A stretch of DNA of 61,995 bases, the filler included, from Actinomycetota bacterium (GTDB lineage Bacteria > Actinomycetota > Actinomycetes > JAKEEW01): assembly GCA_046725875.1 (NCBI GenBank). It is 3 parts of 3 records of this genome, joined end to end, with 100 filler letters (N's around TTAATTAATTAA, not from the genome) between each part and the next. Parts side by side here need not be neighbours in the genome. Positions count along the whole stretch, not along the records: positions 43,924 to 61,995 come from JBKOZJ010000104.1; 2 more parts are not named here. The stretch is one strand, 5' to 3'. A program made the translations under genes and the position numbers. The notes below the pieces were generated by a model, which saw nothing but the letters and a program-made list of their open reading frames with translations, did not search any database and was not told the origin of the DNA. Numbering within the stretch: the stretch's first letter is position 1; each line of letters starts with the position of its first letter. Positions 1 to 61,995 of the stretch are shown here, one piece after another.

Positions 1-1
1 C

Positions 2-172
2 AACGGCAAGACCCACTGCGGGTGGCGGCTGGCCCAGCCCAGGCCCGGGCACCTGCGCTGGCGATCACCCACCGGCCACCACTACCAGCGCGGCCCCGAA
101 CAGGTCGGGCCGATCACCCAACCCGATCACCAGCGGACCAACCAGCCAACCGAAGATCCACCACCGTTCTAA
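2..172 (+). CDS. 3' end of HNH endonuclease / DUF222 (REP13E12-like) protein, partial
   Basis: Frame from base 2 reads NGKTHCGWRLAQPRPGHLRWRSPTGHHY...EDPPPF-stop(TAA 170-172); KTHxGW, WxSPTG and terminal DPPPF are typical of the C-terminus of actinobacterial DUF222-HNH proteins. Not in the ORF track. Confidence 0.75.
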   Translation, partial: NGKTHCGWRLAQPRPGHLRWRSPTGHHYQRGPEQVGPITQPDHQRTNQPTEDPPPF

Positions 173-261
173 CAACCGACGCAGCTGCATGGACTGGTCC
201 ATGCCGATCCGACGCCTGAGCATGGAGGGGGCCGGTTGCCTTGATCGCCGTTTGAGCCAAC

Positions 262-1653
262 CTACTCACGGTCGCGGGCGCGGGTTCGGCGGCGGATGGT
301 GCTAGCGATGACGGCGTATGCAACGAGCAGGACCAGTGCGACGGCACCGGCGATGACGTAGGCCCTGACATCGCCCTCGTCGGTGTAGCCGCCTTCGCGC
401 CCGGCGTATGCGATGGCGATGGCGGCCGGGATGCCGATCAGAGCGAGCACCCAGACCGCCACATTCCACAAGGCGCGTCGACGATCTTCGAGCCGCCATT
501 CGGCGCTTGCGACGGCGACCAACTCTGCCGCGACTCCCTGTGCCAGCCGGCTCAGCATCCGCCCGACCGCCAACGCCCGACCCGACAGGTCGAGGACGCG
601 CACCAATGTGCGGTGGTAGCTCTCCACCGGACGGTAAGGGAAGACCGCGCCCGGATCGGTCGCGGCATCGACCGAGAATGCCAATTCAGCCTCGAGATCG
701 CCGATCCGGTTCGTGATGGTCTCCAGAAACCGGCGGCTCCCATGTGTGCTGCGAAGCTCGCCCGCAGCGGCGCGGTAGCTGCCCACGGCGTCGTAGGCGG
801 CTGCGCGAACTTCGCGCAGCCTCGTCGCCGCACCCACCGCAACGACGGCCGAAAGCACGAGCGCGTTGCCCAGTCCCGTTGGCTGCCCGGTGGCGACGGT
901 GACGTGGGGACTCAGCCATACAGCTCCGTCGGCCGCCAGCTCGGCGGGTCGATGGACGAGGAGCTCGGCCGAGCCGTTGACTTGTGACGCTGGGTAGAGC
1001 AGGCTGCGGACGCCTTCGCGGTCCAAGCCGAGCCCATTTGGTTCGCTGAACGAGGCGATCACGTGACGTTCCGGCGCAAGCCCTCCGCTGCCGTGCCCAC
1101 TCATGGCGAACGCCTCGGCCAGCGTTTGGCCGCCGACCTCGGCATCGCCGTCCACGAGGTCGGCGAGGAGCGGCCGCAGGTCCTCCGCGGTGCCAACGAC
1201 ATCGAGTGCGAGCGCCGCGACTAGGCGTCCAGACGGCAGGGCGAACAGCCACGTCGTTACGCCGAGCGACCGCTCTCCAGCTTTGCCGCGCGGCGTACGT
1301 AACGACGACGGTTCATGGCTCGCTTGCCCCAGCACTGTCGGCAGCTGCACCCCCCGTGATGCGTCCGCGAACCCGGCAATGTCGAGCTGGTCGGCAACCG
1401 GGGTAAGCCGGCCGCTCTCCGGTACGCTCCAGGAGGTCCCGTAGATCGCGACTACCCGAACGGTCGGCCGCTCTCTCTCGTCGGTCGAACCCGCCCCTTT
1501 GCGCAACGGCAGAGCCGTGGATGTGCTCACAGAGTACGCAGCGTTCCGGATCATGTCGTTGCGGTCAAGGGGGCGACCTCCTGATATCGCCGTACCACGA
1601 GGCGAGACGAGGTCGATGACGACGGCATCCGCCATCGAGGACGCGACCGTCAA
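262..1653 (-). CDS. Hypothetical membrane protein with two C-terminal TM helices (CorA-like topology); start uncertain
   Basis: 463-aa ORF; long helical region followed by hydrophobic LWNVAVWVLALIGIPAAIAIAYAG and AYVIAGAVALVLLVAYAVIA, basic tail. Confidence 0.6.
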   Translation of the reverse strand: MTVASSMADAVVIDLVSPRGTAISGGRPLDRNDMIRNAAYSVSTSTALPLRKGAGSTDERERPTVRVVAIYGTSWSVPESGRLTPVADQLDIAGFADASRGVQLPTVLGQASHEPSSLRTPRGKAGERSLGVTTWLFALPSGRLVAALALDVVGTAEDLRPLLADLVDGDAEVGGQTLAEAFAMSGHGSGGLAPERHVIASFSEPNGLGLDREGVRSLLYPASQVNGSAELLVHRPAELAADGAVWLSPHVTVATGQPTGLGNALVLSAVVAVGAATRLREVRAAAYDAVGSYRAAAGELRSTHGSRRFLETITNRIGDLEAELAFSVDAATDPGAVFPYRPVESYHRTLVRVLDLSGRALAVGRMLSRLAQGVAAELVAVASAEWRLEDRRRALWNVAVWVLALIGIPAAIAIAYAGREGGYTDEGDVRAYVIAGAVALVLLVAYAVIASTIRRRTRARDRE

Positions 1654-1916
1654 GCCGTCGCCGAAGGTTTGCGCTGCCCAGGCGACGATCTGCTCGGCCG
1701 TCGCGTCCTCGAGGTCGTACCGCGCTCTCGGAACGAGAGCACCGACCGCCTCGGGTGGCCGACGCGACTGGTCCCCGGCGCGAGATCCCTGTCGCCCGGC
1801 ACCGACGATCGGCTAACGGGCCCGTCCAGCTGAACGCTTGCCGTCTTCATGCCCGCGCTCCGATGCCGGGGAACCTCATAGAGAAGACTCGAAGACCCGA
1901 GCGTGGGGCAAAATGA

Positions 1917-3425
1917 TCAGTCGTCGCCGTGGTCTTTATCTGGGATCAGGTCGTGGAGGTAGTCGATCAAGTTGGCCACGTCTCGGTAAACGGGCGTGGC
2001 GATCGTGCCCTCCTCCTTCTGCTTCTCCAAGCGAGCGGAGAGGCCGTCGAGCCGCTCGCGCGCGTTCTCGTACTTGCCTCGCTCAACCAGGCCGACGACG
2101 GTGGTGAGCGTCCGCCCGATGTCGAAGGCCGCTCGCGGGGTGATGTCCCCCGCGGCGAAGGCATCCTCGACCACGGCTTGAAGCTCGGCGAGGGCCGCCT
2201 CGGGGTTGTCCGGGTCAGCCGGCCCTCGGCTGCTTGGGGTGGGGGCGGTGGGAGGCGCACTGGTCGCCGGCTGGGTTGCCGGTACGGGCCGTTCGCGGTC
2301 GGCTCGAAGCAGCTCGGCGATGAACAAGCCGCCGCCGACCGCGAGCAGCACAACGGCGAGGAGGGCACCGGCCTGGCCCAGCCCGCCGGAAGCGGTGCGG
2401 CGGCCAGGCGGGGTTTTGGCTGGAGCGTATGCAGTGGACGGAAGCACCAGAGTCCCCTGATGGCGGCCCGCCGCGCGGTGGCCGGTGGCAGCGACCGGAG
2501 GGTGCCGGCCCGACGAAGGCTGTGTCGGATGGGGGATCGCCAGCGGCGGGATGGCCGCCGTGCGGGCGGCTTCCAGGGGCGAGAGGGAGCGCAGTGTCCG
2601 CGCCATCTCTTCGGCGCCGGGACGCTGCGATGGATCCTTTGCGAGACAGCGTCCGAGAAGCTGCCTCAGCCCCGGTGGCAGGTCGTCGAGCGCCGGACTC
2701 GCGTGGAGGTGGGCGTACGCCTGGTCGCTCCAGGTGCCGGGATAGAGCTGACGCCCGGTCACGGCATGGAACAGCACCGCCGCCAGCGCGTAGACATCGA
2801 CCGCCGGCGTCGCCGGTTTCCCGGTGAAGCGTTCCGGAGCAAGGTAGGGCGGTGTGCCGAGCGTCTGCCCGGCAACTGTCACGGCGGTATCTCCGGCGAC
2901 TGTTGAAATTCCAAAGTCGAGCACCTTCACGCGGATTGCGGAGGTTTCCACTTGGATCGAGTCTCCAGAACGCACGGCCGGGATCAGCATGATGTTGCCC
3001 GGCGTGACGTCCCGGTGGATCACGCCCCGGCGGTGCGCGGCGGCGAGCGCCTCGGCGACCTGGGCCGCCATGCTCAGCGCATCCGGTATCGCCAGTGGGC
3101 CGTCCTTCAACCTGTTGCTGAGGGTTTGCCCGGACAGAAGCTCCATGACGAGGTACTGGACCGGGCGACCGTCCTCGTCAATCTCGCCGTAGTCGTACAC
3201 CCGGGTGATGTACGGGTGGTCAAGCCGCGCGGCCGTCCGTGCCTCGCGGCGCAGCCGTACTCGGAACTCAGGGTCGTCGGTGAGGTGGCCGGCGAGTACC
3301 TTGACTGCGACCTCGCGACCGAGGACCACGTCGGCGGCGCGCCAGACGGCGCCGATCCCACCGATGCCGATGGGATCGAGCAGCACATAGCGCTCGGCTA
3401 ACCGAGCGCCCGCGGCGACGTTCAC
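1917..3425 (-). CDS. Hanks-type Ser/Thr protein kinase, membrane anchored
   Basis: GIGGIGAVW, VAVK, HRDVTPGN, DFG, GTPPYLAPE motifs; Pro-rich linker, TM helix, small extracellular helical domain; GGAG RBS in the 9-nt gap after glyA. Confidence 0.93.
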   Translation of the reverse strand: MNVAAGARLAERYVLLDPIGIGGIGAVWRAADVVLGREVAVKVLAGHLTDDPEFRVRLRREARTAARLDHPYITRVYDYGEIDEDGRPVQYLVMELLSGQTLSNRLKDGPLAIPDALSMAAQVAEALAAAHRRGVIHRDVTPGNIMLIPAVRSGDSIQVETSAIRVKVLDFGISTVAGDTAVTVAGQTLGTPPYLAPERFTGKPATPAVDVYALAAVLFHAVTGRQLYPGTWSDQAYAHLHASPALDDLPPGLRQLLGRCLAKDPSQRPGAEEMARTLRSLSPLEAARTAAIPPLAIPHPTQPSSGRHPPVAATGHRAAGRHQGTLVLPSTAYAPAKTPPGRRTASGGLGQAGALLAVVLLAVGGGLFIAELLRADRERPVPATQPATSAPPTAPTPSSRGPADPDNPEAALAELQAVVEDAFAAGDITPRAAFDIGRTLTTVVGLVERGKYENARERLDGLSARLEKQKEEGTIATPVYRDVANLIDYLHDLIPDKDHGDD

Positions 3426-3434
3426 ATTGCTCCG

Positions 3435-4709
3435 CTACCGTACGGTCCAGCCAGGCATCGGGAAGCCGAGGGCGAACTCGCGTACCTCCGCGGCGATCCG
3501 GTCAAGCGCAGGCTCGTCCTCCTTGCTGGCGGCGGTCACCGCCTCGTCCATCCAGGCGGCGATCTGGGGCATATCCGGTGGGGTCATTCCGCGGGTGGTG
3601 ATCGCCGGACTGCCCAGCCGGATACCCGACGGGTCGAACGGCTTCCTCGGGTCGTAGGGCACCGTGTTGTAGTTCAGCTCGATGCCCGCCCGGTCCAGCC
3701 CGCGGGCAGCAGGCTTGCCACCGATGCCTTTGCTGGTGAGGTCGGCGAGGATCAGGTGGTTGTCAGTACCACCCGACACGAGGTCGAAGCCGCGCTCGAG
3801 CAGGGCGTCGGCGAGCGCTGCGGCGTTGGCGACGATTGCCGCCGCATAGTCCTTGAACTCCGCGGTCGCCGCCTCGCGCAGCGCAACCGCGATCGCGGCC
3901 GTGGTGTGGTTGTGCGGTCCACCCTGCAGGCCCGGGAAGACCGCGCGGTCGATCGCCTTCGCGTGCTCGGCCCGGGACATGAGCATCGCGGCGCGCGGGC
4001 CGCGCAGCGTCTTGTGTGTCGTGGTCGAGATGACGTCCGCATGCGGAACTGGAGACGGGTGGACGCCGCCGACCACCAGCCCGGCGATATGGGCGATATC
4101 CGCGACCAGGATCGCGCCGACTTCGCGGGCGATCTCGGCATACTTCTCGAACTCGATCACCCGTGGGATGGCGGTGCCGCCGCAGAAGATCAGTTTCGGC
4201 CGCTCTGCCAGCGCGAGCGAGCGCACATCGTCGAAGTCGACGCGGCCGGTGTCTTTACGCACGCCGTACTGCACGGCCCGGAACCAGACACCCGTCACGG
4301 AGACGTTCCAGCCGTGGGTCAGGTGTCCACCCATCGGCAGTGCCATGCCCATCACAGTGTCGCCAGGCTGGAGGAAGGCGAGGTAGGCGGCGAGGTTTGC
4401 GGGCGACCCGGAGTAGGGCTGTACGTTCGCGTGGTCGACGCCGAACAGCTCCTTGGCACGGGTGATGGCGAGCTGCTCGACCTGGTCAATGACTTGCTGG
4501 CCTTCGTAATAGCGCCGCCCGGGGTAGCCCTCGGAGTACTTGTTGGTCAGCACGGTGCCCGTCGCCTCGAGGACGGCACGAGAAACGTAATTCTCGCTCG
4601 GAATCAGCCGGATCTTCTCCGCCTGCCGGCGAACCTCCGCGTCGACGAGCCGGGCGATCTCCGGATCCGCCTCGGCGAGGCCGGCGAAAACGAGTGCGGT
4701 CTGAGTCAT
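3435..4709 (-). CDS. glyA: Serine hydroxymethyltransferase
   Basis: LIPSENY, NKYSEGYPGRRYY, GGHLTHG, TTTHKTLRGPR (PLP Lys), FPGLQGGP; start moved to ATG 4709 behind GGGAGG RBS. Confidence 0.97.
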   Translation of the reverse strand: MTQTALVFAGLAEADPEIARLVDAEVRRQAEKIRLIPSENYVSRAVLEATGTVLTNKYSEGYPGRRYYEGQQVIDQVEQLAITRAKELFGVDHANVQPYSGSPANLAAYLAFLQPGDTVMGMALPMGGHLTHGWNVSVTGVWFRAVQYGVRKDTGRVDFDDVRSLALAERPKLIFCGGTAIPRVIEFEKYAEIAREVGAILVADIAHIAGLVVGGVHPSPVPHADVISTTTHKTLRGPRAAMLMSRAEHAKAIDRAVFPGLQGGPHNHTTAAIAVALREAATAEFKDYAAAIVANAAALADALLERGFDLVSGGTDNHLILADLTSKGIGGKPAARGLDRAGIELNYNTVPYDPRKPFDPSGIRLGSPAITTRGMTPPDMPQIAAWMDEAVTAASKEDEPALDRIAAEVREFALGFPMPGWTVR

Positions 4710-4739
4710 GTGCGCCTCCCGGGTCGGCTGGTTCCCGGA

Positions 4740-4820
4740 CACCCAGGCGCGCGATGCCCGATGGACGGATAGCCGCTCCCCGGTGGTTTGTCTCCACCTG
4801 ATAACGCCAGTCGCAGCGTC
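4740..4820 (-). ncRNA. ZMP/ZTP (pfl) riboswitch
   Basis: Minus strand reads GCUGCGACUGGCGUUAUCAGGUGGAGACAAACCACCGGGGAGCGGC...AUCGCGCGCCUGGGU, matching the pfl core (GACUGGCG, GGUGG/CCACC stem, GGGGAGCG, 3' CGCCUGGG pseudoknot partner), directly upstream of glyA, a known pfl-regulated gene. Confidence 0.93.
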
Positions 4821-4876
4821 CCTGAGAGTAGCGCACGCAGGCGTACGATCACTCCCGGCAGGAGGGCGAGGATGCC

Positions 4877-5410
4877 ATGAAAGTGAGTGCCCGGCATGTG
4901 TGGCTCGCGGCGCTTGCCCTGAGCCTGGCCGGGTGCGGAGATTCCGGCGAGCACGCACCCGAGGAGACTTCTTCGCCCGCGCTCCCGCCGATCACCGTGA
5001 CAAGCAGCGCGTTTACCGCGGGGCAGCCGATCCCGCAGAAATACGCATGCGAGGACCGTGGAGGGCAGAACCTCTCGCCGCCGCTCGCTTGGGCGGGCGC
5101 ACCCAGCGGAACCGTAAGCATCGCGGTTGTGGTCACCGACCCCGACGCCGACAACTTCATCCACTGGGTGCTGGTCGACGTACCACCTCAGGTGATGTCT
5201 CTGACCGAGGCACAGGTGCCGGCTGGCGTGCGAAAGGTCCAGGAGTGGTTCGGCCCGTGCCCGCCCAGCGGCGTCCACGACTACGTGTTCGCGGTGTACG
5301 CGCTCAATAAGCGAATCCCGACAGACGTAACCGAGCCGGCGCCGGCCATCACCGCCGTCCGGGAGGCGGCGATTGCCAAGGGCGAGCTGACCGGCACCTT
5401 CGCCAAGTGA
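4877..5410 (+). CDS. YbhB/YbcL (PEBP) family lipoprotein
   Basis: Lipobox LAGC; SPPLAW, DPDA, HWVL, GPCPPSGVHDYVF motifs. Confidence 0.9.
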   Translation: MKVSARHVWLAALALSLAGCGDSGEHAPEETSSPALPPITVTSSAFTAGQPIPQKYACEDRGGQNLSPPLAWAGAPSGTVSIAVVVTDPDADNFIHWVLVDVPPQVMSLTEAQVPAGVRKVQEWFGPCPPSGVHDYVFAVYALNKRIPTDVTEPAPAITAVREAAIAKGELTGTFAK

Positions 5411-5512
5411 GCCGCCTGGTAGAAGGTTCCCGTGTTCCAATCGGTTTGAAGCGGGTCCTTTATATCTCCTGGTCTGGAGCTAGAGGCCCTTCTACCGGGG
5501 GAGACTGAATAC

Positions 5513-5635
5513 GTGATCTGCCGGGAGTGCCGCGAACGCCGCCACGACCGGTGTCGAGGCGGTTCCTGGTGCGACTGCCAGCACCTGCCACCCATCCGGG
5601 AAACCGAGCCGGCTACCAGCACTGCCGGACCATAG
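5513..5635 (+). CDS. 40-aa Cys/His-rich putative metal-binding microprotein
   Basis: GGGGGAG RBS then GTG; MICRECRERRHDRCRGGSWCDCQHLPPIRETEPATSTAGP-TAG; below the ORF-track cutoff. Confidence 0.65.
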   Translation: MICRECRERRHDRCRGGSWCDCQHLPPIRETEPATSTAGP

Positions 5636-5686
5636 GCACGTCCACCGGCCGTTGATCGCGTCTGGGCTCTCGGGGAAGCCGTTGCC

Positions 5687-6787
5687 TCAGGCAGCCGGCC
5701 CGGCGGCAAGCCCGGTGCACATGCGCAACGACCGCCAGCTCGCGATCGCGTCCTTGGCGGCCTCGTCGACGACCGCAATCGGCAGCCCACCGCCGGTCTG
5801 GATTCTGGCCGGCCGCCAATGCGGCTTCCCGATCTTGCCGTCCTTCACGGTCAGGGTGAGGACGCCGGTCGTGGCCTCGGCCAGGGAGTTCGTGCCGTAC
5901 CACATGAAGTTGCCGAGTCCGTAGTCGACGAAGGTGTCCCCGAGCCATCCGGCGCCGAGCGGAACGTGCGCGTGCGTTCCGACCACGATGTCCGCACCGG
6001 CTTCCGCCAATGCGCGCGCGAGCATGCGCTGCTCTGCGGTCGGGCAGCCGACTCGTTCGGTTCCCCAGTGCAGGAACACCACCACGAGGTCACTGCTCTG
6101 GCCGGCCGCTCGTACCCCATCCAGCAGGCGCTGCGGGTCGCGCGCCGACGCAACCCCGGCTTTGTCCGGGCCGGCCGCCCAGACCGCCGCGGTGTGGTCC
6201 GGGACCTGAGTGGCGGCGAGGATGGTGATCTTTTCGTCGTCGATGGTGGTGGAGTACGGGGCAAAGGCCGCGTCGGCGTCCCGCCCGATCCCGATCACCG
6301 GAATCGGGCTTTCCGCCTGCGCCGCCAATGTGTCCGTGAGCCCCTCCATGCCGTAGTCGACGGCGTGGTTGTTCGCCATCGAAACCGCGTCGACGCCCGC
6401 CTGCATCAGCGCGGTCAGCGCCGCGGGCGGCGTTCGAAAGTGGTATTTCTTTGGCTCCGGCGTACCTCGGGCAGTGATCGCCGTTTCGAGATTGACCATG
6501 GTGAGATCGGCCCGGCCGAACATCGTCGAGACCGGTGCCAGGCCCTCCGGATGGTCCAGGTAGGGCTCGAGCTCCTCCTCGAAGTGAACATCGCCGGCGA
6601 ACGCCAGGGTGATCGTCCCGTCGTCTCGGGTGCTCGGTCTTGCGTTGGTCTCGTTATGAGGCTTGACCTTGGTCACCGCAAGCGTCGCGGTCGAGGTGGA
6701 TCGGTCAGTAGACCCACCGCCGGAGCTACAGGCTGCCACGGTGAGCGCGGCCACCAGCGTTAACGCTGTTCCCGGCCCTCCTCTCAT
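5687..6787 (-). CDS. CapA family (PGA_cap) metallophosphoesterase lipoprotein
   Basis: Lipobox VAAC; FAGDV, NLET, ANNH, LHWG, GTHAHV, YGLGNF motifs. Confidence 0.92.
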   Translation of the reverse strand: MRGGPGTALTLVAALTVAACSSGGGSTDRSTSTATLAVTKVKPHNETNARPSTRDDGTITLAFAGDVHFEEELEPYLDHPEGLAPVSTMFGRADLTMVNLETAITARGTPEPKKYHFRTPPAALTALMQAGVDAVSMANNHAVDYGMEGLTDTLAAQAESPIPVIGIGRDADAAFAPYSTTIDDEKITILAATQVPDHTAAVWAAGPDKAGVASARDPQRLLDGVRAAGQSSDLVVVFLHWGTERVGCPTAEQRMLARALAEAGADIVVGTHAHVPLGAGWLGDTFVDYGLGNFMWYGTNSLAEATTGVLTLTVKDGKIGKPHWRPARIQTGGGLPIAVVDEAAKDAIASWRSLRMCTGLAAGPAA

Positions 6788-6805
6788 GGGCGGAGAGCGT
6801 AACGC

Positions 6806-8593
6806 TCAGCGGCCGAGTTCAGGCGTCGCACGGCTCACGATTGCGGCTGTGTCGATGCCGCGGGGGAGGGTGCCGAAGGCGTAGCCCCAGTCCCGGTCCA
6901 GCCGGGAAGCGCAGAACGCGTCGGCGACCGCCGGGGCGGCGTAGCGCAGCAGCAGCGATCCCTGGAGGAGCACGGCCATTCGCTCGGCCAGCCGGCGCGC
7001 TCGCGCCTCCATGCCCTCGAGGTCCGCGAGCGACTGGAGGAGGTCCTTCACCGCGGCGTCGAAGCGGCCGTCGGCACCGGCGGCGAGCTCGACCTCCGCC
7101 AGGTAGGCGTCGAGCGATGCGGGTGACCGGCGCAGCGCGCGGAGCAGGTCGAGCGCATTGACGTTGCCGGAGCCTTCCCAGATCGAGTTGAGCGGCGCCT
7201 CCCGGTAGAGCCTGGGCATGCCGCTCTCCTCCACGTAGCCGTTGCCGCCCAGGCATTCGAGCGCTTCACCGACAAGGGTAGGACCACGCTTGCACACCCA
7301 GTACTTGCCAAGCGCCACGGCGATGCGCAGGAATTCGTGATCCTCGACGGCGGCACGGCCGGAGCCGTTGGACCCCGATCCGCCGCCAGCCACAACGTCT
7401 GCGGAGGAAGGTGCAATGGCGTCCACGGCGGTCGCAAGGCGCATGGCCAGGATTGTTGCGCCCTCCGACTCCACGGCGAGGTCGGCGAGGACGTTGCGCA
7501 TGAGCGGTGCGTCCGCGAGCAGCGTGCCGAAGGCGCGCCGGTGCGCGGCATGGTGGGTGGCCTCGGCCACAGCGCGGCGCATGAGCGCTGCGGAACCGAG
7601 CACACAGTCAAGCCGAGTGGCCGAAACCATCTCGATGATGGTCGCCACCCCGCGGCCCTCGTCGCCGAGCCGGCGCGCCCACGCCTGCTCGAACTCGACT
7701 TCCGCGGACGCGTTCGACCGGTTCCCGAGCTTGTCCTTGAGGCGCTGCAACCGAAATCCGTTGCGGGTACCGTCGGGCAGTACCCGCGGAAGCAGGAAGC
7801 AGGTCAGGCCACCCGGTGCCTGCCCGAGTACCAGGAAGACGTCGCTCATCGGCGCGGAGCAGAACCACTTGTGGCCAGTGAGCAGGTAACCGCCGTCGCC
7901 GGTCGGTTCGGCCCGGGTTGTGTTCGCACGCACGTCCGAACCGCCCTGCTTCTCCGTCATTGCCATACCGGCGAGCGCGCCTACTTTGGTGACCGGTGGC
8001 CGCAGGCCTGGGTCGTATCTCGGTGCTGTCAGAAGCGGCTCCCACACCGCCGCCAGGTCGGCGTCGACACGCAGCGCTGGGATGGCCGCATATGTCATCG
8101 AGATGGGGCAGCCATGCCCGGCCTCGACCTGGCTCCACAGATAGAACTTCGCGGCCCGGATAAGGTGTGCCGGCCCTGCATGGTCGCGCCACGGTGCGGC
8201 ATGCAGCCCGTTCTCTACCGCTACTGTCATCAGCCGGTGCCACGACGGGTGGAAGGCAACCTCGTCGATGCGGTCGCCATACCTGTCGTGCGTCTGCAGC
8301 ACCGGTGGGTTGCGGTCCGCCTCGCTCGCCCACTGTTGTGCTTCCGCCGAGCCCGCCAGCCGACCGAGCTCGGCCAGCTCGTCGATGCGGTCCTCCGATT
8401 CAGCGCCCACCAGATATCGGCGCACGGTTTCGACGAGGACGGGGTCGGCAGCGAAGACGTCGTACTCCACCAGGGGCGGCGGCTGGTTCGCCGGGGCTGT
8501 CTGCGGGGGTCGTCCCCCCGGGGCAGTTGAGGTCCGGGGCATCGTGGGAGGTCGTCCGGCCTGGCCGCCTGACGGCATCTCCGGCGTACTCAT
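6806..8593 (-). CDS. AidB-like acyl-CoA dehydrogenase
   Basis: NQPPPL, GHGCPISMT, MTEKQGGSDV, GHKWFCSAP, KLGNRSNAS, LGGNGYVEE, NSIWEGSGN. Confidence 0.92.
   Translation of the reverse strand: MSTPEMPSGGQAGRPPTMPRTSTAPGGRPPQTAPANQPPPLVEYDVFAADPVLVETVRRYLVGAESEDRIDELAELGRLAGSAEAQQWASEADRNPPVLQTHDRYGDRIDEVAFHPSWHRLMTVAVENGLHAAPWRDHAGPAHLIRAAKFYLWSQVEAGHGCPISMTYAAIPALRVDADLAAVWEPLLTAPRYDPGLRPPVTKVGALAGMAMTEKQGGSDVRANTTRAEPTGDGGYLLTGHKWFCSAPMSDVFLVLGQAPGGLTCFLLPRVLPDGTRNGFRLQRLKDKLGNRSNASAEVEFEQAWARRLGDEGRGVATIIEMVSATRLDCVLGSAALMRRAVAEATHHAAHRRAFGTLLADAPLMRNVLADLAVESEGATILAMRLATAVDAIAPSSADVVAGGGSGSNGSGRAAVEDHEFLRIAVALGKYWVCKRGPTLVGEALECLGGNGYVEESGMPRLYREAPLNSIWEGSGNVNALDLLRALRRSPASLDAYLAEVELAAGADGRFDAAVKDLLQSLADLEGMEARARRLAERMAVLLQGSLLLRYAAPAVADAFCASRLDRDWGYAFGTLPRGIDTAAIVSRATPELGR
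8490..8524 (-). repeat. G6-N4-C5 palindromic repeat copy inside ACAD 5' end
   Basis: Minus strand GCCCCGGGGGGACGACCCCCGCAGACAGCCCCGGC; similar to copies at 28612-28643 and 55862-55891. Confidence 0.55.
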
Positions 8594-8728
8594 GTCCCGA
8601 GTATCGTCCCCTGCCTGCCCCCGCGCTCCGCTGGGAATGCAGCCGCGACCTTAGTCGGCCGGAAAGCGGGTACGAGACCAGCCGGAGCGCTGCCGATGAC
8701 CTAGTTACGGATGGGAAGGCGGTAGGCG

Positions 8729-9469
8729 ATGGCAGGTGCAGGTGACGGCAGAGGCCGGACCGTGACGGACGAGACCGAGACGATGCGATTCGAACGGCCG
8801 CGACGCGTGGGTCGCGCGCCCTGGTCGTGGCCGGCCCGCGCGGTCGCCGTCGCCGCGCTCATTACCGCGGTCGTGCTGGCGGCCGCCTTCGCGGGACTCA
8901 TCCGCTTGCTGCCGCAGCTGCACAATCCGTTCGCTGAGCGCGAGGTTGACCGCAGCGGCCCGGCGGTCTTGCAGTCAATCCAGGACCTCAGCAGGTACGA
9001 GGCGGCGGCCGGCTCCTTCCAGGTCGTCATCGACCTGGAGAAGGACGTTCCTTTCATTCCAGGAGTGATCAAGGGTCAGCGCACGCTATTCGTCGCCGTC
9101 GGAACCGTCGGCGCTTATGTCGACTTCGGCCGCATCGGCCAAGACGCGATCGAGGTCAGCGAGGACCGCCGCACCGCGACCATCACCCTTCCGGCGCCGG
9201 CATTGGACCGGACCAACCTGGACAGCGAGCACAGCTACGTCTTTGCTCAGCAGCGTGGCATCCTCGACCGGCTCGGTTCGGTCTTCTCCGACAATCCCGA
9301 TGACCAGCGAGAGCTGTACAGCCTGGCCGAGCAGCGAATCCAGGTCGCTGCCCAGCAGACGGGATTGGTGGACCGCGCGGAGCGGAACACCCGGGCGATG
9401 CTGACCGGCATGCTCAGCTCGCTGGGCTTCACCAACGTGATCGTGAGGTTCGAACCGCCTCAGCCGTGA
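8729..9469 (+). CDS. DUF4230-type membrane-anchored protein
   Basis: N-terminal TM, then AVLQSIQDLSRY, GTVGAYVDF, ITLPAP, AERNTRAMLTGMLSSLGF. Confidence 0.8.
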   Translation: MAGAGDGRGRTVTDETETMRFERPRRVGRAPWSWPARAVAVAALITAVVLAAAFAGLIRLLPQLHNPFAEREVDRSGPAVLQSIQDLSRYEAAAGSFQVVIDLEKDVPFIPGVIKGQRTLFVAVGTVGAYVDFGRIGQDAIEVSEDRRTATITLPAPALDRTNLDSEHSYVFAQQRGILDRLGSVFSDNPDDQRELYSLAEQRIQVAAQQTGLVDRAERNTRAMLTGMLSSLGFTNVIVRFEPPQP

Positions 9470-9617
9470 CCAGAGCCTGAGGCGGGCGCGCCCGATATCG
9501 AGGCGACGCGCCGGTCGGGTACCCGTACACTTATCGAGTGGCACGAGCGTGCCCCTAACGACCGAACTCAGTCGAGCCGCCGCGCGAGCCGCGATCGGAG
9601 GGAAGGAGGTGGGTCCT

Positions 9618-9680
9618 ATGGCCGTCGTCTTCCGCATGCCCACGCAACCCACCCCATCTTCCTGGGCCGGCTGCGCCTGA
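9618..9680 (+). CDS. Putative 20-aa leader peptide upstream of rsgA
   Basis: Very strong SD GGAAGGAGGT (9601-9610), ATG 9618, MAVVFRMPTQPTPSSWAGCA-TGA; alternative pairings in the leader. Confidence 0.55.
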   Translation: MAVVFRMPTQPTPSSWAGCA

Positions 9681-9806
9681 GCGTGTCCGCTTGACCACGA
9701 GAAATCCGTCGCCGATCTTCTCTCTCGGGTAGAACCGGGCGCGCGCAGCCTCTGATTCGAGCACGACAGCGCAGGCCGCCCTTCAATGCGAAGGGTTCAC
9801 TCGATC

Positions 9807-10913
9807 GTGACTTCGTTGATCGATCTTCCGTCCCTCGGTTGGGACGACAACTTCGCGGGGTCGTACGCCCCGTACAACACCGTCGGCAACGCACCCGCGC
9901 GGGTGACCAGGGTCGACCGCGGCCAACTCGACGCCATCCGCGCCGACGGAGCGGTCCGCGCGGTCATCCCGCCGAAGCTGCTGATCGCTGCCAGCGAGGA
10001 TCCGACCCAGTATCCGTGCACCGGCGACTGGGTGGTCATCGGTGCCTCTAACGGGCCCGGCTTCGGATCCGCGGACGGGTCTCGCCTGCCCGCCGTCGAG
10101 GCTGTGCTGCCTCGCCGCACCGCCCTTGTCCGGGCCGGCGCGGAAGGTCGGATCGCGCTCGGGCAAGTGCTGGCGGCCAATATGGACACATCTGTCATCG
10201 TCGAGGGCCTGTGGCCGGAACCTGACCTAGGCAGAATCGAGCGGCTTCTCGCCCTGTCTTGGGAGAGCGGTGCGCAGCCAGTCGTCGTACTCACCAAGGC
10301 GGACCTCGCACCCGACGCTGGGCAGCTCCGGGACGACGTGGCGGACGCCGCGCCCGGTGCGTCCGTCTATGCCGTGTCGGCGGTCAGCGGCGATGGGGTC
10401 GATGCGATCGTGCCCTATGTGACGACCGGCCGGACCGTGGTCTTCCTCGGCCCTTCCGGAGCCGGGAAGTCCACCCTCACCAACGCCCTCGCCGGGGAGG
10501 ATGTGATGGCGACCCGAACGACGAGGACCGACCACAAGGGCCGCCACATGACCGCGCACCGCGAGCTCGTCATACTGCCGACCGGGGGCATGGTCATCGA
10601 CACCCCGGGGCTGCGCGCGGTCGGCCTGTGGGAGTCCACCGCCGCGCTCGACCTGGTGTTCGCCGACATCGAGGAGCTGGCTGGCTCCTGCCGGTTCGGC
10701 GACTGCCGGCACGCCGGTGAGCCGGGTTGCGCTGTGCTCGCCGCGATGGATGACGGCACGCTGCCCGAGCGGCGGCTCAAGAGCTGGCGGAAGCTGCAGC
10801 GGGAGGCGGCCTGGATAGCCTCTCGGTCGGACGCCCGGCTCCGCCAGGAACGCGGGCTGGCGTGGAAGCGGATCCACCGCGAGATGCGGCGCAGCGGGCG
10901 GATCCGGCCCTGA
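9807..10913 (+). CDS. rsgA: Ribosome small subunit-dependent GTPase A (circularly permuted GTPase)
   Basis: TGDWV, TKADL (G4), GPSGAGKS (G1), KGRHMT (G2), DTPG (G3), CRFGDCRHAGEPGC Zn finger; start GTG 9807 or ATG 9786. Confidence 0.95.
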   Translation: MTSLIDLPSLGWDDNFAGSYAPYNTVGNAPARVTRVDRGQLDAIRADGAVRAVIPPKLLIAASEDPTQYPCTGDWVVIGASNGPGFGSADGSRLPAVEAVLPRRTALVRAGAEGRIALGQVLAANMDTSVIVEGLWPEPDLGRIERLLALSWESGAQPVVVLTKADLAPDAGQLRDDVADAAPGASVYAVSAVSGDGVDAIVPYVTTGRTVVFLGPSGAGKSTLTNALAGEDVMATRTTRTDHKGRHMTAHRELVILPTGGMVIDTPGLRAVGLWESTAALDLVFADIEELAGSCRFGDCRHAGEPGCAVLAAMDDGTLPERRLKSWRKLQREAAWIASRSDARLRQERGLAWKRIHREMRRSGRIRP

Positions 10914-11010
10914 CGAACCGGTTCGGTTGAGGAGCCGCGCTCGATCCGGCCGAGCGCCTCTAGCCGTTACAGCGCTGGTCGTCACGGTGGAGATGCCGTA
11001 CGGTGCTCGC

Positions 11011-12909
11011 GTGTTCGTCCGGGTCAATGTGGTCATCGGCGCGATCGCCGCAGCCGTGGCCGCCGTGCTCGCCGTGGTCTTCGTGGTTTTCGGATCCGGC
11101 GATGACGAGGCCAAGGACGAGGCGACGGCGGCGGCGGCAACATTCGTCTACTCGTGGGCGGCCGAGGACTTCGACCGGGCTGGGAGTGCCACCGACGCAC
11201 CCGAAAAAGCGGCGGGGGCACTCGAAGAGGCGGCGGTGCGGCTCTCGATGAGCTCAATCGCGGTTACCGGGCTCGACGTGTCGCTTGACAACAGTGCGCA
11301 TGCCGGCACCGCAAGGTTCACGGTCAGGAGCACGCTTTCCGGCCTGGGGGACTGGACGTATCAGAGTGCAGCGCCGCTGGTGAAGACCGAGGATGGCTGG
11401 ACCGTTCATTGGGAGTCGCGGATCATCCACCCCCAGCTGACGGCGCAGACCCGGCTCGGGCGCGAGCGGCAGATACCGGAGCGAGCGCCGATCCTCGACC
11501 GCAACAGGACGCCGCTCGTCACCGATCGGGCCGTCATCACGTTCGGAATCTGGCCGAGCAAGCTGACCGACCCTGATCGCGCATATCAGGAGATAGGCGA
11601 CAACCTCGACGTGGACGTCGCCAACCTCCGCGACCGGGTCGCGAAGGCGCCCAAGGACCAGTTCGTCGAGATCATCACGTTGCGCGAGTCCGCGGCCGCG
11701 ACCGCCGCCGCCGCGCTGGACGGCATACCGGGCATCGTCCAACGCCCCGGCACCCGCCCGCTCGCCCCTACCCGGGAGTTTGCCCGTGCGGTGCTGGGCA
11801 CCGTGCTGCTCGCTACGGCGGAGACGCTTAGGAATGCCGGTCCGACCGCGTCCGCCGCTGACCTGGTCGGCAGCTCCGGCCTGGCTTTCGCCTACCAGAA
11901 GCAACTCGCGGGGGTGGCGAGCGGCAAGGTGGTGCTGGTTGATCGCGAGACCGACGAACCGGTGGCGACGCTCCACGAGTTCCGCGGAGCCTCCGGCAAG
12001 CCGCTGAAGACCACGCTCGATCTCAGAGTGCAACAGGCTGCCGAAGCTGCGCTCCCCGATACTACGAAGCCAACGGCTCTCGTCGCCATCGAAGCGACGA
12101 CCGGGAAGATCCTCGCCGCCGCGAACGGACCCGGGGCGCAGGACCTGAACCGAGCCTTCGTCGGGCGCTATCCGCCCGGATCGACCTTCAAGGTCGTTAC
12201 GACCGCGGCGCTGCTGGCCAATGGGTTGTCTCCGACCGAGTCGGTGAACTGCCCGAAGACGGTGACCATTGAAGGCAAGGACTTCGGGAACTTCGAGTCG
12301 TTCGAGCTGGGCAGGGTGCCATTCCGCACCGATTTCGCGCATTCATGTAACACCGCCTTCGTCAGCCTCCGAAATCGGCTGGACACGGACGCGCTGCCCG
12401 AGACGGCGGCCCAGTTCGGTCTCGGCGGCGACTGGAGGGTCGGCCTCCCCGTCTACAGCGGCTCCGTGCCGCCGCCCGCCGGCGCGGTCGACCAAGCGGC
12501 CGAGATGATCGGCCAGGGCAAGGTGCTCGCTAGCCCGCTAGCCATGGCAAGCGTGGCCGCAACCGTTGCAGCCGGGGAGTTCCACCAGCCCTTTCTAGTC
12601 GACGACGGCTCCGCCCGTTTCCGGCCGGCGAACGCAGTGCCGGCCGGGGCGCTCGAGGAGCTGCGGTCGCTGATGCGGGCCGTGGTGTTGGAGGGCTCGG
12701 GCTCGGCGCTTCGCGCCATGCCGGGCGAGCCGGGTGCGAAGACGGGCACCGCGGAGTACGGGGACGAACAGCCACCGCGGACCCACGCCTGGATGATCGG
12801 GTTCCGCGGGGACCTCGCGTTCGCGGTCGTCGTCGAGGACGGCGGCATTGGGGGGAAGGTCGCGGGCCCCATCGCCGCCCGCTTCCTCAGCGCTTTGCCG
12901 GCGTCCTAG
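11011..12909 (+). CDS. Class B penicillin-binding protein (MecA/NTF2-like N-terminus + transpeptidase)
   Basis: N-terminal TM; SxxK (STFK), SxN (SCN), KTG (KTGT); TACGGT 6 nt before GTG 11011 suggests a leaderless start. Confidence 0.92.
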   Translation: MFVRVNVVIGAIAAAVAAVLAVVFVVFGSGDDEAKDEATAAAATFVYSWAAEDFDRAGSATDAPEKAAGALEEAAVRLSMSSIAVTGLDVSLDNSAHAGTARFTVRSTLSGLGDWTYQSAAPLVKTEDGWTVHWESRIIHPQLTAQTRLGRERQIPERAPILDRNRTPLVTDRAVITFGIWPSKLTDPDRAYQEIGDNLDVDVANLRDRVAKAPKDQFVEIITLRESAAATAAAALDGIPGIVQRPGTRPLAPTREFARAVLGTVLLATAETLRNAGPTASAADLVGSSGLAFAYQKQLAGVASGKVVLVDRETDEPVATLHEFRGASGKPLKTTLDLRVQQAAEAALPDTTKPTALVAIEATTGKILAAANGPGAQDLNRAFVGRYPPGSTFKVVTTAALLANGLSPTESVNCPKTVTIEGKDFGNFESFELGRVPFRTDFAHSCNTAFVSLRNRLDTDALPETAAQFGLGGDWRVGLPVYSGSVPPPAGAVDQAAEMIGQGKVLASPLAMASVAATVAAGEFHQPFLVDDGSARFRPANAVPAGALEELRSLMRAVVLEGSGSALRAMPGEPGAKTGTAEYGDEQPPRTHAWMIGFRGDLAFAVVVEDGGIGGKVAGPIAARFLSALPAS

Positions 12910-12923
12910 GCGGCCGGCTCAGG

Positions 12924-13154
12924 CTACAGCCTGATCAGCTTCGTGTCGGGGATCGGAATGCGTCGCACCCCCGTCCCGAAATCGACCACCACGGCCGTTT
13001 CACCTTCGGTTGCGACCACCGTGCCTAGGCCGAAGCTGTCGTGATTCACCCGGTCGTCGACCGAGAAGCGCGGAGCGGGAGGCTGCGCCTTCCGCGCCAC
13101 GTTGAACGGGCTTCCAGGCAGGACGCGCCGCGGGGTCGCTTGACGAGGGCTCAT
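12924..13154 (-). CDS. Small protein resembling the PcrA/UvrD C-terminal Tudor-like domain
   Basis: GGGGGAG RBS, ATG 13154; FSVDDRVNHDSFGLGTVVATEG...VVDFG pattern. Confidence 0.7.
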   Translation of the reverse strand: MSPRQATPRRVLPGSPFNVARKAQPPAPRFSVDDRVNHDSFGLGTVVATEGETAVVVDFGTGVRRIPIPDTKLIRL

Positions 13155-13219
13155 TTGCCCAGTCTCCCCCTTCGAATGTCCCACCGCGACCCAATCGACC
13201 AGACTGACAACCAGAGTCG

Positions 13220-13474
13220 TCAGACGGGCGGGCCGCCGGCGAGCCTACCCGTGCCCTCGCACTGATCGCAGGCTTGCGGGATTCCCGCGGTCACGGTGCG
13301 CGGTTTGCCGTCATCGGTCCTGATTACCGCGGCGAATGGCGCGAGCCGATGACCCCGACCGCGGCACTCGGGGCAGAGGAGCCTCGGCGCACGCGCTGCA
13401 GGCGGCCCAGGATCGCGGTCCGTCACGACGAACACCGTAGCCAGGAGCTCCCATTCCGCCGCGACCGCCCGCAC
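13220..13474 (-). CDS. Small protein with two CxxCxGxG motifs (DnaJ-type zinc finger half); start uncertain
   Basis: CPECRGRG and CDQCEGTG motifs. Confidence 0.6.
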   Translation of the reverse strand: MRAVAAEWELLATVFVVTDRDPGPPAARAPRLLCPECRGRGHRLAPFAAVIRTDDGKPRTVTAGIPQACDQCEGTGRLAGGPPV

Positions 13475-13487
13475 ACCTCGGGGTCGG

Positions 13488-13793
13488 TTACTCGTCGTCG
13501 GGCAGTGCCCGCAGGCGGTCAGGATCGTCGGTGACCCGCACGATGCCCGGACCTACGAGTTCTGCCTCGACCAGCCACCGCCTGTGCTCGGGGAGCCTGA
13601 CCGCAGCCACCGGCGGGAGCAGCGCCGTGAGCTGTCGGCCGGTGGCGTCTTCCAGAACGGGCGGGTTGCCGGGCATTTGATATACGGCATCGACCTGGAT
13701 GGTGCAGCGGGCCCAGCCCTCGGCCGGGCCGGCCGTGCACTCGCCGACCTGCGTACAAACCAACTCCACGCGACCGCCGCGAGCGCTCACCAT
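13488..13793 (-). CDS. Hypothetical protein
   Basis: About 101-aa ORF co-oriented with neighbours, GGAG upstream of ATG 13793; no recognised motif. Confidence 0.5.
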   Translation of the reverse strand: MVSARGGRVELVCTQVGECTAGPAEGWARCTIQVDAVYQMPGNPPVLEDATGRQLTALLPPVAAVRLPEHRRWLVEAELVGPGIVRVTDDPDRLRALPDDE

Positions 13794-13879
13794 GGCACGC
13801 ATTCTCCATCAACCGGGTCGGGAACCCGTACTCGGTCCAGGCGCGGTGTGTCATCACCGCTTTTGCGCGGCGGGGTCGG

Positions 13880-15394
13880 TCAACCGACAGGTGGGAGGCC
13901 CGATCCTGCATTCTGGAGCCTGGTGACGGAGGCCTCAAGCGCGCTGATCCGCTCGTCGAGCTTCCTCATCTCTTCACCGATTTCACCGAGATCGGCCGGC
14001 GGCTGAACCGCAGCCTCCACTCCGAGCCGGACTGTCATGGCCTGCGCGGCTTCCGGGACCTCCGTGATCGATACGCCGGTGGACACGCCCGCGTAGGACC
14101 TGCTATCGGGGCTGGAGACGTCGGTGAACGCCGTGTTGTTCGCCGATCCTGGGTAGGGGTCGCCACCGTCGCCCTGGTTTGCATTGCCCTCCATGTCCTT
14201 CCGGCCATCGGCTTGCACGAGCGCAACCTTGTAGTGGCGTTCGTCGCGATTGGTCGAGACGGCATCGTCGATATGCCAGACCAGCAGGCCGTCGCCGGGA
14301 AGCGACGCGTCGTAGCCGGATCGCTGTCGGTTCTCGACCAGGAAGTACTCCGTGCCGATCGCGCCTTCCTTCCACAGCCGGTAGACGGTGCGTCCGGTTT
14401 TGACCTCGTTGATCGTCACCGCTGCGTTTACCGTCTGGTTGACAACATCGACCCAGCCCTGGGTGAGCTTGCACCAAGCCGACGGGTGGACCGGCCGGTC
14501 GCCGCCGAGACCCCAAGAGCCCGCGGCCATCAGGCACCAGTCACCGACGCCGGCCGATGTGTAGTCGGTGTCGTAGAGGTCGGGCCAGCCAAAGAGCAGG
14601 TGGCCGAGCTCATGAGCGCATACGCCGATCTTTGCGTCCTCCGGAATGGTCAGGTAACCGAAGACCCGCGTGCCATCGACGGCGCGCTCCGCCGGCAGAA
14701 CCCACTTATGCGACCAGATGTCGCCGGCCGCGCCGCTTTCCTCCGCCCCGCGTCCGGCGTGTACGACGATGAACGCATCGACGTAGCCGTTGCCGTCGTT
14801 GTCGTACGGCGTGAAGTCGATGTCCGGGTCGGCCGCGCGGAGTGCATCGGCGGCCATGGTCCGTGCGTTCGGCTCGGTGGCTTGGGTGCCGTTCTCTGCG
14901 CCGGCGTAGACGGCGATCCCGCGGGGGAGTGTGTACGGCCCGGCGACCTCGCCGTCGAGCGTGATGAGGCCACCGGTGACGTCCGAGTAGTACTCCTTCA
15001 CGCTTCCGTGCTCGAGCACGCCAGTGGAGAAGAAGAGGTCGCGGAGACGGCCGGCGGTGCCTGCCGCGATCGGCTTATCGGGGAAGTCGACGAGGACGAC
15101 CACGACACGAACCGTCCCGCGCAGCGGCGCCCGGTCGAGTGCCGCGCGCCGGGCCACCTCGGCCGGCGTCCCGGCCGGGTAGCGCGTCCCCGGGATTATG
15201 AGACCGTCGTTGAAGCCCGGGCGATCGGTCTCGCTTAGCCGCAGCCGCGGGGCCAGGAAGCTGTCCGCGCGGTTGCGAAGCTCAGCGAGTTCGGTGACGA
15301 TCCGCCCCCGCAACTCCGCCGCCGGCGGCATTACGCACAGATCGTCGACCTGGTGGTTGCGCACGACGAGGTGCCGTTTCTGGGCAGTATTCAT
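13880..15394 (-). CDS. M6 family (immune inhibitor A-like) zinc metalloprotease
   Basis: VVLVDFPD, YDNDGNGYVD, IWSH, HELGHLLFGWPDLYD, EYFLVENRQ; no signal peptide visible; C-terminal coiled-coil. Confidence 0.92.
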   Translation of the reverse strand: MNTAQKRHLVVRNHQVDDLCVMPPAAELRGRIVTELAELRNRADSFLAPRLRLSETDRPGFNDGLIIPGTRYPAGTPAEVARRAALDRAPLRGTVRVVVVLVDFPDKPIAAGTAGRLRDLFFSTGVLEHGSVKEYYSDVTGGLITLDGEVAGPYTLPRGIAVYAGAENGTQATEPNARTMAADALRAADPDIDFTPYDNDGNGYVDAFIVVHAGRGAEESGAAGDIWSHKWVLPAERAVDGTRVFGYLTIPEDAKIGVCAHELGHLLFGWPDLYDTDYTSAGVGDWCLMAAGSWGLGGDRPVHPSAWCKLTQGWVDVVNQTVNAAVTINEVKTGRTVYRLWKEGAIGTEYFLVENRQRSGYDASLPGDGLLVWHIDDAVSTNRDERHYKVALVQADGRKDMEGNANQGDGGDPYPGSANNTAFTDVSSPDSRSYAGVSTGVSITEVPEAAQAMTVRLGVEAAVQPPADLGEIGEEMRKLDERISALEASVTRLQNAGSGLPPVG

Positions 15395-15600
15395 GCGATT
15401 CCCCGCATGCTCGCGAGCAGGCGACCCCGGTGGTCGCTGCTACTTGCCCTCACACCTAAACCCTCAGCCAGGACGCGTCAATAGCTCGGAACACAACGGA
15501 TCCGCTGATTCCTCGGACCATCCGGCGATCGCGCTCCGCCGCGTCTTGTCGGTAGTGGGGGACACCATGGCGACGTCAGCATTCGTGGAGGGAGCCCCCT

Positions 15601-16089
15601 ATGCAGTGGCACGAATTCGAGGCAGCGTGTCCGGAGTTGGCCGGGCTCGCGGTCGAGCGCTTCACCAAGGATCAGCTTGTGCTATTGGGCACGAATCGCC
15701 CCGATGGCTGGCCGAGGATCAGCCCGTGCGAGCTCGACTTTGCGGCCGGTGAGCTCTTCCTTGGCATGATGTGGCAGTCGTGGAAGGCACGGGATCTGCT
15801 GCGCGATCCGCGAATCTCCGTCCACAGTCTTCCGTCGGGGAAGGATAATCCGGCGGGGGATATCAAGCTCTACGGGCGGGTAGTCGACGTGACCGATCCC
15901 GAGCAGCGCTCGGCCTTCATCGAAGCTATCACCGCGCGGATCGACTGGGCTCCGACGGAGCCATACCACCTCTTCGCGCTCGACGTGGCGCATGGGGGCC
16001 ACATCCGCTTCGGAGACGGGATGATCACGACGTGGGTTTGGGACCCGGAATCGGGTCTCGAGCAGGCGCAGCGACCAGACACCACCTGA
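15601..16089 (+). CDS. Pyridoxamine 5'-phosphate oxidase (split-barrel) family protein
   Basis: LGTNRPDGWPRISP, KARDLLRDPRISVH; GGAGGGAG RBS. Confidence 0.85.
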   Translation: MQWHEFEAACPELAGLAVERFTKDQLVLLGTNRPDGWPRISPCELDFAAGELFLGMMWQSWKARDLLRDPRISVHSLPSGKDNPAGDIKLYGRVVDVTDPEQRSAFIEAITARIDWAPTEPYHLFALDVAHGGHIRFGDGMITTWVWDPESGLEQAQRPDTT

Positions 16090-16203
16090 ATGCGGAGGCT
16101 GAGTGGCCGTGGATAGGAATTGTTCGGCGGCAGCCAGCCGACTCGCCGTAGTCGGGCATCGCGCGGCCCCGCCTGGACGCCCCGCAGCCCACGCCGAGAA
16201 CGG

Positions 16204-16335
16204 TGGACCGCGGCCTCGAAAATCAGGGCGGATTCGAAGATCAAAGGACCGTCAGCTTGACGAATCTGGCTGCTCAGTCGATGTCACGGTCCATTTATCT
16301 TCGAATCGCCTGATCATCTTCGAGCTCACGGTCCA
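16204..16335. repeat. Long imperfect inverted repeat (about 50-bp arms, 33-nt loop), REP/MITE-like
   Basis: Left arm 16204-16252 tggaccgcggcctcgaaaatcagggcggattcgaagatcaaaggaccgt; reverse complement of right arm 16286-16335 tggaccgtgagctcgaagatgatcaggcgattcgaagataaatggaccgt. Confidence 0.8.
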
Positions 16336-16339
16336 GTGT

Positions 16340-16890
16340 TACGGCCGCAGCCGCCGTCGTAGCCGCCGAGGCATGTGCTGGCGTATGTGGGACCGCCGGG
16401 CACGTTATCCGCGTGCTTCCGCAGGTCTACTGCCTGCCGGAAATGGTGGCAATTGGCCGGATCCGGCGTGCTGCCCTGTTCTATGCCGGAGACGGCAGCG
16501 CGCTTAGTCATCGGACCGCCCTCGCGGTGTGGGGGCTGCGGCCAGCTGCTCCTGACGAGCCGATCGACGTGCCGGTGGCCGGCAACCGTCGCCTGCGGAA
16601 CGGGCCCGGCGTGGTCATCCACAGACGGGTTGGTTCCGAAGGTCTGGCCAACGGCACCGTGTGCCGCCACGGTCTCCCGGTCGTCCGGCTGGAACGCGCG
16701 GTGGTGGAGAGCTGGCCGCAGCTCGACGCGGACGAGCGGCGGGCGCCGGCAATCGTGGCGGTCAGGAGCAGGCGAACTACGGCGGGTCGGCTGCTCGCCG
16801 CGGCGAAGCAGCTGCCCAAGCTGGCTGGAAAAGCAGAACTGGTTCGGCTGATCAGCCTCCTCGGTGGAGGATGCCACAGCAAGCTCAAGC
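16340..16890 (+). pseudogene. AbiEi-like / DUF559-associated protein fragment
   Basis: RVLPQVY, AALFYAG...ALSHRTALAVWGL, GLPVVRLERAVVESW, GCHS; 5' end apparently frameshifted, C-terminal nuclease part missing. Confidence 0.65.
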
Positions 16891-16994
16891 GTCCCGTTTA
16901 CAGTCGCGCCGACCCCACGAACGACCCCTTCCTGTTCACAATTTGTTTCAGGATGGCGGGCAACCTTTCGAACGCGGCCGGGCTAGGACTGAGT

Positions 16995-17237
16995 ATGAGG
17001 GGTTTCCGGTTCGACCGGGAGTTCGTCGAGTACGTGGCCGGGGATCAGCGTCGGCTGCAGCGGCTGGCGTTCGCGCTGACCGGTAGTCGGGAGGACGCCG
17101 AGGACCTCGTCCAGGAGACGCTGCTACGTCTGGCCGGGGGCTGGCGCCGGATCGATCAGCGCGGCCCGCACGGCTACGCCACGACGGTGATGGGCCGGCT
17201 CGCGCAGCGGCGGCATCCGCGAGGTCTGCGCGCGTGA
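16995..17237 (+). pseudogene. ECF (SigE-family) sigma factor, region 2 only
   Basis: EFVEYVAG...LQRLAFALTGSREDAEDLVQETL; stops before region 4. Confidence 0.7.
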
Positions 17238-17741
17238 TCGCGACGACCACGCCGGACGGTGGCGACGTGCTCGTCACGGGGCTGCCGATGTCCGGAGTTA
17301 CCAGCACCGTTTGGCGGACCGCCGCGGTGGCGACCGCCGTGGGGATAGCCGGCGTTATCGCCGTTGGCGCCCTCGGCGCCGTCATCGTCCGGCGTGCGCT
17401 ACGGCCGCTGGGCAAGGTCTCCGCGACCGCGACGCAGGTCACCAGGCTGCAGCTCGACCAGGGCGAGGTTGCTCTCGGGGTACGGGTGCCCAACCGAGAA
17501 ACCCATCCCCGAACAGAAGTCGGGCAGGTCGGGAGAGCCCTTAATCGGCTCCTCGAACATGTCGCCGGCGCCTTGAATGCTCGGCACGCGAGCGAGACCA
17601 GGGTCAGGCAGTTCGTCGCCGATGCGAGCCACGAGCTCCGAACCCCGCTCGCCGCGATTCGTGGCTATACGGAGCTGACCAGGCGCAGTCGCAGCAGCGT
17701 CCCGCCCGATGTCGCGTACGCCCTGCGCCGAATGGAGTCGG
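17234..17741 (+). pseudogene. Sensor histidine kinase fragment (TM-HAMP-HisKA), N-terminally truncated, runs into the gap
   Basis: TM, RRALRPL HAMP, EVGQVGRALNRLL, H-box FVADASHELRTPL. Confidence 0.8.
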
Positions 17742-17841
17742 NNNNNNNNNNNNNNNNNNNNNNNNNNNNNNNNNNNNNNNNNNNNTTAATTAATTAANNN
17801 NNNNNNNNNNNNNNNNNNNNNNNNNNNNNNNNNNNNNNNNN
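17742..17841. other. Artificial contig spacer
   Basis: N44-TTAATTAATTAA-N44 (stops in all six frames). Confidence 0.98.
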
Positions 17842-18021
17842 CAGGATCCGCACCACCGTGGTCTTGCCGGCCCCGTTCGAGCCGAGCAGGGCGAAGATGC
17901 TGCCCCGCGCCACCTCGAAGTCCACGCCGCGCAGCACATGCAACGCCTTGTACGACTTCTCCAGGCCCTGCACGTGGATTGCGGGCCCCTGGACCTGATC
18001 GGTTGTTGGCGGGATGCTCAT
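17842..18021 (-). CDS. DrrA-like ABC transporter ATP-binding protein, 5' part (cut by gap)
   Basis: IHVQGLEKSY, VLRGVDFEV, Walker A GSNGAGKTT. Confidence 0.9.
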
Positions 18022-18028
18022 GACAGCC

Positions 18029-18060
18029 AGCATGCAGGGTTGACGCAGCGTCAGGGTCAA
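18029..18060 (-). promoter_or_regulatory. MerR-type promoter/operator with elongated spacer
   Basis: Minus strand TTGACC-N20-CATGCT, spacer holds dyad TGACGC-T-GCGTCA (18041-18053); ATG lies 7 nt after the -10 (leaderless). Confidence 0.7.
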
Positions 18061-18492
18061 GTCCGCCAGCGGATTCGTGTGGAATCACAGACCCCGGTCA
18101 CCCGAGCACGGAACCCGAACCGGGCAGGCCCGCATCCACCGGGCAGACCTCCACGACGCGGTCCGGGCGTTCTTCGACCACGGCGGCGTCACGGTGGCCT
18201 GGCTCAACGCCGACGCCGACCTTGTCTGTCTACGCGTCCTCGGCCCGGCCCCGGCCGTCGCCGCGCTCGAGAGCTACCAGCGTCGACAGGATGAGAGGAA
18301 CTGACGCCAACCCCGGTGATCCGGGGGAGCCGTCCAGCGCGCTCCCCCGGAACCGATCCGTCGTTGTCCGACGGCTGAGCGTTAAAGAAGGCATGCTGGC
18401 CGGCAACTACGCCCAAGTTTTGGCGCCGCTGGCCCACGCAAGGCCTCTTGGCGGGCGCGGCGGTCGAACCCAGCCACAGCCTGGTCCCAACT

Positions 18493-18690
18493 TCAGCCAG
18501 ACAGGCCGACGATCACATAGATCCCTGGGATGGCGAATACCGCCGCGCCGGCGGCCCTTCCGATGCAGATCATCCAGAGCGGCTCCCCCGGAGTGATCCA
18601 ATCAGTGAAACGCGGGATGAACCACCACATGAACCATGCGGCAGCGAGAAGCCCCACGCCCACGAGCAGCTGAGCCAACACATCAGGCAT
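18493..18690 (-). CDS. Small two-TM membrane protein
   Basis: 65 aa, two hydrophobic segments. Confidence 0.45.
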   Translation of the reverse strand: MPDVLAQLLVGVGLLAAAWFMWWFIPRFTDWITPGEPLWMICIGRAAGAAVFAIPGIYVIVGLSG

Positions 18691-18801
18691 GAGCGATCAC
18701 CACAGCATCCACTGCCAGTCCAGGAGCGGGATGGACAACCTGCGATCGTGATTGATCGACGAGTATCTAACGAAGAGCGAGGGTCGGGCGAGGAGAACTA
18801 G

Positions 18802-19734
18802 CTACAGGCAGGTGCCCCTGGGGAAGATGGTCGACGCGATCAGCACCTGGGCCGAGTCCAAGTGGGTTGCGCCGTCCTCGATGTCCCATAGCGCGTTTTG
18901 CAAGACCCGACCCAGCGTCCATGCCACCGCTCGCCCGCGGTCTAGCCCGAGTACGTCCACCAGCACCTCGAAGCGGCGACGCACCGCGCGGTGTGGATCG
19001 CCGGTCGCGACGATCTCTTCCCAGCGGTTGTACAGCGCCGGCAGCAGCTCGAAGTCCGGCTGGCCGGCAAGCGGCTTCGGATCGATGGCGAGCCATGGTT
19101 CGCGCCCTCCTGCCAGTACGTTCGCGTAGTGCAGATCCCAATGCAGGAGCCGGTCGCCGGCCTCCGCCGCGACGTCGCTCACGGCGCCTGCCCATCGATG
19201 GAGGAGCCGCGCCTGAGCGGGGTCGGGAAGCCTCCGCGCCGCGTTCGGTGCGTCAGCGATCATCCTCGTAGCGATGTCGGCAAGGCGTCGCATGGTCGGC
19301 GGGGCCTGATAGGAGTTCAGGCGGACCAGCAACTCGCCGATGACCCGTACGGCGGTCAGGTCCGGCACACTGCCCAGATCGCGACCTGCCTCCAGCCGCT
19401 CCACCAAGACTGTCCCTGCGTCCTCGTCCGCCGCGAGCAGCCGCACGGCGCCGTCGCCGTCCCACGTACGCAGGGCGACGGCCTCCCCGGTGTTCTCGTC
19501 GTCGAGCCGTTGCAGCTTGAGAACCGCCGGCGTCGCGTCCGCCCTTCGCACGGGCAATGCCAGCGCCACGACGCCATGCATGGGTGGCCCGTCGAGGCGA
19601 AGCTGCCAGCGATCGAGGTAGTAGGCCACGAGGCTGGGGAGCCGCTCGATCCACTTTCGACCGACCTCCCCGTGAGACGTCACCAGGACCGTCGCGAGCT
19701 CGGCCGGTACAACTATTCGATCCCGAGAGGACAC
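18802..19734 (-). CDS. Aminoglycoside/hydroxyurea phosphotransferase (APH(6)/Hur-like)
   Basis: AVLKL, ALRTWDGDGAVRLL, LLHWDLHYANVL, WLAIDPKP; start GTG 19734 (alt 19776). Confidence 0.9.
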   Translation of the reverse strand: MSSRDRIVVPAELATVLVTSHGEVGRKWIERLPSLVAYYLDRWQLRLDGPPMHGVVALALPVRRADATPAVLKLQRLDDENTGEAVALRTWDGDGAVRLLAADEDAGTVLVERLEAGRDLGSVPDLTAVRVIGELLVRLNSYQAPPTMRRLADIATRMIADAPNAARRLPDPAQARLLHRWAGAVSDVAAEAGDRLLHWDLHYANVLAGGREPWLAIDPKPLAGQPDFELLPALYNRWEEIVATGDPHRAVRRRFEVLVDVLGLDRGRAVAWTLGRVLQNALWDIEDGATHLDSAQVLIASTIFPRGTCL

Positions 19735-20118
19735 GACGCCATCGTCGCCGGAGACGGCTGCGCCGACCAAGACCACTTGGGAACGACGCGTCGTCGGCTC
19801 GTACGGATACGCCCAGACTCGGCGATGAGCTCCTCGACTGGCTGTCGACGTCGGACCGAAGGACAGGGGACATACGGCCTGCGTCCAACCCCGACTGAGA
19901 ACCCCCTTGCCGACCCCCCTTGCCGATGCGCAGCAAGTTAGTGCGTAGCGACTCGCTATCGCTCGCCGCTACGCCGGCCCGGTCACGAGGGCGTGACCGG
20001 GCAAGGGCCGCGGGCCGAGGACGGCCCACGGCGGAGACCCCATCGACTATTCGTGGTTGAATGTGCGCGCGACGTGACGCCCACCAAGACGCGGGGGATG
20101 CTGGGAGGAAGGTCCCCG

Positions 20119-21378
20119 ATGCTGAGATCAGCCACCGGGCGGACGGCCCGGGTCAAGGGTTGGCGCAAAACCACGCTCTTAGTTCTGACCGTCCTGCTGG
20201 CTTTCGTTCCGGGCCTCGCCGGAGGCAGCGCCTCTGCCCAGACGGCCCCGCGGGCAGACATGGCCATCGTCGCGCTCAGCGCCACGCCCGACCCTGTCTT
20301 CACCAATAGCCTCCTGTCGCTGCACGTGTTTTTGGAGAACCGTGGGCCGAGCCCAGCGACCGGGGTCACGGTAACCACCGCGCTTCCCCCCAGCGTGCGC
20401 TTCGAGCCAGGACTGTCCGACTCCGCGTGCACCGAGTCAGGCGGGGTCGTGACCTGCAGCATCTCGTCGTGGCCCGCCAACGCGCAGGGCGCGATCATCA
20501 TCGGCGTAACCCCGTCCACGGCGGGTGCGCTCGAGCTCACCGTCACGGTCACCGCAACCGAGCGGGATCCAGACCTATCGAACAATTCCGCCACGGAGAC
20601 CACCCAGGTCGTCGAGGGGACTGAGACGGACGTATCGATCAACATGCCCAGTTCCGCGGAGGGCTTCGCCGGACAGAACATCTGGCTAGGCAGCATCGAG
20701 GTCAGGAACGTTGGCCCGGCCACGGCCACCGGCCTGACCGTCACCCTCGAGTTCCCGCCGGGCCTAAGCCCCAGTTACCCGGCGATGGTTCAGTGCACCC
20801 AGACCAACACCGGGCTGAGTTGCTCTTACCCGTGGGGATCGCTCCCCCCAGGCACCGCAAGCTTGGGAATCATCGGGGTCACCGCCGCCGGGGCGGGCAC
20901 CTACACGGTTCGAGGCTCGGTCACCGCCGACCAAACTGACCCGGTGGCAGAGAACAACACCGACGCGACCGTCGTCACCGCGAACCCGGCCGCCGACCTG
21001 TCGGCGCAGATCGCAGAGTCGGCCGACCCGGCGAGCCCCGCGACGGTCCTCACCTACACGGTGACGATCACCAACCACGGTCCATCCCCGGCATCCTCGG
21101 TCGCCCTCACCGATACCTGGAGCACGACAGTCCGCGGTGGCGCGCAGCTTCTATCCTTCGCCGCATCCCAGGGTCAGTGCGTCCTGGCCGCCGACCAGCG
21201 GATCGACTGCCAGCTGGGCGGGCTGCCCAGCGGCGCGAACGCGACCCTCACCGTCAGCTTGCGGCCGAAGGGAACCGGGTCGGTCACCGACCAAGCACAG
21301 GCGTCCGCCACAGAGTTCGACACAGACCCCGCCAACAACACCGACAGCGAGACCACGACGGTCGCCCGGGCTGGATAA
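20119..21378 (+). CDS. Secreted DUF11-repeat protein
   Basis: GGGAGGAAGG RBS, signal peptide ending ASA; three repeats of NxGPxxATxVxxTxxLP...C...C...DPxxxNNxA. Confidence 0.85.
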   Translation: MLRSATGRTARVKGWRKTTLLVLTVLLAFVPGLAGGSASAQTAPRADMAIVALSATPDPVFTNSLLSLHVFLENRGPSPATGVTVTTALPPSVRFEPGLSDSACTESGGVVTCSISSWPANAQGAIIIGVTPSTAGALELTVTVTATERDPDLSNNSATETTQVVEGTETDVSINMPSSAEGFAGQNIWLGSIEVRNVGPATATGLTVTLEFPPGLSPSYPAMVQCTQTNTGLSCSYPWGSLPPGTASLGIIGVTAAGAGTYTVRGSVTADQTDPVAENNTDATVVTANPAADLSAQIAESADPASPATVLTYTVTITNHGPSPASSVALTDTWSTTVRGGAQLLSFAASQGQCVLAADQRIDCQLGGLPSGANATLTVSLRPKGTGSVTDQAQASATEFDTDPANNTDSETTTVARAG

Positions 21379-21670
21379 CCGGAGGCGGAGCGGCGACCGC
21401 CGGCATCGTGAACGCGAGTCCACCGCGCCGCGGCTGCGGGCCTGCCACCCAGCCTCGTCCTGGTCGCCCATCCTTGCCCGCTGCGGCCCGCGCTTGACCT
21501 ATGGGTCGGCAGCAGCCTTCTCACCGAGCGAGGGCGTGATCGGGCTACCGCGATGTTCGCGTTGCGACGCCCCTCGATGGGTGCCAGGCTGATGTTGCCG
21601 GCGCCAGGCGCTTTCTAGGGCGGGAGCCCTGAACCGGCGCGGTTGACGGCACGGCCGACGGGCTCCACAC

Positions 21671-24361
21671 ATGCGTAGATCCATGGGATGCGGCGTGGTC
21701 GCCGCGGTGCTATCGCTGATTGCCGTGTACGTCACGATGCCCGCCAGCCCGGCCGCAGCCGAGACGGTGCCCGCGTTAGGCGTCGGCGACGTCCGGGTGA
21801 TGGAGCCGTTCAACGGCTCGCCGGACATCATCGCTCCGGTGCCGGTTGTTCTGAACCGCCCGGCCACCGTGCCTGTGACGTTCGACTGGTCGGTCCGGGG
21901 TGACACGGCAGACGCCGCCGATGTGGTCCTTGGCGCAGGCACGGCGTTGATCCCAGCGGGAGAGCAGGCGACCTCGGTGGCGGTCGCGGTGCGCGGAGAC
22001 ACGGCCTGGGAGAGGATCAACGAGTGGGCCGCGGTTGAGGTGAGTGGCGTCTCCGGAGCCGCTGTGGAGCGGGCCAGTGGCCGGGTCGTCATCCGCGACG
22101 CGTTCTTCGACGAGATGCCGGTCGGGTTCGTCGTCGGTGACGTGACGGTGCCGGAGCCGGAGACAGGCTCGGTACGTGTCGCCGTACCGGTAACCCTGCC
22201 GGCTCCGGGGAACAAGTACACCTCGCTCACCTCGGAGCTGCGCTCCCAGTACACGGCGGTGGTCGGTGAGGACGCAGCGACAGCCAGCGGCACGCTGACC
22301 CTGCCACGGGGGGTCATTTCGGGCCAGATATCCCTCACCATCCACGGAGATACCGACCCCGAGCCGTTGGAGACGCTGCTGCTCAAACCGCTCTCCGCGA
22401 TCAACACGGCAATCGGCGACCCCTGGGGTCAGGTGAGGATTCTCCGCGATGATGCGGAGGGTGTCGCGCTGCCCTGGACCGCGCCGGCGCATGTGCTTGA
22501 GGGCCCCGGCACGGCGGCCTACTTCGAGAGCAGCCTCGGCGACTGGGTTGGTGGTGGTCGGCTGGTGTACGACACGCTAGCGACCAGCGGCATCTCGATC
22601 ACCGAGACCGATAGTCAGCTTCGGGTGCTCGTCAACGGCGACGTGGACACGTCGGTCTACCTCCCCGGCCCCATCGTCGCCGGTTCGTGGCAGGTCCACG
22701 GCACGGGATTCACCGCGTCGCAGGGCGCCGCCTCGTGTAGCAACCCCGATGCGACGTCGACGTTCGTCATCGAGGATCTGATCCGGGCGGAGGACGGCAG
22801 GCTGGACCGATTCGTGCTGCGGTTCGAGCAGTTCTGCCCGAACTCGCTTGATCCCATGCGCGGCTTCGTCCGCTACGTGCGCGGCGATCCCACCCGTCCG
22901 GCGCCGCCGCAGGACCCGGCCGCTTATCCGTGGCGGCCACCCGCCGGTGCCATCCCGACGACGGGTAACTGGCTCTACTTCCAGTCCACCGGCGAGTGGG
23001 TCGGGCAGGGTCAGACCAAGCTGCTGTCGGTGGATGATCCGGTGTGGTCGCCGGGCGGCGTACAGCTCTACCTCCACGACCCGACCTCGTGGTGGAGGCT
23101 CACCGCGGCCATGCCAACGTGGGTTCCGCGATGGCAAACCGGCTGGTTCCCGGCGGCGTACGGAGCGCTCGCGAACCCGGTCAAGGCGCCGCTGAACTTC
23201 GACGGGGAAAGCCGCGGATGCAACGCGGTCAACGGGGATCTCGTCGTCGACACCGCGACCCACGACGCCGACGGCAATTTGACGGCATTGTCCCTGCGCT
23301 TCAAGCAGATTTGTGACGGCGACCCGGATCCGCTGTATGGGGCATTCCGCTGGAGCGGACTCGCCCCGGACGGCGGTGACTCGCTGCCGCCCACCGGTTC
23401 GGTCACGATTAACAGTGGCGCGGCGTACACGGTGACGCCGTCGGTGTCGCTGTCCCTGCCCGCCTCGGACACTGCAACCGGCGTGGCCGACGTGCGGATC
23501 TCGAACCGGCCGGAGACATCCGGTGGGCTGCTCAGCTACGGCCTGTCCAGGGAGTGGACGGCCACGCCGCAGCCCTGGTCGCTGGCCGACGCCGCGTACG
23601 GCGGGTCCACGGCGAACGGGACCCGGTCGGTCTACGCCCAGTTCCGGGACGGTGCCGGCAACTGGTCACCGGTCTACCAGGACACGATCGTGCTGGACAC
23701 GGTCGCACCGACGGTGGCCGTCCCGGTCGCCGTGATCAGGTCCGATGCCACGGTCGGCAGCCTGGTCCCGGCGCGGGTGAGCTGGTCGGCCAGCGACGCC
23801 ACCAGCGGAGTCGCGGGGTATCAGGTGGAGCAGAGCACCGACGGCGGCGCGTGGACGAGGCTGTCCCTTTCCGGCCCGCTGGTCACCTCGGTCGCCCGAT
23901 CGCTGTCGCCCGGACACGGCTACCGCTTCCGGGTTCGCGCCGTCGACCGAGCCGCGCGGTGGAGCGGCTGGCGGTACGGGCCGGTGCTGGGCGCCGGGCT
24001 GCACCAGGAGTCGTCCGCCGCCCTGGCTTGGTCGGGCACCTGGAGCCGCTACGGGGTGACCGGCGCCTCGGGCGGCGCCGTCCGCGGCTCGACCCAGGCC
24101 GGTGCCAAGGCGAGTTTCACCGCGAGCATGCGCTCGGTCGGCTGGGTCGCGGTCCGCGGGCCGACCCGCGGCCAGGCGTCGGTGTACGTCGACGGGGTGC
24201 TGATCCGAACCGTTGACCTGTACGCCAGCACCATCCAGCCCGCCAGGATCGTGTTCACCCGGTCCTGGGCGTCGACCGCGACCCACACGGTGACGGTCCG
24301 GGTGGTCGGCACCTCTGGCCGGCCCCGAGTCGAGGTCGACGCGTACGCCCTGCTGCGCTAA
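21671..24361 (+). CDS. Large secreted multidomain protein (2 Calx-beta-like, duplicated unnamed domain, FN3-like, C-terminal beta-sandwich)
   Basis: Signal peptide (PAAA); VGDVRVMEP and VGDVTVPEP Calx-beta-like starts; YRFRVRAVD FN3-like; GQASVYVDG..TVDLY terminal domain. Confidence 0.8.
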   Translation: MRRSMGCGVVAAVLSLIAVYVTMPASPAAAETVPALGVGDVRVMEPFNGSPDIIAPVPVVLNRPATVPVTFDWSVRGDTADAADVVLGAGTALIPAGEQATSVAVAVRGDTAWERINEWAAVEVSGVSGAAVERASGRVVIRDAFFDEMPVGFVVGDVTVPEPETGSVRVAVPVTLPAPGNKYTSLTSELRSQYTAVVGEDAATASGTLTLPRGVISGQISLTIHGDTDPEPLETLLLKPLSAINTAIGDPWGQVRILRDDAEGVALPWTAPAHVLEGPGTAAYFESSLGDWVGGGRLVYDTLATSGISITETDSQLRVLVNGDVDTSVYLPGPIVAGSWQVHGTGFTASQGAASCSNPDATSTFVIEDLIRAEDGRLDRFVLRFEQFCPNSLDPMRGFVRYVRGDPTRPAPPQDPAAYPWRPPAGAIPTTGNWLYFQSTGEWVGQGQTKLLSVDDPVWSPGGVQLYLHDPTSWWRLTAAMPTWVPRWQTGWFPAAYGALANPVKAPLNFDGESRGCNAVNGDLVVDTATHDADGNLTALSLRFKQICDGDPDPLYGAFRWSGLAPDGGDSLPPTGSVTINSGAAYTVTPSVSLSLPASDTATGVADVRISNRPETSGGLLSYGLSREWTATPQPWSLADAAYGGSTANGTRSVYAQFRDGAGNWSPVYQDTIVLDTVAPTVAVPVAVIRSDATVGSLVPARVSWSASDATSGVAGYQVEQSTDGGAWTRLSLSGPLVTSVARSLSPGHGYRFRVRAVDRAARWSGWRYGPVLGAGLHQESSAALAWSGTWSRYGVTGASGGAVRGSTQAGAKASFTASMRSVGWVAVRGPTRGQASVYVDGVLIRTVDLYASTIQPARIVFTRSWASTATHTVTVRVVGTSGRPRVEVDAYALLR

Positions 24362-24629
24362 GCGGCGGCCCGGCGGTCCGTGACCGGGACCGCCATGACG
24401 ATGCAGCTATCGCCGGAGCCGCCCCGGGTATTGCATACGTCGCTGTGCCGAGCCGCGGCTCGATGAGGGCCTTCTCCTGTCTCCGTCCGCTCGGTGCCTC
24501 GGTCTGGCTGTCCCGTGGCGTATTTCCCCGTGCGCGCGTTCGCGTCCCGTTTCTGGAGCCTCGCCCGCGGCTCCGTGAGCCCAGTTCAGCCTTGGTGATC
24601 TGTGATCATGGCCGCCTCGTGGTGGACGG

Positions 24630-25532
24630 TCAGCCGGCGAACCAGAACGAGATCGCGGCCCCTGGGCGCGCCTGGGCGGCAAGCCACTGGTCGTCGTCCT
24701 CGACGACCGCGAGCACCGGGTAACCCCCGGTCACCGGATGGTCGGCGAGGAATAGGACGGGCTGGCCGTCCGGTGGGACTTGGATCGCCCCGCGAACAAG
24801 GCCCTCGGGCGCGAGCTCGCCGGCCCGTCGGCGCACCAACGTCAGTCCGTTCAGGCGCAGGGCAATCCGGTTGCTGTCGAGCAGGACGGTGTACGGAGCA
24901 GCGCAGAGTGCTCGGATCGCGTCCGGAGCGAACCAGTCCGCTCGAGGCCCGCTGTGCACGGCGAGGCGGAGCTCGGCGGGAACCGGATGGATAATCGGCG
25001 GGGGTACCTCACCGTCGCCGGCCGCGCCGACGGGAAGCACCGAGCCGCCGCCCAACACCGGCGGCCCGATGCCGGTAAGGACGTCCGTCGACCGAGAGCC
25101 GAGTACGGTCGAAACGTTGATCCCTCCGCGCACGGCAACGTATGTCCGAAGGCCGTGGCGGGGTGGTCCGAGCTTCAGTATGGAGCCGGCCGGCATGGTG
25201 ATCGCCTCCGCAAAGGCTGCGATCGCCCCGTCAACAGTCACGAGGCAGGGTGCCCCGGCCACCGCGACGACAACCGACGCGCGGGCCCGCAGCTCGAGGC
25301 CGCCGAAGGTCACCTCGATCGCGGCAGCCGCCGCGGGGTTGCCGGCGAGTGCGTTCGCCACTGCATAGCTGCGGCGGTCGGCCGCACCGGACTCCGGCAC
25401 CCCCAGCCGGGCGTACCCAAGCCGCCCCGCGTCCTGGATGGTGGCGAGCGGACCTGAGCGGAGGACCTCGACGGCCGCCGCCGGCTCCGGGTCAGTGAGG
25501 CTTACGACCTCTCCCGCCTCGATCTCTGTCAC
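24630..25532 (-). CDS. pxpC: 5-oxoprolinase subunit C
   Basis: TIQDAGRLGY, GAAD, GSRSTD, SNRIALRL, GAIQVPPDGQP, DHPVTGGYP; GTG start overlaps pxpB stop (GTGA). Confidence 0.93.
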   Translation of the reverse strand: MTEIEAGEVVSLTDPEPAAAVEVLRSGPLATIQDAGRLGYARLGVPESGAADRRSYAVANALAGNPAAAAAIEVTFGGLELRARASVVVAVAGAPCLVTVDGAIAAFAEAITMPAGSILKLGPPRHGLRTYVAVRGGINVSTVLGSRSTDVLTGIGPPVLGGGSVLPVGAAGDGEVPPPIIHPVPAELRLAVHSGPRADWFAPDAIRALCAAPYTVLLDSNRIALRLNGLTLVRRRAGELAPEGLVRGAIQVPPDGQPVLFLADHPVTGGYPVLAVVEDDDQWLAAQARPGAAISFWFAG

Positions 25533-26146
25533 GACGGCGTCTCCGGTACGAATACGACCCTCGTGCCCGGCGAGAGCAGCGCGGGCGGGTCCCGCTTGAT
25601 GTCCCACAGAACGGCATCAGTGCGCCCGATCAGCTGCCAACCGCCAGGCATGGTGCGCGGGTAGATGCCGGTGTAGTCGGCGGCGAGCGCGACCGATCCG
25701 CCGGGAACCTGTGTCCGCGGAGACGGTCGGCGCGGCACCCTCAGCAAGGGATCGCCACCGACCAGGTATCCGAAGCCTGGTGCGAAGCCGCAGAACGCCA
25801 CGGTGTAGTCGGCGCGAGCATGCCGATCGACAACGTCCTCCGGCTCCAGCCCCGTCAGCATCGCTACCTCGGCGAGGTCGGGCCCGTCGTATACGACCCG
25901 CAGCTCGACCGAGCTCTCCGCCGACCAAGGGGCTGCGCGGGGTCGGCGACGCTTGAGCCGCTCCGCGAGCGCCGGGCCAGTCACCAGGTCTGGGTCGAAC
26001 TTGACGAGCACCGTACGAGCGGCCGGCACGACCTCCGTGACTCCGTCGACCGGATTGCGCTGTAGTGCCGTTACCAGCCCGTACACGCGTTCGACGCTGT
26101 CGAGCTCGACCAGGACGGCCCGGCCCCCGTATGGCAGCAATCGCAT
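25529..26146 (-). CDS. pxpB: 5-oxoprolinase subunit B
   Basis: VVPAARTVLV, YDGPDL, GFAPGFGYL, PRTQVPGGSV, PGGWQLIGRT. Confidence 0.93.
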   Translation of the reverse strand: MRLLPYGGRAVLVELDSVERVYGLVTALQRNPVDGVTEVVPAARTVLVKFDPDLVTGPALAERLKRRRPRAAPWSAESSVELRVVYDGPDLAEVAMLTGLEPEDVVDRHARADYTVAFCGFAPGFGYLVGGDPLLRVPRRPSPRTQVPGGSVALAADYTGIYPRTMPGGWQLIGRTDAVLWDIKRDPPALLSPGTRVVFVPETPS

Positions 26147-26251
26147 CCTGTCCCCCGCCCATATACCGCGATCCGCCTTGCGGATCATCGAGAAGGCGGC
26201 CGACCCCGCGCCATCCGAGGTGGGGAGTCGTCACCCTCCTGCTCCAAATCG

Positions 26252-27064
26252 TTACACAAGGGATGCAAAGGGGCGCAGCACGACGCCACGCGCGACCAGC
26301 TCGTGTCGCACCCCGTTGGCTATGACGACGGCGTTCGGAGTGTCGCCGTGGACACAAATCGACTCCACCACCGTCCGGACGGACGAGCCGTCAATCGCCT
26401 CGATCTCGCCCTCGGTGACCATCCGAACAGCCCGAGCCGCGACGCTGGCCGGGTCGTCGATGAGCGCTCGCGCGGTGCGCCGCGGGGCCAGCCGGCCATC
26501 GGGCATGTACGCACGGTCTGGGAAACCTTCAGCGACCGTGTGCAGCCCGGCGGCAGCGGCCGCATGGAGGAACACCGATCCCGGAAGGCCGAGCACCGGG
26601 AGTCCCTTCTCGAAATCGCGTACGGCGTTAACCACCGCCGCCGCCTGCTCTTCGTCGTGCACGACCCGGTTGTAAAGGGCGCCGTGCGGCTTGACGTACC
26701 CGACCTTGGCGCCGGCCAGTCGGGCGAAGCCGTCGAGCGCCGCGATCTGGTAAACGATCTCGTCGGTGAGCCGGATCGGCTCGACATCCATCGCCACGCG
26801 GCCGAAGCCGGCAAGGTCGCGATAGCTCACCTGAGCTCCGATGGCAACCCTGCGCTCGGCCGCCGCCGCACACACCCAGCGCATGATGCTGGGGTCGCCG
26901 GCGTGAAAGCCGCACGCCACGTTTGCACTCGTCACGATGTCGAGCAACGCGTCGTCGTCGCCGAGACTCCAGACGCCGAACCCTTCGCCGAGGTCCGCGT
27001 TCAGATCCACGCTGCGACCGCGGGATTGCGCCGTCCCAGACGCTGCGGTCTCGGCCGTCCCCAT
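26252..27064 (-). CDS. pxpA: 5-oxoprolinase subunit A (LamB/YcsF)
   Basis: DLNADLGEGFG, ANVACGFHAGDP, YVKPHGALYN, ICVHGD. Confidence 0.95.
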   Translation of the reverse strand: MGTAETAASGTAQSRGRSVDLNADLGEGFGVWSLGDDDALLDIVTSANVACGFHAGDPSIMRWVCAAAAERRVAIGAQVSYRDLAGFGRVAMDVEPIRLTDEIVYQIAALDGFARLAGAKVGYVKPHGALYNRVVHDEEQAAAVVNAVRDFEKGLPVLGLPGSVFLHAAAAAGLHTVAEGFPDRAYMPDGRLAPRRTARALIDDPASVAARAVRMVTEGEIEAIDGSSVRTVVESICVHGDTPNAVVIANGVRHELVARGVVLRPFASLV

Positions 27065-27071
27065 GCCGCCC

Positions 27072-28691
27072 TCACTTGCATTCGTATGTAAAGCGGCCCG
27101 TGGCGGACTTGGTTGTCGGCGCGAGAACCCTGAGCGTTGCCTCAGCAGGGAAGGTCCCCTTTCCCTCGAAGGTCCACCGCAGCGTTAGCTCGGTGCGCTT
27201 CTGGTTTGCCGGGATCTCCGCGACCAGCGGCTGCGAGGACTGGTCGTCGTTTCGTACCCAGCGGTAGCGCACATCACCAGAGCCACCGTTGGTGTGGATG
27301 ACGCCCACCACGTCGACCGTCGAGTTACAGCCGGCCTTGTCCGGAGGCTGGACCTCGACGCTGTTCACCGTGAGGTGGTCCGGTGGCCGGCTCCTGAGGT
27401 ACACAACACCGGCGGCGGCGGCAAGAGCGGCGACCAAGCCAAAGGCGATGAGCAGCAGTGGCAGGCGCCGGCCTTTGCGACCGCCCGAGGCCGGCGGCTC
27501 GCGCCACGGTGTTGAGGCTTCGCGACCGGGATAGGTTTCGACTCCAGCCGGACCAGGGGACATGCCCTGGGCGCCCGAGGCCCCCCGGCCAGCGGGGAAG
27601 GAGCGCCCTGGCCCAGCGCCGACCGGCTCACCGCTCCATCGGGGAGGTGGCGCCGAGTACCCTGCCGGTGCCGGTGTCCGCGGCTGCGCCTCGGTGGTTG
27701 CAAGGTTCGAGTCGGATCTGGCCGGCGCCGTGCCCGCCGAAGTCAGCAGGGAACGAGGCGAACTGCGTCCCGCCGGAGGCATGTCTTCACTCCCGTCCGG
27801 CCCTCTGTCGTGCCCCGTCGCATGCGCGAATCCCGACATATGTACGGACCATGCGTTTGCTGCGGTGATGAGCTCCGCGCGCTCGAGGAACCGAGCCGGC
27901 AAGATCGCTCGCCCGTCGATCAGGCGGTAGCGCCCGTTCTCCAGCCCGTCGACCTCCGCGGTCGCGGCTGCCTGACCAAGCAGCGCAGTGCCTTGGATGT
28001 CGTCGCTCGCCCAGCCGCGGGCCAGCTGAGCGGCGAGCCTCGCCCAGGCCCGGACGTCATGGAGTGTCTCGACCCGCCGGACCCCGAGTGCAACTCCCAG
28101 ACTGACCTCCGCGAGCGCGGCCTTGCCATCCGGCCCGATGAGTACCGTCGAGGGTCCTAGCGCACCGTGGGCGATCCCCTGCGCGTGGAGGGCAGCAAGC
28201 ATCTGGGCGGTCTCGTTGAGCAGCGTGGCAGCGCTTCCCGCGTTGAGGCCGCGGGCCGGCCCGTCATCGAGGAACTCGCCCACAGTCGGGCCGGGGGCGA
28301 CAGCCGTCAGCAGCCAGACGGCGCCGTCCTCGACCACCAGATCTGAGACCGCAAGCACACCGGGCAAGCCGAGTTCGCTTACCCGCCCCACCGCAGCGGC
28401 CAGGTGGTGTGCGGCGACCGGGTCCCGAACAAGCGCAGGGTCGAAGAGCAGGCCGCCACCCAGAGCTCCGGCACGGTCGACCGTCAGATACCACCGACCA
28501 CAGTCGGTCGTCCGCAACAGCCCAACCAGCCGGCGGTCCGCGACCCACGTTGTCGTCACGCTGTTTCCCGGGGAGATTCCCCTAAGATCCCCAGATCGCT
28601 CGGCGTCAACAGCCCAGGGGGGCGCTCCCCCGGAACCCCCGGCATGATCGCTGTCACTTCCCCCGTCTCGCCTTCTCCCCGACCTGCTCAT
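27072..28691 (-). CDS. Membrane-anchored pseudokinase with extracellular Ig-like domain
   Basis: Kinase-like LAALHAQGIAHGALGPSTVLIGPDG lacking HRD and DFG; Pro/Gly linker, TM, C-terminal beta-rich domain with two Cys. Confidence 0.7.
   Translation of the reverse strand: MSRSGRRRDGGSDSDHAGGSGGAPPWAVDAERSGDLRGISPGNSVTTTWVADRRLVGLLRTTDCGRWYLTVDRAGALGGGLLFDPALVRDPVAAHHLAAAVGRVSELGLPGVLAVSDLVVEDGAVWLLTAVAPGPTVGEFLDDGPARGLNAGSAATLLNETAQMLAALHAQGIAHGALGPSTVLIGPDGKAALAEVSLGVALGVRRVETLHDVRAWARLAAQLARGWASDDIQGTALLGQAAATAEVDGLENGRYRLIDGRAILPARFLERAELITAANAWSVHMSGFAHATGHDRGPDGSEDMPPAGRSSPRSLLTSAGTAPARSDSNLATTEAQPRTPAPAGYSAPPPRWSGEPVGAGPGRSFPAGRGASGAQGMSPGPAGVETYPGREASTPWREPPASGGRKGRRLPLLLIAFGLVAALAAAAGVVYLRSRPPDHLTVNSVEVQPPDKAGCNSTVDVVGVIHTNGGSGDVRYRWVRNDDQSSQPLVAEIPANQKRTELTLRWTFEGKGTFPAEATLRVLAPTTKSATGRFTYECK
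28567..28643 (+). repeat. Two copies (one degenerate) of the G6-N4-C5 palindromic repeat inside pseudokinase 5' end
   Basis: 28612-28643 GCCCAGGGGGGCGCTCCCCCGGAACCCCCGGC; 28567-28594 CCCGGGGAGATTCCCCTAAGATCCCCAG. Confidence 0.55.
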
Positions 28692-29110
28692 AGATAAAGC
28701 CCGGTGCCCCCGTCCTCGATCCGCTCGGATGCGACGGCGTGGAGGTCGCGTTCCCGCAGCAGGATGTAGGTCTCGCCGCGCACCTCCACCTCGGCCCGAT
28801 CCTCCGGATCGAACATGACCCGGTCACCCGGTTCGACAGTACGGACATTTTGTCCAACCGTCACCACCTCGGCCCAGGCCAGCCGTCGACCGACCTGCGC
28901 GGTAGCGGGGATGACGATGCCCGCGGACGAGCGGCGCTCTCCCGAGTCGACGTCGAGATGAACCAGCACCCGATCGTGGAGCATCCGGATCGGAAGCTTC
29001 TCCGCAAGCTGCTGTCGCCGCGACCGAGACTCGGAGTCCTTCCGGTTCGAACCGCCCGAGCGCGACACTTCCGGTTCGTCCCTGCCACCACTGATACCTG
29101 TACTGGTCAC
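28688..29110 (-). CDS. GroES-family co-chaperone (stand-alone paralog)
   Basis: LHDRVLV, GIVIPATA, AEVVTVG, GDRV, YILLRERDL; no groEL adjacent; stop overlaps pseudokinase start (ATGA). Confidence 0.88.
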   Translation of the reverse strand: MTSTGISGGRDEPEVSRSGGSNRKDSESRSRRQQLAEKLPIRMLHDRVLVHLDVDSGERRSSAGIVIPATAQVGRRLAWAEVVTVGQNVRTVEPGDRVMFDPEDRAEVEVRGETYILLRERDLHAVASERIEDGGTGLYL

Positions 29111-29248
29111 GGATCGCCACGCTACCGCCCGCTACCCTGGGATGCCGATTTTCACTCCGTGATCGACCGGCCGCGGTCGGCTCCCCACTGCATCCCGTGT
29201 CATTGCACCCGCGATCGCGGCCGGTGGCCGGCCCGAGCGTGTTAGTCG

Positions 29249-29271
29249 TTATTGCAAATGACTTGCAACAA
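29249..29271. promoter_or_regulatory. Zur-type operator
   Basis: AT-rich dyad TTATTGCAAATGACTTGCAACAA resembling the actinobacterial Zur box, 26 nt upstream of the metal-binding lipoprotein. Confidence 0.7.
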
Positions 29272-29297
29272 CGGGATGAGGACAATAGCGTGCCGCT

Positions 29298-30314
29298 ATG
29301 CCTAAGGTGCGCGGGACTCGGGCAGGGACCGCGGCCACCGTCGGCATCGCCATGGTTCTGTTCGCCGGATGCGCTTCGGTTAGCGACGACTCCGGTGGAA
29401 GCGACGGTCCACTAAAGATCGCGACCACGGTCGCCCCGATCACGAGCATCGTTGCCGCGGTCGCCGGCGACCACGCCGACATCCAGGGGATCGTCCCGGA
29501 GGGAACCAACAGCCATACCTTCGAGCCCGCACCGAAGGTGGCGGAGCTGCTGAGCACAGCCGACATAATCTTCGTCAACGGGCTAAAGCTCGAAGAGCCG
29601 ACCGAGACACTCGCCAAGCAAAACAAGAGGAGCAGCGCAGAGATCGTCGAGCTCGGGACGACGGTACTGCCGGAGTCGGATTACATCTACGACTTCTCCT
29701 TCCCGAAAAAGGACGGCAAGCCGAACCCGCACCTATGGACCGACCCAAAGTACGCGATCAAGTACGGCCAGGTGATTCGGGACACCCTCAGCCGCCGCGA
29801 CCCGGCCAATGCCCACGACTACGCGGCCAACTACGGGACGTTCGAGCGGGCCGCGACCGCACTCGCCGCCGCCATCAAGGCCGACCAGCAGACGATCCCG
29901 AGCGGCCAACGAAAGCTGCTCACCTACCACGACGCGTACGCCTACTTCGCCAGGACGTTCAATTGGACCGTCATCGGGGCCGTCCAACCAAGAAACTTCG
30001 AGGACCCGGCGCCGGCCGAGGTCGCGCGGCTGATCGACCAGGTCAGGCGCGAGCGGGTTCGGACCATCTTCGGCTCGGAGGTGTTTCCGTCCCGAGTGCT
30101 CGAGGAGATCGGTCGAGCCGCGGGGACGAGATACGAGGACACACTCCGGGACGACGACCTGCCGGGGCGGCCAGGCGATCTCGAGCACTCGTGGCCCGGT
30201 CTGATGCGCTACGACTACATCACCATGATCAAGGGACTAGGTGGTATGCCGACCCAGCTCGAGCAGCTCAGCATTGACGTCGGCGTGCCGGACAAGGCGG
30301 AATACCCGCAGTGA
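29298..30314 (+). CDS. Zn/Mn ABC transporter substrate-binding lipoprotein (ZnuA/TroA family)
   Basis: Lipobox FAGC; NSHTFEP, NPHLW, YHDAYAYF. Confidence 0.93.
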   Translation: MPKVRGTRAGTAATVGIAMVLFAGCASVSDDSGGSDGPLKIATTVAPITSIVAAVAGDHADIQGIVPEGTNSHTFEPAPKVAELLSTADIIFVNGLKLEEPTETLAKQNKRSSAEIVELGTTVLPESDYIYDFSFPKKDGKPNPHLWTDPKYAIKYGQVIRDTLSRRDPANAHDYAANYGTFERAATALAAAIKADQQTIPSGQRKLLTYHDAYAYFARTFNWTVIGAVQPRNFEDPAPAEVARLIDQVRRERVRTIFGSEVFPSRVLEEIGRAAGTRYEDTLRDDDLPGRPGDLEHSWPGLMRYDYITMIKGLGGMPTQLEQLSIDVGVPDKAEYPQ

Positions 30315-31195
30315 CTAGCACTGGAAAGACGCCGCAGCATCCGATCCGACCGGTCGACAGGTTCGCGCATCCGCTGCTACCGAGCTCGCCCCCCGCCGGT
30401 CCGCTCATCCGATTGAAGGGTGTCACCGTCGCCTACGACCGCGCGCCGGTCCTGTCGGACGTAACCCTCGACATCACCGCCCATTCGTTCGCGGGCGTCG
30501 TAGGCCCATCCGGCGCCGGCAAGACGACATTGCTGCGCGCCATGCTCGGCACCGTCCGGCCGTCCGCCGGGAAGGTGACAAGGGCCGATGGCCTGGCCGT
30601 CAGCTATGTACCGCAGCTAGAGACGATCAACTGGAATTTCCCGGTCACGGTGGCCGAGTGCGTGCTGATGGGACGTACCGACCGGATCCTTCCGTGGGCG
30701 AGCCGCGCCGAGCGCGCCGACGTACATCAAGTCCTCGAGCGGCTCGGCATCGGGGAGCTGGCGAACCGGCATATCCGGGAGCTGTCGGGCGGGCAGCAGC
30801 AGCGCATGTTCCTTGCCCGGGCGCTACTGCGCCGGCCCCGGGTCGTACTACTCGACGAGCCCACCTCCGGCGTCGACGTAAGCACCAGGCACGAGGTGCT
30901 GCACCTGCTCGCTGACCTACACGCCGACGGGATCGGGATCGTGCTGACCACTCACGACCTGAACGGCATGGCCGCACACCTTCCGTACCTCATCTGCGTC
31001 AACCAACGAGTCGTCGCCGCCGGCCGGCCTGCGGAGGTGATTACCCCGCCTGTGCTAGAGCGTACGTTCGGCGCCCGGATGGAGGTCCTGCAACACCTCG
31101 GCATGCCGGTCGTCGTCGACGACCACCTAGTCCTCGGGCGGTCTCAACACAACGGAGAGTCCGCGATGCCGGCCCAGGCGAGGGCAGTCCGATGA
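30311..31195 (+). CDS. Metal ABC transporter ATP-binding protein (ZnuC-like)
   Basis: GPSGAGKT, YVPQ, LSGGQQQR, LLDEP, THDL. Confidence 0.95.
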   Translation: MTSTGKTPQHPIRPVDRFAHPLLPSSPPAGPLIRLKGVTVAYDRAPVLSDVTLDITAHSFAGVVGPSGAGKTTLLRAMLGTVRPSAGKVTRADGLAVSYVPQLETINWNFPVTVAECVLMGRTDRILPWASRAERADVHQVLERLGIGELANRHIRELSGGQQQRMFLARALLRRPRVVLLDEPTSGVDVSTRHEVLHLLADLHADGIGIVLTTHDLNGMAAHLPYLICVNQRVVAAGRPAEVITPPVLERTFGARMEVLQHLGMPVVVDDHLVLGRSQHNGESAMPAQARAVR

Positions 31196-32037
31196 TTGAC
31201 TCGTTCCTGCATCCGCTGGAGTTCGCGTTCTTCCAGAAGGGCCTGCTGGTCGCGAGCCTTTCTGGCGCGCTGCTTGGCCTCATCGGCGTCTTCATCACAC
31301 TGCGCGGCATGAGCTACATCGGCCACGGACTTTCGCATGCGATCTTCGGCGGATTCGCGGCAAGCCAGCTCATCAGCGCCGCCCACTACGTCTGGGGCGC
31401 TGGCATATGGGGCATCGGTTCCGCCCTCGCCATCACGTCGGTGACGCGGCGGCGCCGGATCGGAGCGGACGCGGCCATTGGCGTTGTCACGACGGCATCG
31501 TTCGCACTCGGCGTCGCTCTGCTGTCGCGCTTCGGCTCCCTTGGGCCGAGCTTCGACAACGCGCTCTTCGGAAGCATCCTCGGGATCTCATCCCGTCAAA
31601 TCGCCGGGTTGCTCGCAGTTTGCGCATTGACCGCCGCCTTCGTTTTCCTGCGCTATCGGGCGTTGCTCTTCGCGACCTTCGATCCGGACGTCGCCGACGT
31701 GAGCGGGGTACGCGTGGCGCGCACGGACGCGGCCCTCATGGTCGTGTTGTCACTCGGCATCCTCGCAACCCTGACGGTCATCGGGGTCACGCTGGTGGCG
31801 GCCATGCTGGTGACCCCGGCGGTTGTGGCGCGGATGCTTACGCACTCCTTCGCGCGGATGCTGTGGCTATCCACGGTCGTCGGTGCCGCGTGCGGCTTTA
31901 CCGGGATGTATCTCAGCTACTACGCAGAAGTACCGTCCGGCACGATGATCGTACTCACCGGCGCCGCCGTGTTCGTCCTCGCGCTGGCCGTGACCGGTGG
32001 CCGCGGCCTCCGCCGCACCGCGGAACTGCACGCCTAG
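31192..32037 (+). CDS. Metal ABC transporter permease (ZnuB-like)
   Basis: GLSHAIFGG, DAAIG, LFGSILG, TFDP; multi-TM. Confidence 0.95.
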   Translation: MIDSFLHPLEFAFFQKGLLVASLSGALLGLIGVFITLRGMSYIGHGLSHAIFGGFAASQLISAAHYVWGAGIWGIGSALAITSVTRRRRIGADAAIGVVTTASFALGVALLSRFGSLGPSFDNALFGSILGISSRQIAGLLAVCALTAAFVFLRYRALLFATFDPDVADVSGVRVARTDAALMVVLSLGILATLTVIGVTLVAAMLVTPAVVARMLTHSFARMLWLSTVVGAACGFTGMYLSYYAEVPSGTMIVLTGAAVFVLALAVTGGRGLRRTAELHA

Positions 32038-32130
32038 TAGCGCGGCGGCCGCCGCTCGTACGCTCTTGAACCGATCTCGATGGGAAACGGCTCCCACGAG
32101 CCCTCGCGGTCCCATACATACGATCTCTGC

Positions 32131-32475
32131 GTGGCAACCTTCTACGCTCCCGATGGCACGCGGCTGGCATATCACCAGACGGGCGAAGGTTCCCCGCTGA
32201 TCTGCGTTCCAGGCGGCCCGATGCAGGCCTCGGCATACCTCGGTGATCTGGGCGGGCTTGACCCGAAAGCCACCGGATCCGATCTCAGCCGCCTTCGGGC
32301 GCCGGTCCTCCTCATCGCGGGCGAATATGACGTCGGGCTGCCACCGAAACGCGCCGCGGAGTACGCAAGCATGTTCCCCCAGGCCGAGCTGGCCGTACAG
32401 CCAGGCGGCTGGCACCATCCCTGGCTCGACGACCCGCAGTGGTTCGTGCAGACCGTGACGGCGTTCTTGCCCTGA
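32131..32475 (+). pseudogene. Alpha/beta hydrolase with large in-frame internal deletion
   Basis: N-terminus TFYAPDGTRLAYHQTGEGSPLICVPGGP joined near 32259 to C-terminus APVLLIAGEYD...HHPWLDDP; no GxSxG; only 114 aa. Confidence 0.7.
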
Positions 32476-32587
32476 CGGGCCGTGCGCTGTAACCCGCTGA
32501 TCGTGGTGGCGCCCTCCCGGGTCGATCGCAACCCTGTTCGGGCGGGTCTGCGAGACTCGGACAAGACCGACGGAAAGGAGCAGTCAA

Positions 32588-33058
32588 TTGAGTGAGGTAC
32601 GACTGAGGCCCGGCGATAAGGCTCCCGACTTCACGCTGCCGGACGCGGATGGCAAGCCCGTGTCGCTGACCGACTTCCGCGGACGGAAGGTAATCGTCTA
32701 CTTCTATCCCGCTGCGATGACGTCGGGCTGTACGAAGGAGGCGTGCGACTTCCGGGACAACCTCTCCTCGCTTGCCGGCTCGGGCTATGCGGTCGTGGGG
32801 ATCTCCCCCGATCCGCCGGACAAGCTGGTGCAGTTCCGCGAGGCCGAGGGCCTCAACTTCCCGCTCCTCTCGGACCCGGACCGGAAGGTTCTCGACAGTT
32901 ATGGCGTGTGGGGCGAGAAGCAGATGTACGGCAAGACGCGCACCGGCGTGATCCGCTCGACCTTCGTCGTCGACCAGAACAGTCGCATAGAGCAGGCGCA
33001 GTACAACGTCAAAGCCACCGGGCACGTCGCCAAACTCCGGCAGGACCTAGGCATTTGA
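32588..33058 (+). CDS. bcp: Thioredoxin-dependent peroxiredoxin
   Basis: YFYPAAMTSGCTKEACDFRD; AAAGGAG RBS, TTG start. Confidence 0.95.
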   Translation: MSEVRLRPGDKAPDFTLPDADGKPVSLTDFRGRKVIVYFYPAAMTSGCTKEACDFRDNLSSLAGSGYAVVGISPDPPDKLVQFREAEGLNFPLLSDPDRKVLDSYGVWGEKQMYGKTRTGVIRSTFVVDQNSRIEQAQYNVKATGHVAKLRQDLGI

Positions 33059-33205
33059 CAAGCCGGTACGGCCCCCCTCGGGGTGTCCCGAGGCGCACTG
33101 GACCGGAAGCACGCCCAGCGGAGAAGGGGCCGCCCCTGCGCTGCGCGGGCTGGATTGCGACATGCGGCCGCGCTAGATCTTGATCATCGGTCATTTGACG
33201 GCTCG

Positions 33206-33287
33206 TGCGGGAGGGGGGACTCGAACCCCCACGCCCGAAGGCACCAGTTCCTAAAACTGGCGTGGCTACCGGTTACACCACTCCCGC
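33206..33287 (-). tRNA. tRNA-Leu(TAG)
   Basis: GCGGGAG/CTCCCGC acceptor stem, anticodon arm CCAGT-TTTAGGA-ACTGG, long variable arm, GTTCGAG T-loop; CCA not encoded. Confidence 0.97.
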
Positions 33288-33392
33288 TCCTGCCAAGCGA
33301 TGATATGCGATCGACCCCTCGGTGGCGGTCACAATGCAAGGCGCATGGTCAGCGGTGCATCGGCCGGTGATCTGGGGGGTAGCACCTGCAAT

Positions 33393-34016
33393 GTGGCCGC
33401 AGAACGCAAGGTCGTCGAGGATCTGCTCGACCGCTACGGCGAAACGTACGCCGAGCAGGCGGGGATCCGGCTGACCGACAAACCGTCACCGCTGTATCAG
33501 CTGCTGGTGCTCTCCACATTGCTGAGTGCGCGGATTTCCGCGGACGTCGCGGTGGCCGCGGCGAAGGAGTTGTTCAAGGCGGGGTTTCGGACGGCGCAGA
33601 AGATGCAGCAGGCCAGCTGGCAGGACCGGGTGGATGCTCTGGGCCGCGGCCACTACCGGCGATATGACGAGCGCACCTCGACCATGCTGGGTGACGGCGC
33701 CGAACTGCTGATAAAGCGATGGGGTGGTGATCTACGCCGGCTGTGGGCGGAGGCCGGCCGGAAGTCGTCCCGGATCCATGAGCTACTGACTGAATTCCCC
33801 GGGATAGGCCCTACCGGAGCGGACATCTTCCTGCGCGAGGTGCAGGCGGTCTGGCCCGAGGTGGCACCGTACGTGGACAAGCGGGTTAGCGAGCGGGCTG
33901 CGAAGGCCGGCCTGCCGTCAAGCCCGGAGGGTCTGGGCAAGCTGGTCGACTCACCGAGCCAGCTCGCCCGCCTGACAGCTTCCCTGATAAGGACAAAGCA
34001 GCGAACCAAGTCATGA
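33393..34016 (+). CDS. HhH-GPD-like endonuclease/DNA glycosylase family protein
   Basis: LLSARIS, YRRYDE, FPGIGPTGADIFLREVQ helix-hairpin-helix; start uncertain. Confidence 0.8.
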   Translation: MAAERKVVEDLLDRYGETYAEQAGIRLTDKPSPLYQLLVLSTLLSARISADVAVAAAKELFKAGFRTAQKMQQASWQDRVDALGRGHYRRYDERTSTMLGDGAELLIKRWGGDLRRLWAEAGRKSSRIHELLTEFPGIGPTGADIFLREVQAVWPEVAPYVDKRVSERAAKAGLPSSPEGLGKLVDSPSQLARLTASLIRTKQRTKS

Positions 34017-34054
34017 CGGGGCTCGCCCGGCGAACTGGGTGGACGGTTATCTGG

Positions 34055-34138
34055 TCATCGGCTTTCCACGAGCTGCTTGAGGTTGGTCAGGACAATCGGC
34101 AGATAGGACTCCCACATCTCGGCCAGTTGGGTCGCGAC
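34055..34138 (-). pseudogene. 3' remnant of SRPBCC-like gene
   Basis: Minus strand VATQLAEMWESYLPIVLTNLKQLVESR-TGA, amphipathic terminal helix typical of SRPBCC folds; no 5' part. Confidence 0.45.
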
Positions 34139-34140
34139 GG

Positions 34141-34302
34141 CCGACCCCCGAAGGCACCCGTGTCACCGTCGAACACCGCGGTCTGCCGCCGGAAGAGGAG
34201 GCCCAGCATGCCGTGGGCTGGCCGCATTTCCTGACCCGCCTCAGCGGCGCGGCTACCGGTCGCGACCCAGGACCGGACCCCTTTGCGCAGGCAACGACCT
34301 AA
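34141..34302 (+). pseudogene. 3' remnant of SRPBCC/AHSA1-like gene
   Basis: PTPEGTRVTVEHRGLPPEEEAQHAVGWPHFLTRL...DPGPDP-TAA; GTRVxxxHxGLP..GW..FL.RL is the AHSA1-like C-terminus. Confidence 0.7.
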
Positions 34303-34314
34303 CCTCGATGACCG

Positions 34315-34920
34315 TCACCCGAGGCGCTTGGCGATGATCGGGGTAAGCGCGCGGAGGGCCCGCCCGCGGTGACTATTGGCGTCCTTTTCGGCGGGAGTCT
34401 GCTCGGCGGTCGTCCGAGCCTCGCCGAGCGGTACGAAGATCGGATCGTAGCCGAACCCGCCCGTGCCGCGGGGCTCTCGGATCAGGCTGCCGTCCAGCCG
34501 GCCTTCGACGACCTCCTCGCTGCCTTCTGGCGTTACCAACGCCGCGACAGCGACAAAGTGCGCGGTTCGGTGCTCGTCGGGGATGTCACTGATTTGGTTG
34601 AGGAGCAGCCGGAGGTTCGCCTGGTTGTCCCCGTGCCGCCCAGACCAGCGAGCGGAGAAGATCCCAGGCATCCCGTTCAGGACATCCACACATAGCCCCG
34701 AGTCGTCGGCGACAGCCGGTAGCCCGGCGTGGGCGCTCACCGCTTGCGCCTTCAGGAGCGCGTTCGCGGCGAAGGTTAGCCCGGTCTCCGGGGTATCGGC
34801 GAGATCGGGGAACTCGTCCAAGCCGACCAGCTCAATCGCCAGTCCGGACTCGGCCAAGATCCGACGGAACTCGACGATCTTCCCGGGATTACGGGTTCCG
34901 AGAGCGATCTTCCGCACCAC
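34315..34920 (-). CDS. rdgB: Non-canonical purine NTP pyrophosphatase
   Basis: TRNPGK, ADDSGL, PGIFSAR, GFGYDPIF, SHRGRA. Confidence 0.96.
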   Translation of the reverse strand: MVRKIALGTRNPGKIVEFRRILAESGLAIELVGLDEFPDLADTPETGLTFAANALLKAQAVSAHAGLPAVADDSGLCVDVLNGMPGIFSARWSGRHGDNQANLRLLLNQISDIPDEHRTAHFVAVAALVTPEGSEEVVEGRLDGSLIREPRGTGGFGYDPIFVPLGEARTTAEQTPAEKDANSHRGRALRALTPIIAKRLG

Positions 34921-35081
34921 ATCCTCCTTCCTCTTGGCGCCGCTTTACGCCTCCCGGCGCCGCTGCGCGCCTCCTGGCGCGCCCTTAAGCCCAGTAGGGT
35001 CGAGAATCGGACAATTCGGGCTGATGATCACGGTCAGCCTGCATTAAGCGGCGGCCGGAGGCGTGGGGGCACGGCGGGGCC

Positions 35082-35813
35082 CTAATCGGCAAGGGCTTCC
35101 TGCTGCAGGCGAGTAAGTTCGGCACAGCCGGCTACGGCGAGGTCGAGCAGCGTGTCGAGGGTCGGACGGTCGAAGGTTGCGCCCTCGGCGGTGCCCTGCA
35201 CTTCGACGAAGTTGCCGTCACCAGTACAGACGACATTCACGTCGCTGTCGGCCCGTACATCCTCCTCATAGCAGAGGTCGAGCATCGGCACGCCCCCGAT
35301 CACTCCCACCGAGACGGCTGCGACCGAGCCGGTCAGCGGTTCCACTCCCGGCCTGACCAGCTTCTTGTCCTGTATCCATCGAACGGCATCCGCCAGCGCC
35401 ACCCATGCGCCGGTGATGGCCGCCGTCCGGGTGCCGCCGTCGGCCTGCAGCACGTCGCAGTCGAGCACGATCGAGTTCTCGCCGATCAGGGACAGATCGA
35501 CCGCGGCGCGCAGGCTTCGGCCAAGCAGCCGGGAGATTTCCTGCGTACGGCCCCCTACCTTGCCGCGCACCGACTCTCGGTCCGACCGCGTCGACGTCGC
35601 CCGGGGCAACATCGCATATTCGCCCGTCACCCACCCCTTGCCGCTGCCGCGCCGCCAGCGCGGGACCGTGTCTAGCACGCTCGCTGTACACAACACGCGA
35701 GTATGCCCGAACTCGCACAGGACGGAACCCTCGGCGTGCTCGGTCCAGCCGCGCATGAACCGGATCGACCTGAGCTGGTCGGCGGCGCGGCCGTCAATGC
35801 GTGTCTCACCCAC
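35082..35813 (-). CDS. rph: Ribonuclease PH
   Basis: [46 protein letters not shown] 7 nt before GTG 35813. Confidence 0.97.
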
Positions 35814-36001
35814 GTCAGCGACCCTATCCGGCACGGTGGGCCGTGATCGGCGGCACGCCGAACATTTCGATCATGGCCACTTCGTCACTTGGCTGGGAGT
35901 CGGCTTTTCCCCGCTGGCACGGCTCCGATACGGATCCTGATTGGTCGCGCCGCATCTCGGTCTGCGCCGTCGACGTGGCCCGGCTCGGTAAGGTGCCGCC
36001 C

Positions 36002-36796
36002 GTGGCTGACGCACCGGTTGGGATCTTCGACAGTGGGTTCGGCGGGCTGACCGTGGCCCGCGCGATCATCGACCAGCTGCCGCGCGAGCCCGTGCTTTAT
36101 CTCGGCGACACGGCCCGCCAGCCGTACGGCCTCAAGCCGATCGCCCAGGTCCGCCGCTACGCCCTCGATTGCCTCGACGACCTGGTCGACTCCGGCGTGA
36201 AGATGCTCGTCATCGCTTGCAACAGCGCGAGCGCGGCAGTGCTGCGGGACGCCCGCGAGCGTTATCCGGTTCCGGTGGTAGAGGTGATCAAGCCCGCGGT
36301 AAGGCGTGCAGTAAAGACGACTCGCAACGACCGGGTCGGCGTCATCTCAACCCCGGCAACGAAGACCAGCCTCGCTTACGAAGACGCGTTCGCTGCCGCG
36401 CCGCATGTGACGCTCACCACGCAGGCTTGCCCCCGCTTCGTTGAGTTCGTGGAGAAGGGGATCACGACCGGCGACGAGCTCCTGAAGCTGGCTCATGACT
36501 ACCTCGACCCGGTCGTCGCCGCCAGCGTCGACACGCTTATCCTCGGATGCACGCACTACCCGCTGCTGACCGGCGTCATCTCGTACGTGATGGGCGCAGA
36601 CGTCGCGCTGGTGTCAAGTGCCGAGGAGACCGCCCAGGACGTATACCGGGCACTCTTGGAGTATGGGCTTCAGCGCCGCGACGGTCTGCCGGAGCCGCAA
36701 CACAGGTTCCTAACGACGGGCGACCCAGTGGAGTTCAAACAGTTGGCACACCGATTCCTCGGCCCGGAGGTCAGCGGTGTCGAGCCGGCAGCATAA
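36002..36796 (+). CDS. murI: Glutamate racemase
   Basis: [31 protein letters not shown] 7 nt before GTG 36002. Confidence 0.97.
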
Positions 36797-36817
36797 CGCA
36801 AACCTGAGGAGCGGCGA

Positions 36818-37564
36818 ATGAAGCTAACAGTCATCGGATGCTCCGGCTCGCTGCCTAGTGCCGAGTCTGCCGGCTCCTGCTACCTGGTCGAGGCGGATGG
36901 TTTTCGGGCCCTCCTCGACCTGGGAAACGGTGCGATCGGCCCACTGCAGGCGTTGCTCGACCTTGACACCATCGAGGCCGTGCTGCTCTCGCATCTGCAT
37001 CCAGACCACTGTGCCGACCTGTGCGGCTTCTACGTCTTCCGGCGATACCACCCGGGCGGCGAGCGCTCGGTGATTCCGGTCTACGGCCCGCCCGGTGTTG
37101 CGGAACGCATGGCGAAGATGTACGGCCGCGAGGCCGAGCCCGGGCTCCGCAGCGCGTTTGACTTTACCGAGTGGGTTTCGGGCACGAAATCGATCGGACC
37201 GCTCAAGGTGACCGTGGAACAGGTGCCGCACCCGGTCGAAGCGTATGCCATGCGGATCGAGCACGACGGCCGCACGCTGACCTACACCGGCGACACTGCT
37301 GCCAGCGATGCGCTATCCCGGCTGGTCAAAGGCGTCGACCTCCTGGTAAGCGAGGCCACGTTCCAGGAGGGGACGTCGCACACGCCGGGCGTGCACCTCA
37401 CCGGGCGAGAGGCTGGCGAGTACGCGGAGAGGGGCGGAGTCGCCCGGCTCGTACTCACCCACGTCCCGCCGTGGAATGACGCGCAGCGTACTCTCGCCGA
37501 GGCGGCGTCGGCCTATACAGGGCCGATCGACCTCGCATACCCAGGTCTCGCGTTCGACCTGTAG
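36818..37564 (+). CDS. MBL-fold metallo-hydrolase (Rv1339/RNase Z-like)
   Basis: GCSGS, SHLHPDH, YTGDT, LTHV. Confidence 0.92.
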   Translation: MKLTVIGCSGSLPSAESAGSCYLVEADGFRALLDLGNGAIGPLQALLDLDTIEAVLLSHLHPDHCADLCGFYVFRRYHPGGERSVIPVYGPPGVAERMAKMYGREAEPGLRSAFDFTEWVSGTKSIGPLKVTVEQVPHPVEAYAMRIEHDGRTLTYTGDTAASDALSRLVKGVDLLVSEATFQEGTSHTPGVHLTGREAGEYAERGGVARLVLTHVPPWNDAQRTLAEAASAYTGPIDLAYPGLAFDL

Positions 37565-37713
37565 CACCGGCGCGCAGGCCGAATGAATCAGCGGGTTTAC
37601 GGAGGCTGGTTTGCGCTGAAGGCGGGTCTGTGGACCGGACCGGCGCATCCGGGGCGACCGGCTGATCGCGGCTGGCCGGCGAGGCTCAGGTCCCCGGCGG
37701 CCGGACCGTCCTC

Positions 37714-38697
<984 letters not shown>

Positions 38698-38970
38698 TCA
38701 GCCGCCGGCGACCGCGGGGAGCACGGTCACGTTGTCGCCGTCGCCGAGCGGGGTCTCGAGCCCACCGAGGAACCGTACGTCCTCATCGTTCACGTACACG
38801 TTGACGAACCGGCGTAGCCCGTCCTCGTCGCGGATGCGCTCGGCGAGCCCCGGGTGGCGCGTATCGAGATCGGCCAGCAGCTGGGCGAGGGTGTCCCCCT
38901 TGCCGGCGACCGTCTTCTCGCCTCCGGTGTACTGCCTCAGGATCGTTGGAATGCTGACCTCGATCGCCAT
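38698..38970 (-). CDS. cysO: MoaD/ThiS-like sulfur carrier
   Basis: IPTILR, FVNVYVNDEDVRF, C-terminal AVAGG. Confidence 0.92.
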   Translation of the reverse strand: MAIEVSIPTILRQYTGGEKTVAGKGDTLAQLLADLDTRHPGLAERIRDEDGLRRFVNVYVNDEDVRFLGGLETPLGDGDNVTVLPAVAGG

Positions 38971-39065
38971 CGACACTTTCCTCCGCGCGCTCGCATTTTC
39001 GTACCGTCGAACCCACTTATGTCACCGGCGCGGCAACGCCGCCAGGCGCCGCTCCCAGGATCTCA

Positions 39066-39091
39066 AACCGGCCCGCCCTACCTGGCATTCC
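39066..39091 (-). promoter_or_regulatory. SigH/SigR-type promoter upstream of cysO
   Basis: Minus strand GGAAT-N18-GTT. Confidence 0.55.
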
Positions 39092-39131
39092 GGCGGGATC
39101 GGGACGGCTGTGGTCGCGAGGATCCGGTGAG

Positions 39132-39557
39132 TCAGGACCGTCCCTCGCCAGCCGACTCGAGCGCGACCTCCTCCTCGGTGACCTCGCCGGCGATGATCCG
39201 GAAGGAGCGGAAGTCAACGCGGTCGGGATCCCGGGTGGCGACCAGGACGTAGTGAGAGTTGGGCTCGGCGGCATACGAAATGTCGGTCCGGGAGGGATAT
39301 GCCGCGGTCGCCGTATGAGAGTGGTAGATCACCATCGGCTCCTCCTCGCGATCGTCCATCTCCCGCCAGACCTTCAACTGCTCCATGGAGTCGAAGCGGT
39401 AGAACGTGGGCGAGCGCTCGGCGTTGGTCATCGGGATGAAGCGGACCGGTCGGTCCGATCCGACCGGGCCCGCGACCACGCCGCATGCCTCGTCGGGATG
39501 ATCGGCCCGGGCATGCTCGACGATCGCGTCATAGATCTCCTTGTCGATCCGCAGCAT
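39132..39557 (-). CDS. mec: JAB/MPN CysO-cysteine peptidase
   Basis: PDEACG, YHSHT...YPSRTD JAMM motif. Confidence 0.93.
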   Translation of the reverse strand: MLRIDKEIYDAIVEHARADHPDEACGVVAGPVGSDRPVRFIPMTNAERSPTFYRFDSMEQLKVWREMDDREEEPMVIYHSHTATAAYPSRTDISYAAEPNSHYVLVATRDPDRVDFRSFRIIAGEVTEEEVALESAGEGRS

Positions 39558-39621
39558 GCGGCAAGACTACGTGGATAGTCGAAGACTCCGCCGATCCAGA
39601 GATCCACCCAGTTACCCGCCA

Positions 39622-40200
39622 CTAAAGATCGCCGGCGAGCACCCGGATGAGGCTGTCCTGCAGCCAAGTCAGCCACTCATAGAGTTCATACATAGGCCGC
39701 TGCGGATCATCAGCATCGAGTGACTCGATCACCGCCTCGTAGTCCTCGGTGATCGACAGCCGGGTTCCGATCGCCAGGCGCAGGTCGTTGAGAAGCAGCA
39801 GCCAGGCCTGCGCCTGGTCGGCATCGAGGGTGATCTTGCCGCCGGAGCCGAGAGTGGATAGGACGGCGGTCGCCGCACCCACCTTACGATCACGGAGGTC
39901 ACGCTCGGTATAGCGACGGAACTCGGCGGCCGCCTCCGGATCCTCCCGGTAGCCGTCCGGGAGTAGGCGGGCGAGCACATCGTCTTTGGGTGCCTGCCTT
40001 GGCTCGTGGTCGAGCCCGAAGCCGGACCGGAGCTCGGCTAGCGGGTCGTCCGCTCGCTCGCCGAGGCTCTCGCGGCCCGGCTCACCCTCGTCGAGGAGCG
40101 CGATCATCTGCCCGATGAGGTTCGCGAGCACTGCCGCCTCGACCGGCTCGAGCGAAATGGTGATCGCGCCACCACGAGCGCGGCGGAAGCGGCTACTCAT
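39622..40200 (-). CDS. DUF2017 family protein
   Basis: LARLLPDGY, EFRRYTE, LNDLRLAIGTRL, YEWLTWLQDSL; position after clpS. Confidence 0.9.
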   Translation of the reverse strand: MSSRFRRARGGAITISLEPVEAAVLANLIGQMIALLDEGEPGRESLGERADDPLAELRSGFGLDHEPRQAPKDDVLARLLPDGYREDPEAAAEFRRYTERDLRDRKVGAATAVLSTLGSGGKITLDADQAQAWLLLLNDLRLAIGTRLSITEDYEAVIESLDADDPQRPMYELYEWLTWLQDSLIRVLAGDL

Positions 40201-40253
40201 TCACCAAGCCCTTCGAAACCGAGGCGAGTACCTCGCAGGCGCCTGAAGAAGCA

Positions 40254-40544
40254 TTACGTGTCGTGCTGGAGAGTCGCCCACAGGCCGTAGCCGTGCATGG
40301 CTGCGACGTCGCGCTCCATCTCCTCCCGGCTGCCGTTGGAGACGACCGCCTTGCCCCTGTGATGTACGTCCAGCATGAGCTTGGTGGCCTTCTCTTTGGG
40401 GTAGCCGAAGTGTCTCTGGAAGACGTAGGTCACATACGACATCAGGTTCACCGGATCGTTCCACACGATCGTGACCCACGGCTTGTCGGGCGTGACCACC
40501 TGCTCGACGTCAGGCTGGTCGAGCTCGACGGGCGCGGTACTCAC
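40254..40544 (-). CDS. clpS: Clp protease adaptor
   Basis: [27 protein letters not shown] before GTG 40544. Confidence 0.96.
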
Positions 40545-40672
40545 CGGACCTCCCAGGACTAGACCGCGTCTCCCCCGACCTGCTGCGGCCGCCGCAGGCA
40601 TCCAACGGCAGGCCGGGCGCTCGCTCTGTACAACATCCATCTTAGGAGGCCGACCGGCATACCCTAAGGATC

Positions 40673-42007
40673 GTGCGGTCGACGGCGTTGCTCACCGACC
40701 ACTATGAGCTGACGATGGTCGAGTCCGCCTTGCGTAGCGGCGCCGGACACCGCCGCGCCGTCTTCGAGGTCTTCGCCCGGCGGTTGCCGGAGGGTCGCCG
40801 CTACGGCGTGGTCGCGGGCACCGGAAGGCTGCTGGATGTACTCGAGCGGTTCCGCTTCGATGACGACACGCTCGCCGTGCTGGGCGACAATGCGATCGTC
40901 GACCAAGAGACACTCGACTGGCTCGGGTCCTACCGGTTCACCGGGAGCATCTGGGGCTACGGCGAGGGCGAGTGCTACTTCCCCGGCTCCCCGATCCTCA
41001 TCGTGGAGTCCAGCTTCGTCGAGGCGGTTGTCCTCGAGACGCTGGTCCTGTCGGTTCTCAACCACGACTCCGCCGTCGCGTCGGCGGCATCGCGGATGAT
41101 CTTCGCGGCGGGTGACCGTCCCTGCATCGAGATGGGCTCCCGGCGCACTCACGAGGAGGCCGCCGTCGCCGCTGCGCGGGCCGCGTATATCTCCGGCTTC
41201 GCCACGACGTCCAACCTGGAGGCCCGTCGCCGCTTCGGGATCCCGACCACCGGGACGAGCGCGCATGCATTCACGCTCATCCACGACTCCGAGCGCGAGG
41301 CGTTCAACGCACAGGTGGCGAGCCTGGGCAAGGGAACGACCCTTCTCGTCGACACCTATGAAGTTCTGGATGGCGTCCGGACCGCGGTCGAGATCGCCGG
41401 TCCCGAGCTCCGCGCCGTACGCCTTGACTCTGGTGACCTGCTCGAGCAGGCACACGAGGTGCGCATGCTGCTGGACAAGCTCGGCGCGACATCCACCCAG
41501 ATCGTGGTGACCAGCGACCTCGACGAGTTCCAGATCGCCGCCCTGGCCGCGGCGCCGGTCGACGCATATGGCGTCGGTACGGCGCTCGTCACCGGGAGCG
41601 GCGCTCCGACGGCCGGCATGGTCTACAAGCTCGTCGCCAGGTCGGCAGAGGAAAGCTCAGACACCCTCATACCGGTGGTGAAGCGTTCAGAGGGAAAGGC
41701 CAACCGGGGCGGCCGCAAGTGGGCGGCCCGGGCCAGGGAGGAGGGGGTCGCCGTCCGCGAAGTCATCGGCTCGATGGACGACCCGGCGCACCGGACCACT
41801 TTCGCCGACGGTGAACGAGCCGACGGCGGGTCCGGCGAACGGCCGCTGCTGCGCCGACTCGTCACCAACGGCGAGGTGGTCGGCCGTGAGCCGGTCAAGG
41901 CCGCGCAGGAGCGCCACCGAGCGTCGTTTGCCGAGCTGCCTGCCACTGCGCGCCAGCTGTCGAGGGGCGAGCCGGTGATCCCGACCGTCTTCGAGCTCGA
42001 TACCTGA
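40673..42007 (+). CDS. pncB: Nicotinate phosphoribosyltransferase
   Basis: [44 protein letters not shown]. Confidence 0.96.
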
Positions 42008-42082
42008 CGAGGGGCACCCACTGACTTCGAAAGAAGACCTGTGGGAGCGAACGTCCCAGGCCAACACAAGGAGCAGCAGATC

Positions 42083-42661
42083 ATGTCCCGAGCCCTCATC
42101 ATCGTCGACGTACAGAACGACTTCTGTGAGGGGGGAAGCCTGGAAGTGGCCGGTGGCGCCGGCGTCGCCGCGGCAGTGTCCCGGCACATCCGGACCGCGG
42201 GGGCCGGCTACGACCACGTCGTCGCTACCAAGGACTATCACATCTCCCCGGTCGGCCACTTCTCGGAGCAGCCCGACTACGTGACCACCTGGCCGCTCCA
42301 TTGCGTCGTCGGCACCGCGGGTGCCGAGTTCCATCCGGCATTGTCCACCGGACCCATCGAGGCGGTCTTTACCAAGGGGGCCTACGCAGCGGCTTACTCC
42401 GGCTTCGAAGGCGGAACCGAGGACGGCGTCGCCTTGGCGACCTGGCTGCGCCGGCACGACGTCGACGAGGTGGACGTCGCAGGCATCGCGACCGACCACT
42501 GCGTACGGGCCACCGCGATCGACGCCGTTCGCGCCGGATTTCGGACGAGGGTGCTGCTGGATCTCACGGCCGGCGTCGCCAAGGAAACCGTCGACCGCGC
42601 CCTGGAGCAGATGCGCACGGAAGGCGTTCAACTTGCCGGCGAACCGGTCGTTCAGAGCTAG
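42083..42661 (+). CDS. pncA: Nicotinamidase/pyrazinamidase
   Basis: VDVQNDFCEGG, WPLHC, KG, YSGF, GIATDHCV; AAGGAG RBS. Confidence 0.94.
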   Translation: MSRALIIVDVQNDFCEGGSLEVAGGAGVAAAVSRHIRTAGAGYDHVVATKDYHISPVGHFSEQPDYVTTWPLHCVVGTAGAEFHPALSTGPIEAVFTKGAYAAAYSGFEGGTEDGVALATWLRRHDVDEVDVAGIATDHCVRATAIDAVRAGFRTRVLLDLTAGVAKETVDRALEQMRTEGVQLAGEPVVQS

Positions 42662-42862
42662 CCGCTGGCATCGACGGCCGAGCGGGCAGTGAACAGAGAG
42701 CCGTGTCGACGGACCGTCCCCGCCGTAGGGCTTCCGGACCCGGCCCGGGCCATTTCGGCCGACATGCCGAAAGGGGGCCTGCTGGTCTAGATAGACTCCG
42801 GGGGCCGAAGCGCGTAGCACAACGATTCACCCTCCGACACTCGCCCGACGAAGGGGTTCGCC

Positions 42863-43723
42863 GTGGATCTGTCCGCCGAGAACGCCGTCACCGAGGACGC
42901 TCGCGGTGCCAACCGCAAGGATCGGCCCTATATCGCCGAGGAGCGGGCCGCGGCGCTGGCGGAGTTCCGGCGGCGCTACGGCGCGGACCTCCGCTTTACA
43001 CCGATCCTGGTCGTGATCGCCGCCTTCAACGAGGAGGACAGCCTCGGCGAGGTCCTCGCCCACATCCCCGCCGAGGTGTGCGGCCGCCCCGTGACCACCC
43101 TGGTGGTCGACGACGGCAGCAGCGACGCGACGGCCGAGGTCGCGGAGAAATACGACAACGTGCGGCTGGCCCGGCTCGAGCGCAACTGCGGCCACGGGGT
43201 CGCGCTGCGGCTCGGCTACCAGCTCGCCGCCGAGCACGGCGCCGACTACATCGTCACCCTCGACGCCGATATGCAATGGGACCCCCGTGAGATGCCGGTC
43301 GTGCTGCCGCCCCTCCTCGAGGGCGAGGCCGACTTCGTGATCGGCTCCCGCGTGCTCGGCACGGCGGAGACCGACGATGCCTTCCGCAACGCCGGCGTCC
43401 GCGTGTTCGCCGCACTGGTCAGCATGCTGACCGGGGTGAAGGTGACCGACACCTCGAGCGGCTACCGCGCGCTCCGGACCGAGGTCACCCAGACCGTCCC
43501 GCAGACCCAGGTGCAGTACCAGACCTCGGAGCTGCTCATCGGCGCCATCTACCAGGGCTACCGGATCGCCGAGCGGCCGATCATCATGCACAAGCGGTTC
43601 GCCGGGGAGAGCAAGAAGGGCCACAACCTCCTCTACGGCGCCCGCTATGCGCGGGTCATCCTCGGCACGTGGGCCCGGGAGCGAGCGCGCGCCCGGCGCG
43701 AGGGCCGGCGGGCAGGCCGGTGA
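42863..43723 (+). CDS. Glycosyltransferase family 2 (DPM1-like)
   Basis: AAFNEE, VDDGSSD, LDADMQ, VIGSR, DTSSGYRA, R..GESK. Confidence 0.93.
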   Translation: MDLSAENAVTEDARGANRKDRPYIAEERAAALAEFRRRYGADLRFTPILVVIAAFNEEDSLGEVLAHIPAEVCGRPVTTLVVDDGSSDATAEVAEKYDNVRLARLERNCGHGVALRLGYQLAAEHGADYIVTLDADMQWDPREMPVVLPPLLEGEADFVIGSRVLGTAETDDAFRNAGVRVFAALVSMLTGVKVTDTSSGYRALRTEVTQTVPQTQVQYQTSELLIGAIYQGYRIAERPIIMHKRFAGESKKGHNLLYGARYARVILGTWARERARARREGRRAGR

Positions 43724-43823
43724 CCCCGGGCGCGCCGCAAACTGAGCGTAGGCCGCCGCCGACCGCGGCGCCGCTCCCGCCGGGGCGCCTCGAGACCGCT
43801 GCCCTCGTCGCGCACAGGAGGGT

Positions 43824-43923
43824 NNNNNNNNNNNNNNNNNNNNNNNNNNNNNNNNNNNNNNNNNNNNTTAATTAATTAANNNNNNNNNNNNNNNNNNNNN
43901 NNNNNNNNNNNNNNNNNNNNNNN
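43824..43923. other. Artificial contig spacer
   Basis: N44-TTAATTAATTAA-N44, identical to 17742-17841. Confidence 0.98.
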
Positions 43924-44380
43924 CCTGACCGGGGCGGCGATGCAGCTCGTGCCGGCGGACCGGCATTGCGTTGGTGAGTGGCGAGAAGCCGAGGTCACAG
44001 TCGAATGCTTCGGCAAGAGCCGTGGCATCGCCACCGGGCTGGGGCAGGTCCAGCGGCGCATCGCTCCCGGCCATATCCGGAGCGCCCTCGGCGCGGGCGC
44101 CGATCGTCCAGCTGCCGTGGACTGCCCTCTCCAGGTGGAGCTCCCGCCGCCAACCCGCGCCGCGGGCCTCGACATGCAGGCTTCGGGTAAGGAACCCGTA
44201 CCCGGTGGCGTCAAGCTCGTAGTCGATCCGGTAGGGGACCGGGTCCCGGCCCAGCTGGCTTCCCATGGCACGCAAGCCACCGCTGGTCAGCTCGACGGTA
44301 GCGATCTCGACGCGCCACCCTGCCGGCCAATCCGGCTCACCCGACCAGGCCACGGCAAGTCGTCTGACGGTTCCGCTCAT
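43924..44380 (-). CDS. Putative glycolipid-binding domain protein, partial (cut by gap)
   Basis: YRIDYEL, DCDLGFSPLTNAMPVRR. Confidence 0.8.
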
Positions 44381-44507
44381 GACGCACGACCCTGCCACAT
44401 CGGCACGACAAGGTACCTCCCGCTAGTTCTCGTACCGCGCTAACTCCACGAGCGAGCTCCGCACGCGCGCCGACGTTCTCAGAAAGCCGCTGTGGTTGGC
44501 TCGGATC

Positions 44508-45092
44508 GTGAGCCTGGAGATCGTGTACGAGACCCACGCGACGACTACGGACAACGAAGCCGGCATCGCGACCGGATGGCTGCCGGGAGAGCTGTCCGAT
44601 CAAGGTGTCGATGACGCGCGCGAGCTTGGCAAGCGGCGGCGCGGTGATCGTATCGATGCCGTTTACACGTCCGACCTGGCCCGAGCGGTGACAACGGCCG
44701 AGATCGCGTTTGCAGGACGCGCGATCCCGATCTTCCAAGATTGGCGGCTGCGGGAATGCAACTACGGGGAGCTGAACGGCGCAGGAGTAGCGCGGATTGA
44801 TGCGGGTCGGCGGCACGGGGTTGACGTGCCGTTCCCCGGTGGTGAGAGCTACCGGGACGTCGCCGACCGCACCGCCGACCTGCTGCACGACCTTGTTCGG
44901 GAGCGGGACGGTCAGCGGGTGCTGCTGATCGCCCACTCGGCCAACCGGTGGGCGCTGCAGCATCTGCTGCTGGGCATCCCCTTGGAGGATCTCGTCGACG
45001 CACCCTTCGCGTGGCAACCCGGCTGGGAATTCACGGTGCCAGGCGGGTGGCGATCAGATCGTGACGATCCTGCTGCGCCCGCACCTCGATGA
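44508..45092 (+). CDS. Histidine phosphatase family protein
   Basis: ETHA in place of RHG, SDLARA, LRECNYG, PGGES, IAH. Confidence 0.88.
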   Translation: MSLEIVYETHATTTDNEAGIATGWLPGELSDQGVDDARELGKRRRGDRIDAVYTSDLARAVTTAEIAFAGRAIPIFQDWRLRECNYGELNGAGVARIDAGRRHGVDVPFPGGESYRDVADRTADLLHDLVRERDGQRVLLIAHSANRWALQHLLLGIPLEDLVDAPFAWQPGWEFTVPGGWRSDRDDPAAPAPR

Positions 45093-45170
45093 TGATCAGA
45101 CAGTGGTAGCACAGGAGCCTCTCCGCTTGATCGTTATCTCCCGACTACCAGACGGTTGACCGAATTGCGA

Positions 45171-45800
45171 TCAAGGCAGCTGGCCGAAGACGTGTTGGCG
45201 GATCCAGGCGTGCATGGCGATGGCGGCCGCCGCACCGGCGTTGATCGAGCGGGTTGAGCCAAACTGAGCGATCGAGCAGACCAGTCCCGCGGCCTGTCGC
45301 GCGGCGTCCGACAAGCCGGGCCCTTCCTGGCCGAAGATCAGCAGGCTGTGCCGGGGAAGGGCGGTCGTCTCCAGCGGCACCGCGCCGGGCAGGTTGTCGA
45401 CGCCGATCAACGTCAGCGCGTGCTCCTTCCCGTACAAAACAAGGTCGGGCACGGACGGATGGTGGCGGATGTGCTGATAACGGTCGGTCACCATCGCACC
45501 GCGACGGTTCCACCGCCGGCGACCGACAATGTGCACCTCCCGAGCGAGGAACGCGTTCGCGGTCCGAACCACGCTGCCGATGTTGAAATCGTGCTGCCAG
45601 TTCTCGATCGCGATGTGGAACTCGTGCCGGCGCTGGTCGAGATCGGCAACGATCGCCTCACGCCGCCAATAGCGGTATCGATCGAGCACGTTGCGCCGAT
45701 CGCCGTGCGCGAGCAGCTCGGGATCAAGGCGCGGATCATCGGGCCACGGCTTCGGGTGAGGACCCGCCCCCGGTTCGACCCGATCGAAGTCCGCAACCAC
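45171..45800 (-). CDS. TrmH/SpoU RNA methyltransferase
   Basis: NIGSVVRTANAF, FGQEGPGL, RSINAGAA. Confidence 0.92.
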   Translation of the reverse strand: MVADFDRVEPGAGPHPKPWPDDPRLDPELLAHGDRRNVLDRYRYWRREAIVADLDQRRHEFHIAIENWQHDFNIGSVVRTANAFLAREVHIVGRRRWNRRGAMVTDRYQHIRHHPSVPDLVLYGKEHALTLIGVDNLPGAVPLETTALPRHSLLIFGQEGPGLSDAARQAAGLVCSIAQFGSTRSINAGAAAAIAMHAWIRQHVFGQLP

Positions 45801-45931
45801 GCGCCAAGGCTACGAGTCTGGTCAGTGAGCGGCGATGTGGTCAGGAAAAGCAACGAAGGAGGCAGGCACACGTGTCGCGCCCGTCCGGGGAACGGGCGCG
45901 ACTGTCACGTTCATGAGTTCGCTGCTGAAGA

Positions 45932-46144
45932 TCACTCCAGGGCACGCTGCTGCTGCGCTGGGATGCCCTGCAGCAGGGCGCGGACCTCGGCCTCACGGTA
46001 ACGGCGATGGCCGCCGAGTGTCCTGATCGACGTCAGCTTGCCGGCCTTTGCCCACCGCGTCACCGTCTTTGGGTCGACCCGGAACATCGTGGCGACCTCG
46101 GCCGGGGTGAGCAACGGCTCGGCGTCGGGGGTTCGTGCTGTCAT
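45932..46144 (-). CDS. bldC: BldC family MerR-like DNA-binding protein
   Basis: MTARTPDAEPLLTPAEVATMFRVDPKTVTRWAKAGKLTSIRTLGGHRRYREAEV; GGGAGGAGG RBS. Confidence 0.97.
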   Translation of the reverse strand: MTARTPDAEPLLTPAEVATMFRVDPKTVTRWAKAGKLTSIRTLGGHRRYREAEVRALLQGIPAQQQRALE

Positions 46145-46474
46145 GTCGGCCTCCTCCCGGGCACCGAACCATCCTGGTTCGAGAATATCCTGCCTTAGAC
46201 CAGCTTGTCCCCAAATGGCCCTTGCGGACCATCTTATTGGCGATCGAGTGACTACGCCGTCACCAGAAACGGCTCCACCACTTGGCGTCGCCTGGTCTAC
46301 ATACGGCGTCAATGGTGAAAACCGGCCTACAGGAACAAAGCCGATCGCAGTGGATCAGAAAGTGTAGTGGTCGCTTCACAGATGGGCGGTCAAATCCCGA
46401 AATCTCACCAGCGAGTGCCGTGATCGGCAGAACCGCCGTCAGCGCTCCCTAATCGCCACGAAATCCGCAGCAAA

Positions 46475-47323
46475 TCAGCTCGCGCGTTCCAAAGCCTGAA
46501 CCATGCGCCAGCGCTCCATCAATCTGGCGTAGGCGGCCGCGGCCGCTTTGGGATCGTGTGCGGCGAGTGCCCGGACCGCCTCGCCGACGATCGCGGCCGA
46601 GTCGTCCTCTGCCAGCGCGTCGTCATCGATCACCTGTACCAGCCCGCCGTAGTCGAGCTCCACCCAGGCGTGCGGGTGGAACTCCTCCAGCCAGCGCCCC
46701 AGCTCGATGACCCCGGCAATGATCGGACCGTCCTCGATGGTTCGTTCCAGCACCCGAAGTGCCCGCGCCACTCGCCGGCGCGCCTCGACCATCGGCGTAC
46801 GGAAGAAGAACGCGCGCGGTTCGCTCTCGCTGCCGAGCTGAAAGACTCGCTCCCGCTGCACGAATGGGATGAACCAACGGAGCGGCACGAACCAGGTGTT
46901 GGTGAGGATGTGCGGCGCCCGTGGCCCGGCGTCGGCGAGCCAGCGGCGATGGTCTGACAGCACCTCGTCAAGAGTGACCGGGGGTACGAATGCCTCCGCG
47001 ACCCGCGTAGGCACCTCCTGCATGAACTCTTCCAGGGCCGACCAGGCCCGCAGCCGGGTGTCGAACGGACAAACGAAGGCCCTGCCATCGACGGTGAGGA
47101 CAAACGCGTCCCCGCTCTCGTGCGGCGGGACGACGGCGGGCGGGGTCGCCAGCAGCCCGGTCAGGGCCCGGCGATGCTCATCGGCGGCCCCGGCTACCTG
47201 GTCGGGGGCGTCACCGGACGTGACGAGTGCCGCCCACTGGCGGCGCGCCGCACCCCTGAAGGCGTCGAGTGGCTCGTACACCCGCAGGTAGGCGGCGTAG
47301 GGCGTCAGCACCGAGGTCCTCAC
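46475..47323 (-). CDS. Conserved actinobacterial hypothetical protein (bldC-vdh neighbour)
   Basis: PYAAYLRVYEPL, VPLRWF, WLEEFHP, VELDYGGL. Confidence 0.8.
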   Translation of the reverse strand: MRTSVLTPYAAYLRVYEPLDAFRGAARRQWAALVTSGDAPDQVAGAADEHRRALTGLLATPPAVVPPHESGDAFVLTVDGRAFVCPFDTRLRAWSALEEFMQEVPTRVAEAFVPPVTLDEVLSDHRRWLADAGPRAPHILTNTWFVPLRWFIPFVQRERVFQLGSESEPRAFFFRTPMVEARRRVARALRVLERTIEDGPIIAGVIELGRWLEEFHPHAWVELDYGGLVQVIDDDALAEDDSAAIVGEAVRALAAHDPKAAAAAYARLMERWRMVQALERAS

Positions 47324-47454
47324 GCTATGAATCCTCGCACGCAGCGGCGCGAAAACCGGATCACATGAGTTCCAGATGTCCGGCGCCAACGCTTTAGGGT
47401 GGCCAGTGAATGCCCGCAACCACCCCCAAGCGGGCCGACACAGGAGTCACTACA

Positions 47455-48570
47455 GTGACCGACGCGACCCCAGATGACGTACCGCCGACCGGCGGCACGC
47501 AGGTATTCGGCCGGCACACCGGCCATGAGCAGGTCGTCTTCTGCCAGGACGAAGCGAGCGGGTTGAGGGCGATCATCGCGATCTACTCGACTGCACTCGG
47601 GCCCGCCCTCGGCGGGACCAGGTTCTATCCATACGAGACCGAGGACGCTGCGTTGGCCGACGTACTCAACCTCTCCAAGGCAATGGCCTACAAGGCCGCA
47701 ATGGCCGGTCTCGACCTCGGCGGGGGCAAGGCCGTGATCATCGGAGACCCGGCCCGAGACCAGAGCGAGGCGTTGCTGCGGGCCTACGGGCGATTCGTCC
47801 AGTCGCTCAATGGCCGCTACATCACCGCGTGCGATGTCGGCACCTACATGGAGGACATGGATGTCATCGCCCGCGAATGCGACTTCGTAACCGGGCGGTC
47901 TCTGGAACACGGCGGCGGCGGTGACTCATCGATCTTGACCGCGTTCGGCGTCTTCCAAGGAATGCGCGCATCGGCCGAGCACACGTGGGGCGAGCCCACG
48001 CTGCGGGGCCGGCGGGTCGGCGTGGCCGGCATCGGCAAGGTCGGGCGGCACCTGGTCGAACACCTGGTCGAGGACGGCGCCACGGTCCTGGTGAATGACA
48101 TCAGCGCGGAGGCGGTCAACTGGGTGCGGACCAACCACCCGGAGGTTGAGGTCATCCCGACCGTGGAGGCACTGATCGCCGCCGATCTCGATGTGTATGC
48201 ACCGTGCGCGCTGGGCGGCGCCCTGAACGACGACTCGGTACCGGCCCTGACGGCGAAGATCGTATGTGGCGCGGCCAACAACCAGCTGGCGCATGTCGGG
48301 ATCGAGAAGATGCTGGAGGAACGCGGAATCCTCTACGCCCCGGATTATGTCGTCAATTCGGGCGGGCTGGTGCAGGTCGCCGACGAGATCGAGGGCTTCA
48401 TCTTCGACCGTGCCAAGATCAAGGCGGCCCAGATCTTCGACACGACCAAGCGGGTCTTCGCGATCGCCGCCGAAGAGGGCGTCCCTCCCGCGGTCGCCGC
48501 CGATCGGCTGGCCGAGCAGCGGATGGCCCAGATCGGCCGGCTGCGTGGCGTGTGGCTGCCCCGCCCTTGA
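47455..48570 (+). CDS. vdh: Valine/leucine dehydrogenase
   Basis: [49 protein letters not shown] before GTG 47455. Confidence 0.93.
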
Positions 48571-48685
48571 TCACCGCGTTTTTGCGGCCCCGGACTAGCG
48601 GCCGTGGTGCTGGCAGCGGTCGTTGATTGGCGCCGACCGTTACCGTCTGGCGGCCGAACCAGGTACCGTAGAGGCACGCAAACCG

Positions 48686-48715
48686 GCTAGCGGCTCGTTA
48701 GACCTGGCCGCTAGC
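48686..48715. other. Stem-loop between vdh and DUF3073 (terminator or leader structure)
   Basis: GCTAGCGGC / GCCGCTAGC perfect 9-bp stem. Confidence 0.4.
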
Positions 48716-48771
48716 TGTGATTCGTGTGTGAGACCACATGAGGCGGCAGCCTCGCTGAAGGGGGTCGAGCC

Positions 48772-48990
48772 ATGGGGCGCGGCCGCGCTAAGGCCAAGCA
48801 GACGAAGGTCGCTCGCCAGCTGAAGTACAGCTCGGGCGGGACCGACCTCGAATCTCTGCGTCGCGAGTTGCTCGGTGAGGACACCAGCGACAAACGCGAC
48901 GAGCCCAACGACGAGTACGACGACCTCTACGCCCGGTATGCCGATCTCGCCGAGGAGGATGGCGGCGAGAACGAGGACTCACGCAGGTAG
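48772..48990 (+). CDS. DUF3073 family protein
   Basis: MGRGRAKAKQTKVARQLKY, acidic tail. Confidence 0.93.
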   Translation: MGRGRAKAKQTKVARQLKYSSGGTDLESLRRELLGEDTSDKRDEPNDEYDDLYARYADLAEEDGGENEDSRR

Positions 48991-49120
48991 GCCAGCCGAC
49001 GAAGTCTTTGTTCCCTGACGCCCGATCGCTGGCTGCCGCTGGCAACACCGCGTTGCCTTGACTGGAAGGCATGTCCTACGGCCAGCGAGCGGCGGGTTCC
49101 GCCGTGTCCGATCGCCGTCG

Positions 49121-50194
49121 CTAAAGCGCCGTTCCGTAGGCGCCATGGAGCCTGACCCGGCCGGAGCCAGGCGTGACCGTGCCGGCGGCCCATGCGCGGA
49201 GCCCGCGCTCGGACAAGATGCGGATCGCTCGGTCTGCATCGCCCGGTGCCACGATCGCGGCCATTCCCACGCCCATGTTGAGGGTGGACTCGAGCTCGGC
49301 TTGAGCGACGTCGCCCACCGATCCAACGAGCCCGAAGATCGGCGCCGGCGCCCAGCTCGACCGGTCGACCATCGCGTCCACCCGCGGCGGCAGCACCCGC
49401 GCGAGGTTGGCCGCAAGGCCGCCGCCGGTGCAGTGGGCTAGCGCGTGTACGTCGGCGGCGGCGGCCACGGCCAGGCAGTCCCGCGCATAGACGCGGGTCG
49501 GCTCGATGAGCTCCTCGCCGAGGGACCGGCCTAGCTCGGTGACCCACCGATCGACCGTCCAGCCTGCCCGGTCGAAGAAAACATGCCTGACCAGCGAGTA
49601 ACCGTTGGAGTGCAGTCCGGTCGAAGCGATCGCGACCACGGTGTCCCCCGACCGGACACGCTCTGGGCCGAGCAGATCCGCCTCGTCGACCACCCCGGTC
49701 GCGGCCCCGGCCAGGTCGTACTCCCCGGGCCCGAGCAGGCCCGGATGCTCTGCTGTCTCGCCCCCGATCAGCGCGCAGCCGGCGACCTGGCATGCTTCCG
49801 CGATGCCCCGGACGATCGCGGCCACTCTCTCGGGGATGAGCTTTCCGCACGCAATGTAGTCGGTCAGGAAGAGCGGCTCCGCACCGGACACAACAAGATC
49901 GTCCACGACCATGCCGACCAGGTCGAAGCCGATCGTGTCGTGCTTGTCGAGCAGCTGTGCGATCGCGACCTTGGTGCCCACGCCGTCCATCGACGTCGCG
50001 AGGACCGGACTAGTCATCACCTTCAGTGCGTCGGCCCGGAATAGACCAGCGAATCCGCCCAGGCCGCCGATGACCTCCGGGCGGGTGGCCTTGCGCACCG
50101 AGGCCCGCATCAGCTCGACGGCCCGTTCCCCGGCTGCAATGTCGACCCCGGCCGCTGCATAGGTCGCCGACTCCGGCCGGGCAGCGGCCTCCAC
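49121..50194 (-). CDS. purM: Phosphoribosylformylglycinamidine cyclo-ligase
   Basis: YAAAGVDI, GGFAGL, DGVGTK, GGETAEHPG, GLHSNGYSL, NMGVGM. Confidence 0.97.
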   Translation of the reverse strand: MEAAARPESATYAAAGVDIAAGERAVELMRASVRKATRPEVIGGLGGFAGLFRADALKVMTSPVLATSMDGVGTKVAIAQLLDKHDTIGFDLVGMVVDDLVVSGAEPLFLTDYIACGKLIPERVAAIVRGIAEACQVAGCALIGGETAEHPGLLGPGEYDLAGAATGVVDEADLLGPERVRSGDTVVAIASTGLHSNGYSLVRHVFFDRAGWTVDRWVTELGRSLGEELIEPTRVYARDCLAVAAAADVHALAHCTGGGLAANLARVLPPRVDAMVDRSSWAPAPIFGLVGSVGDVAQAELESTLNMGVGMAAIVAPGDADRAIRILSERGLRAWAAGTVTPGSGRVRLHGAYGTAL

Positions 50195-51786
50195 TAGGAG
50201 GCCTCGGAGCTGCGCGTACGAGCGCGCCGCGCCTGGCTACCACTCGGCGGGCCGATGGCCGCTCCCGCTTGACCGGCGCCGGCCTGCCGGCCGACCCGGG
50301 GTGAGCCCGCCGTCGGGCCGGGATCTCCGGCGACTCGCACGCGCTCCAGCAGATGCTTGTCGAGCAGCTCAGGTTCGGGCAGCTTGATCGGATACATTCC
50401 ATCGAAGCACGCGCGGCAGAGCCGCTCCCCCGCCACCCTGGTCGCCGCGACCATCCCTTCGAGGGAGATGTACCCAAGCGAGTCGGCGCCGATCGATCGC
50501 CGGATCTCGTCGCCGGTAAGCCCGTTGGCGATCAGCTCAGCCCTGGTGGCGAAGTCGATACCGAAGAAGCACGGCCATTTGACCGGCGGGCTGGAAATGC
50601 GTACATGAACCTCCCGCGCGCCTGCCTCCCGGAGCATGCGAACCAGGGCGCGCTGGGTGTTCCCGCGCACGATCGAGTCGTCCACGACGACCAGCCGGCG
50701 GCCGTCGATGACCTCACGCAGGGTGTTGAGCTTGAGCCTGATGCCGAGCTGCCGGATCGTCTGGCTGGGCTGGATGAAGGTGCGGCCGACGTAGGAGTTC
50801 TTCACCAAACCCTGCCCATAGGGGATGCCGCTCTGCTCGGCGAAGCCGATCGCGGCCGGCGTGCCCGACTCGGGAGTCGGAATCACCAGGTCGGCGGCGA
50901 CCGGTGCCTCCCGAGCGAGCGTGCGGCCCATCTCCAACCGCGCGGTGTGTACAGACCTGCCAGCGATCGTGGTGTCCGGCCGAGCCAGGTAGACGTACTC
51001 GAAAACGCAGCCGGCCGGGCGCGCCTCGGCAAATCTGCGCGACCGCAAGCCATGCTCGTCGATCGCGATGAGCTCGCCCGGGTCGACCTCACGAACAAAG
51101 CTAGCCCCCACGATGTCCAGCGCCGCCGTTTCGCTCGCCACGACCCAGCCGCTGTCCAGCCGGCCAAGCACCAGCGGCCGGAAGCCGTGCGGGTCGCGCG
51201 CAGCATAGAGCGTGGTCTCGTCCATGAAGACGAAGCTGTACGCACCGTCCAGGGTGGGCAGCACGTCGAGCGCGGCGGCCTCGATCGACCGGTCGGGCTG
51301 GCTGGCGAGCAGCTCGGCAACGAGGTCGGTATCGCTGGTCGCCGCCCGGGTGCCCGGCGGGGCGTGCTGACGGGTCCCGGAGGCGATCAAATCGCCGGTG
51401 TTGACCAGATTGCCGTTATGCGCCAGCGCGATCGAGCCAGTGGAGGTGGACTTGAAGGTGGGCTGGGCGTTCTCCCACACGGAGGAGCCGCTCGTGGAGT
51501 AGCGGCAATGACCGACGGCGAGGTGTCCGCGCAGCGACTCCAGGGTGGCCTCGTCGAAGACCTGGGCCACCAGGCCCATGTCCTTGTAGACCACGATCTG
51601 CGAACCGTTGCCGACCGCAATGCCCGCCGACTCCTGCCCGCGGTGTTGCAGCGCGTAAAGCCCGAAATAGGCCAGCTTCGAGACATCCTCCCCCGGCGCC
51701 CAGACGCCGAAGACGCCGCATGCGTCGCGCGGGCCTTTCTCGTCGGGGAGGAGATCGTGGCTCAGCCGTCCATCACCGCCTGGCAC
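50194..51786 (-). CDS. purF: Amidophosphoribosyltransferase
   Basis: CGVFG, LQHRGQE, HNGN, VVDDSIVRGNT, CRAC. Confidence 0.97.
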   Translation of the reverse strand: MPGGDGRLSHDLLPDEKGPRDACGVFGVWAPGEDVSKLAYFGLYALQHRGQESAGIAVGNGSQIVVYKDMGLVAQVFDEATLESLRGHLAVGHCRYSTSGSSVWENAQPTFKSTSTGSIALAHNGNLVNTGDLIASGTRQHAPPGTRAATSDTDLVAELLASQPDRSIEAAALDVLPTLDGAYSFVFMDETTLYAARDPHGFRPLVLGRLDSGWVVASETAALDIVGASFVREVDPGELIAIDEHGLRSRRFAEARPAGCVFEYVYLARPDTTIAGRSVHTARLEMGRTLAREAPVAADLVIPTPESGTPAAIGFAEQSGIPYGQGLVKNSYVGRTFIQPSQTIRQLGIRLKLNTLREVIDGRRLVVVDDSIVRGNTQRALVRMLREAGAREVHVRISSPPVKWPCFFGIDFATRAELIANGLTGDEIRRSIGADSLGYISLEGMVAATRVAGERLCRACFDGMYPIKLPEPELLDKHLLERVRVAGDPGPTAGSPRVGRQAGAGQAGAAIGPPSGSQARRARTRSSEAS

Positions 51787-51869
51787 GCCCGAAGTCTACG
51801 CGGCGAGACCATGCCCCAGCCGTCAAGCAGAGGCACCGTCGCCCTCACGCCGCGTAAAGCTCGGGCGGC

Positions 51870-53405
51870 TCAGAATTCGGCGGTCGGGGTCCAGGTGCCA
51901 TGGACGCCGCGGAGGACCGAGACGATCTCGCCGACTGTGGCATACGCAGACACGGCCGCTACACACGGCTCGACCACGTTGTCGCCGGCGGCGGCCGCTT
52001 GCCGCAGATCAGCAAGGGCGCGCTCCACCGCCGGTGCCGATCGCCGCGCCCGGACGGCTTCCACGGCGGCAACTTGTTCCGCCTCCACGCCCGGCTCAAC
52101 CGCGAAGACCTCGATCGGCTCCGGCGGGACCGCGAACCTGTTCACGCCGACGACAACCCGCTCGCCGGTCTCGACCGCTCGGGCCGCCCGATAGGCCGCA
52201 TCCGCGAGCTGCCGCGCGTACCACCCGGAGTCGATGCACGCCAGTGACCCACCGCGGTCCTCGATCTCCCGCATCAGCGCGACGATCCGCTGCTCCAGCG
52301 AATCGGTGAGCGACTCGACGACGTATGACCCGGCGAGCGGATCGACGGTCGATGTGAGGCCGGTCTCGAACGCGACGACCTGCTGGGTGCGGAGGGCAAG
52401 CGTCGCCGCGGCCTCGGTGGGCACACCGACCGCCTCGTCGTACGCGCATACGTGCATCGTCTGCACGCCGCCCAGCGCCGCGGCCAACGCCTCGACCGCG
52501 GTCCGCGCGACATTGGTCAGCGGCTGCTGGGCCGTCAACGACGACCCCGCCGTGAAAACGAAGATGCGCAACTGCATCGACCGCGGGTCGACGGCGCCGT
52601 AGCGGTCGCGCAGCAGCTTCGCCCAAACCCGGCGAGCCGCCCGGAACTTTGCAACCTCGGCCAGGACGTCCATGGTCGTCGACAGGAACGTGTAGAGGGT
52701 CGGCGCGACCGCGTCCACCGGCACGCCACGGGCAATGGCGGCGTCGAGATAGGCGATTGCGTTGGAGGAGGTGAACGCGATCTCCTGGGCCGCATCCGAG
52801 CCGGCTTCCCTGATGTGGTAGCCGCTCACAGCCAGCGGCGTCCACCGTGGCACGTGCTTTGTCGCGTACTCGACCACGTCAACCGCGAGCCGCAACGACG
52901 GCTCGGGCGGAAAGATCTGAGTGCCGCGCGCGATGAATTCCTTGAGTACGTCGTTCTGAATGAAGAGCCCGAAGGCATTCGGGTCGGCACCCCGGCTGCG
53001 GGCGAGTGCGACGAAGAACGCCGCCCAGAGGTAGCCGATAGCGTTGGCCGTCGTCCTGACCTGGCCGATCTGTTCGAGCGGTATGCCCGCCATCAATGTC
53101 TCGATGTCGGCCAGCGAGTCGATCGCGACGCCGACCCGGCCAACCTCGCCCGCCGCCCGCGCATCGTCCGAGTCGAGGCCCATTTGGGTGGGCAGATCGA
53201 GCGCGACCGAGAAGCCAGTGACGCCCGCGTCGAGCAGCGCGCGGAACCGCCGATTGGTCTGCGCCGGCGTGCCGAAGCCCGCGTACTGCCCCATGATCCA
53301 TGGCTTGGGTTCCGGGGAGATGCCTCTTGTGTACGGGAACTCGCCCGGGTGCTCGGCGCCATCGGGCGCCAGGAACGGCGGCACCTGCGGATCGGACCTG
53401 GTCAT
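51870..53405 (-). CDS. Divergent AdoCbl-dependent acyl-CoA mutase large subunit (no B12-binding domain)
   Basis: PGEFPYTRG, QYAGFG, DLPTQMGLDSD, GEVGRVGVAIDS, IQNDVLKE, GYHIREAG, DEA, RTQQ, DPLAGS, VGVNRF, ATVGEI; no DxHxxG. Confidence 0.9.
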   Translation of the reverse strand: MTRSDPQVPPFLAPDGAEHPGEFPYTRGISPEPKPWIMGQYAGFGTPAQTNRRFRALLDAGVTGFSVALDLPTQMGLDSDDARAAGEVGRVGVAIDSLADIETLMAGIPLEQIGQVRTTANAIGYLWAAFFVALARSRGADPNAFGLFIQNDVLKEFIARGTQIFPPEPSLRLAVDVVEYATKHVPRWTPLAVSGYHIREAGSDAAQEIAFTSSNAIAYLDAAIARGVPVDAVAPTLYTFLSTTMDVLAEVAKFRAARRVWAKLLRDRYGAVDPRSMQLRIFVFTAGSSLTAQQPLTNVARTAVEALAAALGGVQTMHVCAYDEAVGVPTEAAATLALRTQQVVAFETGLTSTVDPLAGSYVVESLTDSLEQRIVALMREIEDRGGSLACIDSGWYARQLADAAYRAARAVETGERVVVGVNRFAVPPEPIEVFAVEPGVEAEQVAAVEAVRARRSAPAVERALADLRQAAAAGDNVVEPCVAAVSAYATVGEIVSVLRGVHGTWTPTAEF

Positions 53406-54997
53406 CGCTCGCCCGCTTGCGGTGCAGAACCTGTCACCGGGTCGAGGACACCTGGTCGGGCATCCGCCCGGAGCTTGCCGGCCTCGAGCTGCTCGCGCAG
53501 CACCTTCTTGGCGATCTTCCCGGTCGAGTTGAGCGGGAACGCGGCCACGCGCCGCACGTCTTTGGGTTTCTTGTACGACGCGAGCGCGGCGCGGCAGTGC
53601 TCGAGTATCTGCTCGGCGGTCACGGTCGCCCCGGGATGAGTCGTGTATAGCGCGGTGACCCGCTCTCCCCAGTCGGGGTCGCTCACCCCGACGACGGCCA
53701 CTTCGTGCACTCCCGGCACGGCGGCAATGACGTCCTCGATCTCCCGCGGATAGATGTTGTAGCCCCCTGAGATGATCATGTCGCCCTTGCGGTCGACAAG
53801 GTAGAGGTAGCCGTCATCGTCCAGCTGGCCGAGATCACCCGTGTGCAGCGAGCCGTTGACAACGGTCTTCACATCCTCGCTCGCGCGGCGCCAGTAGCCG
53901 GTCATCACGTGGTCGCCCCGCGTCACCACTTCGCCAACGGTGCCCGGCCCGACGGGCAGTCCCTCGTCGTCGACCACCCAGAGGTCGACGGCAAGGCACG
54001 CCCGGCCGGCCGATGTCAGCAGATCGCTCGCTTGGGATAGGCCGCGCTCGTGGTCGGCCCGGTCGAGCACGGTCACCGGCGGGATCGCCTCGACCAGGCC
54101 GTAATACTGCACGAGGTTTGGCGTGATCCGCTCGTGCGCCTGGCGGATCTGCTCCGGCGCCATGGGCGCTCCTGCGTAGCCGAGCATCTGCAGCCCCCGC
54201 ATCCGATCCGGTGTGCAGTCGGGCCGGGCGAGCAGCCGCGCGACCATGGTCGGGACCAGCGCGGTCGCCGTACCGCCGCGATTCTCGACGGCATCGAGCA
54301 GGGCTTCGGGGTCGTAGTCGGGGAGGATGAGCTGGCGCGCGCCGTAGGCGAGGTAGGGCAGGGTGAACAGCCCGCTGGTATGCGTCACCGGGCCGGCGTG
54401 CACCCACACGTCGTCCTCGTCTGGGCGAATGGGGAGGATATCGGTGATCATGTTCCGCAGACTGGCCAACCGGTTGCGGTGGGTGCGCTTGGCCCCCTTC
54501 GGCCGGCCGGTCGTGCCGGAGGAGTAGTTCAGCGACACCAGGTCGTCAGCGCTTCCGGTTGGGCGGGGAAGCCGGCCGCCGGCGGTTGCCAACTTCTCGT
54601 ACGGGACGCCGGGCCCGTCGCCGATCACGAGCACGTGACGCGTGCCGGCGCGCAGGTCCTCGGTCTGCTCGGCAAAGCGGGCGTCGTAGATCAGGGCGCT
54701 GGCCGCGCAGTCTTGGGCAATGTACGCCCAGTCCTCCGGGCGCAGCCGGTAGTTGAGCGCCACTCGTACGAGACCAGTGCAGGCCAGGGCGAGGTCCGTC
54801 TCGACGTAGCTGACCTGATTGGTCTGCAGGTCGAGCACGCGATCGCCGGGCTGGAGGCCGAGCCGGTGCAGGCCGGCCGCGACAGCGCCGATCCGCTGGC
54901 CGAGCTCGGCGAATGTTCGCGTCCCACCCGGTCCCTCCAGCGCGATCCGGTCACCGTAGCGGCGGACCGCCCGGGCGATGACGTCACCCACCTGCAT
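53402..54997 (-). CDS. AMP-forming acyl-CoA synthetase / ANL ligase
   Basis: YSSGTTGRPKG, YYGLVE, LHTGDLG, DRKGDMIISGGYNIYP, TGKI; GGAGG RBS before ATG 54997; stop overlaps mutase start (ATGA). Confidence 0.93.
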   Translation of the reverse strand: MQVGDVIARAVRRYGDRIALEGPGGTRTFAELGQRIGAVAAGLHRLGLQPGDRVLDLQTNQVSYVETDLALACTGLVRVALNYRLRPEDWAYIAQDCAASALIYDARFAEQTEDLRAGTRHVLVIGDGPGVPYEKLATAGGRLPRPTGSADDLVSLNYSSGTTGRPKGAKRTHRNRLASLRNMITDILPIRPDEDDVWVHAGPVTHTSGLFTLPYLAYGARQLILPDYDPEALLDAVENRGGTATALVPTMVARLLARPDCTPDRMRGLQMLGYAGAPMAPEQIRQAHERITPNLVQYYGLVEAIPPVTVLDRADHERGLSQASDLLTSAGRACLAVDLWVVDDEGLPVGPGTVGEVVTRGDHVMTGYWRRASEDVKTVVNGSLHTGDLGQLDDDGYLYLVDRKGDMIISGGYNIYPREIEDVIAAVPGVHEVAVVGVSDPDWGERVTALYTTHPGATVTAEQILEHCRAALASYKKPKDVRRVAAFPLNSTGKIAKKVLREQLEAGKLRADARPGVLDPVTGSAPQAGER

Positions 54998-55840
54998 CTC
55001 GTGTGCCCTCCATCCACCATCATCGTGGCAGCCGGCCGCAGCGTGAGCCTGTGCAGTCCCGGACGAGCACCAAATGGTGAAATGACCCACGCTTTCAAAC
55101 GGTGTGCGCGCCACTAGTACAGGCGACCGGGCGAGGGCGAATCGCCGGGCATCTTCGCTGCGCAGCGTGACCATCCGTTGGACGCGTGAGCCACGCCGTG
55201 CCGCGCGACTTCCGAATGTGGGTGTGCGTGCCCGAGGACCGACAACCACGCCGTGGCGCTCGGCCGCGGCATCCCGACCCGGTCCTCGACCGTACGGCGC
55301 GGAATCTGCCGCCGGTGTGCCCATGCTTCCACGCAGCGATCATTCCTTGGCATCTGCGCGCACGAACAGCCCTCGCGTGATCAACCCCTGGCATTATGGC
55401 GGCACCCAGCAGCCCGAGTGGATCATTCCGCGGCATTGCTGCAGGAGTTTGATCACCCTTTGGATCGGAGCGTGGCATCTCTGCAGCACGAAATCGACGA
55501 TTCCTTCAGGCAGAACTGCCAACCCTTGATCCAACAGGTGATCAACTTGCGGCAGCAGTGCCTCACTCTGATCGTCATCAAATCCAGGGTGATGCACCGC
55601 TGCCACGACCTGATCGGCGGGTGAAGCGCCCCAGCGCATTGACGTTCCGAATATAGGAGACCAGCTGGCTGCCCGCCGACAGCGGACGGATGACCACTTC
55701 GGTGACGCCCAGGTACTCCGTTGGGCTTGATTGCCAGCGCCGAGCACCGGCCGGGGAGCCGCAGTCGACCGGATCAGATGTGGGGTGGATCATGGAGCCT
55801 TGAAGTGCAACCGCTGTGGGCAGGCCGGGGTTCTGAGGGT

Positions 55841-56605
55841 GTGATGACTGAAGCGGCTCCTGCGGGGGGCAAGCCCCCCGCATACCCCCCGTTCCAGGCT
55901 GCGGTTCTGGCGGCCCCTGCGTTCCAGGCTGCGGGCGGCAAGCATCCCTACCCCCCGTTCGAAGCCGCCGAGGGAGGCATTCTCGATGCGTACTCGGCCT
56001 CACCGGGGGTGGATGCCGATGATCGCGGCATTGCGGCCGAGCACGAGGACGACGTCCGGCGGGCGCTCGTCCTCGACCTCGACGGCGGGTTCGTCGCGCT
56101 CTACGACGCCTACCAAGGCGTGGTCTTCTCCGTAGCCCTTCGGCTGTGCGGTCGCTGGGCGGACGCGGAGGACCTGAGCGCCGAGGCGTTTCTGCGTGCC
56201 TACCGTGCGCTGGCCGGCTATCCAATGGATCGCTTGGCAGTGCTGCGGCCGCGATCTTGGTTGGTCACGATTCTGCTCAACGTGTGGCGAAACAGCCGCC
56301 GGGCCGCGGGCCGGCGGACCCGCTCGGCCCCGCTCGACCATGCTCCGGAACCGGCCGACCCGAACGCGGACGTAGAACGGGCGGTCGAACGAGCCGAGAC
56401 CGAGAGGGAGCTGGCCGGGCTGTTGCGCGAGCTGCCCGAGGCCCAGCGGATCGCGGTGGTCTTGCGGCACGTGGTCGACCTGTCTATCGCGGAGATCGCG
56501 GACGTGCTCGACCGACCGGAAGGAACCGTGAAGTCGCACATCTCGCGCGGCCTGACCCGGCTGCGCGAGCTCCAGGCCAAGCAACACGAGGTGTCCAATG
56601 ACTGA
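55841..56605 (+). CDS. ECF RNA polymerase sigma factor
   Basis: DAEDLSAEAFLRAY, RSWL (region 2); LPEAQR...IAEIADVL..PEGTVKSHISRG (region 4); GCAACC-N17-GTTC just upstream. Confidence 0.92.
   Translation: MMTEAAPAGGKPPAYPPFQAAVLAAPAFQAAGGKHPYPPFEAAEGGILDAYSASPGVDADDRGIAAEHEDDVRRALVLDLDGGFVALYDAYQGVVFSVALRLCGRWADAEDLSAEAFLRAYRALAGYPMDRLAVLRPRSWLVTILLNVWRNSRRAAGRRTRSAPLDHAPEPADPNADVERAVERAETERELAGLLRELPEAQRIAVVLRHVVDLSIAEIADVLDRPEGTVKSHISRGLTRLRELQAKQHEVSND
55862..55957 (+). repeat. Two copies (one degenerate) of the G6-N4-C6 palindromic repeat inside ECF sigma 5' end
   Basis: 55862-55891 GCGGGGGGCAAGCCCCCCGCATACCCCCCG (perfect 9-bp stem); 55931-55957 GCGGGCGGCAAGCATCCCTACCCCCCG. Confidence 0.6.
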
Positions 56606-57359
56606 TGAACTGCTCACCATCGAGCTCGGGGCGCTTGCCACCGACGCCCCGTCCGGACTGCTCGACCGAGTCGCCGCTCGCTGGGTTCAGGTGCCCGGTC
56701 CGATCGGGGAGCTGTACGTGGCCACGACCGACCAGGGAATCGCGTACGTACACATGGAGCCGTCAGTAGGCGACGACACGACCTTCGCGGCCTCCTTCCG
56801 GAAGCGATTCGGCCGCCCGCTGCTCCCAGCGAGCCGCCCGCCGGCCGGACTCACCACCGCACTTCGAACGGGGAATGCCGCCGGGCTGCGATTCGACCTG
56901 CGTGGGTCGACCGAGTTCGACCAGGCGGTCCTACGGTCAGCATTGACGATTCCGCGCGGAGAGATCCGGCCGTACTCCTGGATCGCTCGGGAGATTGGCC
57001 GCCCGCGTGCGGTGCGCGCGGTCGGGTCGGCGCTTGCCCGCAACCCGGTGCCTGTCCTGATCCCCTGCCACCGGATCACCCGCGCCGACGGGACGATCGG
57101 AGACTACGTCTTCGGGTCGCCGGTCAAGGAGTCGCTCCTGCGCGCCGAGCACGTGAACCTGGACGACATGCGGGAGCTTGCTCGCTCCGGCGCCTACTTC
57201 GTCGGCAGCGACACGACCGGCATCTTCTGCTTCCCGACCTGCCCGAACGGCCGCCGCATCACGCTCCGGCACCGGCATGACTTCCGCACCGTCGACGAAG
57301 CCGTGGCGGCGGGCTACCGGCCGTGCCGGCACTGCCGACCCGCCGAGGCGGCGTCGTGA
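56598..57359 (+). CDS. Methylated-DNA-protein-cysteine methyltransferase fused to C-terminal Ada Zn domain
   Basis: AVRAVGSALARNP, PCHR; C-terminal TTGIFCFPTC...GYRPCRHCRP. Confidence 0.93.
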   Translation: MTDELLTIELGALATDAPSGLLDRVAARWVQVPGPIGELYVATTDQGIAYVHMEPSVGDDTTFAASFRKRFGRPLLPASRPPAGLTTALRTGNAAGLRFDLRGSTEFDQAVLRSALTIPRGEIRPYSWIAREIGRPRAVRAVGSALARNPVPVLIPCHRITRADGTIGDYVFGSPVKESLLRAEHVNLDDMRELARSGAYFVGSDTTGIFCFPTCPNGRRITLRHRHDFRTVDEAVAAGYRPCRHCRPAEAAS

Positions 57360-57522
57360 GCCGCCTGACAGCGGATCTCTTCCTGGCGGTTCGACTGAGG
57401 TGTTCCCGCACGCCAACCCGGCAGATGTGCGGCCCTTCAGTCAGACATATCGCCTGAGCGGGCCGCCTCATGCGCGGAGAGTAGCCTGCTGTCCGAGGAG
57501 TACGAGCTAAGCAGGAGGACGG

Positions 57523-58131
57523 ATGGCTTCCGCCAAACCGGAGTCCGAGAGCGTCAACCCGCGACCCGCAGGCGCCGCGAAGTTGCAGTCGGCCGACGCG
57601 AAATCGCGATCCGCCGTGCGCGAGAAGCCGCAGTCGGCCGACGCGAAATCGCGATCCGCGGTGCGCGAGAAGCCGCAGTCGGCCGGCGCGAAAACGCGAT
57701 CCGCGGTGCGCGAGAAGCCGCAGTCGGCCGACGCGAAAACGCGATCCGCCGTGCGCGAGAAGCCGCAGTCGACCGACGCGAAAACGCGATCCGCGGTGCG
57801 CGAGAAGCCGCAGTCGACCGGCGCGAAAACGCGATCCGCGGTGCGCGAGAAGCCGCAGTCGGCCGGCGCGAAAAAGCCATCCGCAACGCGCGAGACGCCG
57901 CGGCCGGGGGTGGCCCCGAAGGCAGAGTCAAAGGCCGCGCCGGTTGAGAGCGTCGAGGTAAAGGGCGCCGGCGAGGAAGCGAAGCAGAAGTTCCGGGAGG
58001 CGCTCGAACGCAAGCGCAATCAGCAGGGGGACCACGGCACCGGTTTTGCCGGCCCCGACTCGTCCAAGATCCATGGTGCCCAGGGGCCGGCCTTCAGCCG
58101 GCGTACCTTCCGCCGCAAAGCCGGTAGCTAA
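57523..58131 (+). CDS. DUF5302-type protein with N-terminal tandem repeats
   Basis: AGGAGG RBS; C-terminus KFREALERK...SKIHG...RTFRRKAG. Confidence 0.8.
   Translation: MASAKPESESVNPRPAGAAKLQSADAKSRSAVREKPQSADAKSRSAVREKPQSAGAKTRSAVREKPQSADAKTRSAVREKPQSTDAKTRSAVREKPQSTGAKTRSAVREKPQSAGAKKPSATRETPRPGVAPKAESKAAPVESVEVKGAGEEAKQKFREALERKRNQQGDHGTGFAGPDSSKIHGAQGPAFSRRTFRRKAGS
57586..57900 (+). repeat. Intragenic tandem repeat, 7 x 45 bp
   Basis: Unit cagtcggccgacgcgaaaacgcgatccgcggtgcgcgagaagccg encoding QSADAKTRSAVREKP; last copy degenerate. Confidence 0.95.
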
Positions 58132-58174
58132 CCCCGACCCGGCAGGTCCGGTCATCTGACAACACAATGGGATC

Positions 58175-59767
58175 GTGACGGACATCGCGGATGCTGCGCC
58201 CGGCGGGAGGTCTGGAGAAGTCATTCCCCCGGAAAGCGCGGCCGGCAGGCGCGGAGCCGCAGTCCCGACAGAGGGAACGGCCGGCCGGCGCGGAGCCGCA
58301 GTCCCGACAGAGGAAACAGCCGGCCGGTCCGCAGCCGCAGTTCCAGGGGATGGGACGGCCGACAGGTCCGGAGATGTTCTTGCTCCGCTGAGCGCCCCCG
58401 ATCGGCCGCTGGCAGGTAGGCCGCACCAGTCGCTTCTTGACATGCCTGGGCCGCGCGCGAACCCGTTCGTCGGGATGGCGATGGAGTTCCGCCGCGGAGT
58501 ACTCCAGACGCTACTGCGCGGGTTCCACGAGTACGGGGATCTCGTCGCGTACCGCTTCGGGCCGGCGCGCGGACCGAGGCGTCAGTTCGGCGTCGCGGCG
58601 CACCATCCGGACTTGGTCCGGCAGGTGTTGATCGAGAGCGAGCGCAGCTACGGCAAGGACACCGTTGGATTCCAGATCCTCTCCGACATGCTCGGCCGCG
58701 GGCTGTTGACGACCGAGGGTGAGGTGTGGCGCCGGCAGCGCCGTACCCTCGCGCCTCTATTCACCCCGCGTCGAGTCGCGCTTTACGCGGACTTGATGCA
58801 GGACGAGGCGAACCGGGTTGTCGATGACTCGCAGCACGACAGCGCGAGGCTGCGAGCCGACACGTCGGCGGCTGCGGGGAACGCCGACCCGGTGGACCTG
58901 CATCTGCTGATGATGCGTTACACGCTCCGGGTCGTGGGGCGCGCGCTCTTCGGCGAAGACGTCGATGAGGCGATTCCCGCGCTACACCGGCTGGTTCCGC
59001 TGGCCGGCCGGCTGACCCAGCAGCGCACGCTGCAATTCGTCAGGTTTCCGCTCGACTGGCGTACCCCCCGTAACAAGCGCACGCAGAGGGTGCGAGCGGA
59101 GCAGTACCAGATCGTCGATCGCATCCTCGCCAGGCACACCACCAACGTTGCCGACGGCGAGGATCTCGTGACCCGTCTGCAGGCCGTGCGCGACCCGGAA
59201 ACCGGTGAGCCGTTGTCCGAGGCGGAGATTCGAGACCAAGTCCTGGTGTTCCTGCTTGCCGGACACGAAACAACGGCAGGGGCGCTTACCTTCACACTGC
59301 ACCTGCTCGGCAGTCACCCCGAGCTGCAGGACACGGCGGCCGGGGACGGCGCGCTGCAGCGCGCCTCGCTGCTCGAAGGCATGCGACTCTTCCCGCCGGC
59401 CTACCTCACCGAGCGGCTGACGACGACAGACACCGAGATCGGCGGGTACGCGATTCCACGTGGCACGCTGGTCGTTGTTTCGCCGTGGGTGACGCACCGG
59501 CACCCGGCCTTCTGGCCGCAGCCCGAGCGCTTCGATCCGTACCGCTTCCTCGGAGAGCACGACCGGCCGCGATACTCGTACTTCCCCTTCGGCGGTGGCC
59601 CGCGTAGCTGCATCGGCGAGCACTTCGCCATGCTCGAGGCGGAAATTCTGCTGCGTACTCTGCTCCGCAGGTTTCGGGTCGAGTCGCTTTCCGGCGACCT
59701 TCAGACGGTCGCACACGTCACCCTGCGCCCCGCCGGCCCGGTGCCCGTCCGCCTCCGGCCGCGCTGA
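58175..59767 (+). CDS. Cytochrome P450
   Basis: AGHETT, ExxR (EGMR), PERF, FGGGPRSCIG; CACAAT 6 nt before GTG 58175 (alt start ATG 58442). Confidence 0.96.
   Translation: MTDIADAAPGGRSGEVIPPESAAGRRGAAVPTEGTAGRRGAAVPTEETAGRSAAAVPGDGTADRSGDVLAPLSAPDRPLAGRPHQSLLDMPGPRANPFVGMAMEFRRGVLQTLLRGFHEYGDLVAYRFGPARGPRRQFGVAAHHPDLVRQVLIESERSYGKDTVGFQILSDMLGRGLLTTEGEVWRRQRRTLAPLFTPRRVALYADLMQDEANRVVDDSQHDSARLRADTSAAAGNADPVDLHLLMMRYTLRVVGRALFGEDVDEAIPALHRLVPLAGRLTQQRTLQFVRFPLDWRTPRNKRTQRVRAEQYQIVDRILARHTTNVADGEDLVTRLQAVRDPETGEPLSEAEIRDQVLVFLLAGHETTAGALTFTLHLLGSHPELQDTAAGDGALQRASLLEGMRLFPPAYLTERLTTTDTEIGGYAIPRGTLVVVSPWVTHRHPAFWPQPERFDPYRFLGEHDRPRYSYFPFGGGPRSCIGEHFAMLEAEILLRTLLRRFRVESLSGDLQTVAHVTLRPAGPVPVRLRPR
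58241..58357 (+). repeat. Tandem repeat, 3 x 39 bp
   Basis: gccggc(a/c)ggcgcggagccgcagtcccgacagagg(g/a)aac(g/a) twice plus one degenerate copy (AGRRGAAVPTEGT). Confidence 0.85.
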
Positions 59768-59798
59768 CGATCGCCCTCGGCGGCTAGGGCTTCGCGCG

Positions 59799-60272
59799 TC
59801 AGTGTGGGTTGGCAACCAGCTCGGCCAGGCGGTCGAGGAACTCGCGCTGACCGGCGATGATCTTCTTGTGCGCATCCGCCAACGGAAACCAGCCGGCCTG
59901 GTCGATCTCTGGGAACTCCTGCCACCGTCCGGACCTGGGCGGCCACTCCATTTCGAACATCCCGGGCACCACGGCTGCGGGGTCGAGGTCGCCCTCGACC
60001 GCCCAAACGATCACAACCTTCCCGCTCGGCTGCCGGACCTCGCCGAGCGCCCGGAAGTCGCCGTCTGGCGGCGGCAGCCCGAGCTCCTCCAAGAACTCGC
60101 GGCGCGCCGCGGCTACCGCCTCCTCGTCACCGTCGTACTCCCCCTTGGGGATCGACCACGCTCCGGCATCCTTCTTCGCCCAGAAGGGGCCGCCCATATG
60201 CCCGAGCAACACCTCCACCCCGCCGGCGCCGCGGCGAAAGAGCAAGATCCCGGCGCTTCGCTTGTCAGTCAC
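59799..60272 (-). CDS. NUDIX hydrolase
   Basis: SAGILLFR, HMGGPFW, PKGE...AARREFLEELG, FPEID. Confidence 0.92.
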   Translation of the reverse strand: MTDKRSAGILLFRRGAGGVEVLLGHMGGPFWAKKDAGAWSIPKGEYDGDEEAVAAARREFLEELGLPPPDGDFRALGEVRQPSGKVVIVWAVEGDLDPAAVVPGMFEMEWPPRSGRWQEFPEIDQAGWFPLADAHKKIIAGQREFLDRLAELVANPH

Positions 60273-60334
60273 ACAACCGATTCTGCCGGGTGCCCGACGC
60301 CTGGCTGGTTCGGGCGGCAGCGACCACCGCCACG

Positions 60335-60396
60335 TCACAAGCTATGCGGCAGCAGCCGCACAGCTGCGTCACAGGCTGCTCACAAGGCACTCGCAG
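60335..60396 (+). promoter_or_regulatory. 11-bp-periodic direct repeats (OmpR-family-type binding array)
   Basis: gcacag 60358, tcacag 60369, tcacaa 60380, tcgcag 60391, plus tcacaa 60335. Confidence 0.55.
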
Positions 60397-60468
60397 GTGG
60401 GGCGACGAGTGTTGTCGTGCCGATGTCCCAAAGACGGGGCGCTCGCGACGAGATGGGAGCCTTTACTG

Positions 60469-61314
60469 ATGCCACCGGAGGAGTTGCACGACCACGACCG
60501 GGGACTGTCCCAGGACCTGCCGATCTTGCTGAGCCGCCGGCGGGCCCTCTCGGTCTTCGGCGGCGCCGGGCTGGCGGCGGCGCTCGCCGGCTGTGGGCTA
60601 GGTGGCGACGACAGCCAGAGCTCAGGCAACCCGGCGATCCCAGCGAACTCCCCCAGTGCCAGCACTGGGACAGGCGACCCGCCGGCGACCGGCGACGAGA
60701 TCCCGGAGGAGACCGGCGGCCCCTACCCCGCTGACGGGTCTAACGGCGTGAACGTCCTCACCAAGAGCGGGATCGTCCGCCGCGACGTCACCCGAAGCTT
60801 CGGCTCCGCGTCCGGAATTGCGGAAGGTATCCCGCTGACGATCCGGCTTCGCGTCCTCAACGTAAGCAAGGATGCGCAACCGCTTGCGGGTGCGGCGATT
60901 TACCTCTGGCACTGTACGAGGGAGGGCGGCTACTCCCTCTACTCCGCCGGGCTCACCGCGCAGAACTTCCTTCGCGGCGTCCAGGAGGCCGGAGCGGACG
61001 GTTCGGTGACCTTCACCAGCATCTTTCCGGGCGCCTACTCGGGCCGGTGGCCGCATATCCATTTCGAGGTCTATCCGAGCCTCTCGGCGGCGACATCGGC
61101 CAGCGGCAAGCTCCGGACGTCGCAGCTCGCGCTGCCCGAGGATGCGTGCCGGCGTGTCTACGCAATGGAGGGATACGAGGAGAGCCTAGGCAATCTCGCG
61201 CAGACCTCATTGGACACGGACAACGTCTTCAGCGACGGCTACTCCCTTCAGCTGGCATCGGTGACCGGCGATGCGACCTCCAGTATGGTCGCGACCCTGA
61301 ACGTGCCTGTGTAG
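60469..61314 (+). CDS. Tat-exported intradiol dioxygenase-like lipoprotein
   Basis: SRRRALS Tat motif, LAGC lipobox, GPYP, YLWHC, LRGVQ, YSGRWPHIHF. Confidence 0.88.
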   Translation: MPPEELHDHDRGLSQDLPILLSRRRALSVFGGAGLAAALAGCGLGGDDSQSSGNPAIPANSPSASTGTGDPPATGDEIPEETGGPYPADGSNGVNVLTKSGIVRRDVTRSFGSASGIAEGIPLTIRLRVLNVSKDAQPLAGAAIYLWHCTREGGYSLYSAGLTAQNFLRGVQEAGADGSVTFTSIFPGAYSGRWPHIHFEVYPSLSAATSASGKLRTSQLALPEDACRRVYAMEGYEESLGNLAQTSLDTDNVFSDGYSLQLASVTGDATSSMVATLNVPV

Positions 61315-61338
61315 TGCCGCGTCCTGCGTACCCGCGGC

Positions 61339-61995
61339 ATGATGGCCGTCGTGACCCGCAGGTGGGAGGTGGCCACCGCCGCCGCGCTGGTTGCGGCGGC
61401 AATCGCATTGTGGGTGCTATCAGCGTCGAAGCCGAGCCTGTGGGTCTACGGGTGTGAGCAGGAGTGCGGCGCTGCCGCCGAACGGGTCTCCGGGCCGCTG
61501 CGCGTCGTACAGCTCAACATGCTTCACGAGTTCCCGGGTTTGACCCATCTTGAGGAGCGCATTGACCTGATCGTCCGGGAGCTGCGGCGCCTCGACGCTG
61601 ATGTCGTACTCCTTCAAGAGGTCCCGTGGACTCCCGCGACCGGCAGCGTAGCGGCTGAGCTCGCGCGCCGGACCGATATGAACTACGTCTACCGGCGAGC
61701 GAATGGCAACCGCCGTGGGATCCTCTTCGAGGAGGGCGAGGCGATTCTCGCCAGGTTGCCGATGCGCGACACGGCGAGCGTTGGGCTGCCGCGCGGCGAC
61801 GGATTCTTCCAGAACCGCATCGCCCTGGCGACAACGGTTGATACCCCGTTCGGGCCGGTTCGGTTGGTCAGCGCCCACCTCTCCGGCGAACCGGCACACG
61901 TCTCGGCGGCCCAGGTCCGCGCCTTGCGGCGCTTCGTGGGGTCGCCCAACGTGCCGGTCATCGTCGGTGCGGATCTGAACCTGCCCCCCGACAGC
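61339..61995 (+). CDS. Endonuclease/exonuclease/phosphatase family protein, partial (runs off window)
   Basis: N-terminal TM, LRVVQLN, DADVVLLQEV, SAHL, VGADLN. Not in the ORF track because no stop is reached. Confidence 0.88.
   Translation, partial: MMAVVTRRWEVATAAALVAAAIALWVLSASKPSLWVYGCEQECGAAAERVSGPLRVVQLNMLHEFPGLTHLEERIDLIVRELRRLDADVVLLQEVPWTPATGSVAAELARRTDMNYVYRRANGNRRGILFEEGEAILARLPMRDTASVGLPRGDGFFQNRIALATTVDTPFGPVRLVSAHLSGEPAHVSAAQVRALRRFVGSPNVPVIVGADLNLPPDS

Follow-up and report, generated by a model that had tools for sequence, protein, structure and literature searches.

The locus examined here raises the question of which acid is activated, and then rearranged, by an acyl-CoA ligase and a B12-dependent mutase that are encoded as a pair in an Actinomycetota bacterium (GCA_046725875.1). 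The window, meaning the whole stretch of DNA analysed (61,995 nucleotides), consists of three contigs joined by N runs, and the pair lies on contig C104 (window 43924-61995). The relevant features are:

53402..54997, minus strand: AMP-forming acyl-CoA ligase, 531 aa from the ATG at 54997, ORF open to 55324
53402..53405, minus strand: ATGA in which the ligase stop codon overlaps the mutase start codon, read in the sequence (translational coupling)
51870..53405, minus strand: large (substrate-barrel) subunit of an acyl-CoA mutase, 511 aa, without a B12 domain (PF01642, TIGR00641)
50194..51786, minus strand: purF (amidophosphoribosyltransferase; TIGR01134, 526 bits, over cut-off), 83 bp downstream of the mutase

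With ...GAG CGA TGA closing the ligase ORF and ATG ACC... opening the mutase, the ORFs, their overlap and the 83-bp gap, all read directly, bear out the two-gene unit ahead of purF described in an earlier note on this DNA. The junction is equally tight or overlapping in relatives. GGAGGG lies 8 nt upstream of the ligase ATG, and the longer ORF up to 55324 is probably not used as a start. A promoter scan found none, no terminator-like site was seen in the gap between mutase and purF, and an Rfam search of contig C104 returned no RNA family match and no B12 riboswitch. As for purF, its adjacency is restricted to the nearest relatives of the pair (3 of 32 related loci, plus L103). A link to purF is thus not supported; functional coupling to purine synthesis was rejected on this ground, and purF is probably a mere neighbour rather than a functional part of the pair. 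In six metagenome runs the DNA shares were small (0.05-0.09), and there were no RNA runs among those listed.

The family of the mutase is clear from its matches to PF01642 (590.8 bits, cut-off 22.1, residues 16-503 covered) and TIGR00641 (550.3 bits, cut-off 303.8), and its closest solved chain by sequence is the HCM large subunit 4r3u_A (1.4e-127). An AF2 model (pLDDT 84.8, pTM 0.87) adopts the (β/α)8 barrel fold, with a TM of 0.92 to 4r3u_A, 2xiq and 1req_A. Using the residue numbers of P. shermanii MCM, alignment to solved HCM and MCM chains reveals that Tyr89, Gln197, Arg207, Tyr243, His244, Arg326, His364 and Asp369/Glu370 are kept. In the numbering of the mutase itself, Y41 aligns with Tyr89 and R160 with Arg207, while Q150, Y196, H197, D323 and E324 correspond to Gln197, Tyr243, His244 and Asp369/Glu370 and are conserved both in the relatives of the mutase and in 41 canonical rows. 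We take Tyr89, Arg207, Tyr243, His244 and Gln197 to be the substrate-holding residues of MCM, the first two presumably holding the substrate carboxylate, and we likewise assume that Gln197, Tyr243, His244 and Asp369/Glu370 serve as catalytic and adenosyl-side residues. One point of the earlier note needs correction: the catalytic Tyr89, kept here, corresponds to the tyrosine in (R/G)QY, the position of Ile90 in HCM.

The same alignments locate a second group of positions at which the mutase departs from the canonical enzymes. Arg87 is replaced by Gly39, His328 by Phe282, Gln330 by Phe284 and Asn366 by Cys320, and all four are invariant in the 41 canonical rows, although R, H and Q at 87/328/330 (41/41) are also the positions by which the canonical set was defined. 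Further changes relative to MCM are Ser164 to Arg, Thr195 to Phe, Arg283 to Thr, Ser285 to Tyr/Phe and Asn366 to Cys/Ser. At the level of motifs, WIMGQY replaces WT(I/M)RQY, RTTAN replaces SMT(I/M)N, ARGTQ replaces xRxTY, PTLYTF replaces PRLSFF, LRIFVFT replaces LR(T/F)HxQT and MHVC replaces LHTN, and TRGISPEPKPW is shorter by three residues than TRGPYxTMYxxRPW, which amounts to a loop deletion. Every one of the motif substitutions first noted by eye was recovered in this way. Arg87 is described as essential in MCM in PMC11988910, where its human equivalent, Arg108, lines the tunnel and R108C leads to severe disease.

With three tunnel positions converted to Phe and one to Tyr, the tunnel of the mutase could, judging from the alignment, be narrowed or blocked. 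Bulky aromatics (Phe148, Tyr/Phe238, Phe282 and Phe284) stand where tunnel residues are otherwise small or polar, an N-terminal arm of ~55 residues is absent, and the inactive β barrel of MCM is itself filled by larger side chains. These features would suit a non-catalytic, β-subunit-like protein with a plugged barrel that scaffolds a different mutase subunit. We nevertheless regard such a role as very improbable. Of 91 positions jointly conserved within the clade (21 rows) and the canonical enzymes (41 rows), 80 are identical, all catalytic ones included, and 11 differ, with three of these among the positions by which the canonical rows were selected. The model also lies nearer to the active α chains 1req_A/4req_A (TM 0.92, rmsd 1.9 Å) than to inactive β chains (TM 0.63-0.71). 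Moreover, translational coupling to a ligase makes little sense for a scaffold, and the sister clade of the mutase (P0128) is a form fused to an N-terminal B12-binding domain. A fused form of >54% identity to the mutase was found neither among proteins of at least 896 aa nor in a near-length search.

Decay of the mutase, another explanation for so many substitutions, does not fit a signature that stays fixed across 32 related loci of Actinomycetota, Thermoleophilia and Limnocylindria, and was rejected. Among the loci covering each motif, MGQY is present in 31/31, IF[AV]FT in 30/30 and RGTQ in 32/32, and the changes are therefore not peculiar to this genome. Matches listed for the mutase include >120 protein clusters of relatives at 71-89% identity, and the 70-89% identity seen across families indicates strong constraint and likewise speaks against a scaffold. 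In two trees the clade has a starred support of 100 and, in answer to the question of whether it nests with known mutases, it falls outside the MCM-, ICM-, HCM- and ECM/MeaA-type groups. Elsewhere in the tree, MCM/ICM (96) and the MeaA-type group (P0139; 95) carry starred supports of their own, and the HCM-type representative P0155 belongs to a different starred group from the clade; these types were labelled by signature residues, PDB matches and source names ('protein meaA'). Taken together, the trees and the fixed signature place the mutase, by sequence, in a distinct and conserved clade with a changed tunnel, as the earlier note had proposed, rather than among decayed copies. Databases label members of this clade 'methylmalonyl-CoA mutase'. 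Standing on a conserved branch apart from the characterised enzymes, the mutase therefore probably rearranges a substrate other than those described so far.

Comparison with individual known systems helps to narrow the possibilities. HcmA/HcmB with HCL from Aquincola tertiaricarbonis (4r3u) is the best solved relative (TM 0.92, 42% identity) and shares the split between a large subunit and a separate small B12 subunit. We take the specificity residues of HCM to be Ile90, Asp117 and the Gln at the Arg207 position. At these sites, 4r3u_A reads rqIagf, stDfd and maQke, whereas the mutase reads GQY, SVALD and ARGTQ, with Tyr, Ala and Arg in place of Ile, Asp and Gln. The mutase gene lies beside an acid-CoA ligase, as in the hcl-hcmAB arrangement given in PMC7176365, but neither hcmB nor meaH accompanies the pair, and no HCL chain is found among the 36 solved ligases listed for the ligase at E <= 1e-40. 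With regard to ICM/IcmF, the mutase has Tyr and Arg at 89/207, where the ICM signature is, as we understand it, Phe and Gln, and its match to NF045497 (246 bits) is under the cut-off of 1500. Ethylmalonyl-CoA mutase (MeaA) belongs to the same superfamily and keeps the Tyr/Arg pair (P0139), but the MeaA-type protein carries a C-terminal B12 domain that the mutase lacks and forms a separate group in the tree.

MCM α (P. shermanii 1req; human MMUT) has the same fold (TM 0.92) and the same catalytic residues, Tyr89 and Arg207 among them; it differs in having the N-terminal arm, a fused B12 domain and the full-length YxTMY loop, as well as in Arg87, His328, Gln330, Asn366 and its grouping in the tree. 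The match of the mutase to NF006944 (482.5 bits) is under the cut-off of 876 for a model built on fused enzymes. A second methylmalonyl-CoA mutase isozyme, interconverting methylmalonyl- and succinyl-CoA through a rebuilt CoA tunnel, would account for the retention of Tyr89, Arg207, Tyr243, His244 and Gln197, and some relatives of the ligase are malonyl-CoA synthetases (4fuq_A, 1e-62; NF005702, 283 bits, under cut-off). Such an isozyme is nonetheless quite unlikely. A canonical large subunit of MCM type (C102) is already present in the genome, the trees separate the clade from the MCM/ICM group, and the four residues invariant in canonical enzymes are replaced. The clade is also patchy (17/401 genomes of a class sample, used with a stricter threshold in place of a phylum-wide sample that gave mostly canonical ~50% matches) and is tied to aromatic-CoA rather than propionate genes.

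A parallel in actinomycetes is offered by ActD/MatB of actinonin and matlystatin, which we compared by description. According to PMC5719088, these are split large subunits for which a bulky substituted malonyl- or succinyl-CoA substrate is proposed; ActD has its small subunit elsewhere and is said to be of the HCM subclass. An alkylmalonyl-CoA mutase of secondary metabolism (hexylmalonyl-CoA to 2-pentylsuccinyl-CoA) would be consistent with these traits, and the Tyr/Arg pair together with a more hydrophobic pocket would suit alkyl- or aryl-substituted malonyl/succinyl-CoA. This assignment is decidedly improbable, however, as that paper reports few actinomycete orthologues, each in a biosynthetic cluster with ccr and an epimerase, whereas the present clade is large and common among catabolic CoA-ester genes, with no ccr, epimerase or NRPS gene among its recurring neighbour clusters.

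With respect to the B12-binding subunit, the earlier observation that no small subunit or MeaB is nearby is correct for the 18 kb of contig C104. The genome encodes a single free B12-binding subunit, on contig C177 (DGHDRG, a DxHxxG motif), and a single MeaB, on contig C105. In addition to the MCM-type large subunit, an ICM-type one is present on C39 (RQF...AQKEW), giving a ratio of free large to free DxHxxG subunits of 3:1. Related genomes have 2-3 large subunits to 1 small in 5/5 cases, one of them a single-contig assembly. In loci L023 and L029 a small subunit is encoded immediately next to the pair. A complex model of the mutase with the C177 subunit scored 0.71 against 0.00 for the best control (a mark reached by 116/157 solved complexes and 2/215 mismatched pairs), although HcmAB is a solved complex and this pass may only mirror likeness to it. 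The runs share at least 92% of contacts, with a partner pLDDT of at least 81. As several large subunits are encoded against a single free B12-binding subunit and a single MeaB, sharing of the B12-binding subunit in trans, as already proposed, is likely on the basis of gene counts and model.

The ligase has the ordinary two-domain build of an acyl-CoA synthetase (PF00501 and PF13193). Its best NCBIfam model, NF004837, reaches 429 bits, below the cut-off of 476, and none of the best 25 of 104 NCBIfam matches attains the cut-off of a curated substrate-specific family. An orthologue (53-77% identity) lies directly upstream of the mutase in 26/32 related loci and in 6/6 further loci, which supports the ligase as a conserved partner. 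The ligase could in principle load an acyl group onto a non-CoA carrier (ACP or pantetheine), a suggestion of the earlier note in keeping with the fact that the changed residues are those lining the CoA tunnel. This is extremely unlikely in view of the ordinary build of the ligase and of its surroundings. ORF calls and Pfam scans of C104 and of recurring neighbours in the 32 loci gave no carrier-protein gene, and the neighbours are CoA-ester enzymes, including thiolase, crotonase, an ADP-forming CoA synthetase and a family III CoA-transferase.

The neighbourhoods of the clade, whose analysis had been proposed along with the tree, suggest its pathway. The recurring neighbours across the 32 loci are an ADP-forming CoA synthetase (14), a PcaF-like thiolase (11), the salicylyl/aminobenzoyl-CoA hydroxylase-reductase NF006101 (9; 1221 bits, over cut-off), a benzoate-CoA-ligase family enzyme (9), a MenB/BadI-like crotonase (7) and PaaX (4). 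In three loci (L017, L019 and L025) the family III CoA-transferase directly precedes the thiolase and mutase in one operon. The compared system is the aerobic 2-aminobenzoyl-CoA/salicylyl-CoA 'hybrid' pathway (aryl-CoA ligase, FAD/OYE monooxygenase-reductase and PaaX-type regulators), and operons of relatives join the ligase-mutase pair with NF006101, the benzoate-CoA-ligase-family enzyme and PaaX. In Arthrobacter Rue61a, an anthranilate-CoA ligase occurs with an NF006101-type reductase and PaaX-like regulators (PMC3534580), but the word 'mutase' appears 0 times in the main text of that paper. Literature searches, with subscription journals mostly outside their reach, found no description of the mutase clade, no paper that connects a B12 mutase to aminobenzoyl/anthraniloyl-CoA, and no mutase in work on levulinyl-CoA and 4-oxopimelate.

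Within the class sample, NF006101 occurs in 13/17 clade-positive and 44/384 clade-negative genomes, counts that include the unpublished G422 and G740 (11/15 clade-positive without both) and in which related genomes are not independent samples. An intact NF006101 gene was not seen in 4/17 clade-positive genomes, three of which are 78-96% complete and one of which has a fragmented copy. The gene is also common without the mutase (20/22 genomes of family f3), and in the source genome the orthologues of the recurring neighbours are scattered on other contigs; the link to the pathway is for these reasons one of association.

Weighing these observations, we think it likely that the pair comprises an acid-activating ligase and the large subunit of an AdoCbl-dependent acyl-CoA mutase of a distinct clade, with a place in aryl-CoA catabolism suggested by context. 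The ligase would turn a carboxylic acid into its CoA thioester, which would be bound by the mutase barrel; the C177 subunit would dock under the barrel, with cofactor loaded by the C105 MeaB, and the thioester carbon would then undergo a 1,2-shift. The substrate would be other than methylmalonyl-, isobutyryl-, 2-hydroxyisobutyryl- or ethylmalonyl-CoA. Because Tyr89, Arg207 and His244 are kept, it would most likely have, adjacent to the migrating centre, a carboxylate or a carbonyl isosteric with one, making substituted succinyl/malonyl-CoA or 4-oxoacyl-CoA candidates. The neighbours of relatives would set this reaction in aromatic-acid catabolism via CoA thioesters (anthraniloyl/salicylyl-CoA type), with the thiolase at the end. 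The mutase is thus probably active, with a new specificity and probably a role in aryl-CoA catabolism.

A more specific and rather unlikely proposal, drawn chemically from the neighbourhoods, is that the clade comprises 4-oxoacyl-CoA mutases, acting on substrates with a ketone where succinyl-CoA has its carboxylate. A γ-keto thioester refractory to β-oxidation would become a thiolase-cleavable 2-methyl-3-oxoacyl-CoA. Specifically, the BadI/MenB-like hydrolase would open dearomatised 2,5-dioxocyclohexane-carbonyl-CoA to 4-oxopimelyl-CoA, the mutase would convert this to 2-methyl-3-oxoadipyl-CoA, and the PcaF-like thiolase would release succinyl-CoA and propionyl-CoA; in the three CoA-transferase operons, the succinyl-CoA could be reused as CoA donor. 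If this is true, B12 mutases would gain a new class of substrate in 4-oxoacyl-CoA, and the lower half of the aerobic anthraniloyl/salicylyl-CoA pathway, to which the gene neighbourhoods point, would be supplied.

To our knowledge, acyl-CoA mutase specificities are few (methylmalonyl, isobutyryl, ethylmalonyl, 2-hydroxyisobutyryl, pivalyl/isovaleryl and a proposed hexylmalonyl), and with every past addition a pathway or a route for engineering has opened up. The present clade is large and tightly conserved, yet an Arg that the human enzyme cannot do without is replaced, and Phe-Phe stands in place of the canonical His/Gln. As the mutase comes with its own ligase, its substrate should be findable by a simple screen. 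Finally, three different mutases apparently share one B12-binding subunit and one chaperone, which raises the testable question of how cofactor-loaded subunits are allocated among them.

Two runs of N, at window positions 17742-17841 and 43824-43923, mark the joins between three separate contigs of a metagenome-assembled source genome of 3.76 Mb in 197 contigs, with a completeness of 89%, namely the end of C102, the whole of C103 and the whole of C104. Genes separated by such a run need not adjoin one another in the genome and, as the ligase–mutase pair lies on contig C104 (window 43924-61995), its true context is 18 kb only. The relevant genes of this contig are as follows.

53402-54997, minus strand: ligase gene, with GGAGGG 8 nt upstream of its ATG
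51870-53405, minus strand: gene of the 511-aa mutase, its ATG overlapping the ligase TGA as ATGA
83 bp beyond the mutase gene, minus strand: purF, in the same row of four genes
after purF, minus strand: purM, fourth gene of the row
beyond purM, plus strand: a DUF3073 gene, then a Glu/Leu/Phe/Val dehydrogenase gene

The two-gene unit described upstream of purF in the earlier note is thus confirmed, the overlap being read directly in the sequence, and no terminator-like site was found in the gap between the mutase gene and purF. Elsewhere on the contig, an ECF-type sigma factor gene (55721-56605), which points away from the ligase, precedes an ORF (56598-57359, plus strand) whose product has a methylguanine-DNA-methyltransferase DNA-binding domain and, after it, an Ada zinc-binding domain.

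The 511-aa protein is a full-length acyl-CoA mutase large subunit (PF01642, 590.8 bits; TIGR00641 over cut-off), in which a domain search found no B12 domain. Its AF2 model has a pLDDT of 84.8, being weak only at residues 1-10, at a shortened loop (29-33) and at 323-327, and it matches 2-hydroxyisobutyryl-CoA mutase (HCM) and the alpha chains of substrate-bound methylmalonyl-CoA mutase (MCM) with a TM of 0.92 and an rmsd of 1.9 Å, whereas the match to inactive beta chains is poorer (TM 0.63-0.71). Alignment to the solved HCM and MCM chains bore out every motif change that had been listed from the sequence. The reported absence of the YxTMY segment holds in part: a three-residue stretch of this loop is lost, but the catalytic Tyr89 that follows it is kept (numbering of P. 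shermanii MCM). Specifically, Tyr89 is the Y of the (R/G)QY motif, an assignment based on the Ile that HCM has at the same position. Also kept are Gln197, Arg207, Tyr243, His244, Arg326, His364 and Asp369/Glu370, positions whose roles are those described for MCM.

The substitutions in the C104 mutase are Thr85→Ile, Arg87→Gly, Ser164→Arg, Thr195→Phe, Arg283→Thr, Ser285→Tyr, His328→Phe, Gln330→Phe, Ser362→Thr and Asn366→Cys. The human MMUT counterpart of Arg87, Arg108, forms part of the substrate tunnel wall, and the R108C allele causes severe disease (PMC11988910). In an unbiased count, 91 positions passed both thresholds of fixation (at least 90% across the 21 rows of the clade, at least 85% across the 41 canonical ones); the residue is identical at 80 of these and differs at 11, three of the latter having served to define the canonical set. 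Judging from residue alternation along the strands, most of the 11 probably face the barrel interior.

These tunnel changes are fixed across the clade. A near-length protein search returned more than 120 clusters, at 71-89% identity and all 486-517 aa long, whose source names are only 'methylmalonyl-CoA mutase (family)' or 'acyl-CoA mutase large subunit family protein'. The signature was surveyed in 32 loci sharing 66% identity or more, from Sporichthyaceae, Intrasporangiaceae genera, Nocardioides, Micromonosporaceae, one Streptomyces and Pseudonocardiaceae among actinobacterial sources, as well as from Thermoleophilia and Candidatus Limnocylindria. MGQY occurs in all 31 loci covering the motif, RGTQ in 32/32, RTTAN in 30 of 31 (the remaining one having RSTAN), Phe at the Thr195 position in 31 of 32, and IF[AV]FT and VQT[ML]H..YDEA each in 30/30. 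This near-invariance rules out decay, in which the substitutions would be peculiar to one genome. A plugged, non-catalytic barrel is also improbable, as the conservation pattern runs contrary to it. One further locus (L102, G686:C5:319000-338900) holds the whole operon PaaX - ligase2 - SDR - hydroxylase/reductase - synthetase - ligase - mutase, in which hydroxylase/reductase, ligase and mutase each match in several pieces, as with frameshifts; either decay of this copy or a fault in the assembly may account for this.

With respect to the mutase family, trees from FastTree (150 rows) and IQ-TREE in quick mode (44 rows), from which ActD/MatB, RcmA and PCM were absent, were in agreement. The clade is monophyletic (support 100, starred), and its nearest kin are P0124 together with P0125, P0148 and P0128 (joint support 97, starred). 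P0124 and P0125 (54% identity) are without the loop deletion, and P0128 carries a B12-binding domain at its N-terminus; no fused form of the clade itself was found in the near-length search or in a search of longer proteins. MCM- and isobutyryl-CoA mutase (ICM)-type rows group elsewhere (96, starred), together with the C102 and C39 paralogues from the source genome, and the HCM-type P0155 (521 bits to 4r3u_A) and the MeaA-type P0139 (relatives named 'protein meaA') likewise fall in other starred groups. As the C104 mutase failed the signature tests for MCM, ICM, HCM and MeaA, we assign it no further than to a new subfamily of acyl-CoA mutase large subunits. The clade is part of a looser set, with Tyr89 and Arg207 and without Arg87, that comprises 43 of the 150 representative rows (support 89, unstarred), spread over many deep, unnamed branches; beside its members from Syntrophus and Desulfobacteraceae genomes (L052, L067, L069) lie genes for a ligase and a small subunit and, in some cases, MeaB. 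In the protein P0129 (679 aa), a Glyoxalase_4 domain of the methylmalonyl-CoA-epimerase type is naturally fused to an MCM-type large subunit of the canonical kind.

The ligase contains both ANL acyl-CoA synthetase domains and reached no cut-off among curated families, its best solved relatives being fatty-acyl/feruloyl-CoA synthetases, FadD enzymes and malonyl-CoA synthetase. An orthologue (53-77% identity) lies directly 5' of the mutase in 26 of the 32 clade loci, and a ligase is present in 6/6 further loci drawn from a class sample of 401 evenly drawn genomes. L030 and L039, which lack a ligase call, have no DNA upstream of the mutase; L037 has the end of an ADP-forming synthetase gene in place of the ligase; and in L017, L019 and L025 the mutase instead shares a tight operon with genes for a thiolase and a family III CoA-transferase. 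The operon with the pair is also carried by isolates, namely Terrabacter tumescens, Humibacillus xanthopallidus and a Micromonospora. HcmAB with HCL is likewise a split mutase adjoining its own ligase (PMC7176365).

In terms of the B12 partner, the genome has three free large subunits (C102 with an MCM signature, C39 with an ICM signature, and the C104 mutase), one free small subunit (on C177, with a DGHDRG motif) and one chaperone, MeaB (contig C105 end, C105:11195-15741, L094), none of which adjoins another. This MeaB gene, which is far from all three large-subunit genes, has as neighbours a zinc-ADH/CCR-like gene, a thiolase gene and a Glyoxalase_4 (epimerase-like) gene. A single free small subunit for two or three free large ones was also the pattern in 5/5 related genomes, including the single-contig G478, and a small subunit lies directly beside clade genes in L023 and L029 and at most 5 kb away in L028, L039 and L101. 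When the mutase was modelled in complex with the C177 subunit, the score was 0.71 (best control, 0.00), a value attained by 116/157 solved complexes and 2/215 mismatched pairs; at least 92% of contacts were shared between runs, with partner pLDDT of at least 81. The model supports binding of the two proteins, as a likeness rather than proof given that the similar complex HcmAB has already been solved. Together with the single small subunit for three large ones, it favors the suggestion that the B12 subunit is borrowed in trans. The small subunit of ActD is likewise encoded elsewhere (PMC5719088).

The clade is associated with CoA-ester catabolic genes. Recurring neighbours among the 32 loci include an ADP-forming acyl-CoA synthetase immediately 5' of the ligase (14), a PcaF-like thiolase (11), a benzoate-CoA-ligase-family enzyme (9), SDR (8), a MenB/BadI-like crotonase (7), a ThDP enzyme (4) and PaaX (4), and adjacency to purF is limited to three, plus L103. 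Nine of the 32 loci also have a match to NF006101, 'salicylyl-CoA 5-hydroxylase/oxidoreductase' (1221 bits, over cut-off), with the FAD + OYE architecture of 2-aminobenzoyl-CoA monooxygenase/reductase; in several Intrasporangiaceae its translation is coupled to that of the synthetase. The source genome holds good orthologues on other contigs (synthetase, C25; hydroxylase/reductase, C116; second ligase and SDR, C127), with those of the thiolase, crotonase and ThDP enzyme together on C101. The clade is carried by 17 of the 401 sampled genomes (15/174 genera; 4/6 genomes of its own family). NF006101 occurs in 13/17 clade-positive versus 44/384 clade-negative genomes, including the unpublished G422 and G740 (11/15 clade-positive without them), counts that carry no statistical claim because related genomes are not independent. 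At L017:14457-19845 (Thermoleophilia), genes for PPDK_N and PEP-utilizers proteins come after a benzoate-CoA-ligase-family gene close to the mutase, a pairing reminiscent of phenylphosphate-synthase-type enzymes.

Taken together, the ligase would provide the CoA ester of an acid, on which the mutase would carry out a 1,2-shift with the help of MeaB and the shared small subunit; the non-CoA carrier once envisaged for the acyl group found no support. Since Tyr89, Arg207 and His244 are kept, a carboxylate or carbonyl probably adjoins the migrating centre of a substrate that probably differs from every one characterised so far. On the most cautious view this would be a substituted succinyl/malonyl-CoA. 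A bolder proposal is that a 4-oxoacyl-CoA (e.g. 4-oxopimelyl-CoA, from an opened ring) is converted to a thiolase-cleavable 2-methyl-3-oxoacyl-CoA, which fits the thiolase, BadI-like and hydroxylase/reductase neighbours; no report of such a mutase was found in the literature searched. The C104 mutase is real and conserved, and within a known kind of enzyme it represents a specificity variant that has apparently not been described. The acyl-CoA mutase family seems to include many more classes of specificity than those characterised so far, and the substrate of this ligase–mutase pair is readily testable.
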